A stretch of 64,000 nt of DNA from a virus, in IMG/VR virus record IMGVR_UViG_3300033553_000842, positions 9,142-73,141 of that record. One strand, given 5' to 3'. The translations under genes were made by a program, and so were the position numbers. Each line of letters starts with the position of its first letter. The stretch's first letter is position 1. The notes under the pieces were generated by a model. It was not told where the DNA came from and ran no database searches. It saw nothing but the letters and a program-made list of their open reading frames with translations. Positions 1-64,000 of this stretch are shown here, piece after piece.

Positions 1-34
1 CATGTTGTTGTTCCTCTCGGACTAGTTGTAAGGG

Positions 35-64
35 GTAATGGGGGAGTCGTTAATCCCCCATTAC
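35..64 (-). terminator. Stem-loop (11-bp stem) at the end of the 61..402 gene; possible terminator or processing site
   Basis: GTAATGGGGGA-N8-TCCCCCATTAC inverted repeat; no clear U tract. Confidence 0.45.
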
Positions 65-402
65 ATGGTAATCTCAAGAGCCTTCCTCAGCTGAGTGCGC
101 TCGGCGTCGGTGATATCCCCGAGATTGTTGATGAAATTGTCGACGTAGGGGTAGCAGTCGACCACAACCCATTCGTAGGCATACATTTCCATAACCATTT
201 GGATTGCTGCCTCCTCATCCTCCGGGTCGAGGCCGTGGATGCCGAAGTCCTCGTCAACCCAATAGTTATCGATGTGGGACGCTGCCATAAGGAGGCGGAG
301 CTCTTTCTCGGCGTCCTCATAGGAGTTGGCCTGGACGAGATCTCCATAGGTGCCACCCTCCGGATAGTCATGCCAGTTGGCGGTGCAGTAGTAGGTTTTC
401 AT
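61..402 (-). CDS. Acidic hypothetical early phage protein
   Basis: 113-aa ORF with AAAGGA RBS in the conserved TCCTGAAAGGAACAC block. Confidence 0.8.
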   Translation of the reverse strand: MKTYYCTANWHDYPEGGTYGDLVQANSYEDAEKELRLLMAASHIDNYWVDEDFGIHGLDPEDEEAAIQMVMEMYAYEWVVVDCYPYVDNFINNLGDITDAERTQLRKALEITM

Positions 403-414
403 GCCGTGTTCCTT

Positions 415-987
415 TCAGGAAATAAGGGTTGCACCGGCCACGTCCGCGGTGCGGAGCCTGACCAGATCTTTGGTTTTGAGGGAGCGGTAGACGCCCTTGC
501 GACGGTAGTATTGGATCTTTTCAAAATCCGTGCCATAGGGTTCCCACGGGGTCTGGATCCGGATCTTATCCCCGGTGCGGGGTTTCAGGCGATTGGCCCA
601 GGCGCGGCAGGAGGTACGCCACTGGGAGGCATACTCGTTTGTGGTGGGAGACAGCAGGTTCAGGATCAGGGGAGGGGCCTTAGCCTCGCCGGGGCCCATG
701 TCCTCGGTCATGTCCTTGTAGCTGAACTCGCCCTTGTCGATCGAGGTGAGGTAGATCGCAGCGAACACGATCGAGCCATCATGTTGAGGGGTGTATCCCG
801 AGATCATGTTGTCGGAGAGGGCCAGGTTAGGTTTTGGTTGCATTTTGACGGCAGCGTAGTAGGTGCTGCCGACGTTGCGGATCGCGAGGGGGGCGCAGCG
901 GTAGTTTTCGCTTTCCCACGTCAGATTCCTGGCGAGATACTTGAGGGGGTCGTCGGGTCGGTCGTAAAGTGTGGTCCCGCCCATCAT
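415..987 (-). CDS. Hypothetical phage protein (DUF6927-like)
   Basis: Conserved RBS block; FSYKDMTEDMGP..AP..IL..L...EYA..WR pattern typical of this phage/plasmid family. Confidence 0.7.
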   Translation of the reverse strand: MMGGTTLYDRPDDPLKYLARNLTWESENYRCAPLAIRNVGSTYYAAVKMQPKPNLALSDNMISGYTPQHDGSIVFAAIYLTSIDKGEFSYKDMTEDMGPGEAKAPPLILNLLSPTTNEYASQWRTSCRAWANRLKPRTGDKIRIQTPWEPYGTDFEKIQYYRRKGVYRSLKTKDLVRLRTADVAGATLIS

Positions 988-1001
988 GTGTTCCTTTCGG
1001 A

Positions 1002-1307
1002 CTAAAGGTGTTCGAGCAGGAGTTTCTTGCTCTCGTGGTATTCTTGGACGATATAGGCGTGTTCCGCCGGGTCCTTGGCCCCGATCCAGGAATATTCCCG
1101 GACGGCGTTTTCAAAACGATCGACCGGATCTTCATAATCGGAGTCAGAAAGATCCACCTCGGTGGTGACCAGGGTGTTCTTGTCAGTGACCTCAAAAACT
1201 ACAGCTGTACTTTCCGGATCCCGTTGGGTGATCAGGGCGCAGACCGCCGCCTCGGAGGGGTTGTCGGCGTCCATGTCGATTTTCCATGTGACGAGATACT
1301 CATTCAT
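1002..1307 (-). CDS. Hypothetical phage protein
   Basis: ATG at 1307 with GAGGAG RBS; YLVTWKIDMDADNP.EAA N-terminus. Confidence 0.75.
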   Translation of the reverse strand: MNEYLVTWKIDMDADNPSEAAVCALITQRDPESTAVVFEVTDKNTLVTTEVDLSDSDYEDPVDRFENAVREYSWIGAKDPAEHAYIVQEYHESKKLLLEHL

Positions 1308-1476
1308 CGGATTTCTCCTCACTTTCGTTCACCTGAGATGCGAGAAAGTTCCAAGTGAGGCCCATCCCCATCATGAAGGCGGCTTTCTCGCCGCCGGAAA
1401 AGTTCTCGCCGTTGGCCATCAGGGCATCCATGTTTACGGGGGTAGCAAAGAGGCCAATTGGTTGAATTTTCATCAT
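1300..1476 (-). CDS. Small hypothetical protein (58 aa, MMKIQPIGLF...)
   Basis: Translated by hand; conserved RBS block upstream; stop overlaps next start. Confidence 0.7.
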   Translation of the reverse strand: MMKIQPIGLFATPVNMDALMANGENFSGGEKAAFMMGMGLTWNFLASQVNESEEKSDE

Positions 1477-1493
1477 GTGTTCCTTTCAGGAGG

Positions 1494-1515
1494 GGGGACC
1501 CTGTGAGGGGTCCCC
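1494..1515 (-). terminator. GC stem-loop downstream of the lipoprotein gene
   Basis: GGGGACCC-CTCACA-GGGTCCCC on the minus strand. Confidence 0.45.
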
Positions 1516-1521
1516 GTTGGG

Positions 1522-1863
1522 TTAGCAGCCCTTCTGCAGGCTGACGGATTGGATGGCATCGTACTGGCCCTTGGCTGCGGCCAGTTGGGGGGCGTTGGCG
1601 TCTCCCTTCAGGAAGAACAGCGCTGGCCAGAACAGGATCATGCCGACCCCCATCGCCACAGCGTCATTGTCTGCCTGTTTCTTCTGGGCACCGGTCAGGG
1701 TGTTGACGTTTTGAACAATTCGATTTTGTTCGGCTCGAAGAGCGTTGCAGCTGAGCCCCGAGTAGGTGCTGGTCGGCGTCGGGGTGGCCACAATGGCTTC
1801 CGGCTGGCTGGCGCAAGCTGTCAGGAACGACAACAGGATCACCGAAGTGAGTAACTTTTTCAT
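1522..1863 (-). CDS. Lipoprotein
   Basis: Signal peptide with lipobox LTAC; second hydrophobic segment GVGMILFWPALFFL. Confidence 0.8.
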   Translation of the reverse strand: MKKLLTSVILLSFLTACASQPEAIVATPTPTSTYSGLSCNALRAEQNRIVQNVNTLTGAQKKQADNDAVAMGVGMILFWPALFFLKGDANAPQLAAAKGQYDAIQSVSLQKGC

Positions 1864-1877
1864 TTTAGTCTCCAGGG

Positions 1878-2177
1878 TTATTGCGCAGGGTGCGCAGTTT
1901 TGATTTCCTTGATCTCGTCCGACAGCTGTCGGAGTTCCTTCAAGGTTCGGTGGTGGTACTCGTCCATCAGAGATGGGACAGAGTTCTTATCCAGGTACTT
2001 CCAGATGTTCTTGGCCAGTTTGGTGTCGGGGCGCTTGAGGGTACGGAGGTACAGGGCCAGGGCGACGGCATCTCCATCGAAGTTCTCGAAACAACTGTCG
2101 AAGTGCCGGGTGCTGGGGTGGCCTTTGGAAATGTGGGTCGCGGCGACCGTGACCCGGCGGTCAAATCCATTAGCCAT
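1878..2177 (-). CDS. Hypothetical phage protein
   Basis: Start MANGFDRR at 2177 with AAAGGA RBS. Confidence 0.7.
   Translation of the reverse strand: MANGFDRRVTVAATHISKGHPSTRHFDSCFENFDGDAVALALYLRTLKRPDTKLAKNIWKYLDKNSVPSLMDEYHHRTLKELRQLSDEIKEIKTAHPAQ
1882..1896. promoter_or_regulatory. Palindromic operator-like motif, copy 1
   Basis: TGCGCA-GGG-TGCGCA just upstream of the lipoprotein RBS. Confidence 0.7.
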
Positions 2178-2646
2178 TATGCGTTCCTTTCTCCCTAAAA
2201 TAGGCATCGATCTTGGCGACGATTTCAGTCTTGCAGTACTGGTCCAGGATGTATCTGGCCTCTCCCAGCAGGCCCTCGGCGGTGGGTTTGTTGTGGGCGA
2301 TGCACAGCTCGATCCAGTTTGAGACAAGATCGGGGGTGCCGTGGACATAGGCCTGTTGGTTATCGAAGATGACGCAGTTTTCGATAAACCAAGGCACGAA
2401 ATCCCAGTCATAGGCCCCATACAGGTACTCGTCGGTGCCATTGGTGCAGATGACCCAGCCGTAGTGGATAGCTGAGGCAATGGCCCCGGCACACAGCCGG
2501 AGCTGGCCCAGGCCCTCGGGCCAGTTGTTGGGTTTCGTTTCGATCAGGTGCTCCCAAGCACACATCGCCGCTTCGAGTTCAATCTCGCGGGTCAGGGTGT
2601 GCTTATTGAGAAGCCCGGTATATCCCTTTGGGTGGTAATTTTTCAT
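2170..2646 (-). CDS. Hypothetical phage protein
   Basis: Start MKNYHPKG at 2646 behind the conserved RBS block. Confidence 0.75.
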   Translation of the reverse strand: MKNYHPKGYTGLLNKHTLTREIELEAAMCAWEHLIETKPNNWPEGLGQLRLCAGAIASAIHYGWVICTNGTDEYLYGAYDWDFVPWFIENCVIFDNQQAYVHGTPDLVSNWIELCIAHNKPTAEGLLGEARYILDQYCKTEIVAKIDAYFREKGTHNG

Positions 2647-2663
2647 CGTGTGTTCCTTTCGGA

Positions 2664-2774
2664 TTAAGTGTTGATGTGGCCGGTGCGGTGTCCGCAGCGC
2701 CGGCATACTTTCTGGGGGAAGCGGCGGGAATCTCGCCAGTGGTGGAAACCGAGGCGGCACAGGAGATATCTCAT
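2664..2774 (-). CDS. Small Cys/His protein, DUF1660-like (36 aa)
   Basis: MRYLLCRLGFHHW...VCRRCGH; ATGA overlap with the ardA stop. Confidence 0.6.
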   Translation of the reverse strand: MRYLLCRLGFHHWRDSRRFPQKVCRRCGHRTGHINT

Positions 2775-3304
2775 GGGGTATGGAAGAAGTGGCCGCTGTA
2801 CTCGACCAGTCCTCCTCCTGTTTCAAATTCTCTGCCGACGCTTTCCCAGTCGATATGGTAGCGGAAGCGGTCGGGGATCTCTTCGAGGCCACCTGTCTCC
2901 TCTTCGAACTGTTCGGCAAAGTCGGCCCAGCTGTCGTACTGGCCCCGGTAGTTGTCTTGGGGGTTCGCGTTATACTCGTGGTGGTAGGCGAGGACGATAT
3001 GCGGGGGCAGGTCGGGATTTTCTTCGAGGACTTCGACGAGGGCTGCGATCTCGGAGAGCGGGGTATATTCGCCAATATTGCCCAGACCCTCATGGTCGTG
3101 GATTGCAAATTCCTCGGCCGATGGGACCTCTTCCCCCGTCTCTGGGTCTTCGACCATGACGTTCGGGTAAGGTGACCGGCGCAGCAGGCCTGCGACTTCT
3201 TCAGCCATCTCGTCCTCGTCGGAGGTGGCGTCGATCCATTTGCCATGGAGGACGCCGTTGTTGTACGAGGCGAGGCAAGCGATGTAGATTCTAGGGGAGG
3301 TCAT
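2771..3304 (-). CDS. ardA: Anti-restriction protein ArdA (DNA mimic inhibiting type I RM)
   Basis: RIYIACLASYNNGVLHGKWIDA, EEFAIHDHEG and YHIDWESVGRE motifs; very acidic. Confidence 0.92.
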   Translation of the reverse strand: MTSPRIYIACLASYNNGVLHGKWIDATSDEDEMAEEVAGLLRRSPYPNVMVEDPETGEEVPSAEEFAIHDHEGLGNIGEYTPLSEIAALVEVLEENPDLPPHIVLAYHHEYNANPQDNYRGQYDSWADFAEQFEEETGGLEEIPDRFRYHIDWESVGREFETGGGLVEYSGHFFHTP

Positions 3305-3582
3305 CAGATATCCCCCCCGATTTTCCAGGTGTCCACATCGGGACAGACCTCCTTGACCCCGGTCAGGGGGTCAGAGGCTCGGAAGAAGGCTCGGCCGTCT
3401 TCTGTGACAACACACCATAGGGGTAGGCCGAGGCCCCAGTAGGCCCCGCCGCTGTCGTAACCCCCGTCTTCGAGAGGTACTGCGTGGAGGGTGCCTGTGC
3501 CTTCGGACATGGAAATGTTGTCAGATTGCCGCCCCATAGGGGCCCCATAACGGGAGGATACGTTGGCTAGTTGGTGCATCAT
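3304..3582 (-). CDS. Conserved hypothetical phage protein
   Basis: Conserved RBS block; YGAPMGR and GGYDSGGAYWG motifs. Confidence 0.8.
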   Translation of the reverse strand: MMHQLANVSSRYGAPMGRQSDNISMSEGTGTLHAVPLEDGGYDSGGAYWGLGLPLWCVVTEDGRAFFRASDPLTGVKEVCPDVDTWKIGGDI

Positions 3583-3601
3583 GTGTTCCTTTCAGGAATA
3601 T

Positions 3602-3616
3602 TGCGCAGGGTGCGCA
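3602..3616. promoter_or_regulatory. Palindromic operator-like motif, copy 2
   Basis: TGCGCA-GGG-TGCGCA immediately upstream of the RBS block. Confidence 0.7.
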
Positions 3617-3618
3617 GT

Positions 3619-3912
3619 TTAGTCGTGGATCACCGCCTCGATCTCTTGGGTCAGCAGCAGGTACGGGCCCTCATGCAGTTTGATGAAGAAGCCGATGGTG
3701 CTGATGGCACTGATCCGGTCGGCCGCGAAGCGCATGCTGTCGAGGTGGTCCCAGAACACGGTTCTGGATCCATAGGTTGGGATCCCGTTCGGGACGAGGT
3801 AGTATTCGATGCTGTCCGGATGTGAGAACAGGTCCTTCTCGGGATCAGGATTGTTGTCGACCGAGAAGGCATAGAGGGCCTCGATCGCGTGGCCTTGGTA
3901 ATAGACGTTCAT
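3619..3912 (-). CDS. Hypothetical phage protein
   Basis: ATG at 3912 overlapping the upstream stop; GAGG RBS. Confidence 0.7.
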   Translation of the reverse strand: MNVYYQGHAIEALYAFSVDNNPDPEKDLFSHPDSIEYYLVPNGIPTYGSRTVFWDHLDSMRFAADRISAISTIGFFIKLHEGPYLLLTQEIEAVIHD

Positions 3913-4322
3913 GACCAAGCCTCCTCTCCACGCATGACCCGGCGCAGGGCCTCGGCCGCTTGAGCTGGGGTGCAGTCCTCGGGGGATTGGGTAGGATCAA
4001 AAAGATCGTGGCCGTGGCGCTCGTTGCCTTTGGGGAGACCTAGCCAGTTGAGGGCTGTATTTTGAGTCTCTGACCACGATCCGTATTCGGAGAGAGGTTT
4101 CGAAATGTCCCCAGCGGCCAGTCCAGCTGCCGCGCCAGCGATGCAGCAGACGGTGCCGCAGGATCCAATACCCTTGGAGTCCACTTGGTCTTGGAACTGA
4201 TAGAGTTCCATATCGTCGAAAACGCTGAGGCTGATGTTATCAAAATGCATGTCAAAGACCGCATGAGGGGCACCGGCGTCGAGCCATGCGAGGAGTTCTT
4301 TACAGTTGTCGATATTCATCAT
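3909..4322 (-). CDS. Hypothetical phage protein
   Basis: Conserved RBS block; CGTVCCIAG motif common in small phage proteins. Confidence 0.8.
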   Translation of the reverse strand: MMNIDNCKELLAWLDAGAPHAVFDMHFDNISLSVFDDMELYQFQDQVDSKGIGSCGTVCCIAGAAAGLAAGDISKPLSEYGSWSETQNTALNWLGLPKGNERHGHDLFDPTQSPEDCTPAQAAEALRRVMRGEEAWS

Positions 4323-5050
4323 GTGTTCCTTTCGGAGATAACGATCTGGTTGCCCTTGTCGTCGGTGTAGGTTCCCAGGACCGGTTCTTGGTTGAGGGTG
4401 GGGAAGGATAGGCTGTAGGTGTGCCAGGATTTGGAGTTGCAGGGGCTTTCAAAACAGAAGTGCTGGCCGCTATAAACACCCCCTACCAAAGTGGTCTGGG
4501 TGACGACGGGTTCGGGCTTTACCCGATAGGGGTGGTTATTGATCCACCCGGGGAAGGGCACGGTCTCCCAGTCTGGACCCCTCTCGATGGTCTTGCCCTG
4601 CTGGTGAGCTAGGAGCAGGGCTCCTTTCTCGGCGTCAGATAGTTGACCCCAGGTTTTATATACTGGACGGAACAGGGCATCGTAGCTTGAGGTGAAGGGT
4701 CCGTGGGGGGAGAAGTCATCTTCTGGTTGCGCGAGTCCGGTCTCCGTAATTTTGAAGAGGGCCTTTTCCTTGACCAGTGTTGGACAGTTTCTACCGCAGG
4801 TTACGATCTCGAGAATGTCGCCCTCGGAGGGGTTCAGTTCTGCGAGGGTTTTACCTCCTTGGGCCCGGCCCTCGGCTTCGATCACGGCGCGGAGGAAGGC
4901 TTGGCCACGGTCGTAGTCTGGGTAGCTGCTGCCGCCCCAGTGTGCGATGGCCTCGTCAAGGCTGAAGTGCCGGCACCCGGCGTGGTAGTGGCCAAGGTGG
5001 TCGCGGAGGAGTTCATAGCCGCGGCTGTCAGTGTAAAGAGCTTTCATCAT
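4319..5050 (-). CDS. Hypothetical phage protein (in frame with an upstream ORF starting at 5239)
   Basis: Start MMKALY at 5050 behind the conserved RBS block; AGCRHFSLDEAIAHW motif. Confidence 0.75.
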   Translation of the reverse strand: MMKALYTDSRGYELLRDHLGHYHAGCRHFSLDEAIAHWGGSSYPDYDRGQAFLRAVIEAEGRAQGGKTLAELNPSEGDILEIVTCGRNCPTLVKEKALFKITETGLAQPEDDFSPHGPFTSSYDALFRPVYKTWGQLSDAEKGALLLAHQQGKTIERGPDWETVPFPGWINNHPYRVKPEPVVTQTTLVGGVYSGQHFCFESPCNSKSWHTYSLSFPTLNQEPVLGTYTDDKGNQIVISERNT

Positions 5051-5069
5051 GTGTTCCTTTCGGGAATAT

Positions 5070-5084
5070 TGCGCAGGGGGCGCA
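5070..5084. promoter_or_regulatory. Palindromic operator-like motif, copy 3 (one mismatch)
   Basis: TGCGCA-GGG-GGCGCA upstream of the RBS block. Confidence 0.6.
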
Positions 5085-5235
5085 GTTTTTCTGCGGGCTC
5101 TGGACAGAGCCATCTCTTTGTGGCGGAAGGTCTCTATGCAGGTTCCGTTGTGGAACAGAGCATATGACTTCTCCCAAGGGCGCTTGATGATTTGAAAATC
5201 ACCCACCGTCTTGAGGTAGCGGCTGGCCCACTCCC

Positions 5236-5625
5236 TCATGCTGAATGCTCCAGGATGTTGGTGGAGAGGCGCTTCATGGTGGCCTCGAGGTCGGCCAGGA
5301 TCGGGAGGCCGAGGTCGTCGGCCTCTGTGATCAGATCGGACAGGTTCTTGTTGAACTGCTTCTGACGGAGGGCGAGGGGGCTGGGCTGTTTGTGGAGCCA
5401 TTCGCGGACTCTAGTCAGGGAGGCAAGGATGTCGTCCAGATCCACGTTCCAGTCGTAGTGGGTCTCGGATTGGTAGGAGTTGGGGCTAGTGAAGATTTCA
5501 AGAATCAGGTAGCTGTCTTCACCTGTGCCCCGGACTTTGAGGGAGGCGTGGGGTTTGAAAAACCCGTGGTTGCTGGCCTCTTGTTCGAGGTTGGCGAGGG
5601 CTTTGTTAAGTGTCTTGAGATCCAT
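5236..5625 (-). CDS. Hypothetical phage protein
   Basis: 129-aa ORF with AAAGG RBS, tightly packed. Confidence 0.75.
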   Translation of the reverse strand: MDLKTLNKALANLEQEASNHGFFKPHASLKVRGTGEDSYLILEIFTSPNSYQSETHYDWNVDLDDILASLTRVREWLHKQPSPLALRQKQFNKNLSDLITEADDLGLPILADLEATMKRLSTNILEHSA

Positions 5626-5627
5626 GG

Positions 5628-5876
5628 TCAGGATACCTTTCTGTTGATACGGCGGTGGGTGTTGGCCAAGGCTACGGTGTAGACGTCGAGGTTCGTGGAG
5701 CCGAGGCGGTGGCGGGGATAGGTGGTGGCGTGGATCAGGTTTTTGTGCCTGTCCCAGACCTGTTCCAAGGCCTGTCCTGCGCGGTTGTAGGGAAGTTCGA
5801 CCTGAGACTTGTACCCGTCAGGGGTGTAGTGGGTCAGAACGAGATGAAGGGAGTGCATATCGACGGAGACGGTCAT
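5628..5876 (-). CDS. Hypothetical phage protein
   Basis: ATG at 5876 overlapping the upstream stop; GGAG RBS. Confidence 0.65.
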   Translation of the reverse strand: MTVSVDMHSLHLVLTHYTPDGYKSQVELPYNRAGQALEQVWDRHKNLIHATTYPRHRLGSTNLDVYTVALANTHRRINRKVS

Positions 5877-6085
5877 AAGATCAAAATCTCCATCGAGACG
5901 ACGGTGTTGGTACAACAGTGTTCGCACCAACCTTGGTCTTGGTCCGGTTCCATGTCGGTGGAATAGTCACAGTCGTCGTTGGTGCAGATCGCCGGCATGA
6001 TGCCTTCGAACATGTAGTCGTCGATCAGGTCTAGGGGGGTCGCATAGCCAAAATCGTTGGCCAGGGTCTGGGCTTTGTTACACAT
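5873..6085 (-). CDS. Small zinc-ribbon protein
   Basis: Start MCNKAQ at 6085; C-x4-C...EPDQ..GWCEHC motif. Confidence 0.7.
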   Translation of the reverse strand: MCNKAQTLANDFGYATPLDLIDDYMFEGIMPAICTNDDCDYSTDMEPDQDQGWCEHCCTNTVVSMEILIL

Positions 6086-6449
6086 GGTTGAACTCCAATC
6101 CGAAGTTTTTGGCGACGTTGGCCGCAGAGGCTTTGAACTGGGGGACAAAGTCTTCTTGGTCGGCGTTTGATGCGTTGTCATGGGCCCCTTGGAGCGTGGA
6201 GAGTAGATACTTGTTTGCATCCCAGTCTGGATATGAGAGCTGGATGGCGTCCAATACTTCGGGGTGAGAGGCCGGGAACCCCTCCATTTCGGGGGCATAG
6301 AACTCGTCCTTGATCAGATGCCCTGCGGCACAGGCCCCTTGGGGGCCTCGGTAACCGCACATATGTTTGTTGGTTGGGTGCATGCTGGCTTCGCCTTGGG
6401 CTATGACTTTTTTGACGACGAAGTCGAAGATTTCTTGATCGGTATTCAT
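6078..6449 (-). CDS. Hypothetical phage protein
   Basis: Start MNTDQEIFD behind the RBS block; CGYRG...CAAGHLI and LQ.AHD motifs. Confidence 0.8.
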   Translation of the reverse strand: MNTDQEIFDFVVKKVIAQGEASMHPTNKHMCGYRGPQGACAAGHLIKDEFYAPEMEGFPASHPEVLDAIQLSYPDWDANKYLLSTLQGAHDNASNADQEDFVPQFKASAANVAKNFGLEFNHV

Positions 6450-6475
6450 GTCGTGTGTTCCTCTCGGACTGGAAT

Positions 6476-6490
6476 TGCGCAAGGTGCGCA
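6476..6490. promoter_or_regulatory. Palindromic operator-like motif, copy 4
   Basis: AATTGCGCA-AGG-TGCGCAATT. Confidence 0.7.
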
Positions 6491-6499
6491 ATTTTGTTT

Positions 6500-6553
6500 C
6501 ATGTTATCCTCTCGGATAGGGCTGCATATTACATGTTATCCTCTCGGATAGGG
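6500..6553. repeat. Two exact 22-bp direct repeats (RBS plus ATG on the minus strand), period 32
   Basis: CATGTTATCCTCTCGGATAGGG at 6500-6521 and 6532-6553. Confidence 0.9.
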
Positions 6554-6779
6554 TCTTATAATCCTGACGGATTAGGTCCGTGTTCAGGGTCTTGGGGTTC
6601 CCTGGACTCGGACCTTGGGCGTTCAAATTTAACCAAGGGATTACTGGCATTTCCCTTTGGTCGGTGGTAGTTAATCGCCAGTGAATGGCAGACGCACTTC
6701 TCTCGGGGCCCAAGGGAGGAACAACCCAACCCGAGAGCCTAGTACATCTGCCAATCACTGAGGATTTTGGTTTCACTTT

Positions 6780-6965
6780 TCAAAAGTGGTATAGTCATAT
6801 TGTAAAAAAAACTAACAATATAAATAATGATTACTTAGTAATCTTTTTTCTTAGTCTACTACTCTTTTTCTTTTTTACTATTCTTCTTTTAAGAAAGAAA
6901 AATATAGAGTATAAGGGTGTAATGTCCGAAAAATCCAATCTTTTCAAACACTTACTATGCTAGTT
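6780..6965. other. AT-rich non-coding tract (candidate origin or promoter region)
   Basis: Long A and T runs in an otherwise GC-rich genome; no credible ORF. Confidence 0.5.
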
Positions 6966-7150
6966 TCGCTGACGCGCCTTCGCACCCCCTCTGGCCAAGG
7001 CCCCGGTCCAAGCTAAACACGTATAGCGAGAACCTGAGCCTAAACCCTTGATTCATAACAGTTACATCTTAGACGTGTAAAAACACCGTTTACTCGCCTG
7101 TCACTTTTGTTCACCTCCTGTTCCTCGGATTATGTTAATAAAACACACCC

Positions 7151-7345
7151 CTAGCGGTACTTCTCAAGCAGCGTTAGCAAGCCTAGGGAGAGTCTTTTCT
7201 CGTCCTGTGCCCGCTTAGCGTGTTTGCACAACTCTGGCGGCACGTTATCCGTGTGCTGGACTTCCTTGTAATACCCATCAACCGACTGTCCGGTCGACAC
7301 GCGGGGCGGCGGGGCCATCTCCTGGGCAAAGCGAAAGTGTCTCAT
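7151..7345 (-). CDS. Hypothetical protein (64 aa)
   Basis: ATG overlaps the stop of the 19-aa ORF upstream. Confidence 0.55.
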   Translation of the reverse strand: MRHFRFAQEMAPPPRVSTGQSVDGYYKEVQHTDNVPPELCKHAKRAQDEKRLSLGLLTLLEKYR

Positions 7346-7401
7346 AGCAAGACACAGACAAGAAAAAAGAGGGTGAAGCCGATCAGATCTCGTATCATCA
7401 T
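7342..7401 (-). CDS. 19-aa hydrophobic peptide MMIRDLIGFTLFFLVCVLL
   Basis: Directly behind the operator and conserved RBS block. Confidence 0.55.
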   Translation of the reverse strand: MMIRDLIGFTLFFLVCVLL

Positions 7402-7417
7402 GTGTTCCTTCCGGAAT

Positions 7418-7432
7418 TGCGCACCGTGCGCA
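7418..7432. promoter_or_regulatory. Palindromic operator-like motif, copy 5
   Basis: AATTGCGCA-CCG-TGCGCAATT. Confidence 0.7.
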
Positions 7433-7480
7433 ATTATTTTTCAAATTACAGAGCCTCGCGTTCCTAGAGAAAAGGACTCA

Positions 7481-7540
7481 CGCCCGCGCCTGCGCCTGCG
7501 CCTGTTGGGGGGGGTGCAGGGGTAGGCGCGGGCGCGGGCG
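7481..7540. repeat. GC-rich inverted repeat built from GCGCC(T/C) hexamers
   Basis: 24-nt arms at 7481-7504 and 7517-7540 with 21/24 Watson-Crick pairs. Confidence 0.75.
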
Positions 7541-7586
7541 CGATGCGGACATCGCGATATGTGAATGTGTCGCGTGGGGCTTGACA

Positions 7587-7616
7587 CAAGGCGCAAGGTG
7601 TGAGCCTTGCGCCTTG
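7587..7616 (-). terminator. Stem-loop terminator after the 7627..8502 gene
   Basis: Perfect 12-bp stem CAAGGCGCAAGG-CTCACA-CCTTGCGCCTTG. Confidence 0.6.
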
Positions 7617-7626
7617 CTGATTCGCC

Positions 7627-8502
7627 TTAGGCCGCTTGGCTAGTTGGTGCTGCATTTGCGGTTGACGCGGTTTTCTTGGCAAGCCGATCGGCCTTGGCTT
7701 GTGCCTTTTCCGCTTCGCGCAATACCGACTCACTGGTCAGTACCTTGGTTGACACGTTAGCGATAAAGGACTCCGCAACACGCCCCTTGGCAGCGTCACT
7801 TGCGTCCCCCATGATGAGCCGGACAACTTCTTCCCGCATGGAAGCCGTGGCCATTGCCGCCCCTTGGCCATGCTCAATTGCGGTTTGCATCGCGGCAATC
7901 ATGTCTTTGATCATGCTTGGCATCGCAACGGGCGCAACGTCTGGCAGGGTGTCTTCCGCTTCCGCTTCCGCTTCCGCTTCCGGTGTCACCACTGGCGACT
8001 CGGCGCTTGCATCCGCCTCTGGCGCTTGCGCCTTGCCTAGGTCAATCATGGCACTGTTGGAGTCGGCTTTGGTTGTGGCGATAACGTAAGAGCGCAAGCC
8101 CAAGATTGTTTCGCCTGTATCGGCGCAAGTTGTGTCATTCAACGCTTGCAAGATTGTCTTGCCTTGCAAGGATATCGCCAGCCGTGCGCAAGCGTTGGCG
8201 AAATCCTTGTCGCTTGTATCCGCATCGCCAAACAGAATTGAGCCTGCGACCTTGGCAGCAGTCACCATCCGGCGCACCTTGGAGTCGCGACCTTCCGAGT
8301 CTGCTACGGCTTGCGCACGGAATGCCTTAAAACCCTTTGGTGTCTTGCCAAGTGTTACTTGGCGATACTCGCCCGGATTGTGAACGCCCCATATGATCAA
8401 GGATAACGTGCCGTCAAACGCGGCGTTATCGGATGCAATGGCTTGCCTACCTGTGAAAGAGGCAAGGGCTTTGGTGGTCATTTTGTTGTCAGTCTTGGTC
8501 AT
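7627..8502 (-). CDS. Ala-rich hypothetical early protein
   Basis: 291-aa ORF with AAAAGGA RBS and an upstream operator copy; EAEAEAEAE tract. Confidence 0.8.
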   Translation of the reverse strand: MTKTDNKMTTKALASFTGRQAIASDNAAFDGTLSLIIWGVHNPGEYRQVTLGKTPKGFKAFRAQAVADSEGRDSKVRRMVTAAKVAGSILFGDADTSDKDFANACARLAISLQGKTILQALNDTTCADTGETILGLRSYVIATTKADSNSAMIDLGKAQAPEADASAESPVVTPEAEAEAEAEDTLPDVAPVAMPSMIKDMIAAMQTAIEHGQGAAMATASMREEVVRLIMGDASDAAKGRVAESFIANVSTKVLTSESVLREAEKAQAKADRLAKKTASTANAAPTSQAA

Positions 8503-8533
8503 GGCTTAGGTTCCTTTTAGGACTGTGTGAAAC

Positions 8534-8548
8534 TGCGCACCGTGCGCA
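8534..8548. promoter_or_regulatory. Palindromic operator-like motif, copy 6
   Basis: AACTGCGCA-CCG-TGCGCAAT. Confidence 0.7.
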
Positions 8549-8782
8549 ATCTTGGGCTTGGGCTTGGCCACCTAGTGAGGTGTGACATATATGCAACACG
8601 AATCACTAGACGGTTTACGCCCTAGAAACACCCTACCGCCTTTTTTGCCCCTATGGCCACGCTGGTCCGGTGCCGTGTCAAGTACGTTCGCGAAAAATTT
8701 TCGAAAAAATGAGTTAACCAGAATGAACCATAAAAACAAGCCCTTAGACGGAAAAGGCCGGGTCCCGGGTGTCCCGAGAACC

Positions 8783-8829
8783 TGGCCCTTCAACTTAGGA
8801 GTTGGCCCTTCAACTTAGGAGTTGGCCCT
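8783..8829. repeat. 20-bp tandem repeat (about 2.3 copies)
   Basis: TGGCCCTTCAACTTAGGAGT twice, then TGGCCCT. Confidence 0.9.
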
Positions 8830-9103
8830 AAGCCTCGGGGAGCTCCACCTCTGCCCCATACTCATGGAACAAGGCCAGCCGCTCCTCCAGCAAATGATTG
8901 ACAATACCTGCAACAGCCACCTGAGCCAGTTTCTCGTCCGTAAGAAGGGTCAATCTGTTCATACCAATGACCTTCCGGAACCCATAACCCCATTCCTGGG
9001 TAGGGTCTCCAAGAGCCTTGATCTGATAATCGATCGCAGCCACCCGTTTCACCACCGCGTCCAGCTGCTTCAACTTTGCTACGCTAAGTATGCTCATCGT
9101 CAT
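8828..9103 (-). CDS. Hypothetical protein
   Basis: 91-aa ORF with AAAGGA RBS. Confidence 0.7.
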   Translation of the reverse strand: MTMSILSVAKLKQLDAVVKRVAAIDYQIKALGDPTQEWGYGFRKVIGMNRLTLLTDEKLAQVAVAGIVNHLLEERLALFHEYGAEVELPEA

Positions 9104-9178
9104 ACCGTCCTTTTTCCAAGATTAACCATTTTAGATATTCGCGCCATTCGCCCCGATCGATCGTGACGAACCCCTCTC

Positions 9179-11599
9179 CTACTCGGCAAGTGTGATCCCG
9201 TCGTAGAAGGCTTCCTGTGCGCCGGCTTGAGTGCGCTCGAGGGACAATGAGAAGTCCTTCTCGAACTGGAGTTCCCTCATCATCCCTCTGAAGGCTCTCG
9301 ATCCCACAGGCCTGGCACCCCCCGGTCCCAGACAGAAGCTCCAGTACTCTTTGTACAACTTGTTTTCGGAGATGCGGTTCGATTTCGTCTCTGCCAACCT
9401 GATCTTGGGAGAGACCTCGATAAAAAAACGCACACTATTGTTCGCTTGAGCAATCTCCCCGATCAGCTGCTGATGACTGGCAGGTAATGTGTACTCCCGG
9501 TTCTCTTTCAGACGCGCCATCGCTTGCACGGCCCAGGCCACGATAGCCTCCCGCTCCTCGGCCACGATCGTGTCCCCGAGATTGATCTTCCGGCGCTCTT
9601 TCGAAACCGGCCGATTGAACTCGAAGATCAACCAACGCCGGTTGAAGCCCTCGCTGCTGTCCTCAGTCTTTGGCGTGTGGTTCGAAGCAAACCAATGGGT
9701 GCAAATGGGTCTGAATTTGAATATCTGCGTACCCTTATGCTGGCCCGACATCTCGGCACCGTCGATGATGTCCTTGAACTTCATCCCGTCGATCTTCTTC
9801 TTCTCGGACAGCTCCCCGCACACGTTGATCAGCTTTTCGTGCATCATCGTAGGCAGAAACTTGTCAGACCAGTCGTGTGGGGGCACGAAAGACTTGGCAT
9901 CCGGGGGTACAAGGCTCTGCGCGATGGTCAAAAGTTGGCTTTTACCACTTTTTGCCACCCCCTTACACAGGATCGCCCGCTGGTACCGAGGCCCCATACC
10001 GAACAAAGTGACGCATAAGGCCTCCTGAAGTGCCGCCACCTTGTCCATTTTGTCGGGGTCAACACCCCAAGAAGTCTCCAAAAAGTCGAAGAATTGATGT
10101 GATTTTCCGCTCAATTCGGGCAAATAACGGAACGGAAGCGTGTAAATCATGCCCTGATCGGGCTCATGTGGCACCAATTCCAGCTCTTCTGTGAGGAACC
10201 CGTTCGCAAAGTTGACCCCCCTAGCATCACTGCGGCGAATACCCTCGTCTGCGAGGTTCATCATCGTGGCATAGATACCTTTATGGTCGCTGTGCCGCCG
10301 CGCCGCCTGGAGATGGCCGAAGTCCCGCGCCACACGGGCCATAAGTTCATTATCGCTCAGCGCCTCCCAATGGGATCCGGTGTATTTCCACAAAGAAGCC
10401 CCATGGCGACGGATCGTGTAAATATCCTCGAGATCGTCCAGCACCGCCTTCGCGATCTCGCTGTGATCCTGGCCTGTGACCTCGCCGCTGCGCAGTTCAC
10501 GCAACCTGGCCCTCAGAGCCGTGACCTTGAGGCGCAAGCCCCCGACGTCAACGATGTACTGGATGATCCGCTCTTCATCGATCTTATTGAGGTTGGCTGC
10601 GCGGGACACGCGGACCAGCACATTGTCCACGGCCTCGGCACGGCCTCGGCTTTCCTCGGGGTGTTGCTCGAACTTGTCTTTCAGATATTGGATCGTATCC
10701 TCGAAGGTCCACTCCTCGTGGTCCCGGTCGAAGTCGACCCCCATGGCCTCTTTCTCAGAATCCGCCAGACCCTCGTCCCAACCCTCGGGCAGGACCCGGC
10801 CCTTCTCCAACACGTCACGACGCAAGAATCGCAGCAGGTTGTCGATGTGCTTCTCGCCCCCCGCGTCATCGCCCGCGACCTTCTCGATGAAGTCGGACTC
10901 GTAGGACCGGAGCATGCCGATCGCCTCGTTCAACGAGCGCTCCCCCTTCAAGACGGCGAAGGCAAAGAGCCCCGCTTTCTCAGTCAGGGTCACGTCACGA
11001 GATCCCCGCGAAATAAAGTCTGTCACGCCCGACTGGCCCGACACCGAGAGATCAACCCCGGCCTCTTTCAGGGTCTCGCGCAGCAGACCCTCGATACCCT
11101 CAGGCAGGACCGGCAAATTACCCCAGACATCGACCAGATCACAATTGGCGGTATAGGGCTTCTGGGTCGTTGGGTGGATCGATGGCGGGAGCACCACCTG
11201 GGTCCGGTCGGACAGGTGCTCGACGATGGTCTCACCACGGTCGTTCTTGATCCGGAAGGTCCGGACCCCGCTCCAGCGGTAAGCCAACACCATTCCCTTG
11301 GCCCCGACCCGTTTCCACGGAGACTTCGGGAGGACGCTCAACAGGACATCGATCAGCACCTGATCCTCGGTGTCGATATCGATCATCACCATCTGGGACT
11401 GCTGACCCAGCACGATCCCGATGTTCCCATCGGCACAGCTCTGCTGCCAGCCCGAAGCCACATCAGCCTCTACCTTGTGGTCATGGTACCGGGACCAGTC
11501 CAGCGGGATCGGCCGCTTCTCCTTAACGTGCAGGGGGATAACCGGTAAGCCCAGTTTATAATACGCTCCACTGGCGTCTGCAAAAATACCGTTACTCAT
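9179..11599 (-). CDS. Bifunctional primase-polymerase / SF3 (D5-like, P4-family) helicase
   Basis: N-terminal Prim-Pol (NIGIVLG, MIDID, QVVLPPSIHP); NFANG; Walker A GVAKSGKS; FASNHTP; RRWLIF. Confidence 0.9.
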   Translation of the reverse strand: MSNGIFADASGAYYKLGLPVIPLHVKEKRPIPLDWSRYHDHKVEADVASGWQQSCADGNIGIVLGQQSQMVMIDIDTEDQVLIDVLLSVLPKSPWKRVGAKGMVLAYRWSGVRTFRIKNDRGETIVEHLSDRTQVVLPPSIHPTTQKPYTANCDLVDVWGNLPVLPEGIEGLLRETLKEAGVDLSVSGQSGVTDFISRGSRDVTLTEKAGLFAFAVLKGERSLNEAIGMLRSYESDFIEKVAGDDAGGEKHIDNLLRFLRRDVLEKGRVLPEGWDEGLADSEKEAMGVDFDRDHEEWTFEDTIQYLKDKFEQHPEESRGRAEAVDNVLVRVSRAANLNKIDEERIIQYIVDVGGLRLKVTALRARLRELRSGEVTGQDHSEIAKAVLDDLEDIYTIRRHGASLWKYTGSHWEALSDNELMARVARDFGHLQAARRHSDHKGIYATMMNLADEGIRRSDARGVNFANGFLTEELELVPHEPDQGMIYTLPFRYLPELSGKSHQFFDFLETSWGVDPDKMDKVAALQEALCVTLFGMGPRYQRAILCKGVAKSGKSQLLTIAQSLVPPDAKSFVPPHDWSDKFLPTMMHEKLINVCGELSEKKKIDGMKFKDIIDGAEMSGQHKGTQIFKFRPICTHWFASNHTPKTEDSSEGFNRRWLIFEFNRPVSKERRKINLGDTIVAEEREAIVAWAVQAMARLKENREYTLPASHQQLIGEIAQANNSVRFFIEVSPKIRLAETKSNRISENKLYKEYWSFCLGPGGARPVGSRAFRGMMRELQFEKDFSLSLERTQAGAQEAFYDGITLAE

Positions 11600-11859
11600 C
11601 CCGTGGCCTCACTCATATAAAATGGATTTATGACTCTGACATTGGCGACGTCCTGGGGGAGGTAGATGCGACCGTCACATATCAGACCATCACGCTTGAT
11701 TTCCTCTACCCTGCTCACAACCTTGGCTAAGAAAGGTTTAAGGGGGTCCAGCTTATAATAATCATACGCGGTCTGTTCTTTTTCCGTCAGACGGACTGAA
11801 ATCCGGACGGGGTCGCTTGAGACCACATGGACCTCTAGCCAAATTCCCAAAACCGTCAT
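11596..11859 (-). CDS. Hypothetical protein
   Basis: 87-aa ORF with ATGA overlaps at both ends. Confidence 0.65.
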   Translation of the reverse strand: MTVLGIWLEVHVVSSDPVRISVRLTEKEQTAYDYYKLDPLKPFLAKVVSRVEEIKRDGLICDGRIYLPQDVANVRVINPFYMSEATG

Positions 11860-12302
11860 ACTTCGTACTCCTTCAAGCGCTCACGCACTTCAGTTACTTG
11901 CCCGGGCTCGAGCACTTCTTCCATGACGGCCAGGACCGTCTGATAGAACCGCGAGATCTGGCGAATGTTCAAAGCCCGCTCCTTCAACCCGACCAGCTTC
12001 TCGAGCAGGGCCGTGGAGGTGCGAAAATAGCTCATCCGCTCGGAGTGGTCGTCTGTGGCGAAGCCGTCTTTGGCGTCCTGAAGGCCCCGGAACAGCCCCG
12101 TGGTCTCTTTGACCAGATCGACCTCTTCCAGGTCGTCCCTAACCGCCTCAGCCTCTTCAACGCCCCCGAGCAGATCGAGGAGCCAGGTGGGATACTCATC
12201 AGCCTCCTCGAGATAGGTCGGGTCCATCCCCACACACTCGGAGAGCTGCTTGAGCTGCTCCAACGTGTCGGGATCAAATTTAGGGTAATATCTATCAGTC
12301 AT
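11856..12302 (-). CDS. Hypothetical helical protein (candidate terminase small subunit)
   Basis: 148 aa with GAGGA RBS; adjacent to and divergent from terL. Confidence 0.6.
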   Translation of the reverse strand: MTDRYYPKFDPDTLEQLKQLSECVGMDPTYLEEADEYPTWLLDLLGGVEEAEAVRDDLEEVDLVKETTGLFRGLQDAKDGFATDDHSERMSYFRTSTALLEKLVGLKERALNIRQISRFYQTVLAVMEEVLEPGQVTEVRERLKEYEV

Positions 12303-12428
12303 GCTGTCCTCACTACTTTGCAGAAACCGGTATAGTCGTCCCCATTACTTGCGTAAAGACCTTTTTATACATTACATAGTAATCAATAACTGTAGAAATG
12401 CGCCCTATTACTGTGCTACGACTTTTGC

Positions 12429-14165
12429 ATGAGTGCCTATTTCAAAGAACTGGTCGACAGGATCGACTCCCGCTTCAGTATCGACTCCAAGGATATGTCC
12501 ATTGGAGATTGGATCTGTGCCAACACCAAGCTGCGTTCGAGGCCGTTCACCTTCGACCGGTACCCGTTCCAGAAGGCGATTGCGGACGACATGCACCCGA
12601 ACATGGATGTGGTGAAACCCTCTCAGGTGGGTCTGTCCGAGGTCCAAATCCGAAAGGCTCTCGCCTTTCTGGCCCGGAACCGCGGCACCTCACTGATCTT
12701 CACCATGCCGACGGACCAGATGTTCGAGCGGATGGCCGCGACCCGGATCCTGCCGATCGTCAAGGAGGAGAAGGTCTTCAACCTGGGAGACGATAAACCC
12801 ACCCGGTCCAAGGGCCTGATGCAGATCGGCACCAGCTTCCTATACGCGACAGGTATGAAGGAGGGGGATGCCACCTCGATCTCGGCCGATGTCGTCCTCA
12901 ACGATGAAATCGATCTGTCCGACCAGCAGATGCTGGCCCTGTTCAACTCGCGCCTGCAGAACTCGGACTGGAAGATCAACCAGCGCTTCTCGACGCCGAC
13001 ATTCCACTCCTTCGGGGTGGATGCGGGCTACCAGAAGTCGGACCAGCGCGAGTACATGTGCAAATGTGATGCCTGCAACCACTGGAACATCCCGGTTTTC
13101 TCGGAGTCTTTCGTGGACCTGCCCGGGCTTCCATCCGAGACCTCCCTGATGGAGATCGACGAAAGCCTGATCGATGCCGGGATCATCAATCTCAACGATG
13201 GCCAGGTGGTCTGCGAGAAGTGTCGTGCCCCACTCGACCTCGGGCGCACCGAGAACCGTGAATGGGTCGCTCGGTTCGGGTCCCGGACGCACCACCGGGG
13301 ATACCGGGTTAGCCCCTTCTCCACCGACCGGCTCTCCCCCGCCTACATCATCAGCCAGATGTTCCGGTATCGGCAGAAGGACTACATGCGCGGTTTCCAC
13401 AACACTGTGCTGGGTCAGGCGTATAACGCAGGTTCTGCCCGACTCTCGGAGGCCGAGATCCTGGCATGTATCACGCCAGAGAAAAACACCCCGACCCCCG
13501 ACCGCTCGAAACCCACCTGGATCGGGATCGACGTCGGTAAGACCTGCCACATGATCGTGTCCCAAGGAAACAGTCTCGAGGACCAGCGGTGTATCCTGTT
13601 CAAGTCCCTGCCGGTGGAGAAGTTGCTCGAAGAGGCCGAGATTATCCTCGAGACCTACAACGTGATCGGGGGCTCGTGCGATCGACACCCCTACACCCCC
13701 ACCGCGGACGCGCTGCGGGAGCTCTCGAAGGGTAAGATTCTCCCCATCGAGTACCGGGGGCAGAAAGACGTCAACCTGATCACCGATGCCCTCGACAAAG
13801 AGAAGGTCATGCACGGGCAGGTCAACAGAACGACGATGATCGATCTGATTGTCAAGGCGATCCGCCTGGGCCGGATCTCGTTCTCAGGCTACGGCGAAAA
13901 CCGGGCAACGATCCTTGAGCACTTCCAAGACATGGTCCGCGACGAGACCCCAGAGAAGCCCGCCACCTGGGTCAAGCTTACAGGCAATGACCACTTCTTT
14001 CACGCCGGAGCTTTCCTGGCGTCAGCAATCAAAATGAAGGAGTTGGAACACGGTCTCTACAACGATGATCGGTCCACCGTGATGCTCACCGGGGTCAACA
14101 TCGGGTCCGTTGTCCAGGGACCTTTCAACATTTCCAAGAAGCGACAGGGAATCGGATTTCGGTAG
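12429..14165 (+). CDS. terL: Terminase large subunit, lambda GpA-like
   Basis: YPFQ, Walker A-like VVKPSQVGLSE, Walker B VLNDEID, STPT motif, CxxC pairs, nuclease IGIDVG and NDHFFHA. Confidence 0.92.
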   Translation: MSAYFKELVDRIDSRFSIDSKDMSIGDWICANTKLRSRPFTFDRYPFQKAIADDMHPNMDVVKPSQVGLSEVQIRKALAFLARNRGTSLIFTMPTDQMFERMAATRILPIVKEEKVFNLGDDKPTRSKGLMQIGTSFLYATGMKEGDATSISADVVLNDEIDLSDQQMLALFNSRLQNSDWKINQRFSTPTFHSFGVDAGYQKSDQREYMCKCDACNHWNIPVFSESFVDLPGLPSETSLMEIDESLIDAGIINLNDGQVVCEKCRAPLDLGRTENREWVARFGSRTHHRGYRVSPFSTDRLSPAYIISQMFRYRQKDYMRGFHNTVLGQAYNAGSARLSEAEILACITPEKNTPTPDRSKPTWIGIDVGKTCHMIVSQGNSLEDQRCILFKSLPVEKLLEEAEIILETYNVIGGSCDRHPYTPTADALRELSKGKILPIEYRGQKDVNLITDALDKEKVMHGQVNRTTMIDLIVKAIRLGRISFSGYGENRATILEHFQDMVRDETPEKPATWVKLTGNDHFFHAGAFLASAIKMKELEHGLYNDDRSTVMLTGVNIGSVVQGPFNISKKRQGIGFR

Positions 14166-14249
14166 AAAGTAATTGACTTTGTAAAAACCTAGTAACGACC
14201 CCTGCTACTCTGATATAAACCAGGTAATCGTCTATAGACCGGAAGTAAT

Positions 14250-15728
14250 ATGGCCCTGAACGTACAGTCTCTCCTGAAGGTTATCCTGCCGAACAGGGCC
14301 AATCCCAAGGGGACGGCTCTGACCTCGACGTTCAACCCGTCGAACAGTGATAACATTCTTTCGCTCCCGACCTATCGGGATCACCTCCAAGATATTTTCG
14401 ACACCCGACAAGCCTCAGACAGTCGAGCTCTGCTGAAGAGCCTCTTTGTCCATGACCCGGATGTCTCTGCCGCCGTCAACGCCTTCCTCACCGTGGCCAA
14501 TACCGAGCCGGTCTTCGTCTGCAAAGACCTGGACGGGGTAATTGACCGAGATGCTCAGAAGGATCTGAACGTCCTGATCGCGGCCCTGACCACGCGGTTT
14601 GATTACAAGAACGGCTTCGAGCTGCGCCCGAGCTTAAGGGCAATCTCGGAGAGCATGCGCTACATGGTCCTCTTGCGGGGCTCAGTTTCGGCCGAACTGG
14701 TCCTGAACAAGCAAAAGCTCCCCAACAACATCCGGATCGTGGACTCTGCCACACTCGAATGGTTCGAGAAAGAGGCCGGCAGCTTTAAGCCCCAGCAGAG
14801 CCCCCCTTCATCGAACGAGAAGATCTCACTGGATATCCCCACGTTCTTCATCTCGTTCTTCCGTCGGGACCCCACCTCGATCTACAGCTATTCCCCGTTC
14901 GTGTCCTCGATCAATACGGTCGCCGCCCGCCAGCAGGTCATCAACGATCTATACCGGATTATGCGCTTCACAGGATACCCCCGGATCGAGATCACGGTTC
15001 TCGAAGACGTCCTGATGAAGAGTGCCCCCAGCGAGATTACTTCGGACCCGAAGAAGAAAGCTTCCTGGGTCTCAACACAGATCCAGTCGCTGACAGCCCA
15101 GTTATCTGATCTGCAGCCTGAACAGGCGTTTGTCCACACAAATGCAATGCAAGCCAAGATCCTGAATGACAAGAACCCTGGTATGGGGATCAACGTCGAC
15201 AGCATCATCTCGGCCCTGAACGCTCAAAACCAAGCAGCGCTACGCACCATGTCCACAATCCTGGGCCGGGGCGAGAGCGGCGTGAACACAGCTTCCGTCG
15301 AGGCGCGGTTGTTTACGATGACCGCCGAAGAGATCAACGAACCCGTTGGTGAGCTCTGGTCCCAGATGCTGACAATGTCGATCCGCATGCTGGGGCATGA
15401 AGAGATTACGGTCCACTGCTCCTTCACCCCTGCCGAGATGCGCCCCTCCCTGGAGTTGGAAGCCCAGCTCTCGATGCGCCAGGCCCGGCTCCTCGCTGAT
15501 CTTTCCGAAGGTCTGATCACTGACGATGAATACCACTTGAAGATGTACAGCCGGATCCGGCCAGACACGGCTCCTGAGCTCTCGGGCACCAAATTCTACA
15601 ACGCCCCCGCCGCGTCAGCTGAGCCTGGAGGAGACCAACCTTCTGCGATCGAGAAGACCACCAGCCCCGAGGGCGGAAAGCCCGCCGGAAACGGGAACCA
15701 GGTGACCCCGAAAAAATCGTCCAAGTAA
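14250..15728 (+). CDS. Portal protein
   Basis: 492 aa directly after terL; helical with low-complexity C-terminus. Confidence 0.8.
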   Translation: MALNVQSLLKVILPNRANPKGTALTSTFNPSNSDNILSLPTYRDHLQDIFDTRQASDSRALLKSLFVHDPDVSAAVNAFLTVANTEPVFVCKDLDGVIDRDAQKDLNVLIAALTTRFDYKNGFELRPSLRAISESMRYMVLLRGSVSAELVLNKQKLPNNIRIVDSATLEWFEKEAGSFKPQQSPPSSNEKISLDIPTFFISFFRRDPTSIYSYSPFVSSINTVAARQQVINDLYRIMRFTGYPRIEITVLEDVLMKSAPSEITSDPKKKASWVSTQIQSLTAQLSDLQPEQAFVHTNAMQAKILNDKNPGMGINVDSIISALNAQNQAALRTMSTILGRGESGVNTASVEARLFTMTAEEINEPVGELWSQMLTMSIRMLGHEEITVHCSFTPAEMRPSLELEAQLSMRQARLLADLSEGLITDDEYHLKMYSRIRPDTAPELSGTKFYNAPAASAEPGGDQPSAIEKTTSPEGGKPAGNGNQVTPKKSSK

Positions 15729-15732
15729 TGCT

Positions 15733-15760
15733 TTGACACAACGTACCAATAACATGTAAT
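15733..15760 (+). promoter_or_regulatory. Putative sigma70-like promoter for head genes
   Basis: TTGACA-N16-TGTAAT in the intergenic gap. Confidence 0.4.
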
Positions 15761-15798
15761 TTCCCAGTTAACCAAAGTTGTAAAGTGAACCACTCATA

Positions 15799-16917
15799 AT
15801 GTCCGACGTCGCAAAACTCTCTGACTACCGCCAGCAGCGCAAGCGGCTGGACGTCACTGATGACATGCTGGAACAAATCCAGTTCGTGGCCGATACGGAT
15901 ATGTCTGCAAACGACATCGTCGTCTTCGAGGCGACAGCTGTGAACACGCTGCCCTTGAATAAGTCGGGATCGATCTTCGACAAAGGTAAGATCACCCGCT
16001 CGACGCTTGTCGCAATGGCCGACAGTGTGAACAGCAAGAATGAATCGGTTCCGCTTCACACGTTGCATATGCAAGGCCAGGAACTCCCGGTGGGAAAAGT
16101 ATTCCACGCTTATGTTCAGGACCTGCCCGATGGCCAGTCCGAGCTTCGGGCCCAGTTCTATATCCCGAAGACTGACGCGGCCCTGATCGAGAAGGTCAAC
16201 CTTGGCATCCTCGATGAGGTCTCCATCGGTCTGAAGTCTGAAAAGCTGCTCTGCTCAAAGTGTGGCTTTGACTATTTCTCGGATGATGCGGACTTCATGC
16301 ATCTCTGGGATCGGACCTGCGACAACGAACACACTATCGGTGAGGACGGAACCCACGCGGTTCTTCAGGGGCTCGACTCCTGGATGGAGCTATCTCTCGT
16401 CAGCCGAGGTGCAGCATCCAACGCAAAGATCCACGGCCGTGCCGCCCGGGTCATGCCAAAAGAGCAACAGGACCGCATCGCGGCCTCCGGGTACAGCCCT
16501 GACGCTGTGACACTGTTCGCATCACCAACCAAACTGAAAGAGGATACGTCCATGACAGGAAAACCGGAGGCCCCCAAGGCCCCTGCGGCCTCCGAGGCAG
16601 AATTTGATGCCAAGGTCGCTTTCGCTGAGCTTTCGACGAAGTTCGACACGCTCATTGAAACTCTCACCCCGGAGCCAGAAGCCAAACCCCAAGAAGATCC
16701 AGCTGCTGTAGCTCTTGAAGCTGCAAACGCGACAATCGAAGAGCTGAAAGCTTCAGTCGAAGAACTGAAAACTTCGGTCGCTGAACTGGGTAAAGCCAAG
16801 CCAGCTGATTTCGCCAAGGAACTTCCTGAAGGCGGCGTGTCGGCCTCGGCCATCTCCGATGCAGAGAAGGGCCGTAAGCTGCCTAACTTTGCAGCATTCA
16901 AATCCCGCACATCCTAA
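15799..16917 (+). CDS. Prohead protease with C-terminal scaffold
   Basis: H..QELPVGK, EVSIG, C-x2-C, ELSLVSRGA; coiled-coil acidic C-terminus. Confidence 0.8.
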   Translation: MSDVAKLSDYRQQRKRLDVTDDMLEQIQFVADTDMSANDIVVFEATAVNTLPLNKSGSIFDKGKITRSTLVAMADSVNSKNESVPLHTLHMQGQELPVGKVFHAYVQDLPDGQSELRAQFYIPKTDAALIEKVNLGILDEVSIGLKSEKLLCSKCGFDYFSDDADFMHLWDRTCDNEHTIGEDGTHAVLQGLDSWMELSLVSRGAASNAKIHGRAARVMPKEQQDRIAASGYSPDAVTLFASPTKLKEDTSMTGKPEAPKAPAASEAEFDAKVAFAELSTKFDTLIETLTPEPEAKPQEDPAAVALEAANATIEELKASVEELKTSVAELGKAKPADFAKELPEGGVSASAISDAEKGRKLPNFAAFKSRTS

Positions 16918-16931
16918 GAAAGGACTGAACC

Positions 16932-17351
16932 ATGATCGGTGAAGGTATCTCCCACCGCGGCCTCATTTCCGAGGTTTTCCACTTCCCCTTCTACGTTACC
17001 GGCGCAGTCACTGCTGCTGACGTAGGCAAGGCTGTCACCTATGACACAGCCACAGCCAAAGCGGTCAAACTGGCTGGTGCCGGCGACCGCGTGATCGGTG
17101 TCCTCGTATCTTACGAAGACCGGATTGTTGAAGGTGTCAAAGTCGGCACCGTTGCGCTCAAAGGCGGCTTCGGTATGACAAAAGCTGCAGGCACAGCCGC
17201 GATCGTTGTCGGTGACACAGTTGTCGGCTCAGCCACTGCTGGCCACGTCGGTCCCCGTCGTAACGCTGGCGATACTGCCAATGAACCTGACCTCAGCTCC
17301 AATGTTGTGACAGCCGTATCCGGCGACGACATTGAAGTGCTCATTCTGTAA
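16932..17351 (+). CDS. Head decoration / capsid cement protein
   Basis: 139-aa Gly/Ala/Val-rich beta protein between scaffold and capsid. Confidence 0.7.
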   Translation: MIGEGISHRGLISEVFHFPFYVTGAVTAADVGKAVTYDTATAKAVKLAGAGDRVIGVLVSYEDRIVEGVKVGTVALKGGFGMTKAAGTAAIVVGDTVVGSATAGHVGPRRNAGDTANEPDLSSNVVTAVSGDDIEVLIL

Positions 17352-17363
17352 GGAGAACCCCAG

Positions 17364-18551
17364 ATGAAAGATCTCATCGATCTGAAGAAACGTCCGGTCG
17401 AGGAAGTCATCGCTGGCCTCCAATCGGACAGCCGTGGTACTTCCACGGAAGCCGGCACTGCCCTGGTGAACGCTGCAAAAGACCACGGTCTGAACCTGCG
17501 TGATTACCTGACCCTGGCTGTCGACACCCGCGCTGGCGAGTTTGCGGAGCAAGCGCATAACGCCAAATTGAGCGGCTATGAACTGGCTGTTGCTGCCTTG
17601 GGTCTACCCTCGCGCAACGACTTCAACGAAGGCGTTCTGTTGCAGGCGTCGTCCGAGAGCTTCCAGAAATACCCCGGTACCCGGGCGATGTTCCCTGAAG
17701 TGATCGACGATATGTTGCGCTGGAAGGACCGTCAGGACACGCTGGAAACAGTCGCGCCCCTGCTGTCGCAATCCCGCACAATCACCGGCACCGAACTGTT
17801 GTCGACGGTTGTCCTGGACGATAGCTCGGAACGCGGTACCCAGACCGTGCCTGAGCTCTCGAACATCCCAGTTCGTACCATCCGCACCAGCCAACAGTCG
17901 GTGCAGATGTTCAAGCATGGCTCGGCCTACCGGACTTCCTACGAGTTCAACCGCCGCGCCACGCTCGACATCCTGACGCCCTACGCGACCCGCGTTGCGC
18001 GTGAGCTGGAAATCAGCAAGGTCAAGGCCGCGACGAATGTCCTCATCAATGGTGATGGCGTGAACGCAGCTGCAACCAGTGAGAACATCACCGCCTATGG
18101 CGGCGATCTGACCGGTGGTAAGACCCTGCAGCACAACTACAAGGCTCTGGCCAAGTGGTTGATGAAGATGGCCAAGGACATGGTTCCTGCTGACGTGATC
18201 GTAGGCAACTACGACATGTTCGTTGAACTGCTGTTCATGTTCACCCCCAACCTGGCCTCGGACAAGAACGAAGCCCGCGAACTGGCCATGTCCGGTGCCC
18301 CAGGTGTGAACCTGCAGCTGCCGATCATGAACAACGCGGTTCAGTTCGTGCTGTCCAGCGGTATGCCTGCGGGCAAACTGATGGCCTTCAACCGTGGTGA
18401 AACTCTGGAAGAGCTGATCGAAGCTGGTTCGATCATCTCCGAGAGCGAGAACGCGATCCGCAACCAGTCGATCACTTATGTCCGCACAGAAACCTCCGGT
18501 TTCCGTCTGGCCTTCGGTGACACGCGCCGGATCCTCGACACCACAGCGTAA
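17364..18551 (+). CDS. Major capsid protein
   Basis: 395 aa with AAGGAG RBS, biased codon usage, followed by a strong terminator. Confidence 0.85.
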   Translation: MKDLIDLKKRPVEEVIAGLQSDSRGTSTEAGTALVNAAKDHGLNLRDYLTLAVDTRAGEFAEQAHNAKLSGYELAVAALGLPSRNDFNEGVLLQASSESFQKYPGTRAMFPEVIDDMLRWKDRQDTLETVAPLLSQSRTITGTELLSTVVLDDSSERGTQTVPELSNIPVRTIRTSQQSVQMFKHGSAYRTSYEFNRRATLDILTPYATRVARELEISKVKAATNVLINGDGVNAAATSENITAYGGDLTGGKTLQHNYKALAKWLMKMAKDMVPADVIVGNYDMFVELLFMFTPNLASDKNEARELAMSGAPGVNLQLPIMNNAVQFVLSSGMPAGKLMAFNRGETLEELIEAGSIISESENAIRNQSITYVRTETSGFRLAFGDTRRILDTTA

Positions 18552-18573
18552 GGCTTGACCTAGCACCCTTAAC

Positions 18574-18607
18574 GGGCCCGCTCACCAGGGGTGGGCGGGC
18601 CCTTTTT
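18574..18607 (+). terminator. Rho-independent terminator
   Basis: GGGCCCGCTCACC-AGG-GGTGGGCGGGCCC-TTTTT. Confidence 0.9.
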
Positions 18608-18626
18608 CATTCTGATGGAGATAGAA

Positions 18627-18917
18627 ATGAAACTCATCGCAAAGACCACCGGGGCGTTCATGTTGATCGACCCTTATACTGGAGACGAGCTGGACGCGAC
18701 CCGCCCCTCAGTCGTGACCCAGTCCCCCTTCATTGAACAGCGCAGTGCCGCGGGCCAGATCAAAGTTCTGGAAACAGATCTGTCCAATGACGCGACCGAC
18801 GAGGATTTCCTCGAGTTCTGGAAAGAGAACCAGAAAAGCGCCGTAGATGCCTACCTCTCAGCCCTGTCGCCAGATCCTGAGCCGAAGAAGAAAGCTGCTC
18901 CAGCGAAGAAAGACTAA
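18627..18917 (+). CDS. Hypothetical virion-associated protein
   Basis: ATG at 18627 with GGAG RBS. Confidence 0.75.
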   Translation: MKLIAKTTGAFMLIDPYTGDELDATRPSVVTQSPFIEQRSAAGQIKVLETDLSNDATDEDFLEFWKENQKSAVDAYLSALSPDPEPKKKAAPAKKD

Positions 18918-18920
18918 TCC

Positions 18921-19610
18921 ATGTGGAAGCTCGCCAATAAAGACGCGACCTTGACGATCGACTATACCGTCGACGGCGAGTTTGTCACACCCTCATCGGC
19001 AGAGTACACCGTGCTCCGCGCCGACGGGACCGTCGTTGCTTCAGGCACCCTCCCAGCCCAAAGCACGACGGAACCACTGGTCCTTCTGGCGGTGAACAAC
19101 ACTGTCTCGGGGGAGTATGACACCCAGTTCGTCCGGATCGATTTCGTTTTCGACGGACGGGAATACAGCCAGCAAAGTACGGTCTATTTCTCAGCGTTCA
19201 TTCCACTGACGGCCACCGCCGGCCAAGTGAGGGGGGCCCTCGGCCTAGACCGGGTTGAGCTGCCGGATGAATCCGTCGGGATCTACGAGGCATACTTTAA
19301 TCTCCGCTGGTCTGAGGGAGAAGCCTTCAAAGCTGCCTTGATCTCGGGGGGCCGTATCGCGCAAGCCGCAAATGAGGCGGTGGTCCTGAGGGCCGCGCTG
19401 GATATCTGCGGATCAATCGAGATGCGGACACATATCTACGTGAAGTCTGAAGACAGCCTGGTGCAACGCAGCACGAAAATTGATTTTGACAAACTGGCTC
19501 AGAGCCTCGAGTCCAAACTGGCAGATCGGATCAACCTGGCTACAGGGGTCACGGTCAACGAAACTGTCCTGTTTGCCCTGAGCACTCCAGCGGATCCATT
19601 TACCGGATGA
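18921..19610 (+). CDS. Putative head-tail adaptor
   Basis: Position after the capsid gene; 229 aa. Confidence 0.6.
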   Translation: MWKLANKDATLTIDYTVDGEFVTPSSAEYTVLRADGTVVASGTLPAQSTTEPLVLLAVNNTVSGEYDTQFVRIDFVFDGREYSQQSTVYFSAFIPLTATAGQVRGALGLDRVELPDESVGIYEAYFNLRWSEGEAFKAALISGGRIAQAANEAVVLRAALDICGSIEMRTHIYVKSEDSLVQRSTKIDFDKLAQSLESKLADRINLATGVTVNETVLFALSTPADPFTG

Positions 19611-20107
19611 TTTCTCCTCGTCTCACAAAGACGTTTCGCACGTCAGCCGGAGCCAAGTTTAAGGGCTTGCTCTCGGACCCAGAGGATCGCTGGGACGGGG
19701 ATGAACTCCGTGCGCGGCGCATGCTCAGGGTGGATCCAAAGGTACCTCTGGTCACCGGGGACGTCATCAAGGGGGATGGAAGTGAGTATCTGATTTTCTC
19801 ACACAGCCATCGAACCCATGAGAACCGCTTTCTGGCTTTTGAAGTGACCCATCGACTGACCTGGATCAGACGCCAGAAGGTGATCGATCCCGTCACCAAG
19901 ATGTCCAAGGGGGACGCTGAAACAACTATATCCTCGGCTGTGCCTGTGACCGTTGAACCCACCGGGGTGATCGAGGTGCAAGGCACAGAGCGGAACCGCT
20001 ACACTCTCCGGGCCCCAGGCATCTTCCAGAAGGGAGACCGGATCGGCCCCTATACGGTCCAGACTGTCAGCACCATCTTTGGAGCGTCCATCATGGGGGC
20101 TGTCTAA
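19607..20107 (+). CDS. Putative head closure protein
   Basis: Synteny; ATGA overlap. Confidence 0.55.
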   Translation: MISPRLTKTFRTSAGAKFKGLLSDPEDRWDGDELRARRMLRVDPKVPLVTGDVIKGDGSEYLIFSHSHRTHENRFLAFEVTHRLTWIRRQKVIDPVTKMSKGDAETTISSAVPVTVEPTGVIEVQGTERNRYTLRAPGIFQKGDRIGPYTVQTVSTIFGASIMGAV

Positions 20108-20823
20108 TGGCCCGCAAGTTTGGCGAAAACCTCGGAGAGTTCTTTCACGAAGCATTCAACAGCACCTTCTTTTTGAAGGTGCTGAACAACAAGTACGAGA
20201 TCGAAGAGGATCTCGAGATCCAATATGACAAGTTTTTTCGAGACATGGCCGCTATGGTCGGGGGCCAATCAGCTCCCCGGCAACTGGGGGTTAGCTGGGC
20301 TGACATAAGCCAGAGCTGGGACGATCGTAAGGTCAAAGCGGGGGTAACAAGTAACCCCGGGGACAACGCCTTTTACCGCGGGCTTACCGCGGCCTCGAAT
20401 AGTTATCACGCTGAGCTCAGGAACCTGAACACCAGAGAGATCTATGGGGATATACGGGTCAATATCGGCTCGGTTAAAGCCCAAGGAGCCTTTGGTAAAG
20501 GATCGAGTAGACGGACGGTTCGAACCGATCTCAACCGGCTCAGCACAAAGGGCAACGTACTTCGTTACGGGGGTTCTTTTGCCTCCATCGACAACTTCTT
20601 CAATACCTCTTTGGGGTTTGATGCATTTGAATATGTTAAGTCTGCCGAAGATGTCTTGGACGGACTTCCTGAGCGGGTTGAGTTAATCACTGGCGTCAAC
20701 GAGGGCCTTTACGGAACCAAAGGGGGTCACGGGATCACCCGGCCGTTCATGATCCCGATGATGAAATATTATACCGACGTTGTTCTGAAAGACGTCTTTA
20801 TCAAGAGTGTGAATAAACGATGA
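20107..20823 (+). CDS. Putative neck / tail completion protein
   Basis: Synteny; C-terminal RPFMIP motif. Confidence 0.55.
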   Translation: MARKFGENLGEFFHEAFNSTFFLKVLNNKYEIEEDLEIQYDKFFRDMAAMVGGQSAPRQLGVSWADISQSWDDRKVKAGVTSNPGDNAFYRGLTAASNSYHAELRNLNTREIYGDIRVNIGSVKAQGAFGKGSSRRTVRTDLNRLSTKGNVLRYGGSFASIDNFFNTSLGFDAFEYVKSAEDVLDGLPERVELITGVNEGLYGTKGGHGITRPFMIPMMKYYTDVVLKDVFIKSVNKR

Positions 20824-21254
20824 AAAACCCATACCGAGATATTCAAGCATCCCTGTTGCGCTTCGCGGCCGAGTTCGCCAATGACAACGACCTAGATGCC
20901 ATCAACCTCGATGCACACGCCACGCCATCCTCCTGGCCTGAACGCAATTTCGTTGGACCTAGCGAGATGATGATTGACTTTGGGGAGAACGAGATCACCG
21001 TGTCTCTCGCCTATGTGATCTCGACCCGGGACGACACGAACCTTTTCGAGATGGACCGTCTGGTCAACCTCCTGGTCAACAAACTGGTTCTTGGAAACAA
21101 GATCATGGTCTTTGATGCGGTGGCCGGCACCCCTAAGGGTCACCTGATCACCCGGGGATCGCTGCGGGCCGGAACGGTGTTGAACACCGAGACCCAACCC
21201 GCAAGGCCTGTTTTCGTCAGCTTGATTTCTGACCTGATGCTGCTTCGGAGCTGA
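20820..21254 (+). CDS. Putative tail terminator
   Basis: 144 aa just upstream of the major tail gene. Confidence 0.55.
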   Translation: MKNPYRDIQASLLRFAAEFANDNDLDAINLDAHATPSSWPERNFVGPSEMMIDFGENEITVSLAYVISTRDDTNLFEMDRLVNLLVNKLVLGNKIMVFDAVAGTPKGHLITRGSLRAGTVLNTETQPARPVFVSLISDLMLLRS

Positions 21255-21417
21255 TCTTCCGATCACGATTAACCGAGGCATCGATCCCCCGCTCCATCAG
21301 AATCCTGGACTCTTCGCTTAGAGAGCGCCCGTTCACCTCAGAGCGGGCGTCGATCTGGGCCTTGAGTTCAGGGGGGACCCGAACAGTGTACCCGACGTAG
21401 TGTTTCTTGCTTGCCAT
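21217..21417 (-). CDS. Arc-family ribbon-helix-helix DNA-binding protein
   Basis: YTVRVPPELKAQIDARSEVNGRSLSEE pattern; AGGAG RBS. Confidence 0.85.
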   Translation of the reverse strand: MASKKHYVGYTVRVPPELKAQIDARSEVNGRSLSEESRILMERGIDASVNRDRKISSEAASGQKSS

Positions 21418-21444
21418 GGTAATCTCCTATCATTGACTGAACCA

Positions 21445-21473
21445 AGTATAGTAGACGCACTGAAATTAACCAA
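21445..21473 (-). promoter_or_regulatory. Putative promoter of the Arc-like gene
   Basis: TTGGTT-N17-TATACT on the minus strand. Confidence 0.45.
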
Positions 21474-21551
21474 TTAAAACCTTTTGAGAATTGTGGTTCC
21501 TTAAGTATATTGCAGATCAACACTTACGGAAAACAACCAAAGGAGCTCCCC

Positions 21552-22316
21552 ATGGCTGGTGAAGCGAAGACCACAAATTTTATGCTCGGTACAGCGACGG
21601 TCATGTTCGGCCCCGCAGCTGATGTATTCGACCTCATTCCTGAAGATCACGGTGTCGGGCTTACCAAGAACGTATCGGTTACAGCTGAGCCATCTTTCAC
21701 AGACCTGACCCAAGGTGTGAAAAACTCGAACGTGTATTCGGTCATGACAGGCAACATTGTCCGCGCTGCTTTCGAGTGCTATGAGTACACGGCACAGAAC
21801 ATGTTCTATGCCCAGGGTCTCGACGGCTCGACCTACGTCGCTCCCACCGGTGCCACCACACTCGCCTCTGCAGTACTGGCCGCGGATACGACAATTGACG
21901 TGGAAGCTGGTGACGGGGCGAACTTCACGGCGGGTAATTACATTGTGATCGAAGATGGGGACAAGGACAAAGTCTACGTCCGTACCGTGGTTTCGGTTGC
22001 TATTGATGTGATTACGGTGGACACGGCGTTGCCGAACGCAATCCCAGCGGGCAACGTAGTCCGGGCAGGAGCCCTGATCGAGATCGGCAGCAAGCAAGAC
22101 CAACCGTTCCTGGGTTGCAAGATCGTCGGCACGACCGCTGAAAACGAGATTATCTCCCTGATCTTCCCGAAGGTCCGTGTGACAGCCGGTTTCAATCTGC
22201 AGTTCTCTTCGGATGACTTCCAGAACATGCCGTTCGAGATGATGATGTACGACCTGGTTGGTACGGATCCGCACTATGCCAAGTTCAAGGACAAGACAGG
22301 CATCGCGATCCTGTAA
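21552..22316 (+). CDS. Major tail (tube) protein
   Basis: Start MAGEAKTT with AAGGAG RBS; precedes chaperones and tape measure; followed by a terminator. Confidence 0.8.
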   Translation: MAGEAKTTNFMLGTATVMFGPAADVFDLIPEDHGVGLTKNVSVTAEPSFTDLTQGVKNSNVYSVMTGNIVRAAFECYEYTAQNMFYAQGLDGSTYVAPTGATTLASAVLAADTTIDVEAGDGANFTAGNYIVIEDGDKDKVYVRTVVSVAIDVITVDTALPNAIPAGNVVRAGALIEIGSKQDQPFLGCKIVGTTAENEIISLIFPKVRVTAGFNLQFSSDDFQNMPFEMMMYDLVGTDPHYAKFKDKTGIAIL

Positions 22317-22340
22317 AGTTCACCAAAATAAACCTTGAGT

Positions 22341-22377
22341 AAACTCCCCCCTCTTCTGTAGAAGTGGGGGGAGTTTT
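22341..22377 (+). terminator. Rho-independent terminator
   Basis: AAACTCCCCCC-TCTTC-TGTA-GAAGT-GGGGGGAGTTTT. Confidence 0.75.
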
Positions 22378-22395
22378 ACTTTGAGGAGCCAAGTA

Positions 22396-22755
22396 ATGGC
22401 CGACGCTAAATTTGAGATCGAGATCAATGGGGAACCCCGAGAGCTCGTCATGTACTACGGCCTGCTGGATTTGATTTGCCGTGCCTGCGGAGACATCGAA
22501 GGGGCCTTGATGATCGGCCTGGAGCATGACCTGCGTCAGGAAATCCTTCAGACCCTGTTGTCCGAACGTGACGACACCGGCAAAGTCACCAAACCCTTCA
22601 ATCCGATGAAGAACCATATCGAGCCTGACGCCGTCAATGATCTGATCGATTGGGCGGGGGCCCACGCTTTTGATTTTTTGCTCAAAGCAGCGGAGAGGGC
22701 AAGGAAGACCGGGGAGAGCCAGAAAAACCGTCTGGAGGCCCTTCAGTCTACCTAG
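22396..22755 (+). CDS. Tail assembly chaperone (gpG-like)
   Basis: GAGGAG RBS; between tail tube and tape measure genes. Confidence 0.8.
   Translation: MADAKFEIEINGEPRELVMYYGLLDLICRACGDIEGALMIGLEHDLRQEILQTLLSERDDTGKVTKPFNPMKNHIEPDAVNDLIDWAGAHAFDFLLKAAERARKTGESQKNRLEALQST
22672..22680 (+). other. -1 programmed frameshift slippery site (T TTT TTG)
   Basis: -1 frame opens right after TGA at 22671-22673 and stays open to 23048. Confidence 0.75.
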
Positions 22756-23048
22756 ACTGGTGGAAAGGTCTATCGTTCCAAGAGGCGATCTGTCTTGTGT
22801 TCAAGACAGTCCCCTCAAAATGCTCTGAAGTATTCTGGCAATATACCCTAGAAGATATTAAGGTGTCCCTAGGGCTCTACTTGGGCCAGAAGCAGTCTGA
22901 GGCTGTACAGAACTATGAATCACTTCTCTTGGTGGCAGGGAAACTTTTTGGCGAAGAGGACAAAGGCCGGAAGGCTCCTCCGAAAAACCAGAAGGTGGCA
23001 AAAACCAAGGCTGAGATCATGGCGGGCATGACGGAGATTTTTGGATAG
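22677..23048 (+). CDS. Frameshifted extension of the tail assembly chaperone (gpGT-like)
   Basis: Open -1 frame from the slippery site to TAG at 23048; no independent RBS seen. Confidence 0.7.
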   Translation, partial: FAQSSGEGKEDRGEPEKPSGGPSVYLDWWKGLSFQEAICLVFKTVPSKCSEVFWQYTLEDIKVSLGLYLGQKQSEAVQNYESLLLVAGKLFGEEDKGRKAPPKNQKVAKTKAEIMAGMTEIFG

Positions 23049-26000
23049 ATGGCCAATAAAAAAGAGATAATCGACGTCAGGCTGTCCGCAGCCTCGAAAA
23101 AGGATCTGATGGCTCTCTCCAAGGAGCTGGCAGATGCAGTAAACTCGGTTAACAAACTGGCCAAGGGTTTTCAGAATCTCTCCCAGCTGAAAGCTTCGGC
23201 TTCTGCCAAAGGGGCAGTTGAGAACAACTTTGGCCTGGGAGCCTATTCCCGGGGTCTGAACCAAAGTGAGAAACAACGCGCCACGAACACGGCCCGTCTC
23301 GGCACGGAGACAGGCCGCGTTGCTGACGAGAGGGAGCGGGATCTCCGGGCCACGCAGAAGCTGATGAAGACCCAAGAAGGTCTTCAAAGGATCGAACAGG
23401 CCCGCCTTCTCAATGCCAAAGCTGAACTAAAGACCGTCGACCGCCTGGTCGATCGGGGAGAACTCCTGAAGAAACAGGATCTGGCCCGGGTCAAAGCAGC
23501 TGAAGCTCAGTTGAGATTGAACGACCTTCTTGCCCAGCGGGATGTACGCAACCGGGCAATCCGAAAGGCCCCCGCAGGTTCTGATGAGAGACGGGCGCTT
23601 CAGGCGCAGGCCCCCGCTGCAAATGCTCAGATCCGCGGTGTCCAGCAAGAGGTACAAGCCGCCGAGCGTTTGAACACTCTGGCCGGCTCCCGCTTGCAGA
23701 CCCTGCAACAGGAGACAGCTCAGAAAGCGCAGCAGGCCAAGTTTGATCGCGAAAGCGAACGGATGCAGTCCCGGAGCCTGACATCGCAGACCTCCCTGGC
23801 CCGCGATCGGGAACGCCGTCAGCAAGCTCAACAGCTGAACCTGACGAAGGAGCTCGAAGGAGCTCGTCGGATCAACGACCTGGTGACGGCCAAGACCCAG
23901 AAGCTGAGGGCTCAAGACCGGTTGCGTCTTGAAGAGCAGAACGGAAACCTCACAGCGGTACGTCAGGCCCGGGTCCTGAATGATCTTCTTGATCGTCGGA
24001 TCCGCAAGCTCCAAGAAGCGAACCGAGTGGCCAAAGAAGCGGCCAAACCTACCAAGGAACAAATGGCGGGCAACGCCCGTGAGATGTCCATGAAGCGTTT
24101 GTTTGGTGACAACGGGGCCAGCCTCTTTGCCATCCAAGCCGGTCTGGTCGCGAACTACGCCTTGATGAACCAGCTGCGCACCGGGTTCCAGCAGGCGATC
24201 GCGTTTACGGTAGATCTGGACAGCGCGATGCGCAACCTCCAGGCGATCGTGCGGATCACCGATACGGATCTTGCATCGCTGAAGGACAGCTTGATCGGGA
24301 TCTCGGAAGAGACAAAATTCACGGCTGTTGAAGTGGCCAACGCAGCGGTCACGCTGGGTCAGGCGGGCTTCTCGACCGACGAGATCAAGGACTCCATTCG
24401 AGCCGTCTCCCTACTAGCCACGGCCACCGGGACAGAGTTGAAAAACGCGGTTGATATTGCGACCTCGACCCTCGGTGTGTTCAACATGGAATCCTCACAG
24501 ATGGCGGATGTGGCAAACATCCTGACCGAAGCTGTGAACACATCGAAGCTGAACATCGAGAAGCTGACCCTTGGTCTGCAATACTCGGGTAACATCGCCG
24601 CGCAGTCTGGCGTCAGTTTCAAGGAACTGACCTCGGCCCTCGGCGCGATGGCGAACGCTGGTATCCGCTCTGGTTCCACACTTGGTACCGGTATGCGTCA
24701 GATCCTGATCGCGCTGCAGAAACCCTCGAACGAGTTCAGCGCCACACTTGATCGCCTCGGCCTGACAATGGACGATGTGAACCTCGAGACCAAGGGCCTT
24801 TACGGGGCTTTGAAGAACCTGCGTGACGCGGGCTTCAGCTCCGGTGACGCGATCCAGTCCTTTGAAGTCCGGGCCGCTGCGGCTTACAACGCTCTGTCGG
24901 GCAACCTTGATCAGATGCTGTCGCTTCAAAATGCGTTCCAGCGCACCTCGGCCTCGATCCAGGCGAACGAAACCCAGATGAAATCTCTGGCCAACCAGGG
25001 CAAGCGCCTCGGTTCGGTCCTGGGATCGGTTGCTGCCGCGGGTCTCGATCCGATGCTCAAGGGGACAATCGCGATCACAAGTGCTTTGGCCGATGCGTTC
25101 AGCTGGGTTCGTCAGTTCGAGAACTCTCTCGCCTTCCTGACCACAGGGGTCGCGGTGGCAGGTCTCTCAGGCATACTGGTTTACTTTGGCCGGATGATCA
25201 AAAACCTCTCTGGGATGGTTCTCGGAACCAATGCCCTAACAGCGGCCAATCTTAGAGCGACAGTTTCGTACAAGGCACTCTCGGTCGCGATGATGCGGTC
25301 ACCGTTCGCACTGGTAGCGGGGGCAATCACAGCGATCGGGGCGGCGTTCTACTTCATGGGCAACCGTACCACAGGTGCTCAAGACAAACTGGAAAAAGCT
25401 CAGACGACTTTCGATCGCTCCGTTGGTTCTGCCGAGAAACTGCAAAAGGGTCTCGTCAGGGTGGATGATACCCTGAAGGACCTCACCAACCGATATGACC
25501 TTCTCAAAGATGGGGGGGCTTTGCTGGAATCGGTGATTATCGACATTCAGAAACAGTTTGTGGATATGGGTCGGGATGCGGGCCAGGTTGGTAATGATGT
25601 TGACGCTCTGATCAAGACAATGCGGGATCTCCGTATGGAGCTTTCGAAAGAGTATGAGCTCCGGATCAATACCTCGTTGCTGAACCTGGACAACCTCAGA
25701 AACGCTACCCGGAAAAGTTTGTCCGAGAGCATTGCGGGTACGGCCTCTGCCGCCAGTGAGATGAACCCCCTGAGTGCTTCTGAACGGAAATCAGGGGTTC
25801 TTCGGTCCAACCAGGGGGGGTTCGGAAGTCAAATCCTGGACGATGCCAAGATTCTTCAAACCTCAGGATCCAGCCTAAACGAGGTCGGCTCGGCCAACGC
25901 CCGTCTGGATGCCGTTCGACTGAAGATCGAAGATCGTCTAGACAACGATTCCTCGGCCAACAAATCCTTAGACCGAGCCTGGCTGGATTACATCGGCGCG

Positions 26001-28517
26001 ATCAGAGAGAAATCCGACCAGACTTCGAGTTTCCTACAGACCATTGAGCAGCTCAATGCTCAAGAACTAGCCCAGATAGAGCAGTCCAAGATTGCGGCCG
26101 ACGGGGGAAATGCTTCGGTCTTTACCCTGCGCGAGGGCGCGAAAGAAATTGCTACGGACGTCCGCGCAAAGCTGATGAGTGGGCTGGGGGGGATGAGCGC
26201 TCAAGAGCGCACCAAGACCGTGGCCCAGCGGTACGAAGCATTTGATAAGGAAATTGCTGAAGCCACCCGCAGTCTTGAAAGTCTGAAGTCCAACGGGACC
26301 ATTCAGTCCACCGAGACCTATGACCTGATCCGTCGAATGCTTCTGGAAGCCTCCGCCTCTGCCTCGAGCATGTTCCGAGGGATCAAAGAGGAATCTGATA
26401 AGGTCGTCGAGAAGCTCACCGATCTAAATCTGCAAGAAACCGAGGTCGAGCTTCAGAAACTGGCCGACGAGTTTGGTGAAGCCCAAGGGCTGCAGGCCAT
26501 TGGTGAAGCTATGGCGGCTCAGAAGATCCAGCTGGAAAAAGTCCGGGCCGCTGAGATCGCTTCGGTGCAAGCTCAGGGTCTGGACTCTGATGTTGAGGCC
26601 GCTACGCTGACCGCCACCAACCGGCAGTATGACGATCGCTCGGCGGGTATCGATGCCGCGGGACTTGAGAAGATCAATGCTATCCTCGACGCTCAGCGTC
26701 AGGTCACGCTTGAGGGTCAGAAGCAGGTCGAGCTTCAGAACCTGATTCTGGAAAAAGGTCAGAACAGCCTCGAGGTCGAGCAGTTCAAGCTTCAGCAGGA
26801 GAAGCTTTCCACCGCCGAAACGCTTCGTAAAGCTGGGGTGGAAGAGGGTTTCGTCCAAGCCAAGCTTGCAGCCATGCAAACCGAGTTCGATCTCGCCCAG
26901 CGGATCAAGGCACAGGAGGCCAACAAGGACCTGAGCCGGCAGATCGAACAGCGCAAGGAAGAGAACCGGATCGCAAAGGCAACTTTGATATTCGGTGAAG
27001 ACAGCCTGGTCGTGGTCAAAATGCGTGAGAAGGCTGAGCGGGACGCCTTGGACGTAACCCTTGAAGCATCTGACGCAAGTGAGGAGCTAAAGGAGCAGCT
27101 TCGCAATGCCCTGAAAGAGGCTCAGGCCATTGGTCGAGCAGATATGTCCAGTGGTATCAATAACGCAATCGGACGGGCCGGGGCTCTGATCCGGCAGCTG
27201 CGTATTGCCCGGAGTGTTTTGTCGACGATCGACAAGAGTAATGCACGGGAAAAAGATCGCCTTGCAGTTGAAAGAGCAACAGTCGGGGATGCTTCTGCCC
27301 GGGAGGTCGGCCTCGCTGGCTTGGAAACTCGATACAAACTTGAGGACGACGGGGTTACGGACGTCGTCGGCATAGCGGCGGGGGTGGGACTTGCCAAGGC
27401 TGACGAAGCCGTCCTGGCGGCAGATCGGCGTAAGCTTGAGGCGGAAGAAGAAGCCTATTCTGAATCTCAGAAGGACCCGAGCGGCGGCGGCGGCGGTGGC
27501 GGCAAGGGTAAGAAAGACAAGAACCCCGAGTATGACGCGCTGCAAACACAGCTTTCCAACCGGATCGGGGCCGCGACAATTTCCATCGACAACGGTGGAG
27601 ATCCTGCAGCGGCGTATCAGCAGATCGAGATGGCTCTCCAGAGGATCAATGTCGAGGTCGAAAAGCGTGAGCAGCTCATCACGTCGATCGCTGGGAAGCA
27701 GTCCCGTAGCGTTCAGGAAGAAGAGCGCCTCAAGCAACTGATCTCTGAGCACAACCAGCTGACGACCTTCGCCAAGACCGAAGAGGAAAAGATCCTCTGG
27801 CTCAAGGAACAGCAGGGGCAGGCCTCAGTCAATCTCAAGGAGATCGTTCGAGAGTGGTCGCGTGAAGCGCTCGTCGGGGTCGTTGCCCTTGAAGAGGGTA
27901 TGAAGAACGTCCTCGGCAATCTACTTACTGGTTTCGGAACACTGTTTACCGACCTGGTGAGTGGCGTGAAATCTGCCAAGGAGGCCTTTCGTGAGTTTGC
28001 GGTCTCCGTGGTTAAGAGCCTGTTGCAGGTCATCGCCAAGTTGATCGCGATCAAGATCCTGAAATCGATCCTCGGGGGTATCGCCGGTGGGGGCGGAAGG
28101 TTTGCGGGGTTCGCTCAGAGCGGTTTAGATTTCCTCTCCAATAAAGAAGGCGGGCGGGTTCAGCGGAAAGTCGGTGGGGGTCGTGTTGAGGGCAACCTGG
28201 CCCGGGACAGCGTTCCACATTCTCTGATGCCTGACGAATATGTTTTGCGGGCCTCGGCGGCACGGGCCATTGGTTACGACAAGCTGAACCAGATCAATGC
28301 CACCGGGAATACTTCCCGTATGAATGGTCTGTCAAATGTGAGCACCGATCCTCAAAACAAAGGGTCGGGTATGGGGGATGTAAATGTCTATGTCATCTCT
28401 CCGGATCAGAAACCGATCCCAGGACCACGCGACATTATTGCCGTGATGGATGACCACATCTCCAAAGGTGGTTCCACCAAGAAGCTGATTAAATCTGTAT
28501 CGATGGGAGAAATCTAA
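23049..28517 (+). CDS. Tape measure protein
   Basis: 1822 aa, helical; TP901-type core (T.FTA.EVA.A...LGQAG); lambda H-like C-terminus (DSVP..L...EYVL). Confidence 0.93.
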   Translation: MANKKEIIDVRLSAASKKDLMALSKELADAVNSVNKLAKGFQNLSQLKASASAKGAVENNFGLGAYSRGLNQSEKQRATNTARLGTETGRVADERERDLRATQKLMKTQEGLQRIEQARLLNAKAELKTVDRLVDRGELLKKQDLARVKAAEAQLRLNDLLAQRDVRNRAIRKAPAGSDERRALQAQAPAANAQIRGVQQEVQAAERLNTLAGSRLQTLQQETAQKAQQAKFDRESERMQSRSLTSQTSLARDRERRQQAQQLNLTKELEGARRINDLVTAKTQKLRAQDRLRLEEQNGNLTAVRQARVLNDLLDRRIRKLQEANRVAKEAAKPTKEQMAGNAREMSMKRLFGDNGASLFAIQAGLVANYALMNQLRTGFQQAIAFTVDLDSAMRNLQAIVRITDTDLASLKDSLIGISEETKFTAVEVANAAVTLGQAGFSTDEIKDSIRAVSLLATATGTELKNAVDIATSTLGVFNMESSQMADVANILTEAVNTSKLNIEKLTLGLQYSGNIAAQSGVSFKELTSALGAMANAGIRSGSTLGTGMRQILIALQKPSNEFSATLDRLGLTMDDVNLETKGLYGALKNLRDAGFSSGDAIQSFEVRAAAAYNALSGNLDQMLSLQNAFQRTSASIQANETQMKSLANQGKRLGSVLGSVAAAGLDPMLKGTIAITSALADAFSWVRQFENSLAFLTTGVAVAGLSGILVYFGRMIKNLSGMVLGTNALTAANLRATVSYKALSVAMMRSPFALVAGAITAIGAAFYFMGNRTTGAQDKLEKAQTTFDRSVGSAEKLQKGLVRVDDTLKDLTNRYDLLKDGGALLESVIIDIQKQFVDMGRDAGQVGNDVDALIKTMRDLRMELSKEYELRINTSLLNLDNLRNATRKSLSESIAGTASAASEMNPLSASERKSGVLRSNQGGFGSQILDDAKILQTSGSSLNEVGSANARLDAVRLKIEDRLDNDSSANKSLDRAWLDYIGAIREKSDQTSSFLQTIEQLNAQELAQIEQSKIAADGGNASVFTLREGAKEIATDVRAKLMSGLGGMSAQERTKTVAQRYEAFDKEIAEATRSLESLKSNGTIQSTETYDLIRRMLLEASASASSMFRGIKEESDKVVEKLTDLNLQETEVELQKLADEFGEAQGLQAIGEAMAAQKIQLEKVRAAEIASVQAQGLDSDVEAATLTATNRQYDDRSAGIDAAGLEKINAILDAQRQVTLEGQKQVELQNLILEKGQNSLEVEQFKLQQEKLSTAETLRKAGVEEGFVQAKLAAMQTEFDLAQRIKAQEANKDLSRQIEQRKEENRIAKATLIFGEDSLVVVKMREKAERDALDVTLEASDASEELKEQLRNALKEAQAIGRADMSSGINNAIGRAGALIRQLRIARSVLSTIDKSNAREKDRLAVERATVGDASAREVGLAGLETRYKLEDDGVTDVVGIAAGVGLAKADEAVLAADRRKLEAEEEAYSESQKDPSGGGGGGGKGKKDKNPEYDALQTQLSNRIGAATISIDNGGDPAAAYQQIEMALQRINVEVEKREQLITSIAGKQSRSVQEEERLKQLISEHNQLTTFAKTEEEKILWLKEQQGQASVNLKEIVREWSREALVGVVALEEGMKNVLGNLLTGFGTLFTDLVSGVKSAKEAFREFAVSVVKSLLQVIAKLIAIKILKSILGGIAGGGGRFAGFAQSGLDFLSNKEGGRVQRKVGGGRVEGNLARDSVPHSLMPDEYVLRASAARAIGYDKLNQINATGNTSRMNGLSNVSTDPQNKGSGMGDVNVYVISPDQKPIPGPRDIIAVMDDHISKGGSTKKLIKSVSMGEI

Positions 28518-28900
28518 TGGCCACTTTTCCCGCAGTCTACTTCAGCTACGCGACGAAGTACCCCGAGTCCGGTTTCCGGGTCGAGCTCTCTCGAAGCTAT
28601 ATGTACACAAGCCCAGCTGAGGCACCGGACCAGAGGACTTTCGCGCTCACTCTGTCAGGGATGAAATATTTCCTCGACGGCTCGGATCAGGCCGATCGGG
28701 TCAAGGAGACTGAGCGCAATATGTGGGTGCTAGAAGATTTTTATATCGAGCACCGACTGAGCAAGAGTTTTACCTTCAATCACCCATTGTATGGTGCTTT
28801 GATCTGCAAGTTCAACCGCCCTCTCGAGATCCCTGAAGGGATCGCTAACGGAGGCGGGGTACTCCCCTCATTCCCTGTAGAATTGATTGAGATCCCATGA
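28517..28900 (+). CDS. Distal tail protein (gpM-like)
   Basis: 127 aa after the tape measure; LEDFY.EH...KSFTFNHP. Confidence 0.7.
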   Translation: MATFPAVYFSYATKYPESGFRVELSRSYMYTSPAEAPDQRTFALTLSGMKYFLDGSDQADRVKETERNMWVLEDFYIEHRLSKSFTFNHPLYGALICKFNRPLEIPEGIANGGGVLPSFPVELIEIP

Positions 28901-29385
28901 GCAATAACATCCCTGATAGCATCCGTGATGATGCCTTTAATCTCGACGGTGCCGCCCAGTCTATCCTTTACCGGATCACCCTGGCCAATGCGGCGGTGCT
29001 GTATCTTTCTCCAAAGGGGGAGTTTACCTGGCAGGGCAATATCTATGAAGAGATCCCCTGTCACATGACGGGGTCCGATCGAAAAGCCGACAGTGAGGCT
29101 TCCAGACCTAGGTTCACAATTGTAAACCCAGGGGGTATGTTCACATCGGCCGTTCATGAACGGCATCTTGAGGGGGCGATCCTGACGCGCCACCGGTTGA
29201 TGACCTCTGACCTGATCGCGAATAACAACTCAGCCCTAAGCGACACCTACCGGATCTCAAGGGTCATGAACGTGACCAAAGACCTGATTGTTGTTGAGTG
29301 CCGCCGGGGGTTGGACGGGGCGAACTTCAAGCTGCCAAACCGCACGTTCCGTCCACCGGAGTTCACCGTTGTACGCACTCGATAA
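28897..29385 (+). CDS. Tail tip protein (gpL-like)
   Basis: TWQGNIYE..P, RP..TI.N and KLPNR motifs; synteny. Confidence 0.7.
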   Translation: MSNNIPDSIRDDAFNLDGAAQSILYRITLANAAVLYLSPKGEFTWQGNIYEEIPCHMTGSDRKADSEASRPRFTIVNPGGMFTSAVHERHLEGAILTRHRLMTSDLIANNNSALSDTYRISRVMNVTKDLIVVECRRGLDGANFKLPNRTFRPPEFTVVRTR

Positions 29386-29902
29386 ATATCTCGGCATCCG
29401 CTACGTGGACGGAAAGCAGGACTGCTTCAGCGTCTTGAGAGATGTCCTGCGAGACCGGTGGGATATCCTGCTGCCGAACTTTGCCCGACCCACAGAGTTC
29501 TGGGCCGACCCCAACCTGGATATGTACGCGATGTATGCCCGTTGGGGGTTTAAGCAGATCTTTGATGAGGCCTTCCAAGTGGGGGATGTCCTGCTAATGC
29601 CCCTTGGTACGTCGAGGAACACCCACGCGGCGATGGTCGTCGAACAAAACCAGGTATTGCATCACCCCCCCGGACAGCTGAGCCGTCTGGACCCCCTGAT
29701 GCCAAGGTGGGGTAGACGGGCAAACATTGTCCTGCGCCATCCCAAGGTTACTGAACAGAAGGAGGTGTCGACCCTCCATCTCCACGAGGTTGTTGATGCT
29801 GAAATTTTCCGAAATCCAAGAGTTAAAGACGTCATTGATCGGGCTATGGAAGCCGAGCGTCGAGAGATGCGGGATCATAACAGCCGATCGAGAGATCATT
29901 GA
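29369..29902 (+). CDS. NlpC/P60 domain tail tip assembly protein (gpK C-half-like)
   Basis: TTG start with GGAG RBS; DCF catalytic Cys, GDVLL, HAAM, VLHH. Confidence 0.8.
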   Translation: MYALDKYLGIRYVDGKQDCFSVLRDVLRDRWDILLPNFARPTEFWADPNLDMYAMYARWGFKQIFDEAFQVGDVLLMPLGTSRNTHAAMVVEQNQVLHHPPGQLSRLDPLMPRWGRRANIVLRHPKVTEQKEVSTLHLHEVVDAEIFRNPRVKDVIDRAMEAERREMRDHNSRSRDH

Positions 29903-30182
29903 AACCACCAACCTGGCCGAAGATCCAAGCAACGAGTTCGAGTTCGATCCGCAGGATCTAAAGAACGCTTGGGGGACATGGCACACGCATCCCGTGACCT
30001 CCTCGAACCTGTCGATACCAGACTACCATTTCTTCAAGTCGTGGGGAAATTTGGTTCACTTCATCATTTGTTTAGACGATGTAGCATGCTATACAACAAT
30101 TGAAGATTACTTGGTGGTTATCAATGAAGCGGACGATTTATCTCCACGGCTATTTGAAGGACTTACATCCAGAGCCGATTAA
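29796..30182 (+). CDS. JAB/MPN domain protein (gpK N-half-like)
   Basis: ERCGII, N.A..P...F and WHTHP...LS..D motifs. Confidence 0.8.
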   Translation: MLKFSEIQELKTSLIGLWKPSVERCGIITADREIIETTNLAEDPSNEFEFDPQDLKNAWGTWHTHPVTSSNLSIPDYHFFKSWGNLVHFIICLDDVACYTTIEDYLVVINEADDLSPRLFEGLTSRAD

Positions 30183-31371
30183 GGTTGAAGCAACGACGAT
30201 AGCCGAGGCTCTGCGTGTCCTCGAGCAGATTCCGGAACTCAAACCGGAGCACGGACCTGGGCACCCTGTCCGCATCGACGGAGTGCTGACCGACATTCAA
30301 CTGTTCGCTAACAACGACACGTTAGATGAAATCCACATCCGACCTCAGGTTGGGGGCGCGGGTGGCCGCGGAGGTTTGACCCAGATCCTGCTCGGGGTTG
30401 TTCTTATCGGGGTCTCCCTCGCCCTTGGCCCCGCGGGTACTGCTATAATGGGCACTTGGATCACCAATTCCACCTTGATGATGGCCGGCGCGGGTCTTGT
30501 CCTGGGTGGTCTGCTACAGATGATGCTGCCTAAACCGGAGGCACTTGGGGAGGAAGAGAAATCCCAGTATCTCCCCCCAACAACCAACACGGTAGCAGTG
30601 GGCACTCCAATTCCTATGGTCTTTGGAGCCCGACTGGTCGGGGGCCAAATCCTCTCTCTGGACAGCGATGCTAAGCTCGTCACTTCAGATACATCCGCGG
30701 GGACTCCGTCTGTCCCACAGCTCCCCCAAGGATCTACTGCGGAGGAGACCCGGGCGTATCACGCCAGATATGGACTGGGAGAGTTTGCCTCAGGGGCTTG
30801 GGGATATGAGACTTTCAAAATCGCTGCCAGCGCTCAAGATACACTCTTCAGGTTAGTAATCTCCAACGCTCTCAATATCTCGGCCAGGGGGTACACCCCC
30901 ACGGTGGAACCTTTTGAGTTGCTGACCCTTTTACGGGGGGCTCAAGGCCCTCGCGGGCTACCCATCAAGTATCAAACCAGGTTCACGGTCCCCACCTCTG
31001 GGGTATACGCGTTCAAGAACGATAGCACCTACCCGGTCAAGGTCCTCATCGACGGTGTAGAAGCCGCGACCCATAATCTGACCGCAGGGACTCTCGTGAG
31101 TATCGAGGTCGTGGTCCTTTTTGGGTATGAGTTACAGACCGACCAGATCTTCAATTTGCAGTACCGAATTGCCGCTGGGGCTTGGGCCCCCATCACCAAC
31201 CTGGTGGGGGCTGGGGATCCGTTCCCGCCCGGAGAAGTGAACGTCCGGGACAGTCTTTTTGTAGAATATGACAAGACCCCCCTGTCGGACGGACTTAGCC
31301 CTATCAGACCAGTGTTCGCCTCTCCGGTCGCCTCCCCCAGCAACGTCCCGACCAGTGAATGGAGACCATAA
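30124..31371 (+). CDS. Tail assembly protein gpI-like with C-terminal extension
   Basis: Ubiquitin-like N-terminus ending GGAGG; hydrophobic helices; G.PIP.VFG...VGG; extra beta domain. Confidence 0.8.
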   Translation: MKRTIYLHGYLKDLHPEPIKVEATTIAEALRVLEQIPELKPEHGPGHPVRIDGVLTDIQLFANNDTLDEIHIRPQVGGAGGRGGLTQILLGVVLIGVSLALGPAGTAIMGTWITNSTLMMAGAGLVLGGLLQMMLPKPEALGEEEKSQYLPPTTNTVAVGTPIPMVFGARLVGGQILSLDSDAKLVTSDTSAGTPSVPQLPQGSTAEETRAYHARYGLGEFASGAWGYETFKIAASAQDTLFRLVISNALNISARGYTPTVEPFELLTLLRGAQGPRGLPIKYQTRFTVPTSGVYAFKNDSTYPVKVLIDGVEAATHNLTAGTLVSIEVVVLFGYELQTDQIFNLQYRIAAGAWAPITNLVGAGDPFPPGEVNVRDSLFVEYDKTPLSDGLSPIRPVFASPVASPSNVPTSEWRP

Positions 31372-34300
31372 GTGAATAAGGTCTTGCCTAAAGGCGCAGG
31401 GGGGGGCCCAAAGCCCCCTACGGTTCACGCCGTCACATACGTCTCTGAGGATATTTTTGAGATCAACCTAGGCGTTTGCGTGGGTCCAATTGCTGGCCTC
31501 TACGCAGGACCTCGTGCGTTCTATCTTGGGGATACGCCCCTGACGTCCCCCACAGGGGAAAACAACTTCGATCCGTTCGAGCTTCACGTCCACAACGGGG
31601 CCGATGTTGCCACCCCGGTGCATAACGCACTTGGAGGAATCTCCTCAAGCGAAAGTGTCAGCGTCCAGCTGGGCTATCTGACCCCCGTGGTCCGTGAAAC
31701 TGATGCTGGCCTGCGTAACCAGATTGACGTCCTCGAGATTCGTCTGTTTATTTCCCAACTGGTCAACAACACCTCGAGTGGGGATATCCTGAAAACCGAC
31801 ATCTCGGTTGATCTAGAATATCGCGAGAAGGGGACAACCACCTGGCTCCCGTTCATCGGGGACAACAAAACCTGGACTTACAACGGACGGATCGGGGGGG
31901 CGGTCAAAGAGTTCCGCCGGGTGGTCCCACGTATTAACGCCGACTGGGAACTTCGGGTTACCAAAAGTCTCGACGACGACACCACAAATGGGGTCTACCG
32001 GGATGTTTCCTGGGAGAGTTTCCAGTCTGTCATCCAAGAAGACAAGGCCTACAACAATACGGTTATTGTTCGAGGTCTCTCTGCGGCCAGTGACCAGTTG
32101 AACTCGGTACCCAACATGGCGGGGGTTTGGCGCGGCTTGATTGTCCAAGTCCCCTCCAACTATGATCCTGTAACCCGCTACTACGACGGGGTCTGGGATG
32201 GGTCATTCAAACTGGCCTATACCGATAACCCCGTATGGTGTCTCTATTATCTCCTTATGGATCCGGTGAACGGAGCCAGAGCCTACTTCCCGGGCCTGCA
32301 AACGGATCGTTTCAGTTTTTATGAGGCAGCACAGTGGTGTGACGGATTGGTCCCCCGCGGAAACACAGGCACGTATCAACCTCGGTACACCTACAACGAT
32401 CTGATCTCTCAGGTACGTCAGGGCCGTCAGACGTTGCAATACCTTGCAGGTCTGTTCGGTGGGGTAATTGCCGAAGACCTGGCGGGGACAATTATCCTGA
32501 AGGTTGACAAGCCGTCGGCCGTCACTCAGATCTTTGGCCCGGAGAGTGTGAGCTCTGAAGGTTTTTCCTATAGCTACACTGACATTGAAGGCCGGCCTAA
32601 CCAGAGCAAGGTCCAGTTTACAAACCCAGATCTGCAATGGGACAATGACCAGCGGCTCGTTGAGATCCAAGAGTACATCGACCGCAACGGCCTGACTGTG
32701 GACGACTACACCGCTGTAGGGTGTATCGACGAATACGAAGCCCAGCGGAGGGCTTACCTACGTCTTCTTCAGGCCAACACCGAAACCACCATGGTCAGTT
32801 TCTCGACCGCACGTCAGGGACTGCTGCTCGAGCCTTATGATGTGATCGGCATTGCCGACCCGGCCCAGAACTGGGGTCTGTCTGGTCGTGTGAAATCAGT
32901 ATCCGGGACCACCATCACGCTGCGGGATGCTCTAACAGTCCCCGCCCAGGTGGGTCTGACCCTCCAGGTTCAAACACCAACAGGTATCGAAACCCTGACC
33001 GTTCAATCCGCGACGGCCACAACAACCTCTCTCGAGATCACTGTCGGGACCTGGCCTACGAACGCCCCCGATCGAGCTCAGTTCAGCCTTGAGGATAACG
33101 TCACCTCAACTGGTTTGGTGAAGCCCTTCCGGATTCTGTCGATCGAGCCTAACGAGGAAGAGTCCTCCCTTGCGAACATCTCAGCGATTGAGGTGAACCC
33201 AAACAAGCATTCCGACGCGGACAACCTGACCCTAACCCAGGTGGTGGACTACACGGGGGTCTCAGCAATCCCCCGGGCCCCTCAAAACATTCGGATCGTT
33301 TCTGGCACCTCTGAGTCACTGACACACCAAGATGGTACGATCGAGAACCGGATCCTCGTAACTTGGGATGCCCCCTCGACCTACAAAATCAGAGTGTACT
33401 ACCGCCGGGAGGAATCTGACGAGTTCCAGGTAATCACCGCGTCCCAGAACCAAGTTTACATCCCAATGGCCAAGGCTGGGGAGCCCTATCTCATTGAGTT
33501 CAGGGGTGAGAATGAGTTCGGGATTCCCTTCCAAAAACTCACCCCGATCCTTCATCAAGTCACGGGTAAACGGGTTGATCTTCAGACCCCCACGAACTGG
33601 GTGGGGATCCCCGGGGTTCGCAGTGTAACCCTCGATGGTCCTGACAGCACCCTAAGAGACTTTGCTTATTTCGAAGTCTGGGCGGGTGAAGCAGGGTCTG
33701 TATTTGAAAACGCCTCAAAGATTGGCCAGGTAGCAGCCAGCCTCTTTACATATACCCTACCCGCAGCTTCTCTGTTTGCGAGGTACTGGGTGTTGGAAGT
33801 CGATACCTCCGGCAACCCTTCAGCCCCGTCGAATGCCATAGATGTTTTACCTGAGCCGGTTAAATCTACCGAGATTGAAGCCGCTGTCACTGAGCAGATC
33901 GAGGCTACTAGAGCTAAAGCCGACGCAGTCAGAGCGGACCACGATGCGTTGATCCTCAATTTCACCAAGACCAATCTTGGCGAACTTGAGGTGGACTATA
34001 ACGCAACACAAGCTGCTGCCAATGACGCTCTTGTAGCAGCGACCGCTTCTGAAGCCGACAGGCTCCTGGCTGAAGCCGCAGCTAATGTCGCATCCGTATC
34101 CGAGACAAACGCAGCGGCTAGCTCTATTTCTGCAAGTGCCTCAGAAGCCTTTGCTCTTGCTGGAGCTGTCGACGCCACTGATGCAGCAAATGCAGCAAAT
34201 GCTTCTGAGACAAACGCAGCGGCTAGTGAGACAAACGCAGCGAACAGCTCTATTTCTGCAAATGCTTCAGAAGCATTTGCCCTTGCTGGCGCTGTAGATG

Positions 34301-36207
34301 CCACTGATGCCAGCGTTATTGCTGAAAACGCCAAGGTTGAAAGCATCGCAGCGCGAAATCAATCCGAGACATATCAAACAGCGTCCCTCGCAGCGCAGGC
34401 TGCATCCGAGCTTGCCCGTAATGAAGCGCAAACACAAGCCACCAGCGCGGCTGGAAGCGCTACGGCATCCGCAGGTCATGCGCAAACAGCTCAGGCGTCA
34501 GAAACTGCATCAGGCTCTAATGCAACCGCTGCACAGGCGGCGCAAGTGTCGGCAGAAGCAGCTCGCGATCAATCGTCGAATACTGCAACCGCATCTTCCG
34601 CAAGCGCAGCCGCAGCCGCTGCGTCTGAAACCGCAGCGGGGTCTAGTGCAGCCGCGACCGCTCTGGATCGACAGGCAGCTCAGACGGCCCGCGCAGGAGC
34701 TGAAACAGCCGAGACAAATGCTGCAACCAGTGAAACAAACGCAAGTGGATCGGCTGCTACCGCGACGACCGAAGCCAACAATGCGGCAACATCAGAGACC
34801 AACGCGGGGGCTAGCGCAACTGCTGCCGCAGGTTCTGCTTCAACCGCTTCCACAAAGGCGACAGAGGCTGGCCAGGACGCCACAGCCGCCAACGCCGCAA
34901 AGCTGGCAGCTCAGACGGCCCGCGCAGGAGCCGAAACAGCAGAATCTAACGCCGCAACCAGCGAGACAAGCGCGGCAGGGTCCGCCGCAAGCGCCAGCAG
35001 CAGTGCAACAAATGCTGCAACCAGTGAGAATAACGCAGGCTCTAGTGCAACAGCGGCAGCGTCCAGCGCCTCTCTGGCCTCTACAAAGGCTACTGAATCC
35101 TCTCAATCGGCCACAGCCGCCAACACTGCAAAGCTGAACGCGGAAACAGCCCGCGCAGGAGCTGAAACAGCCGAGACAAATGCAGCAACCAGCGAGACAA
35201 GTGCGGCAGGGTCTGCGGCAACAGCTAGCACGTCCGCGAGCAACTCCGCCGCCAGTGAGACCGCGGCGGGTGGTCACGCCACTGCCGCGGCTACGAGTGC
35301 GTCGGTGGCGACGACCAAAGCAGGTGAAGCTTCACAGAGCGCGACGACCGCAACAACCCAGGCTAACACTGCGACAACCAAAGCAGGAGAGGCCTCCACA
35401 TCAGCCACGAATGCAGCGACTTCTGAAACAGGAGCAAATAATTCTGCTGCTTCGGCACTGATCTCCGAGAATGCTGCGGCCACCAGTGAAACTGCATCTG
35501 GTATTCAAGCCACAGCGTCTGCAAACAGTGCAGGCGTTGCGACAACAAAAGCGACAGAAGCCGCTCAATCGGCTTCCGCTGCTGACGTAAGCAAGACGGC
35601 CGCAGAAACTGCAAAATCAAATGCGGAGTCTTCTGAAACTGCCGCTGCACTAAGTGCTTCCAATGCTTCTGGATCAGAGGCAGCCGCAGGCACATCTGAG
35701 ACAAATGCTGCTGCCTCCGAAACTGCATCAGGAAGCAGCGCCACTGCGGCTGCATCGAGCGCCTCACTGGCGTCAACCAAGGCGACAGAGGCTGGCCAGG
35801 ACGCCACGGCGGCGAACGCGTCAAGATTGGCTGCTGAGACAGCCGAGTCAAACGCCAGCGTGTCCGAAGCCAGTGCTGCGCAAAGCTCAACCGACGCAAC
35901 CGGCTCAGCCTCCAGTGCACAGACTTCCAGCGTTCTGTCCTCTGTGACCTTTGATGAAAGCCTGAAGGCTGCGCGTGAGGGAACCAGAGCCGGAATGGCA
36001 ACTGTTTCAGGAGCCGGCAATGGCCAGTTTCAGCAAGGCTGGACCGGCTGGATCACAATCACCGGTCTGACGACCAACTTTTCCAACAGAACCGAGATCG
36101 AGACAGGCGTTCTGTTTGGTGACGATGGCGCGACCATCGCCTCCATCGATCTTAACCTTGAACTTACACAAATCGTCCGAGCGGGCGAAGGGGATATAGT
36201 AGTATGA
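31372..36207 (+). CDS. Tail tip / host specificity protein J-like, N-terminal part with Ala/Ser/Thr repeat stalk
   Basis: KGAGGG start, VPSNYDP..RYY.G.WDGSFK.AYTDNP.W core, FN3-like region, 77-aa repeats. Confidence 0.9.
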   Translation: MNKVLPKGAGGGPKPPTVHAVTYVSEDIFEINLGVCVGPIAGLYAGPRAFYLGDTPLTSPTGENNFDPFELHVHNGADVATPVHNALGGISSSESVSVQLGYLTPVVRETDAGLRNQIDVLEIRLFISQLVNNTSSGDILKTDISVDLEYREKGTTTWLPFIGDNKTWTYNGRIGGAVKEFRRVVPRINADWELRVTKSLDDDTTNGVYRDVSWESFQSVIQEDKAYNNTVIVRGLSAASDQLNSVPNMAGVWRGLIVQVPSNYDPVTRYYDGVWDGSFKLAYTDNPVWCLYYLLMDPVNGARAYFPGLQTDRFSFYEAAQWCDGLVPRGNTGTYQPRYTYNDLISQVRQGRQTLQYLAGLFGGVIAEDLAGTIILKVDKPSAVTQIFGPESVSSEGFSYSYTDIEGRPNQSKVQFTNPDLQWDNDQRLVEIQEYIDRNGLTVDDYTAVGCIDEYEAQRRAYLRLLQANTETTMVSFSTARQGLLLEPYDVIGIADPAQNWGLSGRVKSVSGTTITLRDALTVPAQVGLTLQVQTPTGIETLTVQSATATTTSLEITVGTWPTNAPDRAQFSLEDNVTSTGLVKPFRILSIEPNEEESSLANISAIEVNPNKHSDADNLTLTQVVDYTGVSAIPRAPQNIRIVSGTSESLTHQDGTIENRILVTWDAPSTYKIRVYYRREESDEFQVITASQNQVYIPMAKAGEPYLIEFRGENEFGIPFQKLTPILHQVTGKRVDLQTPTNWVGIPGVRSVTLDGPDSTLRDFAYFEVWAGEAGSVFENASKIGQVAASLFTYTLPAASLFARYWVLEVDTSGNPSAPSNAIDVLPEPVKSTEIEAAVTEQIEATRAKADAVRADHDALILNFTKTNLGELEVDYNATQAAANDALVAATASEADRLLAEAAANVASVSETNAAASSISASASEAFALAGAVDATDAANAANASETNAAASETNAANSSISANASEAFALAGAVDATDASVIAENAKVESIAARNQSETYQTASLAAQAASELARNEAQTQATSAAGSATASAGHAQTAQASETASGSNATAAQAAQVSAEAARDQSSNTATASSASAAAAAASETAAGSSAAATALDRQAAQTARAGAETAETNAATSETNASGSAATATTEANNAATSETNAGASATAAAGSASTASTKATEAGQDATAANAAKLAAQTARAGAETAESNAATSETSAAGSAASASSSATNAATSENNAGSSATAAASSASLASTKATESSQSATAANTAKLNAETARAGAETAETNAATSETSAAGSAATASTSASNSAASETAAGGHATAAATSASVATTKAGEASQSATTATTQANTATTKAGEASTSATNAATSETGANNSAASALISENAAATSETASGIQATASANSAGVATTKATEAAQSASAADVSKTAAETAKSNAESSETAAALSASNASGSEAAAGTSETNAAASETASGSSATAAASSASLASTKATEAGQDATAANASRLAAETAESNASVSEASAAQSSTDATGSASSAQTSSVLSSVTFDESLKAAREGTRAGMATVSGAGNGQFQQGWTGWITITGLTTNFSNRTEIETGVLFGDDGATIASIDLNLELTQIVRAGEGDIVV
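34681..35900 (+). repeat. 231-bp (77-codon) degenerate tandem repeat array
   Basis: Equivalent positions at 34681, 34912, 35143, 35374, 35605 and 35836. Confidence 0.85.
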
Positions 36208-37838
36208 GCAACATCAATTCAGCCCTCGTAAAAGCCGCAGTCGATGCTCTTACGTCCAAGGTAAACGGCGTCATCGCCACAGCCACAGACAGCGTATCAG
36301 CCGCCGCCCTGGCGCTTGGCTACCGTGACACGACGCTGGCCTACAAAAACCAGGCTGACGCAGCAGCCGCTCTGGCACTGCAGTACAAGAACGACGTTGC
36401 CAGTGCGATTGTATATCAGGACTTGTCTTCGATCGCCCTGTCGAAAGGCATCACCGCAACCGCCATGTGCATCGACACATCGCCAAACCCGCCGCTGTCA
36501 GTGCAGCGGGCGACAAGCTGGTTTGCTGAGTTGGGGCCAATGCCCGCGACAAAGGTGGTGCTTGTTACCGTGTTTTCGGTCACGATTTATGACGGTGATG
36601 ATCCGTCCCATCCTGTGTGGGCGACGTTTAATAGCGGCGTTTCAAAAATGCTTTTTAGAGGTGATTTTAGCTGCGTTTCTCTTGAAAATGGAATTCTCTC
36701 TGTAGGGTCTAACAACACAAACGGCGGCGTAAGCGTAGTTGACTTTTCACAGGATATGCGCACCCTTTATTACGGCGCAGAGACTTATGTATTCAATGGC
36801 AACATATCTGAAAGAAACATTGACAAAGGGCAGACCTTAAAAACAGCGACGGGTGGGATTGTAAACCGAGTAATCAACGCAGTCGCAATGCACGTCTACG
36901 ATGACGCACCTGTTGATCCTGTATCCGGTCTGCAAATCCCGACGATTGCTGTTGGTACGGCTGGCGGTGTGAGCGTTATTCTGGATGATGGGACTGTTGT
37001 TGATAGTGGTAGCACTTTCCCTGCTGACAACATTATTGTGACGGAACAAGGTCTCTGGTGGACAGCATCGGGAATAACTTTGCATTTTGCAACGTGGTCT
37101 GACATTGAGGCGGGCGATGGTTTTGGTGATGTAATCGCTCATATTTTTGGTGGTAGTGGACTGTTTCGGCAGCAAACCCGTTTCGATCGTTTGATTAACC
37201 TTGGCTCTAATCAGCTTGCATGGACATCGGCAGCTTCATATTCCAATACAGTACGGGGTTTGCAGAAGCGTTTGCTTAACTACGCTGACCAGACCAAAGG
37301 CATGTCGGCTCTTATCACATCCTCCTACAACACAGGCTGGATGGTCGGAGACATCAAAGGAGCATTCCTTTCCAGCACGGACACGGCGAGTTTGGTTGCG
37401 AGTGAACAGGTCACGAATGGTACGTTTGATGTTGACCTGTCGGGGTGGACGCAAACAGGCAATAACGCAAATAATTTTTGGGAATTTAGCGCCGGAAAAG
37501 CCCGCGTGGTTTCTGACGGTGGTTTTACACCACTGCAGCAGACAACCAGTTTGGTTGTTGGCAAAAGGTACTGTCTGACCGTTGATGTCACAAAAACCGC
37601 AGGCTCGGTTAAAGTAGGTACAAATTCTACTGTCGATAATATTTCATCTTCCCTTGCTGCCGGAGCTAACAGCATCTTTTTTACGGCCAGTGCAACAACA
37701 CTATACTTTTCGCGGGTTCCAGGTGTCGTCGATTGCACCATCGACAACGTATCCCTCAAACTAGCCGACGCTGACCGCTCAGTGAACGCCAACGGCCTAA
37801 TCGTCAACGGCACAATCACGCGTACACCGGTGGCTTGA
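36204..37838 (+). CDS. Tail fibre / lectin protein, N-terminal part (CBM-like domain)
   Basis: Beta-rich; VTNGTFDVDLSGW...IDNVSLK CBM signature; ends ...GTITRTPVA. Confidence 0.8.
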   Translation: MSNINSALVKAAVDALTSKVNGVIATATDSVSAAALALGYRDTTLAYKNQADAAAALALQYKNDVASAIVYQDLSSIALSKGITATAMCIDTSPNPPLSVQRATSWFAELGPMPATKVVLVTVFSVTIYDGDDPSHPVWATFNSGVSKMLFRGDFSCVSLENGILSVGSNNTNGGVSVVDFSQDMRTLYYGAETYVFNGNISERNIDKGQTLKTATGGIVNRVINAVAMHVYDDAPVDPVSGLQIPTIAVGTAGGVSVILDDGTVVDSGSTFPADNIIVTEQGLWWTASGITLHFATWSDIEAGDGFGDVIAHIFGGSGLFRQQTRFDRLINLGSNQLAWTSAASYSNTVRGLQKRLLNYADQTKGMSALITSSYNTGWMVGDIKGAFLSSTDTASLVASEQVTNGTFDVDLSGWTQTGNNANNFWEFSAGKARVVSDGGFTPLQQTTSLVVGKRYCLTVDVTKTAGSVKVGTNSTVDNISSSLAAGANSIFFTASATTLYFSRVPGVVDCTIDNVSLKLADADRSVNANGLIVNGTITRTPVA

Positions 37839-37840
37839 TT

Positions 37841-38530
37841 ATGAAACGTCAATATAAACGCATGACCAAAGAGGACGAAGATTTCATTGTGGCAAACGAC
37901 GCCACCATGTCTATCAGCCAGATGTGCGAGGCTCTTGGGAGAGCCAAGGGAACTGTCGATAAGGCTCGTAGACGCCTCGGTCTGAGGAAAGACTTTCACA
38001 CCCCTTGGACTGATGCAGAAGCTGCTGTCGTTAAGGCCAATCCAACGATGGGAAACTCTGAAATAGCGGCCCTACTCGAAGGACGCACTGCTAACAATGT
38101 CAGCAGTTGGCGCTATCACAATGGTCTACGAATGGAGCGATCCTGTGCAAAATGCGGATGCGAGTATTTTCATAAATCTAGTGCCTCTAAATTGTGTGGT
38201 GAGTGTTGGGTTTCGGGGGCATTGCCCAATAGCGCAAATCCTCTTGTTCGCTTTGGGTACTATCGTGATGGAGCTAAAAGCCGAGCCATCGAGTTCGACC
38301 TGAGCGAACAAGAGTTCTTCTCGTTTTGGGGTAAGTCCTGCACCTACTGCGGAGCAGATATTGAGGGCATTGGGCTAGACCGTATTGACTCAAAGACAGG
38401 GTACAAGATGAGCAACGTCACGCCATGTTGCGGAAGATGTAATGAAATGAAGATGGCAGATACCGTTGACCAATGGAAAGCGCAGATGACCCGCATCTTA
38501 TCACATATGGAGAAAAACAATGACTGCTGA
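37841..38530 (+). mobile_element. Free-standing HNH-type (His-Me finger) homing endonuclease
   Basis: CTYCG...GLDRIDS..GY...NV.PCC..CN.MK; N-terminal HTH-like repeats and CxxC pairs. Confidence 0.85.
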
Positions 38531-39254
38531 ACTTGTCGCCTATTCGGGGTTCTCTGCAACCAACTATCTCGAACAACCGTACAACCCTGACCTTGATTTC
38601 GGCACAGGTGATTTCTGTGTGATGGGGTGGGCAACGGCATCTGCCGCCTCTGATTGGCTTCTTGATCGGAAGACGCCTGGAGACAATGCCAGCGTGGGGT
38701 TTGACTTGTATCAGTCTGATGGGGATACCAACGGCGGTAATTTGAGATTTGGCACAAGGAGTAGTATTGGCGGTACTCTTACCACCACAGACGTAGGTGA
38801 GGTGACTTCAAAGTTTACCTATTTCGCAGTTGCTCGAAAAGGTGGTGTCGTTTCAACCTACATTAACGGGACTATTACTGGGTCAAATACAAACACCACT
38901 GATTTGACAAACATCTCGGCTAATACATTTATCGGCCTTCGTTCTAATTTGAGCGCTCAATATCTCAATGGCTCACTCGCCCTCATACGCATCGGCGCAA
39001 CAGCCCCAAGCCCTGACCAAATCCGCAAAATCTACAATGACGAGAAAGCCCTGTTCCAACCCAACGCCGCTTGTACCTTGTTCGGCACATCGGACGCGGT
39101 GACAGCACTGGCCCATGACGAAATCACAGGGCTGGATCACGCGGGTACATCGGCTGGACGGTCTGACTTCTCTGGCTTGATCCGAGTGGGCAACACTACC
39201 ACGCCCGTCACAACGGCAATCGCCGCAAACAATTCTCTGATACTGGAACAGTAA
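38520..39254 (+). CDS. LamG/ConA-like lectin domain protein, C-terminal part of the interrupted fibre gene
   Basis: DFGTGDFCVMGW, YFAVARKGG..STYING, FIG, LNGSL..IRI; GGAG RBS inside the HNH gene. Confidence 0.85.
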   Translation: MTAELVAYSGFSATNYLEQPYNPDLDFGTGDFCVMGWATASAASDWLLDRKTPGDNASVGFDLYQSDGDTNGGNLRFGTRSSIGGTLTTTDVGEVTSKFTYFAVARKGGVVSTYINGTITGSNTNTTDLTNISANTFIGLRSNLSAQYLNGSLALIRIGATAPSPDQIRKIYNDEKALFQPNAACTLFGTSDAVTALAHDEITGLDHAGTSAGRSDFSGLIRVGNTTTPVTTAIAANNSLILEQ

Positions 39255-39255
39255 C

Positions 39256-39906
39256 ATGACCGTAAGAATAGCAAAACCGGCGATTAACCTGCGTGAAGAA
39301 CTGGTCAGGCTGAGAACCCTGCCAACGTATCGTGAGGAAGAGTTTTATTTCGACAGCTTGGTCGAGAATGGGACTTTTGACAGCGATACTATTTGGACAC
39401 TAACGGGGGGTTCAATAACGGGTGGAGAATATGTCGGACCCGCCTCTGGTGCTCAAGGTGTCCAACAGAATAGCAAAACGCCCCTTGGGACGAAAAGGTA
39501 CAAGGTGCAGTTTGACGCCAGTGTTGCAGCGTCTGTAACCACCGTGTTTTTACGCCTTGGGTCTAATACTAATGTTTTAGATTGGACGGTTGGCACCACC
39601 CCAACAACTTTCAGCGGGGTTGCTACGGCTGGCGGGGTTAGTGAACTGATTTATCTTCTTTCTGGTGGTGCCAACACCCTGCGGCTAGACAATATCACAC
39701 TCTTCGAGGTCGATGCCAACGGCGACGTAATCCACACAATGAAGCAAGGCTGGTTGCCCAAATACTTTTTCGAAGACGGGCTTAAAATCCGTGAAGGTGT
39801 GGCGCATGACTATGAAGCCTATACGGACGGTTTCAGGTGGTTCGTCAAGCCAAGCGTGACACCCGGCGCGTTGACAGAAACCTGCATCATTGGAGTGAAA
39901 GCATGA
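39256..39906 (+). CDS. CBM-like virion protein
   Basis: MTVRIAKPAINLRE start; LVENGTFDSD..W and LDNITL. Confidence 0.75.
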   Translation: MTVRIAKPAINLREELVRLRTLPTYREEEFYFDSLVENGTFDSDTIWTLTGGSITGGEYVGPASGAQGVQQNSKTPLGTKRYKVQFDASVAASVTTVFLRLGSNTNVLDWTVGTTPTTFSGVATAGGVSELIYLLSGGANTLRLDNITLFEVDANGDVIHTMKQGWLPKYFFEDGLKIREGVAHDYEAYTDGFRWFVKPSVTPGALTETCIIGVKA

Positions 39907-40451
39907 ATATCCTGAACCTGAAACTCGGTGATGCGCCCAAGACCGCCGCAACAATCGAGAAGGCCAAGGCCCGGTACATGAACGCAATGGGTTGGACAGC
40001 GACAAAGCGTGACGACGCCATGAATGAAGGGGCATTCCTTTTGACAGGGTACATCCAGACAGCGCCAATGTTTGACAAAGCGATGGTGGACCTATCGCGG
40101 TTCGAACTTGATCTGGCTGAGACGTACCAGATCAACGCCTTCAATGCGCAGCTTGCCGCATATCGTGCTGCCAAGACACGTCTTGGACGGCATGTCCTTG
40201 CAGATGGTCAGCTTGAGGTCATAGAGGAGTTTGACCCTGAGACGGGTGAACCACTCACGGAACCCGTTGTCGTACAGCAAGCCATCGAACCCTTGGACGC
40301 AACTGTGGTCATCACCGAATATGACGAAGAAGGTGCGGCCATGGATTTCACGGTGGCGAACCCGCTGATCGCAATCGACGAGGCTCAACGTGACCATGCC
40401 CAATCTGTGATCGACGCGACCCCTGAAGGAGTGATCGCGTATGCCACTTGA
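39903..40451 (+). CDS. Hypothetical fibre-associated protein
   Basis: ATG at 39903 with GGAG RBS; NPLI.ID.A.R..AQSVIDATP C-terminus. Confidence 0.7.
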   Translation: MNILNLKLGDAPKTAATIEKAKARYMNAMGWTATKRDDAMNEGAFLLTGYIQTAPMFDKAMVDLSRFELDLAETYQINAFNAQLAAYRAAKTRLGRHVLADGQLEVIEEFDPETGEPLTEPVVVQQAIEPLDATVVITEYDEEGAAMDFTVANPLIAIDEAQRDHAQSVIDATPEGVIAYAT

Positions 40452-43209
40452 TTACACTGGGGTAGGAGCTGCACAGTTTGATGAACCGGCCACACTGGTC
40501 TGGGGTTCGTCCTTGCCTGTTCTGCCCGACACTGTGCTTCAGCTCACTCTGAGTGTCGCGAAGGTCAACGGGGCAAACGCCAGCATTGTCGCTGGACTGA
40601 TCTGCTATGACGAGACCGGCAATGACGTCGGTCAACTCCTGACCATCTCTGAGACCGTAAGCAGCGCAGACTGGCAAGAGTTTGTCCAGAGCTTCTCCGG
40701 CTGGCCCGCAGGTACAGTTTCGGTGCTGCAAGTGTTCCAGCATCAAACATCTGGCAGCACGATCCAGGTCGATGAGTTTTCCTATGAAGACGTGACGGCA
40801 GTGGTTGCCGCTGAAGCCGCCGTGATCTCGGCCCAGACAGCGACAACAAAAGCGACCGAAGCCGGGACGTCAGCCACGGCGGCTCAAAGCGAACGCGTTC
40901 TGGCTGAGACTGCCAGGTCGGGTGCAGAAACCGCAGAGACAAATGCCGCGGCATCTGAAACCAGTGCTTCTGGATCTTCCGCAGCCGCCTCGACCAGCGC
41001 CTCAAACGCAGCCAACAGCGCCACCCAGTCGGGCAACTCTGCAACGGCGGCAGCAAGTTCAGCCTCAACTGCTTCTACAAAGGCCACAGAGGCATCACAG
41101 GACGCCACAGCGGCGGCGTCAGAGCGCCTTGCAGCCGAGACTGCTCGATCTGGTGCAGAGAGCGCGGAGACGGGCGCTGTCACAGCAAAGAACACCTCAG
41201 AGAGCGCAGCGGCGACCGCCACTAGTAAAGCGACACTGGCCGCTCAAAGCGAAACCAATGCGGGAAACTCAGCTACCGCCGCAGCAGGAAGTGCATCTAC
41301 AGCAACAACCAAGGCCACAGAGGCATCACAGTCAGCTTCCACGGCCACAACGCAAGCCAACACGGCGACAACAAAGGCCGGAGAGGCGTCAACCTCTGCC
41401 AGCCAAGCAGCGACGTCAGCCACTAACGCTGATGGGTCCGCTTCCTCAGCCTCGACAAGCGTGACAAACGCGGCCAACAGTGAAACAGCAGCAGGTAACT
41501 CCGCCAGCGCTGCGGCGACCGATGCGTTCACTGCAACAACCAAAGCAGGCGAAGCATCAACCAGTGCAACTGCGGCCAACGCGGCTAAACTAGCTGCGCA
41601 GACGGCTCAATCTAATGCGGAAACCGCTGAAACGAATGCCGCAACGAGTGAGACAAACGCCAGTGGGTCTGCCTCCTCAGCCTCAACCAGTGCAACAAAC
41701 GCGGCCAACAGCAACACGGCCGCGGGCAACTCAGCCACAGCCGCTGCTAATTCAGCCTCAACTGCAACAACCAAAGCGAGCGAAGCCGGTACATCTGCTA
41801 CATCAGCGTCCACGTCAGCCAACACCGCGTCGACCAAAGCCGCTGAAGCTTCCACATCTGAGACAAACGCAGCGACCAGCGCCACGTCGGCTTCTGGATC
41901 TTCAGCTGCGGCCATCTCTGCCAAAGACACCGCTGTTGCTGTCGCCTCTCAAGGTGGAGGCGTTCTGTCTGACATGACGTTGCCCTACGGGGCAGGAAAA
42001 TGGGGTGCCTATTCTACAGGCCCAACACTTACCGCGAGTGAAATTTACCCCACAGGCAATACCTGGACTTGGAACCTGGCGGCAAACGCCAGTGGTGGGG
42101 CAGTAATTTCGCAAATCAGTCCGCTCTGGACAGGTGTTAAATTTGCCGACGGTTTTCGTGTCGAAGTAACCTACAAGTTGATCTCTGGTACATTGCAAGG
42201 CGCAGGTGTCCTGCTCGATTTCTATCCCGCAACCGGAAGTCACCAGAGGGTTCAGAAGTCTCTCGAAGAGATGACCCCTGGAACGGTAATCACTGGCGCT
42301 GTCATGCAGGCCAGTGCTGTGTTTGATAAACCCGCAGGCATCACCACGTCGGGCGGTGTCGGGGTCTATTTCATGGCCAGCGCGTCGCTCTTCGGTGCAC
42401 AGGACGCCAAGAACATCAAGATTTACAGCATCCAGGTCTATCCGATTTCGGTCACTGAGGCGTCTGTCAAAGAACAGGCATCAACTATTGTCGATCTTCA
42501 GGGGAACGCGTCCGCTGGGTACCTGATCAAAGCGCAAGCCGGTTCAGAGGTGTCGCTTCTGGATCTGATCGCAGCTGATGGCGCTGCGGGGGCTGTTTCG
42601 GTGGCCAAGATCAGCGCCACAAGCATCCTGCTGGATGGTACAGTCACAGCCGATCATATCAACGTGACGTCACTAGACGCAATCTCAGCCAATTTGGGAA
42701 CCATCCAAGTAGGTAGCGCGAATATAGCCGACGCGGCGATCACCAATGCCAAGATCGGTGATACGATCCAATCTAACGACTTCGTAGCTGGATCAGCTGG
42801 CTGGCGTATTCTGAAAACTGGCTCTGCTGAGTTTAACGGTGTCGTTATTTCCCGTGATCAGGTCGTTGGCTCAGGCACTGCCTCCATCCCAACTACACAA
42901 TGTTCCCAGCAGGGCTTTTTCACAAATGATGGCGTGTTTTGGATCGACACAGGTCTATCAACTTCGGCATGGACCGGTAGCGATGCAAGTTACAGCGCCG
43001 CTGTTGGACGTAATGGAAGTAACGGAACAATATTTAACACCAACAATGCCACCACTACGGAGCGACAGTGGGGATGGGCTGCGGAGGTAATCCCCATCAC
43101 AAGATGGACCGGGGGAGCGACGTTGTTTATAAAGGTTGAGCTTTGGACAAAAAACGTAAGCGCAGCTTCAGGTTTCATACTTGATTGGAAGGTTAAGAAG
43201 GTAACATGA
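40441..43209 (+). CDS. Tail tip / fibre protein carrying the J-like C-terminal region
   Basis: Partial CBM, 77-aa repeats, then ANIADAAITNAKIGDTIQSNDFVAGSAGWRI.K.GSAEFN typical of J C-termini. Confidence 0.85.
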   Translation: MPLDYTGVGAAQFDEPATLVWGSSLPVLPDTVLQLTLSVAKVNGANASIVAGLICYDETGNDVGQLLTISETVSSADWQEFVQSFSGWPAGTVSVLQVFQHQTSGSTIQVDEFSYEDVTAVVAAEAAVISAQTATTKATEAGTSATAAQSERVLAETARSGAETAETNAAASETSASGSSAAASTSASNAANSATQSGNSATAAASSASTASTKATEASQDATAAASERLAAETARSGAESAETGAVTAKNTSESAAATATSKATLAAQSETNAGNSATAAAGSASTATTKATEASQSASTATTQANTATTKAGEASTSASQAATSATNADGSASSASTSVTNAANSETAAGNSASAAATDAFTATTKAGEASTSATAANAAKLAAQTAQSNAETAETNAATSETNASGSASSASTSATNAANSNTAAGNSATAAANSASTATTKASEAGTSATSASTSANTASTKAAEASTSETNAATSATSASGSSAAAISAKDTAVAVASQGGGVLSDMTLPYGAGKWGAYSTGPTLTASEIYPTGNTWTWNLAANASGGAVISQISPLWTGVKFADGFRVEVTYKLISGTLQGAGVLLDFYPATGSHQRVQKSLEEMTPGTVITGAVMQASAVFDKPAGITTSGGVGVYFMASASLFGAQDAKNIKIYSIQVYPISVTEASVKEQASTIVDLQGNASAGYLIKAQAGSEVSLLDLIAADGAAGAVSVAKISATSILLDGTVTADHINVTSLDAISANLGTIQVGSANIADAAITNAKIGDTIQSNDFVAGSAGWRILKTGSAEFNGVVISRDQVVGSGTASIPTTQCSQQGFFTNDGVFWIDTGLSTSAWTGSDASYSAAVGRNGSNGTIFNTNNATTTERQWGWAAEVIPITRWTGGATLFIKVELWTKNVSAASGFILDWKVKKVT
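40906..41930 (+). repeat. Second 231-bp degenerate tandem repeat array
   Basis: Equivalent positions at 40906, 41137, 41368, 41599 and 41830. Confidence 0.85.
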
Positions 43210-43595
43210 TTTCTTATTTCATCAGAGAAGACGGTGAAGTCGTCAAAGTTGTGGATCAAGATAATGGACTATCTGCCATGGAAAGTTGGGCCATCGACAA
43301 CACGGACTATGATCTCGTTAAACCTGAAGCAGACGCGTACCTTGCCCGCCCCTTGTCACCGGAGCCATCAGGCTCTGGTGCGACATGGTCTGTTGCTGCC
43401 TGCCCAGATGGAACCATCATTGCAGTATGGGACTCGGTTACACACGAAGAGCTGACAACATATACAACTGGTCCGGACGAAACCGTACCACTAAATTTCG
43501 TAGACGCAGGAACATACACTGTTCGCGTTCAAAGTCCCGCCCCTGCGCGTGAAGTGCGCAAACGCCTTGAGGTGACAGATGCAGATCTCGCGTAA
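43206..43595 (+). CDS. Hypothetical fibre-associated protein
   Basis: ATGA overlap; F..AGTYTVRV Ig-like end. Confidence 0.7.
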   Translation: MISYFIREDGEVVKVVDQDNGLSAMESWAIDNTDYDLVKPEADAYLARPLSPEPSGSGATWSVAACPDGTIIAVWDSVTHEELTTYTTGPDETVPLNFVDAGTYTVRVQSPAPAREVRKRLEVTDADLA

Positions 43596-43995
43596 CCCCG
43601 CCGTCTTAGCTGCCAAACTGGAGGCAGATCGCTCAGAGATTGCCGCAGCAATTACCGCCGAAAGAGATCGTCGAATTGCCGCAGGCTTCACTCACAACGG
43701 GGTGAATTACGATTTTGACGAGGCTTCTAAAAGTCGTATCACTGGCGCTGCAACTCTCGCGGGCTTCGCTCTGAGTAGTGGAGCCCTCGCAGGCGATCTG
43801 CTCTGGCATGGCGGCACTCAACCGTTCGTCTGGGTGGCTGCTGATAATTCTCTGGTCTCTATGGACGCGCAGACCTGCTTTGCTTTCGGACAAGCCGCCG
43901 CAGCGCATGAAACGCGGCATATCTTCTGGGCGAGGGCATTAAAGGACGCAGACCCGATCCCTGAAGACTTCACCAATGACATCCATTGGCAGTAA
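43579..43995 (+). CDS. DUF4376-like tail fibre assembly protein
   Basis: AERDRRIAAGF..NG..YD.D..S..RI, WVAADN, C-terminal W. Confidence 0.75.
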   Translation: MQISRNPAVLAAKLEADRSEIAAAITAERDRRIAAGFTHNGVNYDFDEASKSRITGAATLAGFALSSGALAGDLLWHGGTQPFVWVAADNSLVSMDAQTCFAFGQAAAAHETRHIFWARALKDADPIPEDFTNDIHWQ

Positions 43996-44111
43996 CCCCC
44001 ACCCGGGAATTTATTAAATCAACCCCTAATCTAGGGTAGTTTTATACAGTAGTGTCGTAGTCAATACTGCCGTTTCAGGAGTTAATCCTGTGAGCAACAG
44101 GATAGGACTAC

Positions 44112-44687
44112 ATGACAAGACTAGAAAAACTAAGTTCCACCATTAAGCAACTGGTCATTATCGGCACGGCCGTTTCAGCCGTTTTTATGACCTTGTTCAC
44201 GACCACCGTGTTTCTCTTTGCCGACCTGGCTAAGAGTGAGGCTCGGCAGTTCCTGGGTATCGACGGGTTGGCCACAGCGTCCGACCTGGATAGCCTCAGA
44301 GAAGAGGTCATAAAGTTCACGGGTCGATCCGGGGTCCTTTATATGTCCCCCGGTAGCTCCTATGTCGAAGAGCCGATTAATTGGGGGGACAATATTAAAG
44401 CCCACCTAGTTGTACAAAGCACGGAACGTGGCGCGAAGTGTGAATTTTCTGACGGCCAAAGCCTTTTCTCGGATCAAAGAAACATCCCCTTCCCCGGGCC
44501 ACCTGTTAACCTCGTCCGTCAAATCGGGATTGAGCCTAAGGAATTATTCCTCGACCTCAGTCATCCAGTGGCACTGGTACCAGGGCGTATCAAATTCACC
44601 ATCTCTATAAGAGCCACCTGTGAAGGTAAGACTGAGTTCCAGGAGACTAGGCCGATCTATTTCTACCTCGAAGAAAAGAAGACCTGA
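44112..44687 (+). CDS. Membrane-anchored hypothetical protein
   Basis: AGGA RBS; single N-terminal hydrophobic helix. Confidence 0.75.
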   Translation: MTRLEKLSSTIKQLVIIGTAVSAVFMTLFTTTVFLFADLAKSEARQFLGIDGLATASDLDSLREEVIKFTGRSGVLYMSPGSSYVEEPINWGDNIKAHLVVQSTERGAKCEFSDGQSLFSDQRNIPFPGPPVNLVRQIGIEPKELFLDLSHPVALVPGRIKFTISIRATCEGKTEFQETRPIYFYLEEKKT

Positions 44688-44689
44688 CC

Positions 44690-45802
44690 GTGGAGCTCAC
44701 CCCCCGTCAGCTGGAGGTCCTGGAGCTCAAGAAAAAGGGCCTAACCCAGAGAGAGATTGCAGCGGAGCTGGGGGTTTCCAGGTGGGCGGTTAGAAGTAGG
44801 CTCGAAGGGGCGGAACGTAAAAACCACAACGACCCTGCGGTCCAAGCGGCAATGGAAGTAGCTAACACCGCACTGGTCCCCAACATGCTTTGGGTCAAGA
44901 CCAAGGGTGAGGACGGGACCCGCTATTCGGTCCAGCTGAAACCTCCGAGGGAAACCGATCGGGACGTTATGGCAGAGGTCCACGAGGCATTCCAAAATAT
45001 TCCCAAGGCCCCGAAGATTGGACACCCCGAGAGCGTCAATACCGATCTGATGACGATGTACCCTCTGTTTGACGTCCATCTGGGGCTACGCTCTCTGGCC
45101 TCAGTCTCGGGTGAGGACATGGATCTCGAGAAGGCCCAGACCAGGTTGCTGCGAGGCGCGGCCCGGTTGATATCCAAGGCCCCCAACTCGTCTAAGGCCC
45201 TGCTGGTCAACGGAGGTGACTTCACCCACGCGGATGATGACGAAAACGCCACACCAGCCAGTAAGCACGTTCTCGACGTCGACTCCCGGAACTATACCAC
45301 GATCACGGTTGGCGTTGAGTTGATCGCGCTGTTCATCGAGATGCTGCTGCAGAAACATGAGACAGTGGACTATATCAGCGTCCCGGGCAATCACGATCCA
45401 AAGAACTGGGTCTCTATCATGGTGGGGCTTTACTACCGGTTCCTGGGCCACAACCGGGTGAAGATCGAGCTCAATCCGATCGAGTTCTCCGTCTATGTCT
45501 GGGGCCAGACCCTGATCGCAGTCCACCATGGCCACAGGCGCAAAGAAGCAGATCTCATCATGTTCTTTGCCGCGGAATACGCCGCGGTCTGGGGCGCGGC
45601 CCTGCACCGGTATTTGTTCACGGGTCACTATCACAGCCGGGAGGCCAAGCGGTACCCGGGGATGTACTGGGAACGCATGGAACCCGTCTGTCCTCGGGAC
45701 CACTACGCCGCCTCATCGGCTTATGACCAGGCGGCGTCGATGACGTGCATAACATTCCATCGGGAAACCGGTGAGGAAGATAGATCAAGGGTGAAGCTAT
45801 GA
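44690..45802 (+). CDS. HTH-fused calcineurin-like metallophosphoesterase
   Basis: LTPRQ...REIAAELGVS HTH; DVH.G, GGD, GNHD, HHGH, GHYH motifs. Confidence 0.85.
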   Translation: MELTPRQLEVLELKKKGLTQREIAAELGVSRWAVRSRLEGAERKNHNDPAVQAAMEVANTALVPNMLWVKTKGEDGTRYSVQLKPPRETDRDVMAEVHEAFQNIPKAPKIGHPESVNTDLMTMYPLFDVHLGLRSLASVSGEDMDLEKAQTRLLRGAARLISKAPNSSKALLVNGGDFTHADDDENATPASKHVLDVDSRNYTTITVGVELIALFIEMLLQKHETVDYISVPGNHDPKNWVSIMVGLYYRFLGHNRVKIELNPIEFSVYVWGQTLIAVHHGHRRKEADLIMFFAAEYAAVWGAALHRYLFTGHYHSREAKRYPGMYWERMEPVCPRDHYAASSAYDQAASMTCITFHRETGEEDRSRVKL

Positions 45803-46995
45803 ATTTCAAAGGTGAAGCAAAGCGGCTCGAAAGCCTGGACATCTCTCGCATTGCCTTCGCGGCTGGCTGCGGTGAAGATCATCTTCACGCAGTGATGGAA
45901 GTCGAGACCCGAGGGGGTGGGTTCGACCCCTTTGGCCGTATAAAGATGCTCTTTGAGCCACATGTGTTCTACCGTGAGCTGTCTGGGGCCAAGAGGGAAG
46001 AGGCTATTGCCCAAGGCTTGGCCTATCGTCGCTGGGGGGAACAGCCCTACCCCGAGGATAGCTACCCTCGTCTGTTGAGGGCGATGGAGATCGATGCTGA
46101 CGCAGCCCTCCGGTCCTGTTCGTGGGGGCTGGGCCAGATCATGGGATTCAACTGCAAACTGGCGGGGTATCCCACCGCGCTGGCAATGGTTCAGGATTTC
46201 CTGGACGATGAAGAAAAACACCTGGCCGCAATGGTTAACTTTATTGTGAGCAACGGTCTGGATGATGACCTTCGTCGGCAGGACTGGAGAGGCTTTGCCC
46301 GGGGGTATAATGGAGCCGGTTACGCCCAACATGGCTACCACCTCAAGCTGAAGAAGGCATTCGACAAATGGCAGAGTATCCCCGATACCCCCTTCGAGAT
46401 TGACCGGACCCCCCCTGATCCAAACCCGCCCCAGGAACCAGTCCTTTCCACGCGGGGTATGATGCTCCAAAAGGGCATGCATGGCCCAGACGTTCGGAAC
46501 CTGCAGGGTATTCTTAAGACCCTAGGGTACCCCAGTGGTAAAGCTGACGGTATTTTCGGTCCTCTGCTACACGCGGCCGTTGTCTCCTACCAGAGCCAGA
46601 ATGATCTGCACCCAGATGGAAAGGTCGGAGAGTTGACATGGGAGGCCCTGTCTCAGGCCAATCCTCGCCCCCTCCGGGACCACACTGAAGAGAGCCTCCG
46701 AGCCGAGGGATCCACGACCATCCATGATGCCGATCAGGCTGAGATACAAACCAAGGTGGCTGCGGTAGGGGTTGGTGGACTGGGAACGATACAGGTTGTC
46801 AAAGATGGCCTGACCGAGGTCAGCGGATCCTCAGGTCTACTCTCTACCGCTCAAGAGATCCTGGTCTCAAACTGGCCCATCCTGAGTGTTCTCGGGATCG
46901 CTCTGGTGGCCTATCTGTATGGACCAAACATTCTGCAGTCTATCAAGGACTCCCGTGTTCGGGACGCAGTCTCGGGGGATCATCTGGGCCGATGA
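45799..46995 (+). CDS. Endolysin: N-acetylmuramidase (DUF3380-like) plus peptidoglycan-binding domain
   Basis: AVMEVE, LFEPHVF, SWGLGQIMGFN, FARGYNG; DGIFG...DGKVG..TW binding repeat. Confidence 0.9.
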   Translation: MNFKGEAKRLESLDISRIAFAAGCGEDHLHAVMEVETRGGGFDPFGRIKMLFEPHVFYRELSGAKREEAIAQGLAYRRWGEQPYPEDSYPRLLRAMEIDADAALRSCSWGLGQIMGFNCKLAGYPTALAMVQDFLDDEEKHLAAMVNFIVSNGLDDDLRRQDWRGFARGYNGAGYAQHGYHLKLKKAFDKWQSIPDTPFEIDRTPPDPNPPQEPVLSTRGMMLQKGMHGPDVRNLQGILKTLGYPSGKADGIFGPLLHAAVVSYQSQNDLHPDGKVGELTWEALSQANPRPLRDHTEESLRAEGSTTIHDADQAEIQTKVAAVGVGGLGTIQVVKDGLTEVSGSSGLLSTAQEILVSNWPILSVLGIALVAYLYGPNILQSIKDSRVRDAVSGDHLGR

Positions 46996-47225
46996 AACTT
47001 TATCTCACCCTCGGACTGATTGCGGCCGTTATCGCTGGAGCCCTCTGGTTGAGGGCCGATGCGGTGAAGGATGAAAACCTCAAGGATCGGGCGCGTGGGG
47101 CAGAGTCTCGCGTCCAGCATCTCAATGAATCCAAGGATCGAAGAAATGAAATTGAACTCTTCAGTAATGATGATCTGCTCGATCGCCTTTCTGGCCGGGT
47201 GCGAGGGCCCGTGGTCGACAACTGA
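46992..47225 (+). CDS. Putative i-spanin (Rz-like)
   Basis: N-terminal TM helix, after the endolysin. Confidence 0.65.
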   Translation: MKLYLTLGLIAAVIAGALWLRADAVKDENLKDRARGAESRVQHLNESKDRRNEIELFSNDDLLDRLSGRVRGPVVDN

Positions 47226-47364
47226 ACCTCTGTTCAAGGATGTGGCCCGTAAGCCTCCCCTTACAAAGCAGGCGACTGTGGACTATCTGGTGCGCAACGA
47301 TCGGCCAATGGGTGTATGGGTTGAAGAAATGGCTCAGGCCTGTGACCAGTACGGTTGTCTCTGA
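47146..47364 (+). CDS. Putative o-spanin lipoprotein (Rz1-like)
   Basis: Lipobox LAGC; overlaps the i-spanin in another frame. Confidence 0.65.
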   Translation: MKLNSSVMMICSIAFLAGCEGPWSTTEPLFKDVARKPPLTKQATVDYLVRNDRPMGVWVEEMAQACDQYGCL

Positions 47365-47365
47365 C

Positions 47366-47596
47366 GTGGAAATCCTTGTGACCTTCCATCTGGAGTTTGA
47401 AGCTCCCGGCCACCCGGAAGTGTTTCTTACCCATATGCTCCAAGTGATCGACGTGGCACCCAACTTTCTGGTCAGTCAGGGTTTCTACGAATCTCTGGAG
47501 GGTATCAACGTGAGATATCTGAGGGTCTCACACGCAGATATGCCGGCAGGGTCACTGCCGGCACCTACGCATTTCCCGAGCGCTAGACCTCAATAA
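47366..47596 (+). CDS. Hypothetical protein
   Basis: GTG just after the o-spanin stop; fills the gap to a convergent gene. Confidence 0.4.
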   Translation: MEILVTFHLEFEAPGHPEVFLTHMLQVIDVAPNFLVSQGFYESLEGINVRYLRVSHADMPAGSLPAPTHFPSARPQ

Positions 47597-47946
47597 AACT
47601 TCCATAGAAATACGGCCAGGAACATAACCAGTCGGGTTCTCTTTGAGACCCCGTCGGCCTTTAACGCTTCATGAAAGACCGCCGCCGCGGTGGTTCGATC
47701 CCACCCTAATCTGAGCAACCAGTCGTGGATGGCTGCGGCCTTCAGGAACCGGTGGTCGTGAGGGTCGAACAACCACCGTAGCCCACAAGGTATGCTGACG
47801 TCGAAAACGAAGCCCTTCGGGACAATGACCCAGAGGTCACTGCCCTTCCGGCCGAGTTCCCATTCCAGGAACCCGTCGGTTTCGTACCTACCTTGGGCCA
47901 GCCCTTTCGGACGGACCCAGGTTTCGCTCTCGGTGTACGTGCTCAT
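47590..47946 (-). CDS. DUF1353-like protein
   Basis: VPKGFVFD.SIP, AAAIHDWL, F.EAL...GV. Confidence 0.8.
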   Translation of the reverse strand: MSTYTESETWVRPKGLAQGRYETDGFLEWELGRKGSDLWVIVPKGFVFDVSIPCGLRWLFDPHDHRFLKAAAIHDWLLRLGWDRTTAAAVFHEALKADGVSKRTRLVMFLAVFLWKFY

Positions 47947-47947
47947 C

Positions 47948-50212
47948 TTAGCCGCACTTGCTCGAGCCACAGGCCTGACATGTATCACAGCCTGATACCT
48001 TTATCACAGCCGCTTCCCCACAGCTGACACAGGTCCGTCCAGCTGGGAGAGCTACTGCCCCCATGTGATCGGCCAGAACACCACCAATGGCCGCGATCAG
48101 GGATGAGACATAATTTCCCCCCACCCATGCACCGCCCCGAGGATCGAAGATCTGCTTCAGCTCTTGATGGATAAAGTTGACGTCACCCCCACGCCGGAAC
48201 ACAGCGGAGATCATACGGGTTAGGGCCGTGATCCAAGCCTGTGCTTCGACGTTCTGTGTGGTGATGAAGATCTCGAAGGGGTTGCCCAGTTCGTCGTCGT
48301 TGATCGTGACGTAGAACGCATGAGGCATCTCTGGCCATTTCAGCTTGTAGGTCTTGCCAGAGAGGACTTCGGTACGTGCTTTAGGCGCAACAACCTCTGT
48401 ATAGTCCGGGTGCCCCACCAGTATTTGCTCTGGTGCTGGGGTTGGAGCAACACTCAAGACTGAACCGGTCACGTCGTTGGGGCGATAGGTCGTGCAACCC
48501 TTACATCCGCTGTACCACGCTTCCATGTAGACCGCTTTGAAATCCTCGAAAGAGATATCCTCGGGGCAGTTCACAGTCTTGGAGATTGAACTGTCGACCC
48601 AACGCTGGGCCGCGGCCTGCATCCGGACGTGATCGAGAGGGCTCAGGGTCTGGGCTGTGACGAAGTAGTCGGGCAGCATGTCATCTGACCAGTCCTCCCC
48701 TTCCATACCGTCGTTCTCAAATTTCGACTTCCAGATGGATTTGTAGAGAGATACTGCATAGTCCTCGACCAGTTCCTCGGTCTTGGTGCCGTCCTTCTGT
48801 GTGACCTTGCGGATGTAGCTGTTGGCGAACACGGGTTCGATGCCAGAGCTGACGTTGCCTGCGTACAAACTGATCGTCCCTGTTGGCGCGATCGAGGTCA
48901 ACAGAGCATTGCGGATGCCGTGCTTGCGGATACGGTCCTGCACCTCCTGAGGGAGGGTCGAAGCGTGGGTGCCGGGGGCCAGGAACAGGTCGGCGTCAAA
49001 GAGCGGGAACGCGCCTTTCTCAATGGCCAGATCGACCGAGGCGTTATAGGCCATGGAGTCGATCGCATGCATGATGTCATCGACCCAACCCTCGGCCTCA
49101 TGGGAGCCATATTTGACCTTCAGCATCGCCAGCATATTGGCCAGACCAGTGACGCCCAACCCGAGGCGGCGTTTGGCGACGGCTTCCGCCTCCTGTTCCC
49201 AGAGAGGAAATTTGGAGACGTCAACGACGTTGTCCATCATCCGCACCGCGGTGGTCACCAGCTCCCCCAAGAGCTTGGGGTCAATCTTAGCCTGATCCGT
49301 AAAGGGGTCCTGCACAATCCTGGCCAGGTTGATCGATCCCAACAGGCAAGCGCCGTATGGGGGCAGAGGTTGTTCACCACAGGGGTTCGTCGCGGCAATG
49401 GTTTCGCAATAGTTCAGGTTGTTCGCTTTGTTGATCCGGTCGATGAAGATCACCCCCGGCTCCGCGTATTCGTAGGTGGACTTCATGATCAGGTCCCATA
49501 GATCACGGGCCTGGATCGTCTTGTAGACCTTACCTCCGAAGACCAATTCCCAAGGGGCGTTGGCCTCGACCGCAGCCATGAAAGGATCCGTGATCAGGAC
49601 CGAGAGGTTGAAGTTGCGCAGGCGTGTGGAGTCCTGCTTAGCAACGATGAAGTCCATGACGTCGGGGTGATCGCACCGCATCGTGGCCATCATGGCCCCA
49701 CGGCGGGAACCAGCAGACATGATTGTCTTACACATCGTGTCCCAGACATCCATGAAGGTCAGAGGGCCAGAGGCGTCGGCGGCAACGCCTTTAACAGGGG
49801 CCCCCTTGGGGCGGATGGTGGAGAAGTCGTAGCCGATACCACCGCCCTGTTGCATGGTCAGGGCCGCTTCTTTCAGCATGTCCATGATCCCGTCCATGCT
49901 GTCAGGGACAGTACCCATCACAAAACAATTGAACAGCGTGACGTTTCTGCCGGTACCGGCCCCGGCCGTAATTCGACCAGCGGGGAGAAACTTGAAATCT
50001 TCGAGCGCGGTCACAAACTCCAGAGCGTATTGCCCTTGGACTTGCTTGGCTTCTGCCCGGGAGAGATCTGACGCGATACGGGACCAGGTGTCCTGGACGT
50101 TTTTGTCAAGGATAATACCGTTGCCATCTGTCAGGCGGTATTTCATGTTCCAGATCTGCTCGGAGATCGGAGTCGCAAAGGGGTTCTCTGCAGAAGAGAT
50201 GTTGTCTTTCAT
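47948..50212 (-). CDS. nrdJ: Class II (adenosylcobalamin-dependent) ribonucleotide reductase
   Basis: TLFNCFV, GGGIG.DFS.IRP, TNPCGEQ, IAPTGTIS; C-terminal TSCPD-like region and Zn ribbon; no beta-subunit gene nearby. Confidence 0.92.
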   Translation of the reverse strand: MKDNISSAENPFATPISEQIWNMKYRLTDGNGIILDKNVQDTWSRIASDLSRAEAKQVQGQYALEFVTALEDFKFLPAGRITAGAGTGRNVTLFNCFVMGTVPDSMDGIMDMLKEAALTMQQGGGIGYDFSTIRPKGAPVKGVAADASGPLTFMDVWDTMCKTIMSAGSRRGAMMATMRCDHPDVMDFIVAKQDSTRLRNFNLSVLITDPFMAAVEANAPWELVFGGKVYKTIQARDLWDLIMKSTYEYAEPGVIFIDRINKANNLNYCETIAATNPCGEQPLPPYGACLLGSINLARIVQDPFTDQAKIDPKLLGELVTTAVRMMDNVVDVSKFPLWEQEAEAVAKRRLGLGVTGLANMLAMLKVKYGSHEAEGWVDDIMHAIDSMAYNASVDLAIEKGAFPLFDADLFLAPGTHASTLPQEVQDRIRKHGIRNALLTSIAPTGTISLYAGNVSSGIEPVFANSYIRKVTQKDGTKTEELVEDYAVSLYKSIWKSKFENDGMEGEDWSDDMLPDYFVTAQTLSPLDHVRMQAAAQRWVDSSISKTVNCPEDISFEDFKAVYMEAWYSGCKGCTTYRPNDVTGSVLSVAPTPAPEQILVGHPDYTEVVAPKARTEVLSGKTYKLKWPEMPHAFYVTINDDELGNPFEIFITTQNVEAQAWITALTRMISAVFRRGGDVNFIHQELKQIFDPRGGAWVGGNYVSSLIAAIGGVLADHMGAVALPAGRTCVSCGEAAVIKVSGCDTCQACGSSKCG

Positions 50213-50245
50213 GGGGGGAATCCTTGGGGCTGTTTGACAGTAGTA

Positions 50246-50281
50246 CCCGACCAATATCAAGTAATGGTCGGGCTATGGCAA
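50246..50281 (-). promoter_or_regulatory. Putative nrdJ promoter overlapped by an inverted repeat
   Basis: TTGCCA-N17-GATATT; CCCGACCA-N11-TGGTCGGG. Confidence 0.5.
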
Positions 50282-50284
50282 GTC

Positions 50285-50806
50285 TTAATAGACTTCCATT
50301 TCTGTCTTTACATCACGATTATTTGCTTCTTCAGCGGTGAAGGTACCGGTCTTAAACCGGCGGTTGAGTTTGGCGAGGTTCAGCTCCATCACTTCGTCCA
50401 GATCAGAACCTGCCTCGGCAGCGAGAGTGTCGACATTGTCCAGAATACGGGCCAAGAGGTCAGCCAGACGGGTCCGGTTCATAACCCGGCCGTAAAAGGT
50501 TCCCTTCTTGAGCTGGTCAACAATCTCGGCGGCGTCGGTGATCAGAGCCTCGATCAGATCTTCTTCCATGTCCTGTGTCAGACCATTAGTGTCCAACAGG
50601 TCCCCCATAGTTAGATCAAGGTGATAAGCCCCCACCGCCACATACCAGGTGATGTCTCCCAGCTCTTCGAGAAAGTTTTTCTCGTTGTTGAAGTTCATCA
50701 GCTCGACCGTCTCGGTCATCAGTCCGAGAGCTGCATGTAGCAACCCATGGTCGGGCTCATGCCATTCGGTGCTCTCGAGTTCTACGCACTGTGCTTGGTA
50801 ATTCAT
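50285..50806 (-). CDS. mazG: MazG-like nucleotide pyrophosphohydrolase
   Basis: LHAALGL.TE..E...EELGD..WY and N..KL..RF motifs. Confidence 0.8.
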   Translation of the reverse strand: MNYQAQCVELESTEWHEPDHGLLHAALGLMTETVELMNFNNEKNFLEELGDITWYVAVGAYHLDLTMGDLLDTNGLTQDMEEDLIEALITDAAEIVDQLKKGTFYGRVMNRTRLADLLARILDNVDTLAAEAGSDLDEVMELNLAKLNRRFKTGTFTAEEANNRDVKTEMEVY

Positions 50807-51048
50807 TCTTCGGTTCCTTCAAGGGGGGATTGGGTTCTAAGCATTACGGGGGGGTGTACCATTCCGATAATGGTAAGGAGCACCGCGCCACCCGCGTTCA
50901 ACATCTCCAGCTCCTCCGCAGTGGGTTGCCATCTGCTGGTCATACAGTTTACTCCCTCGACCTCCTGATCGAGAATTGGCAGGGCATGATACTCCTCCTG
51001 CTCTTCCCCAAGGATGCGGGTGGCGTTTGGCATTTCCATCGGTGTCAT
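50803..51048 (-). CDS. Hypothetical phage protein
   Basis: S.WQPT.EEL..LNAGG.V.L...HPP motif; ATGA overlaps. Confidence 0.75.
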   Translation of the reverse strand: MTPMEMPNATRILGEEQEEYHALPILDQEVEGVNCMTSRWQPTAEELEMLNAGGAVLLTIIGMVHPPVMLRTQSPLEGTEE

Positions 51049-51299
51049 TCTTCTTCTCCTTCTTCTTCACAACATTCGAGGCAGGTCCATTCTTCGAGAC
51101 CGAAATCCTCAGAGGCTTCTTCGCTGATTTCGCACCACCACTGGCAAGTGACACAGCAAAATATCTGGCTGTCGAGGTAGTCATGGAACGCTTGGTCCCC
51201 GAAGAGATCGTCAGCCGTGTGTCGGTCGAGGACCGTGTCAAGGGAGTTACAGGTCCCCCGCAGATCCTCGACGATTTCTTCAAAAAGTGTCTCAGTCAT
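51045..51299 (-). CDS. Small acidic zinc-finger protein
   Basis: Start MTETLF at 51299; C-x2-C-x2-W...C-x2-C. Confidence 0.7.
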   Translation of the reverse strand: MTETLFEEIVEDLRGTCNSLDTVLDRHTADDLFGDQAFHDYLDSQIFCCVTCQWWCEISEEASEDFGLEEWTCLECCEEEGEEE

Positions 51300-52134
51300 G
51301 GACACTCTCGCCCTCAATCGTCTGGCGCAGCTGGATCCAGCCACGGAGGTTTCCATGGAGATGGGGCTTGGCCCAGCGGTTCTTGCTTTTCCACTTCACG
51401 TCAGGTGTCGCGATGTGTTCGAACGGGGAGGCGTGGACCGGTGTCCCGATCAGCTGATTGTAAAGCCTCAGATCGTTCACATAATCTGCACGTTCTCCAT
51501 CATAGAGGTGGTAGGAGACCCGGGCGTTCCGGGCGACCGACATTACCTTGGCCTCTTCGATACCCTGATCCCGGACCTCGTAGTCCATCACATATGGCAG
51601 GTGCCACTCCCCCGGCTGCAAAAGATTGGGGGTTGAGCCCTCCATGCACTTCTTGATGGCCTTGGCCAGGAGTTGAATGGTCGGGTCTGCTGCCGGATGG
51701 TCTCTAAGTGCATCCCAGTTGGCCCAGTTGGTCGCTGTGACGACTACTTCGATGTGGTCGTGTGCCTCGGTCAGGCGGTTCCCGATCTGCTTATGGGCTC
51801 CGGCCTTTTCCGTGAGCCAGGAACAGAGCAGCGAGACCTGACGATGGAAGTCCCATGTGCCTTTCGCGAGTGCCCCTCGCCAGCCCTCAAGCTCGCCCCC
51901 GGCCTGCATACCTTTCTGGTTCGCTCCGAAAGAAGCGGGGTAGGCGGGATCGATCCGGATACTGGACCGGACCTTAGACAGGGGCCGTGCCCGGGAGGAA
52001 CCAGCGTTGCGGGATTTGTCCCGGTGCGTCATGAACTCCGAGTGGATAATACGGGGGTAGCGCAGGGCCATGGTGGGCAGACGGATCCCCTCAGGGGAGA
52101 TCGAGTCCTTGATCATTGTGGCGGTTGTGGTCAT
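51292..52134 (-). CDS. thyX: Flavin-dependent thymidylate synthase
   Basis: Start MTTTAT at 52134; EFMTHR..SRNA.SSRA, ARVSY, HASPFEH motifs. Confidence 0.88.
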   Translation of the reverse strand: MTTTATMIKDSISPEGIRLPTMALRYPRIIHSEFMTHRDKSRNAGSSRARPLSKVRSSIRIDPAYPASFGANQKGMQAGGELEGWRGALAKGTWDFHRQVSLLCSWLTEKAGAHKQIGNRLTEAHDHIEVVVTATNWANWDALRDHPAADPTIQLLAKAIKKCMEGSTPNLLQPGEWHLPYVMDYEVRDQGIEEAKVMSVARNARVSYHLYDGERADYVNDLRLYNQLIGTPVHASPFEHIATPDVKWKSKNRWAKPHLHGNLRGWIQLRQTIEGESVHD

Positions 52135-52319
52135 TCGAACATCGCCTTCCAGAAACCTGCAACTGCTCCAAAGAGGCAGAAGATGGTTGGAAGATAGAGC
52201 CCGGACATCTCGGGGAGGTGGCTCAAGACCCAACCGACTGTATACCCACAACCTCCGACCAGGAGAGGGACTGCTATCATAGCGACTAACTGGCCCATAA
52301 AATTCATAAATTCATCCAT
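52131..52319 (-). CDS. Small membrane protein
   Basis: Two hydrophobic helices; overlaps both neighbours. Confidence 0.7.
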   Translation of the reverse strand: MDEFMNFMGQLVAMIAVPLLVGGCGYTVGWVLSHLPEMSGLYLPTIFCLFGAVAGFWKAMFE

Positions 52320-52866
52320 TGCTCAGTTCCCCCAAAAGTGTCTTCATGGTTTGCTGCAGGTCATAGATCGACCCCAGGTTGTGGATCGAATAGTCCGCCT
52401 GGATTTGGTCCATTTCGGTCTCCGAGACGTGGGTGTCTGTTCCCTCTGTACCGGGGCGGCTGACGCGGACCAGGTATCCCCCCATGTCCTTGACCAGTTG
52501 AGCTTCCGCGAGATACCGGATGTCTGTGCAGACAATGGGGGACCCTTGGCGAAGAAGATTTGCGACCCGGTTGGCCCACATCTTGGTCCAGAGATCGTTG
52601 CCAATAAGCCGACGCCACTCGTCCCCGAGGGTCTGCATGGCGTATCTTGGTGTCTGGCCACAAAGGATCTCACAGGGGGTCTCTTTCAGATCCCCCTCGA
52701 TACGCCGCTCGACCTCAACCCAGTCGAAGCCGGCGTCCTGGTACAGGGAGCGCAGCATGTTCTTCAACGGCTCGGCCATCTTGGCGTTGTAGAAATTTCG
52801 TTCTGTAAGGACGCTGGCAAGGGTATCCTTGCCAGCTCCCTTCTTTCCTGTGATGCCGATCAGCAT
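52312..52866 (-). CDS. Deoxynucleoside monophosphate kinase
   Basis: IGITGKKGAGKDT, TPRYAMQTLG, TDIRY..E, H.SE. Confidence 0.9.
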   Translation of the reverse strand: MLIGITGKKGAGKDTLASVLTERNFYNAKMAEPLKNMLRSLYQDAGFDWVEVERRIEGDLKETPCEILCGQTPRYAMQTLGDEWRRLIGNDLWTKMWANRVANLLRQGSPIVCTDIRYLAEAQLVKDMGGYLVRVSRPGTEGTDTHVSETEMDQIQADYSIHNLGSIYDLQQTMKTLLGELSNG

Positions 52867-53208
52867 TTAGTATCCTCGCTCGGTGAAAAAATAGGTATCC
52901 CGCTTTACAGCGACTTTGTTGGGCATGGCGTAGAGGATGAAGAAGTCCCCATCCCGGCCCTGACAGAGATTGATCCGTCCCTGGTCATGCAGTTTGCGAT
53001 AGTAATGGATCCGAAGCTGATCATCCTGGTTCCACTCGCCCATGGAGCGGCGGCGGGAGATGATATGTCTTTGCTTTCGGGCCGGCCCCCAGCCAGTGAC
53101 CTCGAAGCTGGCGTGGGTCACCATCTCCTTGGCTTTCTGCAGCGGGATCTGTAACCGCTCGGAGATATCATGGGGGCATCGGGTGGTCGTGAGTACCTGG
53201 TCGGTCAT
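52867..53208 (-). CDS. Hypothetical phage protein
   Basis: 113 aa, tightly packed; LCQGRDG motif. Confidence 0.7.
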   Translation of the reverse strand: MTDQVLTTTRCPHDISERLQIPLQKAKEMVTHASFEVTGWGPARKQRHIISRRRSMGEWNQDDQLRIHYYRKLHDQGRINLCQGRDGDFFILYAMPNKVAVKRDTYFFTERGY

Positions 53209-54971
53209 TTTTTGAGCTCAATCATGTAATCAGTTTCGGGGCGTTTGTGGGTCACCTGAATGACCTGTGAAACGTGCGAAGTAAGCCGACGAAGGGCTTG
53301 GGCCGTGTGTTCCGCACGGTCCTCATCCATCGAGGCATCGATCTCATCAGCCATGAAGACCGAGAAGACACGGTTGGTAAGGATCTGACCGAGGGCGAGA
53401 CGGATCGCCAGGTTGGCGACGGCCTTTCCCGATCCTGAAAGGGTATGGATGCGCTGGTCATCGATCAGAATTTCGAAGTCGGCATCAATATCGACTTTGT
53501 AGCGCTCCCCACCGGTCATCTGGTTCAGCAGCATGGACGCCACTGAGTTCAGGGAAGGCAGTAGATGGGTCTTGATCTTGACCTTCAGATCAGAAACCGC
53601 CTTGCGGCTGTCCAGGTACTTGTCGGCCTTTATAACGAGCCCATCATAGACTGCCTTGTTGGCCTCATAGACCCGCTTGGCCCTCTGGTAGGTGCTCAGA
53701 GCCGATTCATAGACCCGAGCCTCAGTCACACGCTGCGAAAGATCCTCGGCAGTTTCGATCCAGCCCTCCAATTCCTCAAAGCGTTTCTGTTTCTCTTCCA
53801 AGCCTTTGGAATAGGTCTCGTAGGCTGACATCTGACGATGAAAGACCCGATCGGTTTCTTCCCACGCCTGACGGGTTTCGAGGTCCTTGGAACGGTCAGG
53901 AAGCTCTTTAACCTTCGCGTTGAACTCTTCCAGCCGTTGAGCCAGTGTCTCCAGCTTAGCGTCATTCTCCTTCAAACCCACCTGGCGGGCCCATTCAGAC
54001 CGGGAGATCTTCGGTTTTTCGACCTCGACAACATCCGCGTAGGCTTCCAGCCCCTCGGCCACCGGCCAGGAGTGTCCACACTCAGGGCATTCAAGATCCC
54101 CTTGGGCCAGGAGGCGCTGCTTGTCGTCCCAACGGTCCCGGGCATCGTGCTGGGCCTTGATCTCGTCGAGCGCTTCGTCGCTCAGGGTCCTGAGCTCCAG
54201 AGCCTCGATCTGGCGAGACGTGTTGACGGCTGATTTCTGCATCAACTCCCGGATGTCCTGATGCCCCTTGAGGATCACGACGCTGTCCTTGACCTTGCAC
54301 TTGGCAGGTTTCTTGGGCTTCTCAGGGGCCGACGACAGCGCCCCACGAAGTTCGCGGTATTCGTTGGCATAGGCCCTAGCCTCGAGCAGTTCGCTCTCAG
54401 CATCGAGCAGAGCCATCAGAGTTTCAGGGGCCTCGGGGGCCTCAGGCTCTACCAGTGTCCGCTCCAAGCCCACGGCCTCCCGCTTGAGCGCGTTGCCTTC
54501 GTCACCGCAGTGCTTGATGATCACGTCCAGGACGTTCAGTCCAACAGTCTGGTCGACCATGGCCTTGCGCTCGGCGGGACGCATTTTCGACAAGCCTTCG
54601 ACGTCACCCTGGTTGCAGCTGTTCGCCACATCAAAGACGGTCAGGTCATATCCAAGGATACGCTGGATAGCTTCGTTTACTGGCTTGGTCGCGGAAGCAC
54701 GAACGCCGCCCTCGAGCTCGGCCCGGGTCCCCTTGCGGACGACCTTGTAGTCCACATCATTGACGGTGAACTCGAGCTCGACGTGGAGACCTTTGTATTC
54801 CTCGGCCAAGCCACGCAGGGCCGCAGAACCAAAGAGAGCGTAGCGCACGGCTTCCGTGATCAGGCTCTTGCCGCTTTCATTTGGACCGATGATCCCTGTC
54901 AGTCCCTTGTGGAACTCAAAGGTCACGTCCTGGTGGTTGAACATTCCATTGATGTACAGTTTACGAAGCAT
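53205..54971 (-). CDS. SbcC/Rad50-like ATPase (recombination exonuclease subunit)
   Basis: GPNESGKS, CPEC zinc hook, LSGSG signature, FMADE, QVTH. Confidence 0.9.
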   Translation of the reverse strand: MLRKLYINGMFNHQDVTFEFHKGLTGIIGPNESGKSLITEAVRYALFGSAALRGLAEEYKGLHVELEFTVNDVDYKVVRKGTRAELEGGVRASATKPVNEAIQRILGYDLTVFDVANSCNQGDVEGLSKMRPAERKAMVDQTVGLNVLDVIIKHCGDEGNALKREAVGLERTLVEPEAPEAPETLMALLDAESELLEARAYANEYRELRGALSSAPEKPKKPAKCKVKDSVVILKGHQDIRELMQKSAVNTSRQIEALELRTLSDEALDEIKAQHDARDRWDDKQRLLAQGDLECPECGHSWPVAEGLEAYADVVEVEKPKISRSEWARQVGLKENDAKLETLAQRLEEFNAKVKELPDRSKDLETRQAWEETDRVFHRQMSAYETYSKGLEEKQKRFEELEGWIETAEDLSQRVTEARVYESALSTYQRAKRVYEANKAVYDGLVIKADKYLDSRKAVSDLKVKIKTHLLPSLNSVASMLLNQMTGGERYKVDIDADFEILIDDQRIHTLSGSGKAVANLAIRLALGQILTNRVFSVFMADEIDASMDEDRAEHTAQALRRLTSHVSQVIQVTHKRPETDYMIELKK

Positions 54972-55875
54972 TGAATTTCTCCATGATTTCCTCGCGGAGG
55001 TCCGGGTGGACCGCCTCGGAAAGGGCCGTGGCAATATCGAAGGTGTCGAAGTCGGTCGTGTCCATTTCGATCTCTTCGGAGTCTTCGGTGATACGCATCG
55101 GGATCACTGACAGGCAGTCGAGATCCTCAGGGATGGACTCTCCCTCCTTCAGCTTGAGACGGATGTTGAGATCACTCACGTCCAGACCTTCTAGCTGCTC
55201 CAGAGAAATCGTCCGGTACCAAAACCCGTTGGGGTCTTCCCCATGGGTGTAGGGTTGCATTGATCCCGTGATCTCGACCATCACCCCATGGCGCGTCTCG
55301 GTGCGTTGGATGTGGTCGTGACCATTGACGACGTGATCGATACCTTTGTTCGCCAGCAGCTTCGTCGGGATCACCTGATCGCCACCGAAATCGGTGTAAT
55401 CATGGTGCATGAAAACCGTCAGCAGGTTGTCAGGCAGGTCCTCAACGGTGTTGGCCACCGGGGTGAACGGATCATATGGGACGTAGGCATAGTCCCCCTC
55501 AACCAGAGGTTCGTTGACAACTGTGATGTTCGGCACATCATAAACCAGCCGGGTGAAGACGTCGAACGAGGAACGCTTGGTGCTGTCTCGGGAGACGTCA
55601 TGGTTGCCTCGGATGACAATGAAATCGACATCCCGACGGGCCCGGGCGGCTCTGAAATAGACGTGAGCAGCCTTGAGCACGACCTCAGGTGGTACCACAT
55701 GTTTATCAAAAAGATCCCCCATGCAGACGTGGGTATCGACGTCGCCGGGGGTCATAAGCGAGTTCTCGAACTCGTGCCATACCATAGCTTCGCGATCGCC
55801 AATGCGGTGCAAAGGTACGCCAGTGCGGAACTTGCGGCCGAGGTGAGGGTCACCGAGTGTTACGAATTTTGTCAC
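54961..55875 (-). CDS. SbcD/Mre11-like nuclease
   Basis: DPHLG, GDLFD, GNHD, GHDH motifs; adjacent to the SbcC-like gene. Confidence 0.9.
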   Translation of the reverse strand: MTKFVTLGDPHLGRKFRTGVPLHRIGDREAMVWHEFENSLMTPGDVDTHVCMGDLFDKHVVPPEVVLKAAHVYFRAARARRDVDFIVIRGNHDVSRDSTKRSSFDVFTRLVYDVPNITVVNEPLVEGDYAYVPYDPFTPVANTVEDLPDNLLTVFMHHDYTDFGGDQVIPTKLLANKGIDHVVNGHDHIQRTETRHGVMVEITGSMQPYTHGEDPNGFWYRTISLEQLEGLDVSDLNIRLKLKEGESIPEDLDCLSVIPMRITEDSEEIEMDTTDFDTFDIATALSEAVHPDLREEIMEKFNAS

Positions 55876-56399
55876 GCTGCGTCCTTTCCATAAAATTCTG
55901 TCTGTTGGTTGTTGCCTCGATCAAAGAGGTACCAAGCTGCGTTGTCTTTCCCGCTCATCCCGTTCTCCATCCAGCTGACCCGACCCACGGCCACGACCTT
56001 TTGCAATCTCGGCAGGTATGGTTTGGCTTGCTTGGTGAAGAGCCAGTCCCCGTCGAACAGAAGCCAGGTGGGCCTCATGTCCGACAGGTGCTTGATCAGA
56101 GGGTGTAGGATCTGACGGGTCCAAGGTGGGTTCGTGATGAAGAAATTGGCTTCGGTTTCCGGTAGTTTCAGAGCATCCAGTCGCTCAATATCCGAAGCCT
56201 TCGGATCGATGTCGAAGGCTTCGATGCAAACCCCGGGGGTCAAATTCTGGATATTCCGTATCAATCGACCATCGCCTGCGCAGGGTTCGCAGAACGTGAA
56301 GAACGTCTTGGGGAGATACGGCACCAGATCACGCACCGGTTTCTCCGGTGTAAAATACTGGTCATGTCTCCGACGTGGGAAGTCGCTGTGTTTACCCAT
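55872..56399 (-). CDS. Small N6-adenine DNA methyltransferase-like protein
   Basis: DQYFTP, EPCAGDG (motif I), DID, TNPPW (motif IV). Confidence 0.8.
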   Translation of the reverse strand: MGKHSDFPRRRHDQYFTPEKPVRDLVPYLPKTFFTFCEPCAGDGRLIRNIQNLTPGVCIEAFDIDPKASDIERLDALKLPETEANFFITNPPWTRQILHPLIKHLSDMRPTWLLFDGDWLFTKQAKPYLPRLQKVVAVGRVSWMENGMSGKDNAAWYLFDRGNNQQTEFYGKDAA

Positions 56400-56910
56400 G
56401 GGAGGTCTCCCCGGGGAAGTTCACTCGAGCGTATCGTCCAAATAAACTTAAAGCTTTTTTGTCATAAGCCTTTGCAGCGTCCCGGGGTTTTTTATAATAC
56501 CCTAGACGATGGACCCTTCCCTCAAACTGTACCCTAGCCGTGTAGAGGTCTTTACAATGAAGATAGACCCCTTTGTAGCCTGTACGGTTGTCCCTATGTC
56601 TCGGGACGTTGCCTGCATTCTGGACTGTGGTGGCCACCCTGAGGTTTTCCAAACAATCATTGGTTCGATCTAAGTCCTTATGATCAAGAATTTTCCCCTT
56701 AGGTAAGGGCCTCCCGTGATACATCCACACCAGGGTTGCATGACTGTGAGTTTTTCCTAGAAATCCAACCCGTCGGTAGCCATCGGAGGTAACTCTACCA
56801 GCTGGATCCCCTGGTTTTGATCGGTTAGAGGTAGGTAGTTTCCACCTTAACAGCTTAAGGTTTTCATCGTAGGTAAAGTGTTTTTGAAGAGCTTCATAAG
56901 ACAGTTTCAT
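56392..56910 (-). mobile_element. HNH-AP2 homing endonuclease
   Basis: LDHKD.DR.ND..ENLR.AT..QN; TGYKGV...LGY....AA.AYD AP2 domain. Confidence 0.9.
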
Positions 56911-57458
56911 TTCGTGTCCTCGTAGGCTTTCATCATCACTTTGATCTGGTGAAAAACGTCATATAGGGCGTCATGAGCATCCCCCTCGAAAGGGAGTTCT
57001 CTTTCAATATCAGGGGGAGGGTTTGGGAAGTACCTAGCTCGGATGAAAGAGTTCAGGTCTTCGGCCTCCCGATAGTGAAACGGATTAGGAACACCAAATT
57101 CCCGAAAGTAACTCTGCAAAAATGGGAACTCAAAAGAGGTGGGCTTTGCCACCAGTTTAGGTCGGCCTTCCTGACCCTCCATTGCGAACTTAGCTAACTC
57201 CGTGAGCACAAAATGGGGGGGCCTCATTTGAGACCATATCCGATCTAAAATGTCAGGCATACTGGACCACCATTTTCGGGTGTCTTCGTCCCAGTAACGG
57301 TTCGGGCTCGGAAGAAGGCTCATGTTGAATACCTTCGGATCGACAGACCCGCTCTCCAGGTTAAAGCGTACAGCCGCTATCTGGATTATATTGGTATGTT
57401 CTGGCTGTACCCCTGTTGTTTCTAGGTCCATCATTATCAGAGGAAAATCATTGCTCAT
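56907..57458 (-). CDS. DEDDh 3'-5' exonuclease
   Basis: MDLETTG, IIQIAAV, HDALYD. Confidence 0.85.
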   Translation of the reverse strand: MSNDFPLIMMDLETTGVQPEHTNIIQIAAVRFNLESGSVDPKVFNMSLLPSPNRYWDEDTRKWWSSMPDILDRIWSQMRPPHFVLTELAKFAMEGQEGRPKLVAKPTSFEFPFLQSYFREFGVPNPFHYREAEDLNSFIRARYFPNPPPDIERELPFEGDAHDALYDVFHQIKVMMKAYEDTK

Positions 57459-57880
57459 GTGGGGCTCCATTCGTAAGGCTCAAGGTCAGTCCACTTGGAG
57501 GACTTCGAGGTCTGGTTGTTGATCACGACCTGGGCCGGCACGAGGTACCACTTGTCCAAGGCGTAGGATTTGATGAAGAAGAGGTAATGGCCCCCAGCCA
57601 TGATGATCCGACGGGCCTGGGCCAGTTGGTTCTTCTTGATGTTGCTGTAGGGAAACGATGTTGGGTTGGTGGAGGACTTGACCTCACCAAAGAAGGTCAC
57701 TGATTGCAGCACCCCGACGTAGTCCGAAGGCTGGGCTACGACGAAGGCTTGCTTGCCCCCCGTAGCCTTAGCGGCTGCGGTATCTGTGAGGCGATGGAAG
57801 TAGGCCTTTTTTCCGAGGGCTTTAAAAAAGCCCTCGAACTCTTTTTCGGCTTGCTTCCAGAGGGGAGTGTTTTTGCTCAT
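57455..57880 (-). CDS. RecU-like / PD-(D/E)XK Holliday junction resolvase
   Basis: PSDY...EVKS, Q......GG.Y motifs. Confidence 0.75.
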   Translation of the reverse strand: MSKNTPLWKQAEKEFEGFFKALGKKAYFHRLTDTAAAKATGGKQAFVVAQPSDYVGVLQSVTFFGEVKSSTNPTSFPYSNIKKNQLAQARRIIMAGGHYLFFIKSYALDKWYLVPAQVVINNQTSKSSKWTDLEPYEWSPT

Positions 57881-57931
57881 GAAGTCGTTCTAACGAACAA
57901 CTTATAGTTCTCAAAGTATCAATACTTTCGA

Positions 57932-58315
57932 TTACACTGTAATCTTTCGATATGACAATAATGGGCCAGTAGTGTCCATCCGGCCTTGGCCTGTGCGATA
58001 GACTGTTTCGGGTTCAAAAACGATCTGGTGCCCCTTCATTATGAGAACACCCTCATCCAGGACCCGGGTATCAGCATCGATCAGCCGTACCATCTGTTTC
58101 CCCCCGGGTTCGACATAGATACCCCCCTCAACAAAGGGGACCATCACGTAGCAGGTGGGGAGGATGCCGTTGATCAGTTGGATCTGAACGCCCTTGAAGG
58201 TCGAAGAGTGAGCGAAATGGCGCTTGGAGATCTCTGTGACGTACAAAACCATATCGGAGCGCCGGTACCCCCGGCGCTCCAGATCAAAGATTTGCTTTTG
58301 GATCTTGGGGATCAT
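57932..58315 (-). CDS. Hypothetical protein
   Basis: 127 aa; ATGA overlap with gapR. Confidence 0.65.
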   Translation of the reverse strand: MIPKIQKQIFDLERRGYRRSDMVLYVTEISKRHFAHSSTFKGVQIQLINGILPTCYVMVPFVEGGIYVEPGGKQMVRLIDADTRVLDEGVLIMKGHQIVFEPETVYRTGQGRMDTTGPLLSYRKITV

Positions 58316-58572
58316 GCCATTCCCATTGCTTCGCGGTACATCTGCTCTACGGCCTCAGCCTCAGCGATGTCATCCGCATCCCGTTTCCGCAAGGCCACGA
58401 TCTTCATAATCGTAGGCACGTCATAGCCCCGGGCCTTGGCCTCGGCCTTGACCTCTTTTTTCTGTTCGTTGAGATCCTTGATCTCAGCGTCCAGGCGCTC
58501 GATGCGCTCAACGAACTGACGTAGCTCGTCGGCAGTTACGCGGTAGGTTGCGTCGGTTGTTTCATTTTCCAT
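58312..58572 (-). CDS. gapR: GapR / DUF2312 nucleoid-associated protein
   Basis: YRVTADELRQFVERIERL..E...KEV.AEAK.RGYD....K...LRK. Confidence 0.9.
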   Translation of the reverse strand: MENETTDATYRVTADELRQFVERIERLDAEIKDLNEQKKEVKAEAKARGYDVPTIMKIVALRKRDADDIAEAEAVEQMYREAMGMA

Positions 58573-59035
58573 TGATCAGATCCTTTACTTGCTTTTCAAC
58601 GCCGAGTTCTTCGGCTTGGTTTACGAGGGCAGTGACTAAATCAGGTTTCCACTGATCCCGCCCCCCGAACATCTGCATGCACAGGAAGCTCTCCAGACGG
58701 TCGGCCAGGTGGAGCCATTGTTTCTCGTCGTCGGCCAGGGGGGGCTGACCTACTCCCATGCGATCCCCTAAAACGAGCTCGAGCTCAGCCTGAGCCTTAG
58801 CGTGTTCAGGGTTCGCCACCTTAACTGGCCAGGGCATATCTCCCGCCAGCAGCTCTGGCGCGTCATGGAACATGGCGGCACGAACGAGATCCATTGAGGG
58901 GTTCTTGTTTAGCAGCAGGATCAGGGCCGCGACCCCCCACTGATGATCCCCATTGGTCTGCATGAACCGATTGATCACCTCTGGGTTCGCATGGTACCGG
59001 ACCACTTTGCTGCTTCTGTAAATTTCAGGTGTCAC
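58562..59035 (-). CDS. HD-domain nucleotide hydrolase (YfbR/DatZ-like)
   Basis: V.RYH, H.WGV, FHD.PE...GDMP.PVK, LADRLE. Confidence 0.85.
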   Translation of the reverse strand: MTPEIYRSSKVVRYHANPEVINRFMQTNGDHQWGVAALILLLNKNPSMDLVRAAMFHDAPELLAGDMPWPVKVANPEHAKAQAELELVLGDRMGVGQPPLADDEKQWLHLADRLESFLCMQMFGGRDQWKPDLVTALVNQAEELGVEKQVKDLINGK

Positions 59036-59205
59036 TTGCCGTAAACCTCCGCAGCCATGCGCTCGATCCGAGTCAGCTTAGGCTTTTCGTTTGGGTTCTT
59101 CTTGTTGGACGGGGAGCGGAACCCTTTGGGGTTCAGCAGCGCCATCCTCATGTGTAGATCAATGACCTTCTGCCGGTCCTTGGTATTATGCAGCGGCACT
59201 CTCAT
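59032..59205 (-). CDS. Small basic hypothetical protein (57 aa)
   Basis: Translated by hand; GGAG RBS; stop overlaps the GTG of the HD gene. Confidence 0.6.
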   Translation of the reverse strand: MRVPLHNTKDRQKVIDLHMRMALLNPKGFRSPSNKKNPNEKPKLTRIERMAAEVYGK

Positions 59206-61663
59206 GTTGTTCTCCTTCGAACAGATAATCGACGACCTTCTGGATGCCTATGTCGTCCAGCTTGGCGTCTTTGGTGAACCCGAGAATTTCGGGGGCCTCG
59301 TCCAGTTCGATCTGGCCGAGGGGGGCTTTGACCTTGTCGAAAGGTTCAAAGTTTCGTCCACAGGACGCGGTAGCGTCGAGCTTCAGAGTGGTGATGATAT
59401 CCGGGTGGTCGCACATGATCCGCTTGGCTTCGCGAACGAAGGCCACAACGTCATCTCTGTGAACCGAGAACACCAATTCATCGTGGATCGGCATCAGGAA
59501 CCGGAACCGATACTGGTTGTGCAACCGGTTGATGGCCAGGATTGATCTCTTGGCCAGGGTTGCGCAGGATCCTTGGATCATCGAGTTGACGATCTGGTTT
59601 CCGGCGCGGCTGGAGATACGCTTGACGAAGAGGTTTCCGAAATTCTGGAGACCCTGGTTGCGTGTCTGTGCCCAGCGATCAGACCAGAGTTGCTGCCAAG
59701 CGTAGCTGGCCTCAAACCGGTGCCGACGGTGACCATCGGGGAGCGTCACATATCCGTTCTGACGCGCTTCGAGGATCAGGTCCGTGCGCCACTTCTCTGC
59801 AACTGCGAAGGTGGTCCGGTATCGGTCGGTCATTTCCCACATCTTGTCGGAGGTCCAACCCATGATATCGCCTACCGTGCTCAGAGCGCCCGAGTACCAG
59901 TAGTTGAAGTTCGCGACCTTTCCGACTTTGTTACGCAGGTCCTTGGTGACCTCCGCGATCGCGATATCCATCAGGTCGGCCACGGCCTTCTTGTGGAGAT
60001 CATTGTACGGGATCTGACCAAAGGCCTCGGCAAAGGCCGGGTCACCGGAGAAGTCCCCGATTTCCACAAGCTCGACCTGAGACCAGTCAATCGAAATGAT
60101 GACGTGATCAGCCTCATCGGCCTTGTAGAACCCGCGGATGTAGGTGGCTTCCCCACGCTTTGCCAACTGCATGCCGTTGGGGGCAGACATAGCGAGGCGG
60201 CGGGAGTTCAACTTCGAAGACACAACCGGATAGACCCGGCTCGTCTCTGGGTCGATCAGCTGGGTGTAGGGCGTCAGGTACAGCTTCATGCGCTGTTCGA
60301 TGTTCGCCAGTTCCTTCATGATCTCCAGGAGATCATCGATACCCTTGCCCTTCATCTTGTCCCGGGCCTTGGCATCGGACGCGACCTTACCATCGGCCAT
60401 GCGTGGTTTCAGGCCTGTGAGGTCATACATGATCGAGCGCACAGCCATGTAGTAGCTGAGGTTCGGCCCCGGGCTCTTACGCAGGCCCCCATCCGAGGCC
60501 CAGGCTTCGGAGACGGGCCCCCCTGTGGTATAGACCGCCTGGAAGTCATCCTTAGGCAGGGGCTTGCTGGCCCAGTCCGAGATCTTCTTGCGGTACCCGT
60601 GGGGGTTTTTCTTGTACCAGCTGTCGTGCAGCAGGCCGGGGTTCAGCTCCTCGGGGTAGGGTAGCATCTCATTGAGACGTGCATGCATCTTGCGCAGCGC
60701 GGCCGCGTAATTGGTGCGCTCTTCCTCACGCTTTTGCTTGACCGCTTCGAGATCGATCACGAGACCGTTCGACCAGATCTCCGCGAAGACGTAGATCATC
60801 GGGTTCTCTTGGGTCATGAACGTGTCGAGCAGCTTGTCGTTCTGCGCGATCATCATTGGCAAAAGTTTGTGGAACAGACGGACACACCAGTAGGCATCAT
60901 CCGCCCCGTAGGCGCAGACTTCGTCGCCTGTCAGCTCACCCATATTAGCCTTGCCGTTGAGCACAGTCTTGAACTCGGTCTGCTCGAAGTGGAAAAACTT
61001 CTTGGTCAGCTTCTTGAGACCGTAGCCGTAGGACAGCTCCCGGTTCAGCCCGTTGTAGCTGTGGGCTGCAACCGACGTCTTGGCCAGGACCTTGGAGGCC
61101 AGGTCACTCTGGCTTTCGTTCAAATCCTGCAGGTCAGCGTTAGCAAATGCTCGGCCGATCGGCATCAACAGGTTCGAGAGGCCCCCAAAGCCACACGATA
61201 GCATATCGTCGATGGGGTACTGGTCCTCGTTGAAGGTCGACACCGCCATCTGCATTGTGCAGATCACGTTCGGCCCCAAGTCGAACCCAAGAGAACACTG
61301 CATCATCGTTAGTTCGAAAGGCGCATTGTGGCATAGGGTGTGGGCCTCATGGGAACGGGCGTCGAGGATCTGACGGGCTTCATCCCAAGGGATCCGGTTT
61401 TCAATATCGGCGTGGTTCAGGTTGAGATAGTAGGCGACGTCGGTCTCGTCGCAGTACCAGCTGAACCCGGTGACGACAGTGCGATTGACATCAAAGACCA
61501 GCTTCCGATTGCCCTTCATGAAACTGTTCAGCCCGTCGTGGCGATCAGGATCACAGGTCTCAATGTCGAACCCAACGAGGCCAGCGTCTTGGACCTCTTG
61601 GATAAGTTTGTCCTTTACGACGGCCCAGTTGCGGGCGTCGATCAATTCAGATCTTACGGTCAT
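59186..61663 (-). CDS. Family A DNA polymerase with 3'-5' exonuclease
   Basis: FDIET, HNAPFE, YGADD; motif A DWSQVEL, motif B R..GK.ANF, motif C IHDELVF. Confidence 0.93.
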   Translation of the reverse strand: MTVRSELIDARNWAVVKDKLIQEVQDAGLVGFDIETCDPDRHDGLNSFMKGNRKLVFDVNRTVVTGFSWYCDETDVAYYLNLNHADIENRIPWDEARQILDARSHEAHTLCHNAPFELTMMQCSLGFDLGPNVICTMQMAVSTFNEDQYPIDDMLSCGFGGLSNLLMPIGRAFANADLQDLNESQSDLASKVLAKTSVAAHSYNGLNRELSYGYGLKKLTKKFFHFEQTEFKTVLNGKANMGELTGDEVCAYGADDAYWCVRLFHKLLPMMIAQNDKLLDTFMTQENPMIYVFAEIWSNGLVIDLEAVKQKREEERTNYAAALRKMHARLNEMLPYPEELNPGLLHDSWYKKNPHGYRKKISDWASKPLPKDDFQAVYTTGGPVSEAWASDGGLRKSPGPNLSYYMAVRSIMYDLTGLKPRMADGKVASDAKARDKMKGKGIDDLLEIMKELANIEQRMKLYLTPYTQLIDPETSRVYPVVSSKLNSRRLAMSAPNGMQLAKRGEATYIRGFYKADEADHVIISIDWSQVELVEIGDFSGDPAFAEAFGQIPYNDLHKKAVADLMDIAIAEVTKDLRNKVGKVANFNYWYSGALSTVGDIMGWTSDKMWEMTDRYRTTFAVAEKWRTDLILEARQNGYVTLPDGHRRHRFEASYAWQQLWSDRWAQTRNQGLQNFGNLFVKRISSRAGNQIVNSMIQGSCATLAKRSILAINRLHNQYRFRFLMPIHDELVFSVHRDDVVAFVREAKRIMCDHPDIITTLKLDATASCGRNFEPFDKVKAPLGQIELDEAPEILGFTKDAKLDDIGIQKVVDYLFEGEQHESAAA

Positions 61664-61693
61664 GGCGACCTCTATGTTTGGGGGGGGGATGGT

Positions 61694-61720
61694 GACCCCG
61701 GGGTGGGAAATCCCGGGGTC
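61694..61720 (-). terminator. GC stem-loop between the putative SSB and polymerase genes
   Basis: GACCCCGGG-N9-CCCGGGGTC. Confidence 0.5.
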
Positions 61721-61722
61721 GA

Positions 61723-61752
61723 TTTAGGTTCTCACTCGAGTGAGAACCTAAA
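61723..61752. repeat. Perfect 30-bp palindrome
   Basis: TTTAGGTTCTCACTC|GAGTGAGAACCTAAA. Confidence 0.95.
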
Positions 61753-61754
61753 GT

Positions 61755-62414
61755 TTAAGCGGCCAGCTCGAAGGCAACGACGCCCCAAGTGTACCCGTTC
61801 GATCCGTTGACTTCCTCGGCAGAGATGAGGACGTCGACTTCTTCACCAAGCTTACCTGCGGCCGAAACCTCACGGTAGAACTCAGTCCAGCCACCCCAGT
61901 TGGACATGGAGAGGGTGTGACCCATCTTCGTGCCCTTCTTGATGACGTTTTCCTTCATCTTCACATCCTGGTCGAGGACCATGATGATGTCAGCGGAAGG
62001 GAAGGGGTTGGACTTCGGTGCAATGCTTTTCACCATCGCGATCTGGTCACCCCAGTTGCCGCCTTTGTCGGAAGTGACACCGTCGTAGGTCGAGGCGTAG
62101 CTGACAGGGCTACCCCATTTGATCGACTGCTTGACGAAGAAACCCTCGTCTTCGACCATGGTGACCTTCACCTTGACCTTCTCAGTGATCAGACCCTTTT
62201 CGGTCCCGATCTTCATGCCGTCTTCCTTGACCTTGAGCCAAGTATCGACGGAGTTGCTGATACCGGTTGAGTTCCCCATCGTTTCCATCGACGGCTTCGC
62301 CATAGGTGTAGCGTTTTGATTGGTGTGAGCTGGGGGGGTGTAGGTCGCTTCAGCTTCGACGATCTCGCCGGCGGTTTCCTGAGCGGCCTTGATTGCTGCG
62401 TTAATATCAGCCAT
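61755..62414 (-). CDS. Putative single-stranded DNA-binding protein
   Basis: Start MADINAAI with GAAGGA RBS; beta-rich and aromatic; lies between helicase and polymerase; function inferred from position. Confidence 0.5.
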   Translation of the reverse strand: MADINAAIKAAQETAGEIVEAEATYTPPAHTNQNATPMAKPSMETMGNSTGISNSVDTWLKVKEDGMKIGTEKGLITEKVKVKVTMVEDEGFFVKQSIKWGSPVSYASTYDGVTSDKGGNWGDQIAMVKSIAPKSNPFPSADIIMVLDQDVKMKENVIKKGTKMGHTLSMSNWGGWTEFYREVSAAGKLGEEVDVLISAEEVNGSNGYTWGVVAFELAA

Positions 62415-62575
62415 GTTTGTATTTCCTTCTGTGTTTCGCTTGTGCTTCGCTAAAGTCCTGCGGCCTGGAGGAACGGGGGGAGGAGTTGTAGCTCCGTCCC
62501 CCCACCCAGACAACATGGACAAGTACTTTCTGAACCAAAGTAGTGATTCAATCAACTGGTTTATTTACTTGATTA

Positions 62576-64000
62576 CTATGTAAAGTCCGTCATAGACAAC
62601 GTCCCTCCTTTTTTCATGTTTTTGCGTTTGCGGCCGCTCTCCTGGAGATCGAGCCGCTCGGTTCTGTCATCGACGTCCGAGGCTAACCTGGACTTGTCGT
62701 CGATGATCCCAAAGACCCTGTCTTCGATCTTGGAATTTCGGTATTTCATCACCGTGATCAGCAGCGGGGTCTTACGCACCCCCCGGATACCGCGGCGATA
62801 GGCTTGGACAAACGAGCTGTCCAGGCAGTCGAGACTGGTGAACACGATATGGTTCACAAATCCCCAGTTGAAGCCGACCGCGGCGGTTGCGGGGGAGGCC
62901 ACGATGACGTCGATCTCCCCGGCCCGGAAGCCTTCGTCGATCGCGACCCGCCGCTTCGAAGGGACGGTGCCGTTGATCAGACCCACGCGGAGCCCCAGCT
63001 TCTGTGCGATTTCCACGATCCGTTCCTGGCTTGGCACCAGTGCGGAGAACACCACCATTTGCTCATTAGTCTCCCTGGCATGTGTGAGATGGATCAGCAG
63101 GCGCTCTTCTTTTCCGGTGCGCTTGATCTTGTCCAGTGGCTCCCCGAAGGTTTGGGGGTGTTCCATAAGTTGGCGGGACCTGATGAAGTTGACGCCCGGG
63201 AGTGTTCCCTCAAGCCAGCTGTCCTCAAGTTCGAGGAGAGCTGTTTCTTCAAACTCCTTGTACGCCTCATACTGTTTCGGGTCCATATCACAGGCTTCGA
63301 TCACGATCGCCTTCATCTCTTTACCGTAGGCTTGAGCGAAGGTCTGACGAACCCCATACCTTCCGAGGAATTTGGAAATCGGTGAGGGGTTTATCCAAGC
63401 CACCGTCTTGCCGTAGGAGTCCTTGAGAGAGTGAAACGCCTCAAACTGGTCATAGCCATGGGGGTAAAGCTTTGGGTCGCACAGCTGAATGCAGGAATAG
63501 ACTGAGGACAGCCGGCCATTGATGATCGTACCAGTCATGGCCAGGAAATACTTGATGTGCTTCATGGCATTGAACATGTTAGTTGTCCGGGCCGAGGTCG
63601 GCCCCCCATACCCCATGTGAAGTTCGTCACTGACATGGAGATCAATATCCGGATGGTATCCTAGAAGCTCTCTCCAGTTGGTGGAGAAGCAATCGAACCC
63701 CATCAGGAACACCTTGGCATCAGCCTGCATCTGCTTCGTGCGCTGCTTGGCGGTGCCATCAACGATGATCACATCCTCAGGAGAGAACTCAGAGAAGAGC
63801 AGCAGCTCGTCGAGATTCTTCTGAAGAAGGCTCTTTGGCATCGTCCAGACCGACCTGTTTTTCAGGCTGCTCCAGTGGTAATACATATAGACGCAGGCAG
63901 GAGGGGTCTTGCCACACCCGGGATCGCTAAGATCCAGGCACCTTGGTGTTTTCATATAGAAGGCGAGATGCGCTACTTGCGCGGGTCTAAGTTCAGGCAT
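62576..64000 (-). CDS. Superfamily 2 (SNF2-like) helicase
   Basis: DPGCGKT, DELH, MTGT, VGFN, QAYRRGIRG motifs. Confidence 0.9.
   Translation of the reverse strand: MPELRPAQVAHLAFYMKTPRCLDLSDPGCGKTPPACVYMYYHWSSLKNRSVWTMPKSLLQKNLDELLLFSEFSPEDVIIVDGTAKQRTKQMQADAKVFLMGFDCFSTNWRELLGYHPDIDLHVSDELHMGYGGPTSARTTNMFNAMKHIKYFLAMTGTIINGRLSSVYSCIQLCDPKLYPHGYDQFEAFHSLKDSYGKTVAWINPSPISKFLGRYGVRQTFAQAYGKEMKAIVIEACDMDPKQYEAYKEFEETALLELEDSWLEGTLPGVNFIRSRQLMEHPQTFGEPLDKIKRTGKEERLLIHLTHARETNEQMVVFSALVPSQERIVEIAQKLGLRVGLINGTVPSKRRVAIDEGFRAGEIDVIVASPATAAVGFNWGFVNHIVFTSLDCLDSSFVQAYRRGIRGVRKTPLLITVMKYRNSKIEDRVFGIIDDKSRLASDVDDRTERLDLQESGRKRKNMKKGGTLSMTDFT

Follow-up and report, generated by a model that had tools for sequence, protein, structure and literature searches.

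A J-type tail fibre encoded in two pieces, with its apparent break inside a CBM-like domain and an HNH-cut LamG fibre gene in the gap

How can a phage build its central tail fibre when the parts of that fibre appear to be encoded by two genes with other fibre genes between them? The question is raised by positions 31372-43209 of the window, by which we mean the whole stretch of DNA analysed here: 64,000 nt of IMG/VR record IMGVR_UViG_3300033553_000842 (positions 9,142 to 73,141). The locus consists of seven ORFs on the plus strand, which an ORF check of the window confirmed at the coordinates used in an earlier note on this DNA. A tape measure gene is located upstream at 23049-28517 and is followed by matches to minor tail and tail assembly PHROGs up to 31371. 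ORF1, located immediately downstream of these genes, thus occupies the position of a J gene.

ORF1 (31372-36207, 1611 aa) was recognized as the N-terminal piece of J based on Pfam, PHROG and PDB-chain matches. It matched PF24801 FNIII-A_GpJ (E 1.5e-12) and phrog_31 "central tail fiber J" (E 7.5e-132), and its aa 25-672 matched residues 20-648 of the lambda J chain 8iyk_J (E 1.4e-50), identifying a gpJ-homologous N-terminal core. The protein is composed of a tip-attachment core (approximately aa 1-825), an A/S/T-rich repeat stalk (approximately aa 870-1535), the opening of a CBM-like domain and a short extension. Neither PF09327 nor any other C-terminal J family was detected in ORF1 (Pfam, E <= 0.01). 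PF09327 (Phage_Tail_Tip) was detected only in ORF7 (40441-43209, 922 aa), the C-terminal piece, which is in the same frame as ORF1 and was likewise recognized from PHROG, PDB-chain and Pfam matches. The PF09327 match covers ORF7 aa 676-812 (E 4.6e-12, 46.3 bits versus a cut-off of 22), so that the J core and this domain are not in the same chain. Around it, ORF7 comprises a head, a repeat stalk (approximately aa 121-500), a middle domain and a C-terminal domain.

Further similarities connect the two proteins. ORF7 aa 740-812 matched residues 1045-1117 of 23gd_D, a 1148-aa J-like gp24 chain (E 3.1e-10). Five PDB chains, J-like and tail-fibre chains among them, were matched by the N-terminal part of ORF1, and three of the five (25vf_A, 9l9p_S and 23gd_D) were also matched by the C-terminal part of ORF7. 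The stalks of ORF1 and ORF7 have a common repeat period of 231 nt and are up to 65% identical over 269 aa. It is thus supported that ORF1 and ORF7 jointly carry parts of one J-type fibre. The earlier note had described ORF1 as having the J core and repeat stalk without the J C-terminus, and ORF7 as resuming that stalk and carrying a set of head motifs and a J-type C-terminal motif; all of this was borne out.

The same note had placed the end of ORF1 soon after the opening of a CBM-like domain. This was readily verified: read in the ORF1 frame, positions 36016-36051 encode GNGQFQQGWTGW, 63 aa upstream of the stop codon. The J tail (ORF1 aa 1549-1588, 36016-36135) opens with a GN..F..GW.GW motif and, judging by its alignment to the protein P0014, represents the first ~40 aa of a CBM-like jelly roll. 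It is followed by a 23-aa extension and the stop codon (36136-36207), the latter overlapping the ORF2 start (ATGA); the extension has no counterpart at the start of ORF7. The head of ORF7 (aa 1-120, 40441-40800) would, according to AF2 and Foldseek, constitute the remaining ~70% of the jelly roll.

The exact position of the break can be read directly from single-chain relatives. Two proteins, P0014 and P0016, contain the whole CBM-like domain in one chain. Residues 423-474 of P0014 correspond to the ORF1 tail (aa 1537-1588), and residues 472-594 correspond to the ORF7 head (aa 4-126). Similarly, residues 409-457 and 461-579 of P0016 correspond to the J tail and the fibre head, respectively, of L002, a locus in a distant Paracoccus prophage. 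Because the ORF1 tail and the ORF7 head fall on adjoining stretches of P0014, with ORF7 starting no more than three residues from the homologous position, a break inside one predicted CBM-like domain is supported, and the claim that ORF7 begins with the remainder of the terminal domain of ORF1 holds. The single-chain homologs that the earlier note had proposed to look for were found in part: the domain is whole in P0014 and P0016, but both proteins have a non-J N-terminus and no J core. A contiguous J protein with this domain did not emerge from a search with the tail profile, which scored 8000 candidates and yielded four matches, all to proteins of other kinds. As P0014 and P0016 are without a J core, either fission or fusion may have come first.

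The structure of the two parts was assessed via predicted models. The ORF7 head alone was predicted by AF2 with high confidence as an eight-stranded sandwich (pLDDT 89.9, residues 1-7 disordered). Its best Foldseek matches were CBM22, CBM16 and CBM4 (E 1.9e-5 to 1e-4, TM by query 0.53-0.62), with alignments covering 95-121 columns of CBM modules of 142-159 aa. The model thus has the beta-sandwich fold of a CBM4/9/16/22-like jelly roll, covering part of the module only. Compared to CBM4, CBM16 and CBM22 modules, the head shares the fold but is 22-39 aa shorter and is without a Pfam CBM match, and its sugar binding is putative; neither the head nor the ORF1 tail region could be placed in a curated CBM family, as no Pfam family was matched at E <= 1. 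The ORF1 tail folded alone gave a poor model (pLDDT 41). Complex prediction for the tail and the head returned a score of 0.02 versus a mark of 0.32 and, having been run without controls, counts neither for nor against binding. Since the head alone models confidently as an eight-stranded sandwich, it may be stable without the tail.

Conservation of the break was estimated from relatives of the head and the tail. A search of 1.84 billion representatives with the ORF7 head yielded 13 matches; in ORF7 itself and nine others, belonging to nine other 50%-identity protein clusters, the head starts at residue 1 or 2. Eight of the 15 invariant columns of the head family are located within the first 16 residues. 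L002 directly displays the same J-tail/fibre-head split with 31% head identity: the J protein there closes with this motif and a further ~55 aa, and its gene is followed by an unrelated 753-aa gene and then by a head-first fibre, the two pieces being in different frames. The genomic context of the split is known for two loci, the window and L002. Another J-like protein, P0015, has a C-terminal end like those of ORF1 and the L002 J protein. The tail was the only part of ORF1 that could be aligned by BLASTP to the L002 J protein (43% identity, 3e-6) or to P0015, and it keeps residues common to the single-chain forms. The extensions that follow the break (23-28 aa) are unlike between ORF1 and the L002 J protein or P0015, with ~98% of shuffles scoring as high; this fits read-through into inserted DNA and a functional latch equally well. 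One fission or fusion event suffices for the tree.

Because nine clusters start at the same residue, L002 has the split with an unrelated intervening gene and the tree requires one event, the break appears to be an old, conserved arrangement. Comparison of the sequences suggests that it predates the present cassette, and the gap appears to be a slot with changing occupants. On the same grounds, the proposal of the earlier note that the present cassette made the split finds no support in the form in which it was put.

Searches for additional loci of this kind were performed in several collections. Queries with the head, with the tail and with each of the two alignments retrieved no related locus from viral contigs, and the head alignment retrieved none from metagenome contigs. 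The sole match to the tail alignment in metagenome contigs (L008) was discarded as irrelevant, since it encodes an M23 peptidase with a whole CBM. GenBank phages showed no DNA or protein match for the head or the tail. In a sample of 401 genomes from the family of L002, the head alignment gave a single strong match, to G001 itself, together with a weak one (E 8.4e-4), and ORF2 as a query retrieved one match. Among proteins of 886-2820 aa, the tail region search retrieved ORF1 itself only.

What, then, occupies the gap in the window? The description of five tightly coupled ORFs between the J pieces proved accurate, as all junctions overlap or nearly abut: there is a 4-nt ATGA overlap between ORF1 and ORF2, a 4-nt overlap between ORF2 and ORF3, an 11-nt overlap between ORF3 and ORF4, a 1-nt gap between ORF4 and ORF5, an ATGA overlap between ORF5 and ORF6 and an 11-nt overlap between ORF6 and ORF7. 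ORF7 possesses its own ribosome-binding site and an ATG two codons past an in-frame stop.

The cassette contains a second divided gene. ORF2 (36204-37838, 544 aa), with 1026 homologues, and ORF4 (38520-39254, 244 aa, in the ORF2 frame) correspond to the N- and C-terminal pieces, respectively, of a LamG tail-fibre gene of ~815 aa. ORF4 matched Laminin_G_3 PF13385 (E 2.7e-11, 44.3 bits versus a cut-off of 27.6). In the protein P0018, residues 1-571 correspond to ORF2 aa 1-544 (41% identity) and residues 574-815 to ORF4 aa 3-244. ORF2-like and ORF4-like parts were present in one chain in 110 of 119 homologues, and the gap between the two alignments was 3-4 residues in 104 of these 110. An ORF3-like part was detected in none of the 119. 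ORF3 (37835-38530, 231 aa), a free-standing HNH/endonuclease VII-type gene by its matches to phrog_3322, phrog_3118 and phrog_1035 (E 7e-12 to 5e-11; no Pfam match), spans the whole gap between ORF2 and ORF4. Neither end of the break carries extra residues, and no intron family was found in Rfam at E <= 1 over positions 30000-45000, so that neither an intron nor an intein is indicated. By sequence comparison, ORF2 and ORF4 represent a single LamG fibre gene interrupted by the putative HNH gene ORF3, in line with the earlier view that an HNH gene interrupts a lectin gene.

The remaining two genes of the cassette were less readily characterized. ORF5 (39256-39906, 216 aa) encodes a viral protein that is possibly CBM-like, its Atlas model resembling CBM_4_9 domains at a TM of about 0.5, which we treat as a lead. 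ORF6 (39903-40451) encodes 182 aa from the ATG at 39903, most likely the true start rather than the GTG at 39837, and could be assigned no kind. No Pfam match was found for the ORF2 C-terminus or ORF5, and the ORF7 head profile showed no similarity to either. The characterization of the cassette as mostly lectin or CBM genes therefore stands for ORF4 and, as a lead, for ORF5, but does not extend to the ORF2 C-terminus or ORF6. GC3 was 0.51-0.52 for ORF2 to ORF5 versus 0.63-0.65 for the neighbouring tail genes; that of ORF6 was 0.60, backbone-like rather than ORF2-ORF5-like. Another locus, L006, which is an unrelated phage context, contains an ORF2/4-like gene, a homologue of the first 47 aa of ORF5 directly 3' of it and a 46%-identical ORF6 homologue, in the same order and without J or ORF7; the ORF6-like ORF directly precedes a homologue of the window ORF at 44112-44687. 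The cassette was not found to be flanked by direct or inverted repeats, and promoter and terminator scans gave results at chance level.

Taken as a whole, the locus, part of a lambda-like prophage, is probably best explained by a central fibre of two polypeptides joined via the split domain, with the gap acting as a slot and an HNH-cut LamG module residing in it. ORF1 would supply the J core, seated in the tip of the tail, an extended repeat stalk and the initial two to four strands of the CBM-like beta-sandwich; ORF7 would supply the remaining eight strands, further stalk and the host-facing J-type C-terminal (Phage_Tail_Tip) end. The most likely way of joining would be completion of the ORF7 head by the ORF1 tail in trans, with one tail per head and three per trimer, such that ORF7 extends the J fibre. 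The gap between the J pieces would be a slot that accommodates other receptor-binding genes; in the window it contains the LamG fibre module of ORF2 to ORF6, whose first gene has been cut into ORF2 and ORF4 by a free-standing HNH homing-type endonuclease gene. Both breaks and their exact positions, the single-chain relatives and the conservation are observed, whereas we infer that J is reassembled by complementation of the split domain and that the ORF2 and ORF4 products physically reassemble. A generalization of this reading is a conserved split-beta-sandwich socket: in a group of alphaproteobacterial prophages, J would end in the first CBM-like strands and head-first fibres would bring the rest, an exchangeable distal half docking by complementation and the gap providing a landing slot for modules that include homing-endonuclease-bearing ones. 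We put this forward tentatively, as slightly short of probable.

Recombination could instead have joined a fibre module to J once, inside the CBM-coding region, leaving the ORF1 tail as an idle leftover and ORF7 as an independent fibre attached by another surface or other proteins. The confident sandwich predicted for the ORF7 head alone is compatible with this history, as are the post-break extensions, unconserved between the window and L002, and the clear shuffling of stalks and modules, illustrated by the L006 ORF6-like ORF directly before a homologue of the ORF at 44112-44687. However, at this divergence (heads 30% identical) a 40-aa remnant without a role would be expected to have decayed, whereas the tail is the best conserved part of two otherwise unalignable J proteins and retains residues of the single-chain forms; within the head family, moreover, conservation is highest at the N-terminus of the head. 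We therefore regard such a history as unlikely.

It is highly improbable that the two pieces are fused into a single-chain J at the level of nucleic acid or translation, be it through loss of the cassette from a subpopulation, through splicing or through ribosomal bypass. ORF1 and ORF7 do share a frame, as do ORF2 and ORF4, but this is expected by chance in one-third of cases, and the L002 pieces are in different frames. The absence of an intron family (E <= 1, 30000-45000) and of flanking direct or inverted repeats also argues against such joining, as do the intervening ORFs, which are intact as fibre genes and have starts of their own, and the ribosome-binding site and ATG of ORF7 itself, two codons past an in-frame stop. 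No joint was present in the contigs of two DNA runs, although contigs drop rare variants. A metagenome mis-join that placed the cassette inside J is barely credible. Logan contigs break in the ORF1 stalk repeats at 34692-35178, and the repeat number there is therefore uncertain; yet two runs each contain a 30,303-nt contig that covers 35154-43500, including both junctions. As these runs may be the source sample, the span is not independent support, but the independent genome L002 has the same split, and both junctions show clean gene overlaps.

If the J pieces join through the split domain, they would represent a simple natural plug-and-socket by which a siphovirus could swap the host-recognizing end of its tail. 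This would be relevant to the evolution of phage host range and would place a structural protein among the few genes known to have survived division into two. With the HNH-cut LamG fibre gene, the "genes-in-pieces" effect, which in the available text of PMC2988022 is described for nucleotide-metabolism and replication enzymes, is extended to a virion receptor-binding protein. A full-text literature search found no paper on either case, which is weak evidence of absence.

Among known systems, lambda J and J-like fibres (8iyk, 23gd, 25vf) resemble the locus in having an N-terminal core and a C-terminal Phage_Tail_Tip-type motif, and the lambda gene is likewise positioned after the tape measure and M/L/K/I-like genes. 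In those fibres, all parts are in one chain, whereas in the window two genes separated by 4.2 kb encode the core and the C-terminal domain, and long repeat stalks and the apparently split CBM-like domain lie in between. The long fibre of T4 is made of several gene products (gp34-gp37) joined end to end non-covalently, with joints that are described as lying between whole domains. The proposed J joint is similar in uniting several gene products in one long fibre but would run through a single beta-sandwich, the two parts of which are contiguous in relatives.

Fractured genes, as described in the available part of PMC2677866, consist of two gene pieces with split inteins and a homing endonuclease gene between them. 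The window is similar in having a gene in two pieces with a nuclease gene between, but a split-intein explanation was rejected, as there are no intein halves and the pieces abut on single-chain homologues. In genes-in-pieces, as far as PMC2988022 and PMC10448857 could be consulted, a free-standing homing-type endonuclease gene lies in a coding region that is contiguous in relatives, giving two polypeptides that need reassembly; examples are nrdA of Aeromonas phage Aeh1, split by the HNH gene mobE, the T4 topoisomerase genes 39/60 with mobA, and gene 43A/43B of phage 25. The outer J split differs from Aeh1 nrdA/mobE in having no nuclease at the J junctions. ORF2, ORF3 and ORF4 fit the nrdA/mobE pattern exactly, with nuclease activity and function of the split product putative here. 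In cases of the Aeh1 nrdA type, according to the same partial sources, the host gene encodes an enzyme of nucleotide or DNA metabolism, whereas here it encodes a structural receptor-binding fibre.

The window was taken from a 73-kb IMG/VR provirus record, and the split J locus lies in a lambda-like tail module. Minor tail and tail-assembly genes run from the tape measure gene (23049-28517) to position 31371, directly ahead of ORF1 (31372-36207), the N-terminal piece of J. ORF7 (40441-43209), the C-terminal piece, follows ORF2–ORF6. Beyond 43209 come, in order, small ORFs (one with tail-fibre PHROG matches), an exonuclease-like gene, and an endolysin. Upstream of ORF1, the 423-aa ORF at 30100-31371 resembles tail assembly protein I, with a PHROG match at aa 9-191 only and a C-terminal extension of ~230 aa outside it. 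The ORF at 44690-45802, which separates the tail genes from the endolysin, aligned along its full length with a DNA repair exonuclease PHROG and showed weak sigma-factor/HTH matches in its first ~45 aa. The 138-aa ORF at 43579-43995 showed weak tail-fibre PHROG matches (E 2e-10) and may serve ORF7 as a fibre accessory or assembly protein.

Sequence similarity identifies ORF1 (1611 aa) as a true J homologue, with matches to phrog_31 (E 7.5e-132), PF24801 (FNIII-A_GpJ), the lambda J chain 8iyk_J (ORF1 aa 25-672, E 1.4e-50), and an F2-pyocin fibre (ORF1 aa 1-825). The ORF coordinates in the earlier note were all correct, and its description of the two pieces was borne out: ORF1 lacks the usual J C-terminus (no C-terminal J family was matched) and carries GNGQFQQGWTGW, encoded at 36016-36051, 63 aa ahead of its stop, while the J-type C-terminus is in ORF7 (922 aa; PF09327 Phage_Tail_Tip, aa 676-812, E 4.6e-12, above the cut-off). 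In J-like PDB chains, ORF7 also matched the C-terminal ~100 residues (23gd_D residues 1045-1117 of 1148, E 3.1e-10). The three chains matching its C-terminal part (25vf_A, 9l9p_S, and 23gd_D) were among the five matching the N-terminal part of ORF1, and thus single chains spanning both ends exist, although these lack the stalk and the CBM-like domain of the window. The stalks of the two pieces have a common 231-nt repeat period and amino acid identity of up to 65%. Public contigs of both DNA runs were interrupted within the ORF1 stalk repeats (34692-35178), so the repeat number is uncertain and may be an assembly estimate; the runs containing the region were covered as contigs only and may be its own source.

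An exhaustive search with the ORF7 head (aa 1-120) yielded 13 matches. The domain begins at residue 1 or 2 in ORF7 and nine other proteins (P0003-P0010 and P0012; 394-647 aa); the other three were P0014, a generic CBM repeat protein, and a probable chance match. In P0014 (1341 aa), the domain is internal (residues 472-588), with the GN..F..GW.GW opening ahead of it. Searching with a profile of J tails recovered both P0014 and P0016 (1759 aa), another single-chain form, together with P0015 (730 aa), a J-like protein with PF13550 in which the same motif stands 52 aa from the C-terminus. The profile was built with P0014 and without P0016 and P0015, so the score of P0014 itself is circular. In direct phmmer comparisons, the ORF1 tail (aa 1537-1588) aligned to P0014 residues 423-474 and the ORF7 head (aa 4-126) to residues 472-594. 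The two pieces therefore abut on single-chain proteins, and J is broken within a CBM-like domain, as had been proposed. ORF1 continues for 23 aa past the break to its stop.

At the sequence level, the J split is conserved. The one relative with known context, a prophage locus in a Paracoccus MAG (L002), encodes a tape measure gene, distal tail genes, a 752-aa J-like gene (phrog_5616, phrog_31, and PF13550) ending in the same motif plus ~55 aa, a 753-aa gene without significant similarity to ORF2, and P0010, a fibre starting with the ORF7-type head. The tail and head of L002 fell on P0016 at residues 409-457 and 461-579 (direct phmmer). In BLASTP comparisons of ORF1 with the L002 J protein, the tail alone aligned (aa 1549-1585, 43% identity, E 3e-6), and it was likewise the sole part aligning with P0015; the extension after the break in the window did not resemble those of L002 or P0015. 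On the head-domain tree, P0014 and P0016 grouped with P0009 and P0010 (support 100/100), and a single change between split and single-chain forms, by fission or fusion, suffices. Directly after the L002 fibre, a 2486-aa ORF (11221-18681) with many ~95-aa tandem repeats and a beta-helix-like N-terminal part may be another adhesin.

The ORF7 head alone was predicted to form an eight-stranded sandwich (pLDDT 89.9) with residues 1-7 disordered. The ten best PDB matches of this model were CBM22, CBM16, CBM4, and one newer CBM, with alignments over 95-121 columns of 137-159-aa modules; the matched CBM22, CBM16, and CBM4 modules exceed the head by 22-39 aa. Another match was a mycobacteriophage central fibre, 8zdp (TM by query 0.69). 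For the ORF1 tail by itself, no fold was predicted (pLDDT 41, from an alignment of only five rows). The earlier note had held that a complete domain at each ORF end would speak against a divided domain; the outcome was mixed, as the head folds alone and the tail does not.

We infer that the ORF1 tail would complete the ORF7 head, reassembling the two J pieces. This reading draws on the apparent constraint on the tail in otherwise unalignable J proteins, on its presence together with head-first fibres at both loci with known context (the window and L002), and on the N-terminus being the most conserved part of the head family: eight of 15 invariant columns fall within the first 16 residues, including the stretch predicted to be disordered when the head is modelled alone. 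As the main rival reading, the tail would be a relic, and ORF7, whose head folds alone, would attach by other means. That the pieces are joined in DNA or RNA is unlikely, given that an intron family search found none, that no repeats flanking the cassette (ORF2–ORF6) were found in the window, and that the L002 pieces are in different frames. An assembly error behind the split is also unlikely; the same split occurs in L002. ORF1 and ORF7 share one reading frame (starts 31372 and 40441), as do ORF2 and ORF4 (36204 and 38520; 681 nt, or 227 codons, from ORF2 stop to ORF4 start), which may be chance in view of the differing frames in L002.

GC3 was 0.51-0.52 in ORF2–ORF5, 0.63-0.65 in the upstream tail genes, and 0.60-0.62 in ORF6 and the ORF7 head. 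A locus (L006) from a genome sampled within the family of L002 carries, downstream of a giant ORF of >3585 aa, a single ORF2/4-like gene, an ORF5-like N-terminus, an ORF6-like ORF, and an ORF homologous to that at 44112-44687 of the window. This same order in a locus with neither J nor ORF7 suggests that ORF2–ORF6 travels as a unit. The 191-aa ORF at 44112-44687 lies downstream of ORF7, and its L006 homologue (15287-15766) directly follows the ORF6-like ORF; viewed from the L006 module, the inserted part would seem to be ORF7 with the two small ORFs at 43206-43995.

Within the cassette, the claim that an HNH gene interrupts a lectin gene was confirmed. Among 8000 scored candidates, 1026 were homologues of ORF2 (36204-37838) at E <= 0.001. 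Of the 119 matches listed, most were ~750-900 aa long, and several were Rhodobacterales by source name. ORF2- and ORF4-like (38520-39254) parts were contiguous in one chain in 110 of these 119; in P0018 (815 aa), for example, residues 1-571 align to ORF2 aa 1-544 and residues 574-815 to ORF4 aa 3-244. In 104 of the 110 chains, the aligned part of ORF2 extends into the final 10 residues and that of ORF4 begins within the first 10, with a gap of 3-4 residues. None of the 119 contained an ORF3-like part; nine (318-802 aa, mostly short) had the ORF2-like part only, and most of these may be fragments. The intron family search was negative here too, and the ORF2/ORF4 break has no space for intein halves. 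ORF3 (37835-38530), with HNH and endonuclease VII PHROG matches, fills the gap between ORF2 and ORF4, which is the pattern that PMC2988022 describes for mobE in phage Aeh1 nrdA and for T4 mobA.

Follow-up and report, generated by a model that had tools for sequence, protein, structure and literature searches.

The window (the whole 64,000-nucleotide stretch of viral DNA analysed here) contains an HNH-type endonuclease gene placed between two ORFs that read as the halves of a single fibre-like gene, and the question raised by this locus is whether one protein is here encoded in pieces and, if so, how the pieces might be made and held together. Introns or inteins are the usual housing of homing endonucleases. 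Genes that have been split by free-standing homing endonucleases and still work as separate polypeptides are, to our knowledge, very few, and all encode DNA-metabolism enzymes; nrdA of Aeromonas phage Aeh1 is reportedly split by the free-standing HNH gene mobE, an arrangement that Friedrich et al. are said to have described in 2007 as 'genes in pieces'. The results below make it probable that, in the window, a fibre-like gene of ~790 codons has been split by a free-standing homing-type HNH gene that spread by homing, and that its two pieces are expressed unspliced and re-associate. The features concerned are as follows.

36204..37838, + strand: 544-aa N piece of the split fibre-like gene (ORF; homologue alignment; model of the intact homologue P0047)
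37829..37833, + strand: GGTGG, Shine-Dalgarno-like, within the last N-piece codons (P-V-A), 7 nt 5' of the HNH ATG
37836..38522, + strand: inserted cassette relative to intact alleles, 687 nt, i.e. stop codon, 2-nt spacer, HNH gene and new ATG (junction comparison)
37841..38530, + strand: free-standing, putative HNH-type endonuclease gene, 229 aa (PHROG, PDB profile, structure model)
38509..38512, + strand: GGAG, Shine-Dalgarno for the C piece, within the HNH C-terminal codons (...HMEKNN...)
38520..39254, + strand: C piece, 244 aa (ORF; Pfam; conserved columns; predicted docking on the N piece)

The locus now consists of three tightly packed ORFs, the downstream pair of which overlap. The N piece (C-terminal sequence ...DRSVNANGLIVNGTITRTPVA, the protein ending ...TRTPVA) stops at a TGA at 37836-37838 and, exactly as first read, the ATG of the HNH ORF follows 2 nt later at 37841; the HNH ORF in turn runs to its own stop at 38528-38530, overlapping the C-piece ORF by 11 nt. 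The C piece opens with MTAELVAYSGFS (also given as MTAELVAYSGFSATNYLEQPYNPDLDFGTGDF) at the ATG at 38520, 7 nt after the GGAG. This pairing of GGAG and ATG within the HNH 3' end, which the original prediction took to be a restart signal, is conserved, with GGAG or GGAGA found 5-9 nt 5' of the C-piece ATG in 12 of 13 related HNH loci, i.e. in all those that reach the HNH 3' end. Judged from its sequence, the cassette ends the upstream part with a stop codon and brings an ORF of its own and, within the last codons of that ORF, a GGAG-N7-ATG from which the downstream part would restart. We infer that the GGTGG at the end of the N piece may act likewise in initiating HNH translation; CGGTGGC is also present 5' of the stop in three other alleles ending ...VA* (L004, L015 and L019), and alleles ending ...VDEV* have GAGGTG in its place. 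Of these three, L015 is on a 444-kb contig of possibly bacterial origin. Among the matches listed, 32 of 119 short C-half proteins start with M-x(1-4)-L(V/M)AYSGF. Promoter and terminator scans matched the window no better than shuffled sequence and, on the + strand, revealed no terminator-like site between the ORFs, and none of the stretch was present in the study's single metatranscriptome run; in the mechanism proposed here the three ORFs would be co-transcribed and translationally coupled.

The usual form of this family is one ~800-aa protein reading ...TRTPVATGA(E/D)LVAYSGFS..., and most of the best 120 matches to the N half, the uninterrupted homologues for which the original prediction had called, are 750-950 aa long and carry PF13385. 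Their alignment shows exact continuity across the junction, with the consensus ...NGLxVNGTxTRxPVATGA(D/E)LVAYSGFSxxNYLxQPYNxDLDFGTGDF; because the uninterrupted homologues give the contiguous LamG consensus that the original prediction had put forward, the split is real; it interrupts a conserved peptide and does not reflect a chance arrangement of ORFs. The insertion point falls in the conserved stretch encoding VA|TGA(E/D)LVAYSGFS and, since the endonuclease gene lies inside this conserved motif, the usual one-piece protein is here encoded as two pieces. The limits of the cassette were set from ~60 intact alleles at the DNA level plus protein-level alignment; the cassette allele lacks the host codon for the Gly of VATGA, and it gains next to nothing (M, with T replacing TG).

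The C half retrieved 79 viral loci; in 74 of them the gene runs on uninterrupted past the junction (51 with at least 398 upstream codons, 23 open to the locus edge), and in the other five it is split, each of the five having an endonuclease gene. HNH-free homologues are single genes, whereas the original prediction would have been contradicted had they too been pairs. A related contig from the same sample lacks the insert, having 127 nt in place of the 808 nt of the window. Across 39 intact alleles, nucleotide conservation of the 36 nt at the junction ranks 134 of 2119 (0.81 vs a median of 0.57). Searches of 50,697 GenBank phage records, by blastn with the 3-kb region and by tblastn with the C piece, gave no match.

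The assignment of the insert as an HNH gene, also made at the outset, is supported by matches of the ORF to PHROG HNH/endonuclease VII families (E 7e-12 to 3e-11) and by a structure model. The protein carries two Myb/Tc3-like helix-turn-helix repeats at its N-terminus, then a segment rich in Cys, and at its C-terminus a PacI-like beta-beta-alpha-metal nuclease domain, with profile matches in the PDB to Myb (E 0.001) and PacI (E 0.039). The model (pLDDT 77) gives middling matches to PacI (3m7k_A; Z 7.6, rmsd 6.4, 96 aligned) and to Gme HNH (4h9d; Z 5.0, rmsd 4.2, 75 aligned). Across 12 homologues 57 columns are invariant, including Cys pairs and Asn residues, and the HNH motif reads ...GLDRID...N..PCC..CN.MK, the canonical first His not being evident in ...GLDRID.... 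The ORF had no Pfam match at E up to 0.1, and an NCBIfam search gave nothing useful. On these data the insert is a putative homing-type HNH endonuclease that may be catalytically competent. The gene is present once in its 73-kb virus record; against the 50,697 GenBank phage records it gave distant nuclease-domain matches only (identity no higher than 44%, covering no more than 53% of the protein), and a search of species-representative genomes found a single distant relative only.

Thirteen distinct loci carry an HNH gene at least 47% identical to that of the window. A C piece starting at the same motif is present in all 12 that have 3' flank, and an N piece ending ...VA* or ...VDEV* in 9 of the 10 that have 5' flank, the exception being L016, in which an N piece is not recognisable in the 248-nt 5' flank. 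The endonuclease is evidently tied to the junction site, its close relatives lying between the halves wherever flanks exist, with one unclear 5' flank; the split arrangement recurs in many metagenomic phages and is not unique to the window. In the proposed mechanism, the endonuclease would cut HNH-free alleles at the conserved junction sequence and spread via repair, and the recoded junction would shield its own allele from cutting; strict association with the site, conservation of the target, and HNH identity that is out of step with C-piece identity point to this indirectly. Dating of recent homing, or of purifying selection after the split, by synonymous divergence was dropped, as the values (pS 0.39-0.84) are saturated and mixed.

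The host protein combines beta-propeller, LamG and CBM-like domains, and its gene belongs to the tail module of a siphovirus-like (pro)phage, in which it immediately follows the J-like central fibre; gene order and LamG-level PHROG matches point to a putative tail-fibre or virion role. A model of the intact homologue P0047 (pLDDT 82, pTM 0.80) matches WD40 propellers over 60..793 (3ow8_B; Z 20.2, rmsd 2.7, 257 aligned) and ConA/LamG domains over 391..722 (5hon_A; Z 20.9, rmsd 2.5, 195 aligned). The C piece scores 44.3 bits against Pfam Laminin_G_3 (PF13385; cut-off 27.6) over residues 23-168, so that the host gene belongs with Laminin_G_3/ConA-like proteins both by a Pfam score above cut-off and by a jelly-roll fold with Z about 21. 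As laid out on the P0047 model, the N piece comprises an Ala-rich N-terminus, the greater part of the beta-propeller and the initial strands of LamG, together with a CBM-like insert and the ...GLIVNGTITRTPVA strand, and the C piece holds the rest of the LamG sandwich, one helix and the last propeller blade. The cut is modelled inside the LamG sandwich, between two strands of one domain that is itself nested in the beta-propeller.

Because the cut lies in this nested fold, the two polypeptides would re-associate non-covalently: N-piece strands (about residues 371-394 and 530-544) would join the LamG sandwich of the C piece, and the last blade of the C piece (about residues 185-244) would close the N-piece propeller. 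Complementation of the LamG fold, suggested at the outset as a check, was indeed returned by complex prediction for the window pieces, with ipSAE of 0.92, 0.91 and 0.92 and a best of 0.00 among 3 controls, although the alignments used contain single-chain homologues and the pass largely means that the pieces fit as they do in the intact protein. The ipSAE mark applied is one that 58 of 80 solved complexes attain, as do 2 of 110 mismatched pairs; the runs share at least 76% of contacts, and partner pLDDT is at least 88. The two halves are accordingly described here as predicted to interlock.

An alternative is that the insert is removed, by a degenerate group I/II intron, an intein or long-range ribosomal bypassing, and that one full-length protein is made. 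Such removal would suit the window in that its halves are in the same frame (the insert, at 687 nt, being a multiple of 3), homing endonucleases commonly sit in introns or inteins, and in one relative, L115, the gene has what looks like a split intein at a different site (sub-threshold Hint, E 2e-4; Intein_splicing C-end, E 1.3e-4). The frames of the halves nevertheless differ in L002, L003, L012 and L017, and an in-frame reading of the window insert meets 10 stops. The description of the insert as entirely coding was sound: the HNH ORF fills it to within 2 nt at the 5' end, the only non-coding positions within it, and at the 3' end runs into the C piece, leaving no room for an intron core, and Rfam intron families gave no match at E up to 10 in 35500-40000. 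At the sequence level there is, then, no structured intron core around the ORF of the kind that houses an intron-encoded HNH gene. Nor were Hint or intein domains found in the N and C pieces, in keeping with the earlier finding of no intein motifs; the N piece ends, and the C piece begins, in host residues, and the N- and C-intein halves that flank the endonuclease in fractured genes are lacking in the window. The ~690-nt insert also far exceeds the 50-nt bypass of T4 gene 60, as given in the portion of bioRxiv 10.1101/2022.08.31.505936 drawn on here. We regard removal of the insert as very improbable, and favour expression in two pieces, in which neither RNA nor protein splicing would take part and two polypeptides would therefore be made.

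Two further explanations accept that the gene is in two parts and differ as to what the parts are. In one, insertion of the endonuclease inactivated a dispensable accessory fibre, the split allele is dead or dying and its ORFs are remnants. Such a fate is in line with the presence of tandem paralogues in some phages (L058, L061, L098 and L116, each with two junction motifs) and of a 922-aa fibre-like gene nearby in the window (40441-43209). We consider it unlikely, however, given that both ORFs are complete and that the N piece, which aligns with ~800-aa single-chain homologues at 33-43% identity over 87-100% of its length, retains 64 of 76 family-conserved columns and the C piece 40 of 41; the 12 columns missing from the N piece cluster in one loop deletion that is common to the intact homologue P0011, and the view that the halves are not decaying stands. 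An open C piece follows a conserved SD-ATG in all 12 split loci with 3' flank, pairwise dN/dS among split-allele C pieces is 0.14-0.52 with dS saturated, staying below 1 (dS again saturated) between divergent split alleles whose C pieces are 51-65% identical, and there is no second copy of the family among the window ORFs. In the other explanation, two separate genes came first and were later fused to give the ~800-aa forms, or the HNH protein is a domesticated factor (e.g. packaging or regulatory) and not mobile. Whilst many short C-half-like proteins do occur in metagenomes, and the HTH repeats of the HNH protein could serve in a regulator, a cut between two strands of one LamG domain is set against such an origin, as are the single genes at 74 of 79 loci, the presence of an endonuclease gene at all five split viral loci, the three unrelated endonuclease families at sites in the gene, and the failure of HNH identity to track that of the flanking C piece (90% vs 59% for L003 and L014); we give this explanation very little weight.

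With a split gene whose pieces re-associate as the preferred reading, the locus is a new and well-supported 'gene in pieces' of the Aeh1 nrdA/mobE kind, by sequence and model, in a structural gene. As in Aeh1, a free-standing HNH gene lies in a conserved coding region with no intron or intein, and the ordered pieces make up a single operon-like unit and are considered to act as separate polypeptides; the host gene is uninterrupted in most relatives, the endonuclease ORF is of non-intron, non-intein type, and both pieces are intact and conserved. The window differs in that its host gene is a fibre-like gene of the tail module and that of Aeh1 a nucleotide-metabolism enzyme, in that its endonuclease joins N-terminal Myb-like HTH repeats to a PacI-like nuclease, and in that the arrangement recurs in many metagenomic phages. 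Whereas the Aeh1 enzyme cannot assemble without new tails that arose from the insertion, according to the part of Crona et al. 2011 (PMC3045599) used here, assembly in the window is predicted from an interlocked nested fold.

Other comparisons are drawn from portions of the respective sources. 'Fractured genes', in the relevant part of Dassa et al. 2009 (PMC2677866), contain a split intein as well as a free-standing endonuclease between gene halves; the window, in contrast, has no intein halves, and the relative L115 shows the fractured arrangement at another site. The T4 topoisomerase genes 39/60, with mobA and the 50-nt gene 60 bypass element (bioRxiv 10.1101/2022.08.31.505936, in the portion consulted), resemble the window in that a phage gene is divided by an HNH-type mobile element, which also supplies sequence allowing downstream expression, but the window restart is an ordinary SD-ATG in the endonuclease 3' end with no 50-nt bypass element. 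In the sections of Barth et al. 2023 (PMC10448857) on which we draw, ribonucleotide reductase is the sole split into two working peptides that is cited. Searches of Creative Commons PubMed Central and bioRxiv papers for a structural or tail-fibre gene split by a homing endonuclease gave no account of this family or of a fibre gene divided without an intron, though one may exist elsewhere.

The locus offers a clean and recurrent example in a virion module, with many natural split and unsplit alleles for comparison, and a concrete assembly hypothesis, suggested by the models, in which the pieces complement each other by strand and blade within a nested propeller/LamG fold. The mobile element appears to offset its own harm by bringing a ribosome-binding site and start codon for the downstream part. 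For annotation, where short LamG ORFs lie beside HNH genes in phage metagenomes, they may be parts of a single fibre protein.

At least four insertion sites are found across the relatives; endonucleases of three unrelated families occupy them, as does one apparent split intein. It is possible, though we hold this only tentatively, that the family is a hotspot for selfish elements which, owing to its nested and interlocked domains, tolerates being encoded as two to four pieces, and that endonucleases with coupling signals, through cuts in the conserved linker sequence, drive exchange of the C-terminal LamG-plus-blade module between phages, acting as shufflers of receptor-binding modules and more than mere passengers; the junction may then be a boundary for swaps of such modules between phages. 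The C piece was also considered as the more variable, receptor-binding part, an idea that was rejected since mean identity over 741 pairs of intact alleles is higher after the junction (51.8%) than before it (38.8%). The parts of Barth et al. 2023 (PMC10448857) used here describe homing endonuclease genes in or near structural genes where similarity between phages changes, the endonuclease genes there, unlike that of the window, bracketing gene islands. As a separate observation, which is akin to those cases, identity between the intact alleles L097 and L112 jumps from 39% to 96% at the same junction.

The window comes from a virus record of 73 kb, on a contig of about 159 kb, that is classed as proviral. 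Its structural module is of siphovirus type, with genes for large terminase, portal, major head protein, a tape measure protein of 1822 aa and a lambda-J-like central fibre of 1611 aa; primase, ribonucleotide reductase, DNA polymerase and endolysin genes are present as well. The J-like gene is followed directly by three ORFs, and the coordinates that the original prediction had assigned to the split gene, the HNH gene and the restart ATG all proved correct:

36204-37838, N piece, 544 aa, C-terminal end ...NGLIVNGTITRTPVA, TGA at 37836-37838
37841-38530, HNH ORF, 229 aa
38509-38512, GGAG, 7 nt 5' of the C-piece ATG
38520-39254, C piece, 244 aa, N-terminal start MTAELVAYSGFSATNYLEQPYNPDLDFGTGDF, its ATG overlapping the HNH ORF by 11 nt

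Long Ala/Ser/Thr-rich repeats (...ATSETNAAGSA...) are common to the 1611-aa J-like fibre and a 922-aa fibre-like protein (window 33800-35900 and 40900-41950), and generate many spurious ORFs on both strands.

A search of 5.8 billion proteins with the N piece gave, as its 120 best matches, mostly proteins of 750-950 aa that carry PF13385 (LamG), with query coverage of 87-100%; when ten of these single-chain proteins were aligned with the N and C pieces of the window, the two pieces met end to end with nothing lost between them, the family sequence ...TRTPVATGA(E/D)LVAYSGFS... corresponding to ...TRTPVA(stop) and M-T-AELVAYSGFS... in the window. At 79 viral-contig loci, identified by C-piece alignment and representing the best 80 of 240 matches, the junction is open in 74 and split in five, with an endonuclease gene at the break in all five; upstream of the open junctions the frame remains open for at least 398 codons in 51 loci and to the locus end in 23 (shortest, 4 codons). 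HNH-less homologues are therefore single genes, not pairs, and comparison with them identifies the fibre-like gene of the window as a split form of a normally contiguous gene, as had been proposed. Of 76 family-conserved residues the N piece retains 64, the 12 misses lying in a loop deletion common to the intact homologue P0011, and the C piece keeps 40 of 41. The CBM-like insert is apparently missing from four uninterrupted loci (L080, L081, L083, L084), where N-piece matches end at about residue 405-413 with the frame still open into the LamG part; in four others (L058, L061, L098, L116) the junction motif occurs twice, representing two paralogous genes of the family close together.

The claim that the insert holds neither intron nor intein was borne out, as an Rfam scan of 35500-40000 at E values up to 10 found no intron family, all but 2 nt of the insert belong to the HNH ORF, and no Hint or intein domain was found in the N or C piece. 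In-frame reading through the insert meets 10 stops, and, whilst the window pieces share one frame, the frames differ in the related loci L002, L003, L012 and L017, which argues against read-through, bypass or an intein. No terminator-like site was found on the + strand between the three ORFs, and promoter-like matches occur at the level of shuffled sequence. The overall interpretation, of a gene in pieces made by a free-standing homing endonuclease, an arrangement of a kind already known, is supported by the homologues, by site fidelity and by restart conservation. The closest precedent is Aeh1 nrdA/mobE, for which PMC3045599 describes insertion-created tails as essential for assembly; among open-licence papers and preprints, none turned up that reports a fibre gene or any other virion gene split with neither intron nor intein, or that describes the present fibre-like gene family. 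The points of note are the structural gene as host, the translational signals carried by the element, the predicted position of the cut inside a nested fold, and recurrence of the arrangement across uncultured phages.

Pfam gave no match to the 229-aa protein at E values up to 0.1; residues approximately 100-225 match PHROG HNH, endonuclease and endonuclease VII families (E 7e-12 to 3e-11), and a profile of 12 homologues matches Myb DNA-binding repeats over residues ~6-88 (E 0.001) and the HNH restriction enzyme PacI over residues ~100-201 (E 0.039). In an AlphaFold model (pLDDT 77) the best structural match of residues 127-228 is again PacI (Z 7.6, rmsd 6.4, 96 aligned), with an HNH nicking enzyme also matched (Z 5.0, rmsd 4.2, 75 aligned), both Z values being middling, and the N-terminus matches small helix-turn-helix domains. 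The family motif ...GLDRID...N..PCC..CN.MK has no obvious canonical first histidine. These matches agree with the original assignment, and the protein is likely a member of the HNH-type endonuclease family, with putative activity.

Eleven close homologues of the HNH protein (46-57% identity) occur in metagenomes, and scans of viral and metagenome contigs yielded 13 distinct loci whose HNH shares 47% identity or more with that of the window. The C piece directly follows the HNH in 12/12 loci with a 3' flank, and an N piece ends just 5' of it in 9 of the 10 with a 5' flank, L016 being the exception. N pieces end either in ...VA*, with CGGTGGC 5' of the stop (the window, L004, L015 and L019), or in ...VDEV*, whose codons read GAGGTG; both sequences are Shine-Dalgarno-like and lie a few nucleotides 5' of the HNH start. 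At its other end the HNH terminates in most related loci in ...HMEKNNG*, and in 12/13, those reaching the HNH 3' end, its C-terminus encodes GGAG and the C-piece ATG, a conservation that supports the proposal that the element donates the restart signal. C pieces accordingly begin MGKLVAYSGFS, MGDKLVAYSGFS or MAAELMAYSGFS (MTAELVAYSGFS in the window), and 32 of the 119 short C-piece-like proteins listed begin at the same restart, with another 11 using a second start 17 residues upstream (M..GLIVNGT...). The junctions thus carry signs of built-in translational coupling.

For P0047, an intact homologue of 793 aa, the model (pLDDT 82.3, pTM 0.80) places the junction in a loop between strands 542-547 and 555-558. 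It aligns with WD40-type propellers over 60..793 (3ow8_B, Z 20.2, rmsd 2.7, 257 aligned), by which the last 50 or so residues would belong to the N-terminal propeller, and with ConA/LamG jelly-rolls over 391..722 (5hon_A, Z 20.9, rmsd 2.5, 195 aligned), by which the LamG sandwich would take strands from before the CBM-like insert; this nesting is partly inferred, because the ranges give the first and last aligned residues only. Complex prediction for the two window pieces gave ipSAE values of 0.92, 0.91 and 0.92 (best of three controls, 0.00), passing a mark that 58 of 80 solved complexes also attain, as do 2 of 110 mismatched pairs, with at least 76% of contacts agreeing between runs and partner pLDDT of at least 88. 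The predicted contacts join N-piece residues 371-394 and 530-544 to C-piece 3-25 and 152-163, and C-piece 185-244 to N-piece 84-92, 116-131 and 329-373, in agreement with the nested layout modelled for P0047. Since the alignments used include single-chain homologues, the pass indicates a predicted fit between the pieces like that within the unsplit protein, and is not evidence of binding in the cell.

In nucleotide conservation, scored over 39 distinct intact alleles, a 36-nt segment at the junction comes 134th of 2119 (0.81 vs a median of 0.57), with the consensus ...GTaGCt/ACtGGcGCtGAtcTgGTGGCcTAc.... A 12.7-kb contig of a related phage from the source sample (run X2) has 127 nt, as an uninterrupted, HNH-free allele should, where window 37792-38601 has 808 nt; the two DNA runs containing the window are probably its own source, and are therefore not independent support. 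HNH identity can far exceed that of the adjoining C piece (L003/L014, 90% vs 59%; L003/L012, 88% vs 64%), synonymous differences are saturated and mixed, and horizontal spread of the HNH genes is suggested. Comparison of 741 pairs of intact alleles gave one, L097/L112, whose identity jumps from 39% ahead of the junction to 96% beyond it, switching at ...DRSVN.NGLQVFGTVTK / VATGADLVAYSGFS, the conserved junction motif. By this pair, recombination has at least once had its boundary at the junction, and the switch points to exchange of a C-terminal LamG-plus-blade module; this fits the placing of nuclease genes at exchange boundaries described in PMC10448857.

The family as a whole appears heavily parasitised. 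At L003/L013 and L005/L020 the gene is broken into three, its N part holding another HNH with ~33% identity to that of the window; in L003 (1210-5381, on a contig common to L003, L013 and L070) this additional, shorter HNH gene (2883-3389) terminates in ...EKRNG* and provides the restart for a middle piece, MADKTFGSS..., and metagenome proteins of about 322 aa starting MADKTFGSS... or MKNFGSTSG... also exist. L024 comprises an N-part fragment followed by an HNH ~36% identical to the window's, where the contig ends. L103 (1-1249) carries at the window's site a classical PF01844 HNH (25.6 bits, cut-off 21.4), unrelated to the window's lineage, with the MGKLVAYSGFS restart as elsewhere, which suggests that, where the gene was already split, a different endonuclease gene took the place of the first. 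Finally, in L115 (1-3965) four pieces encode the gene. What appears to be a split intein lies at PTIA/(V)ATDGGVSVI, another site than the window's (N part ...PTIA/CLVAETEV..., C part ...VHN/CATDGGVSVI; sub-threshold matches, Hint E 2e-4 and Intein_splicing C-end E 1.3e-4), with an HNH gene (841-1506) between its halves, and would make this locus a structural-gene example of a 'fractured gene'. At the upstream site, an endonuclease gene of the His-Me-finger type (2485-3198; PF05551, 27.7 bits) lies 5' of the L115 C piece, whose start is 17 residues ahead of the junction in the window.
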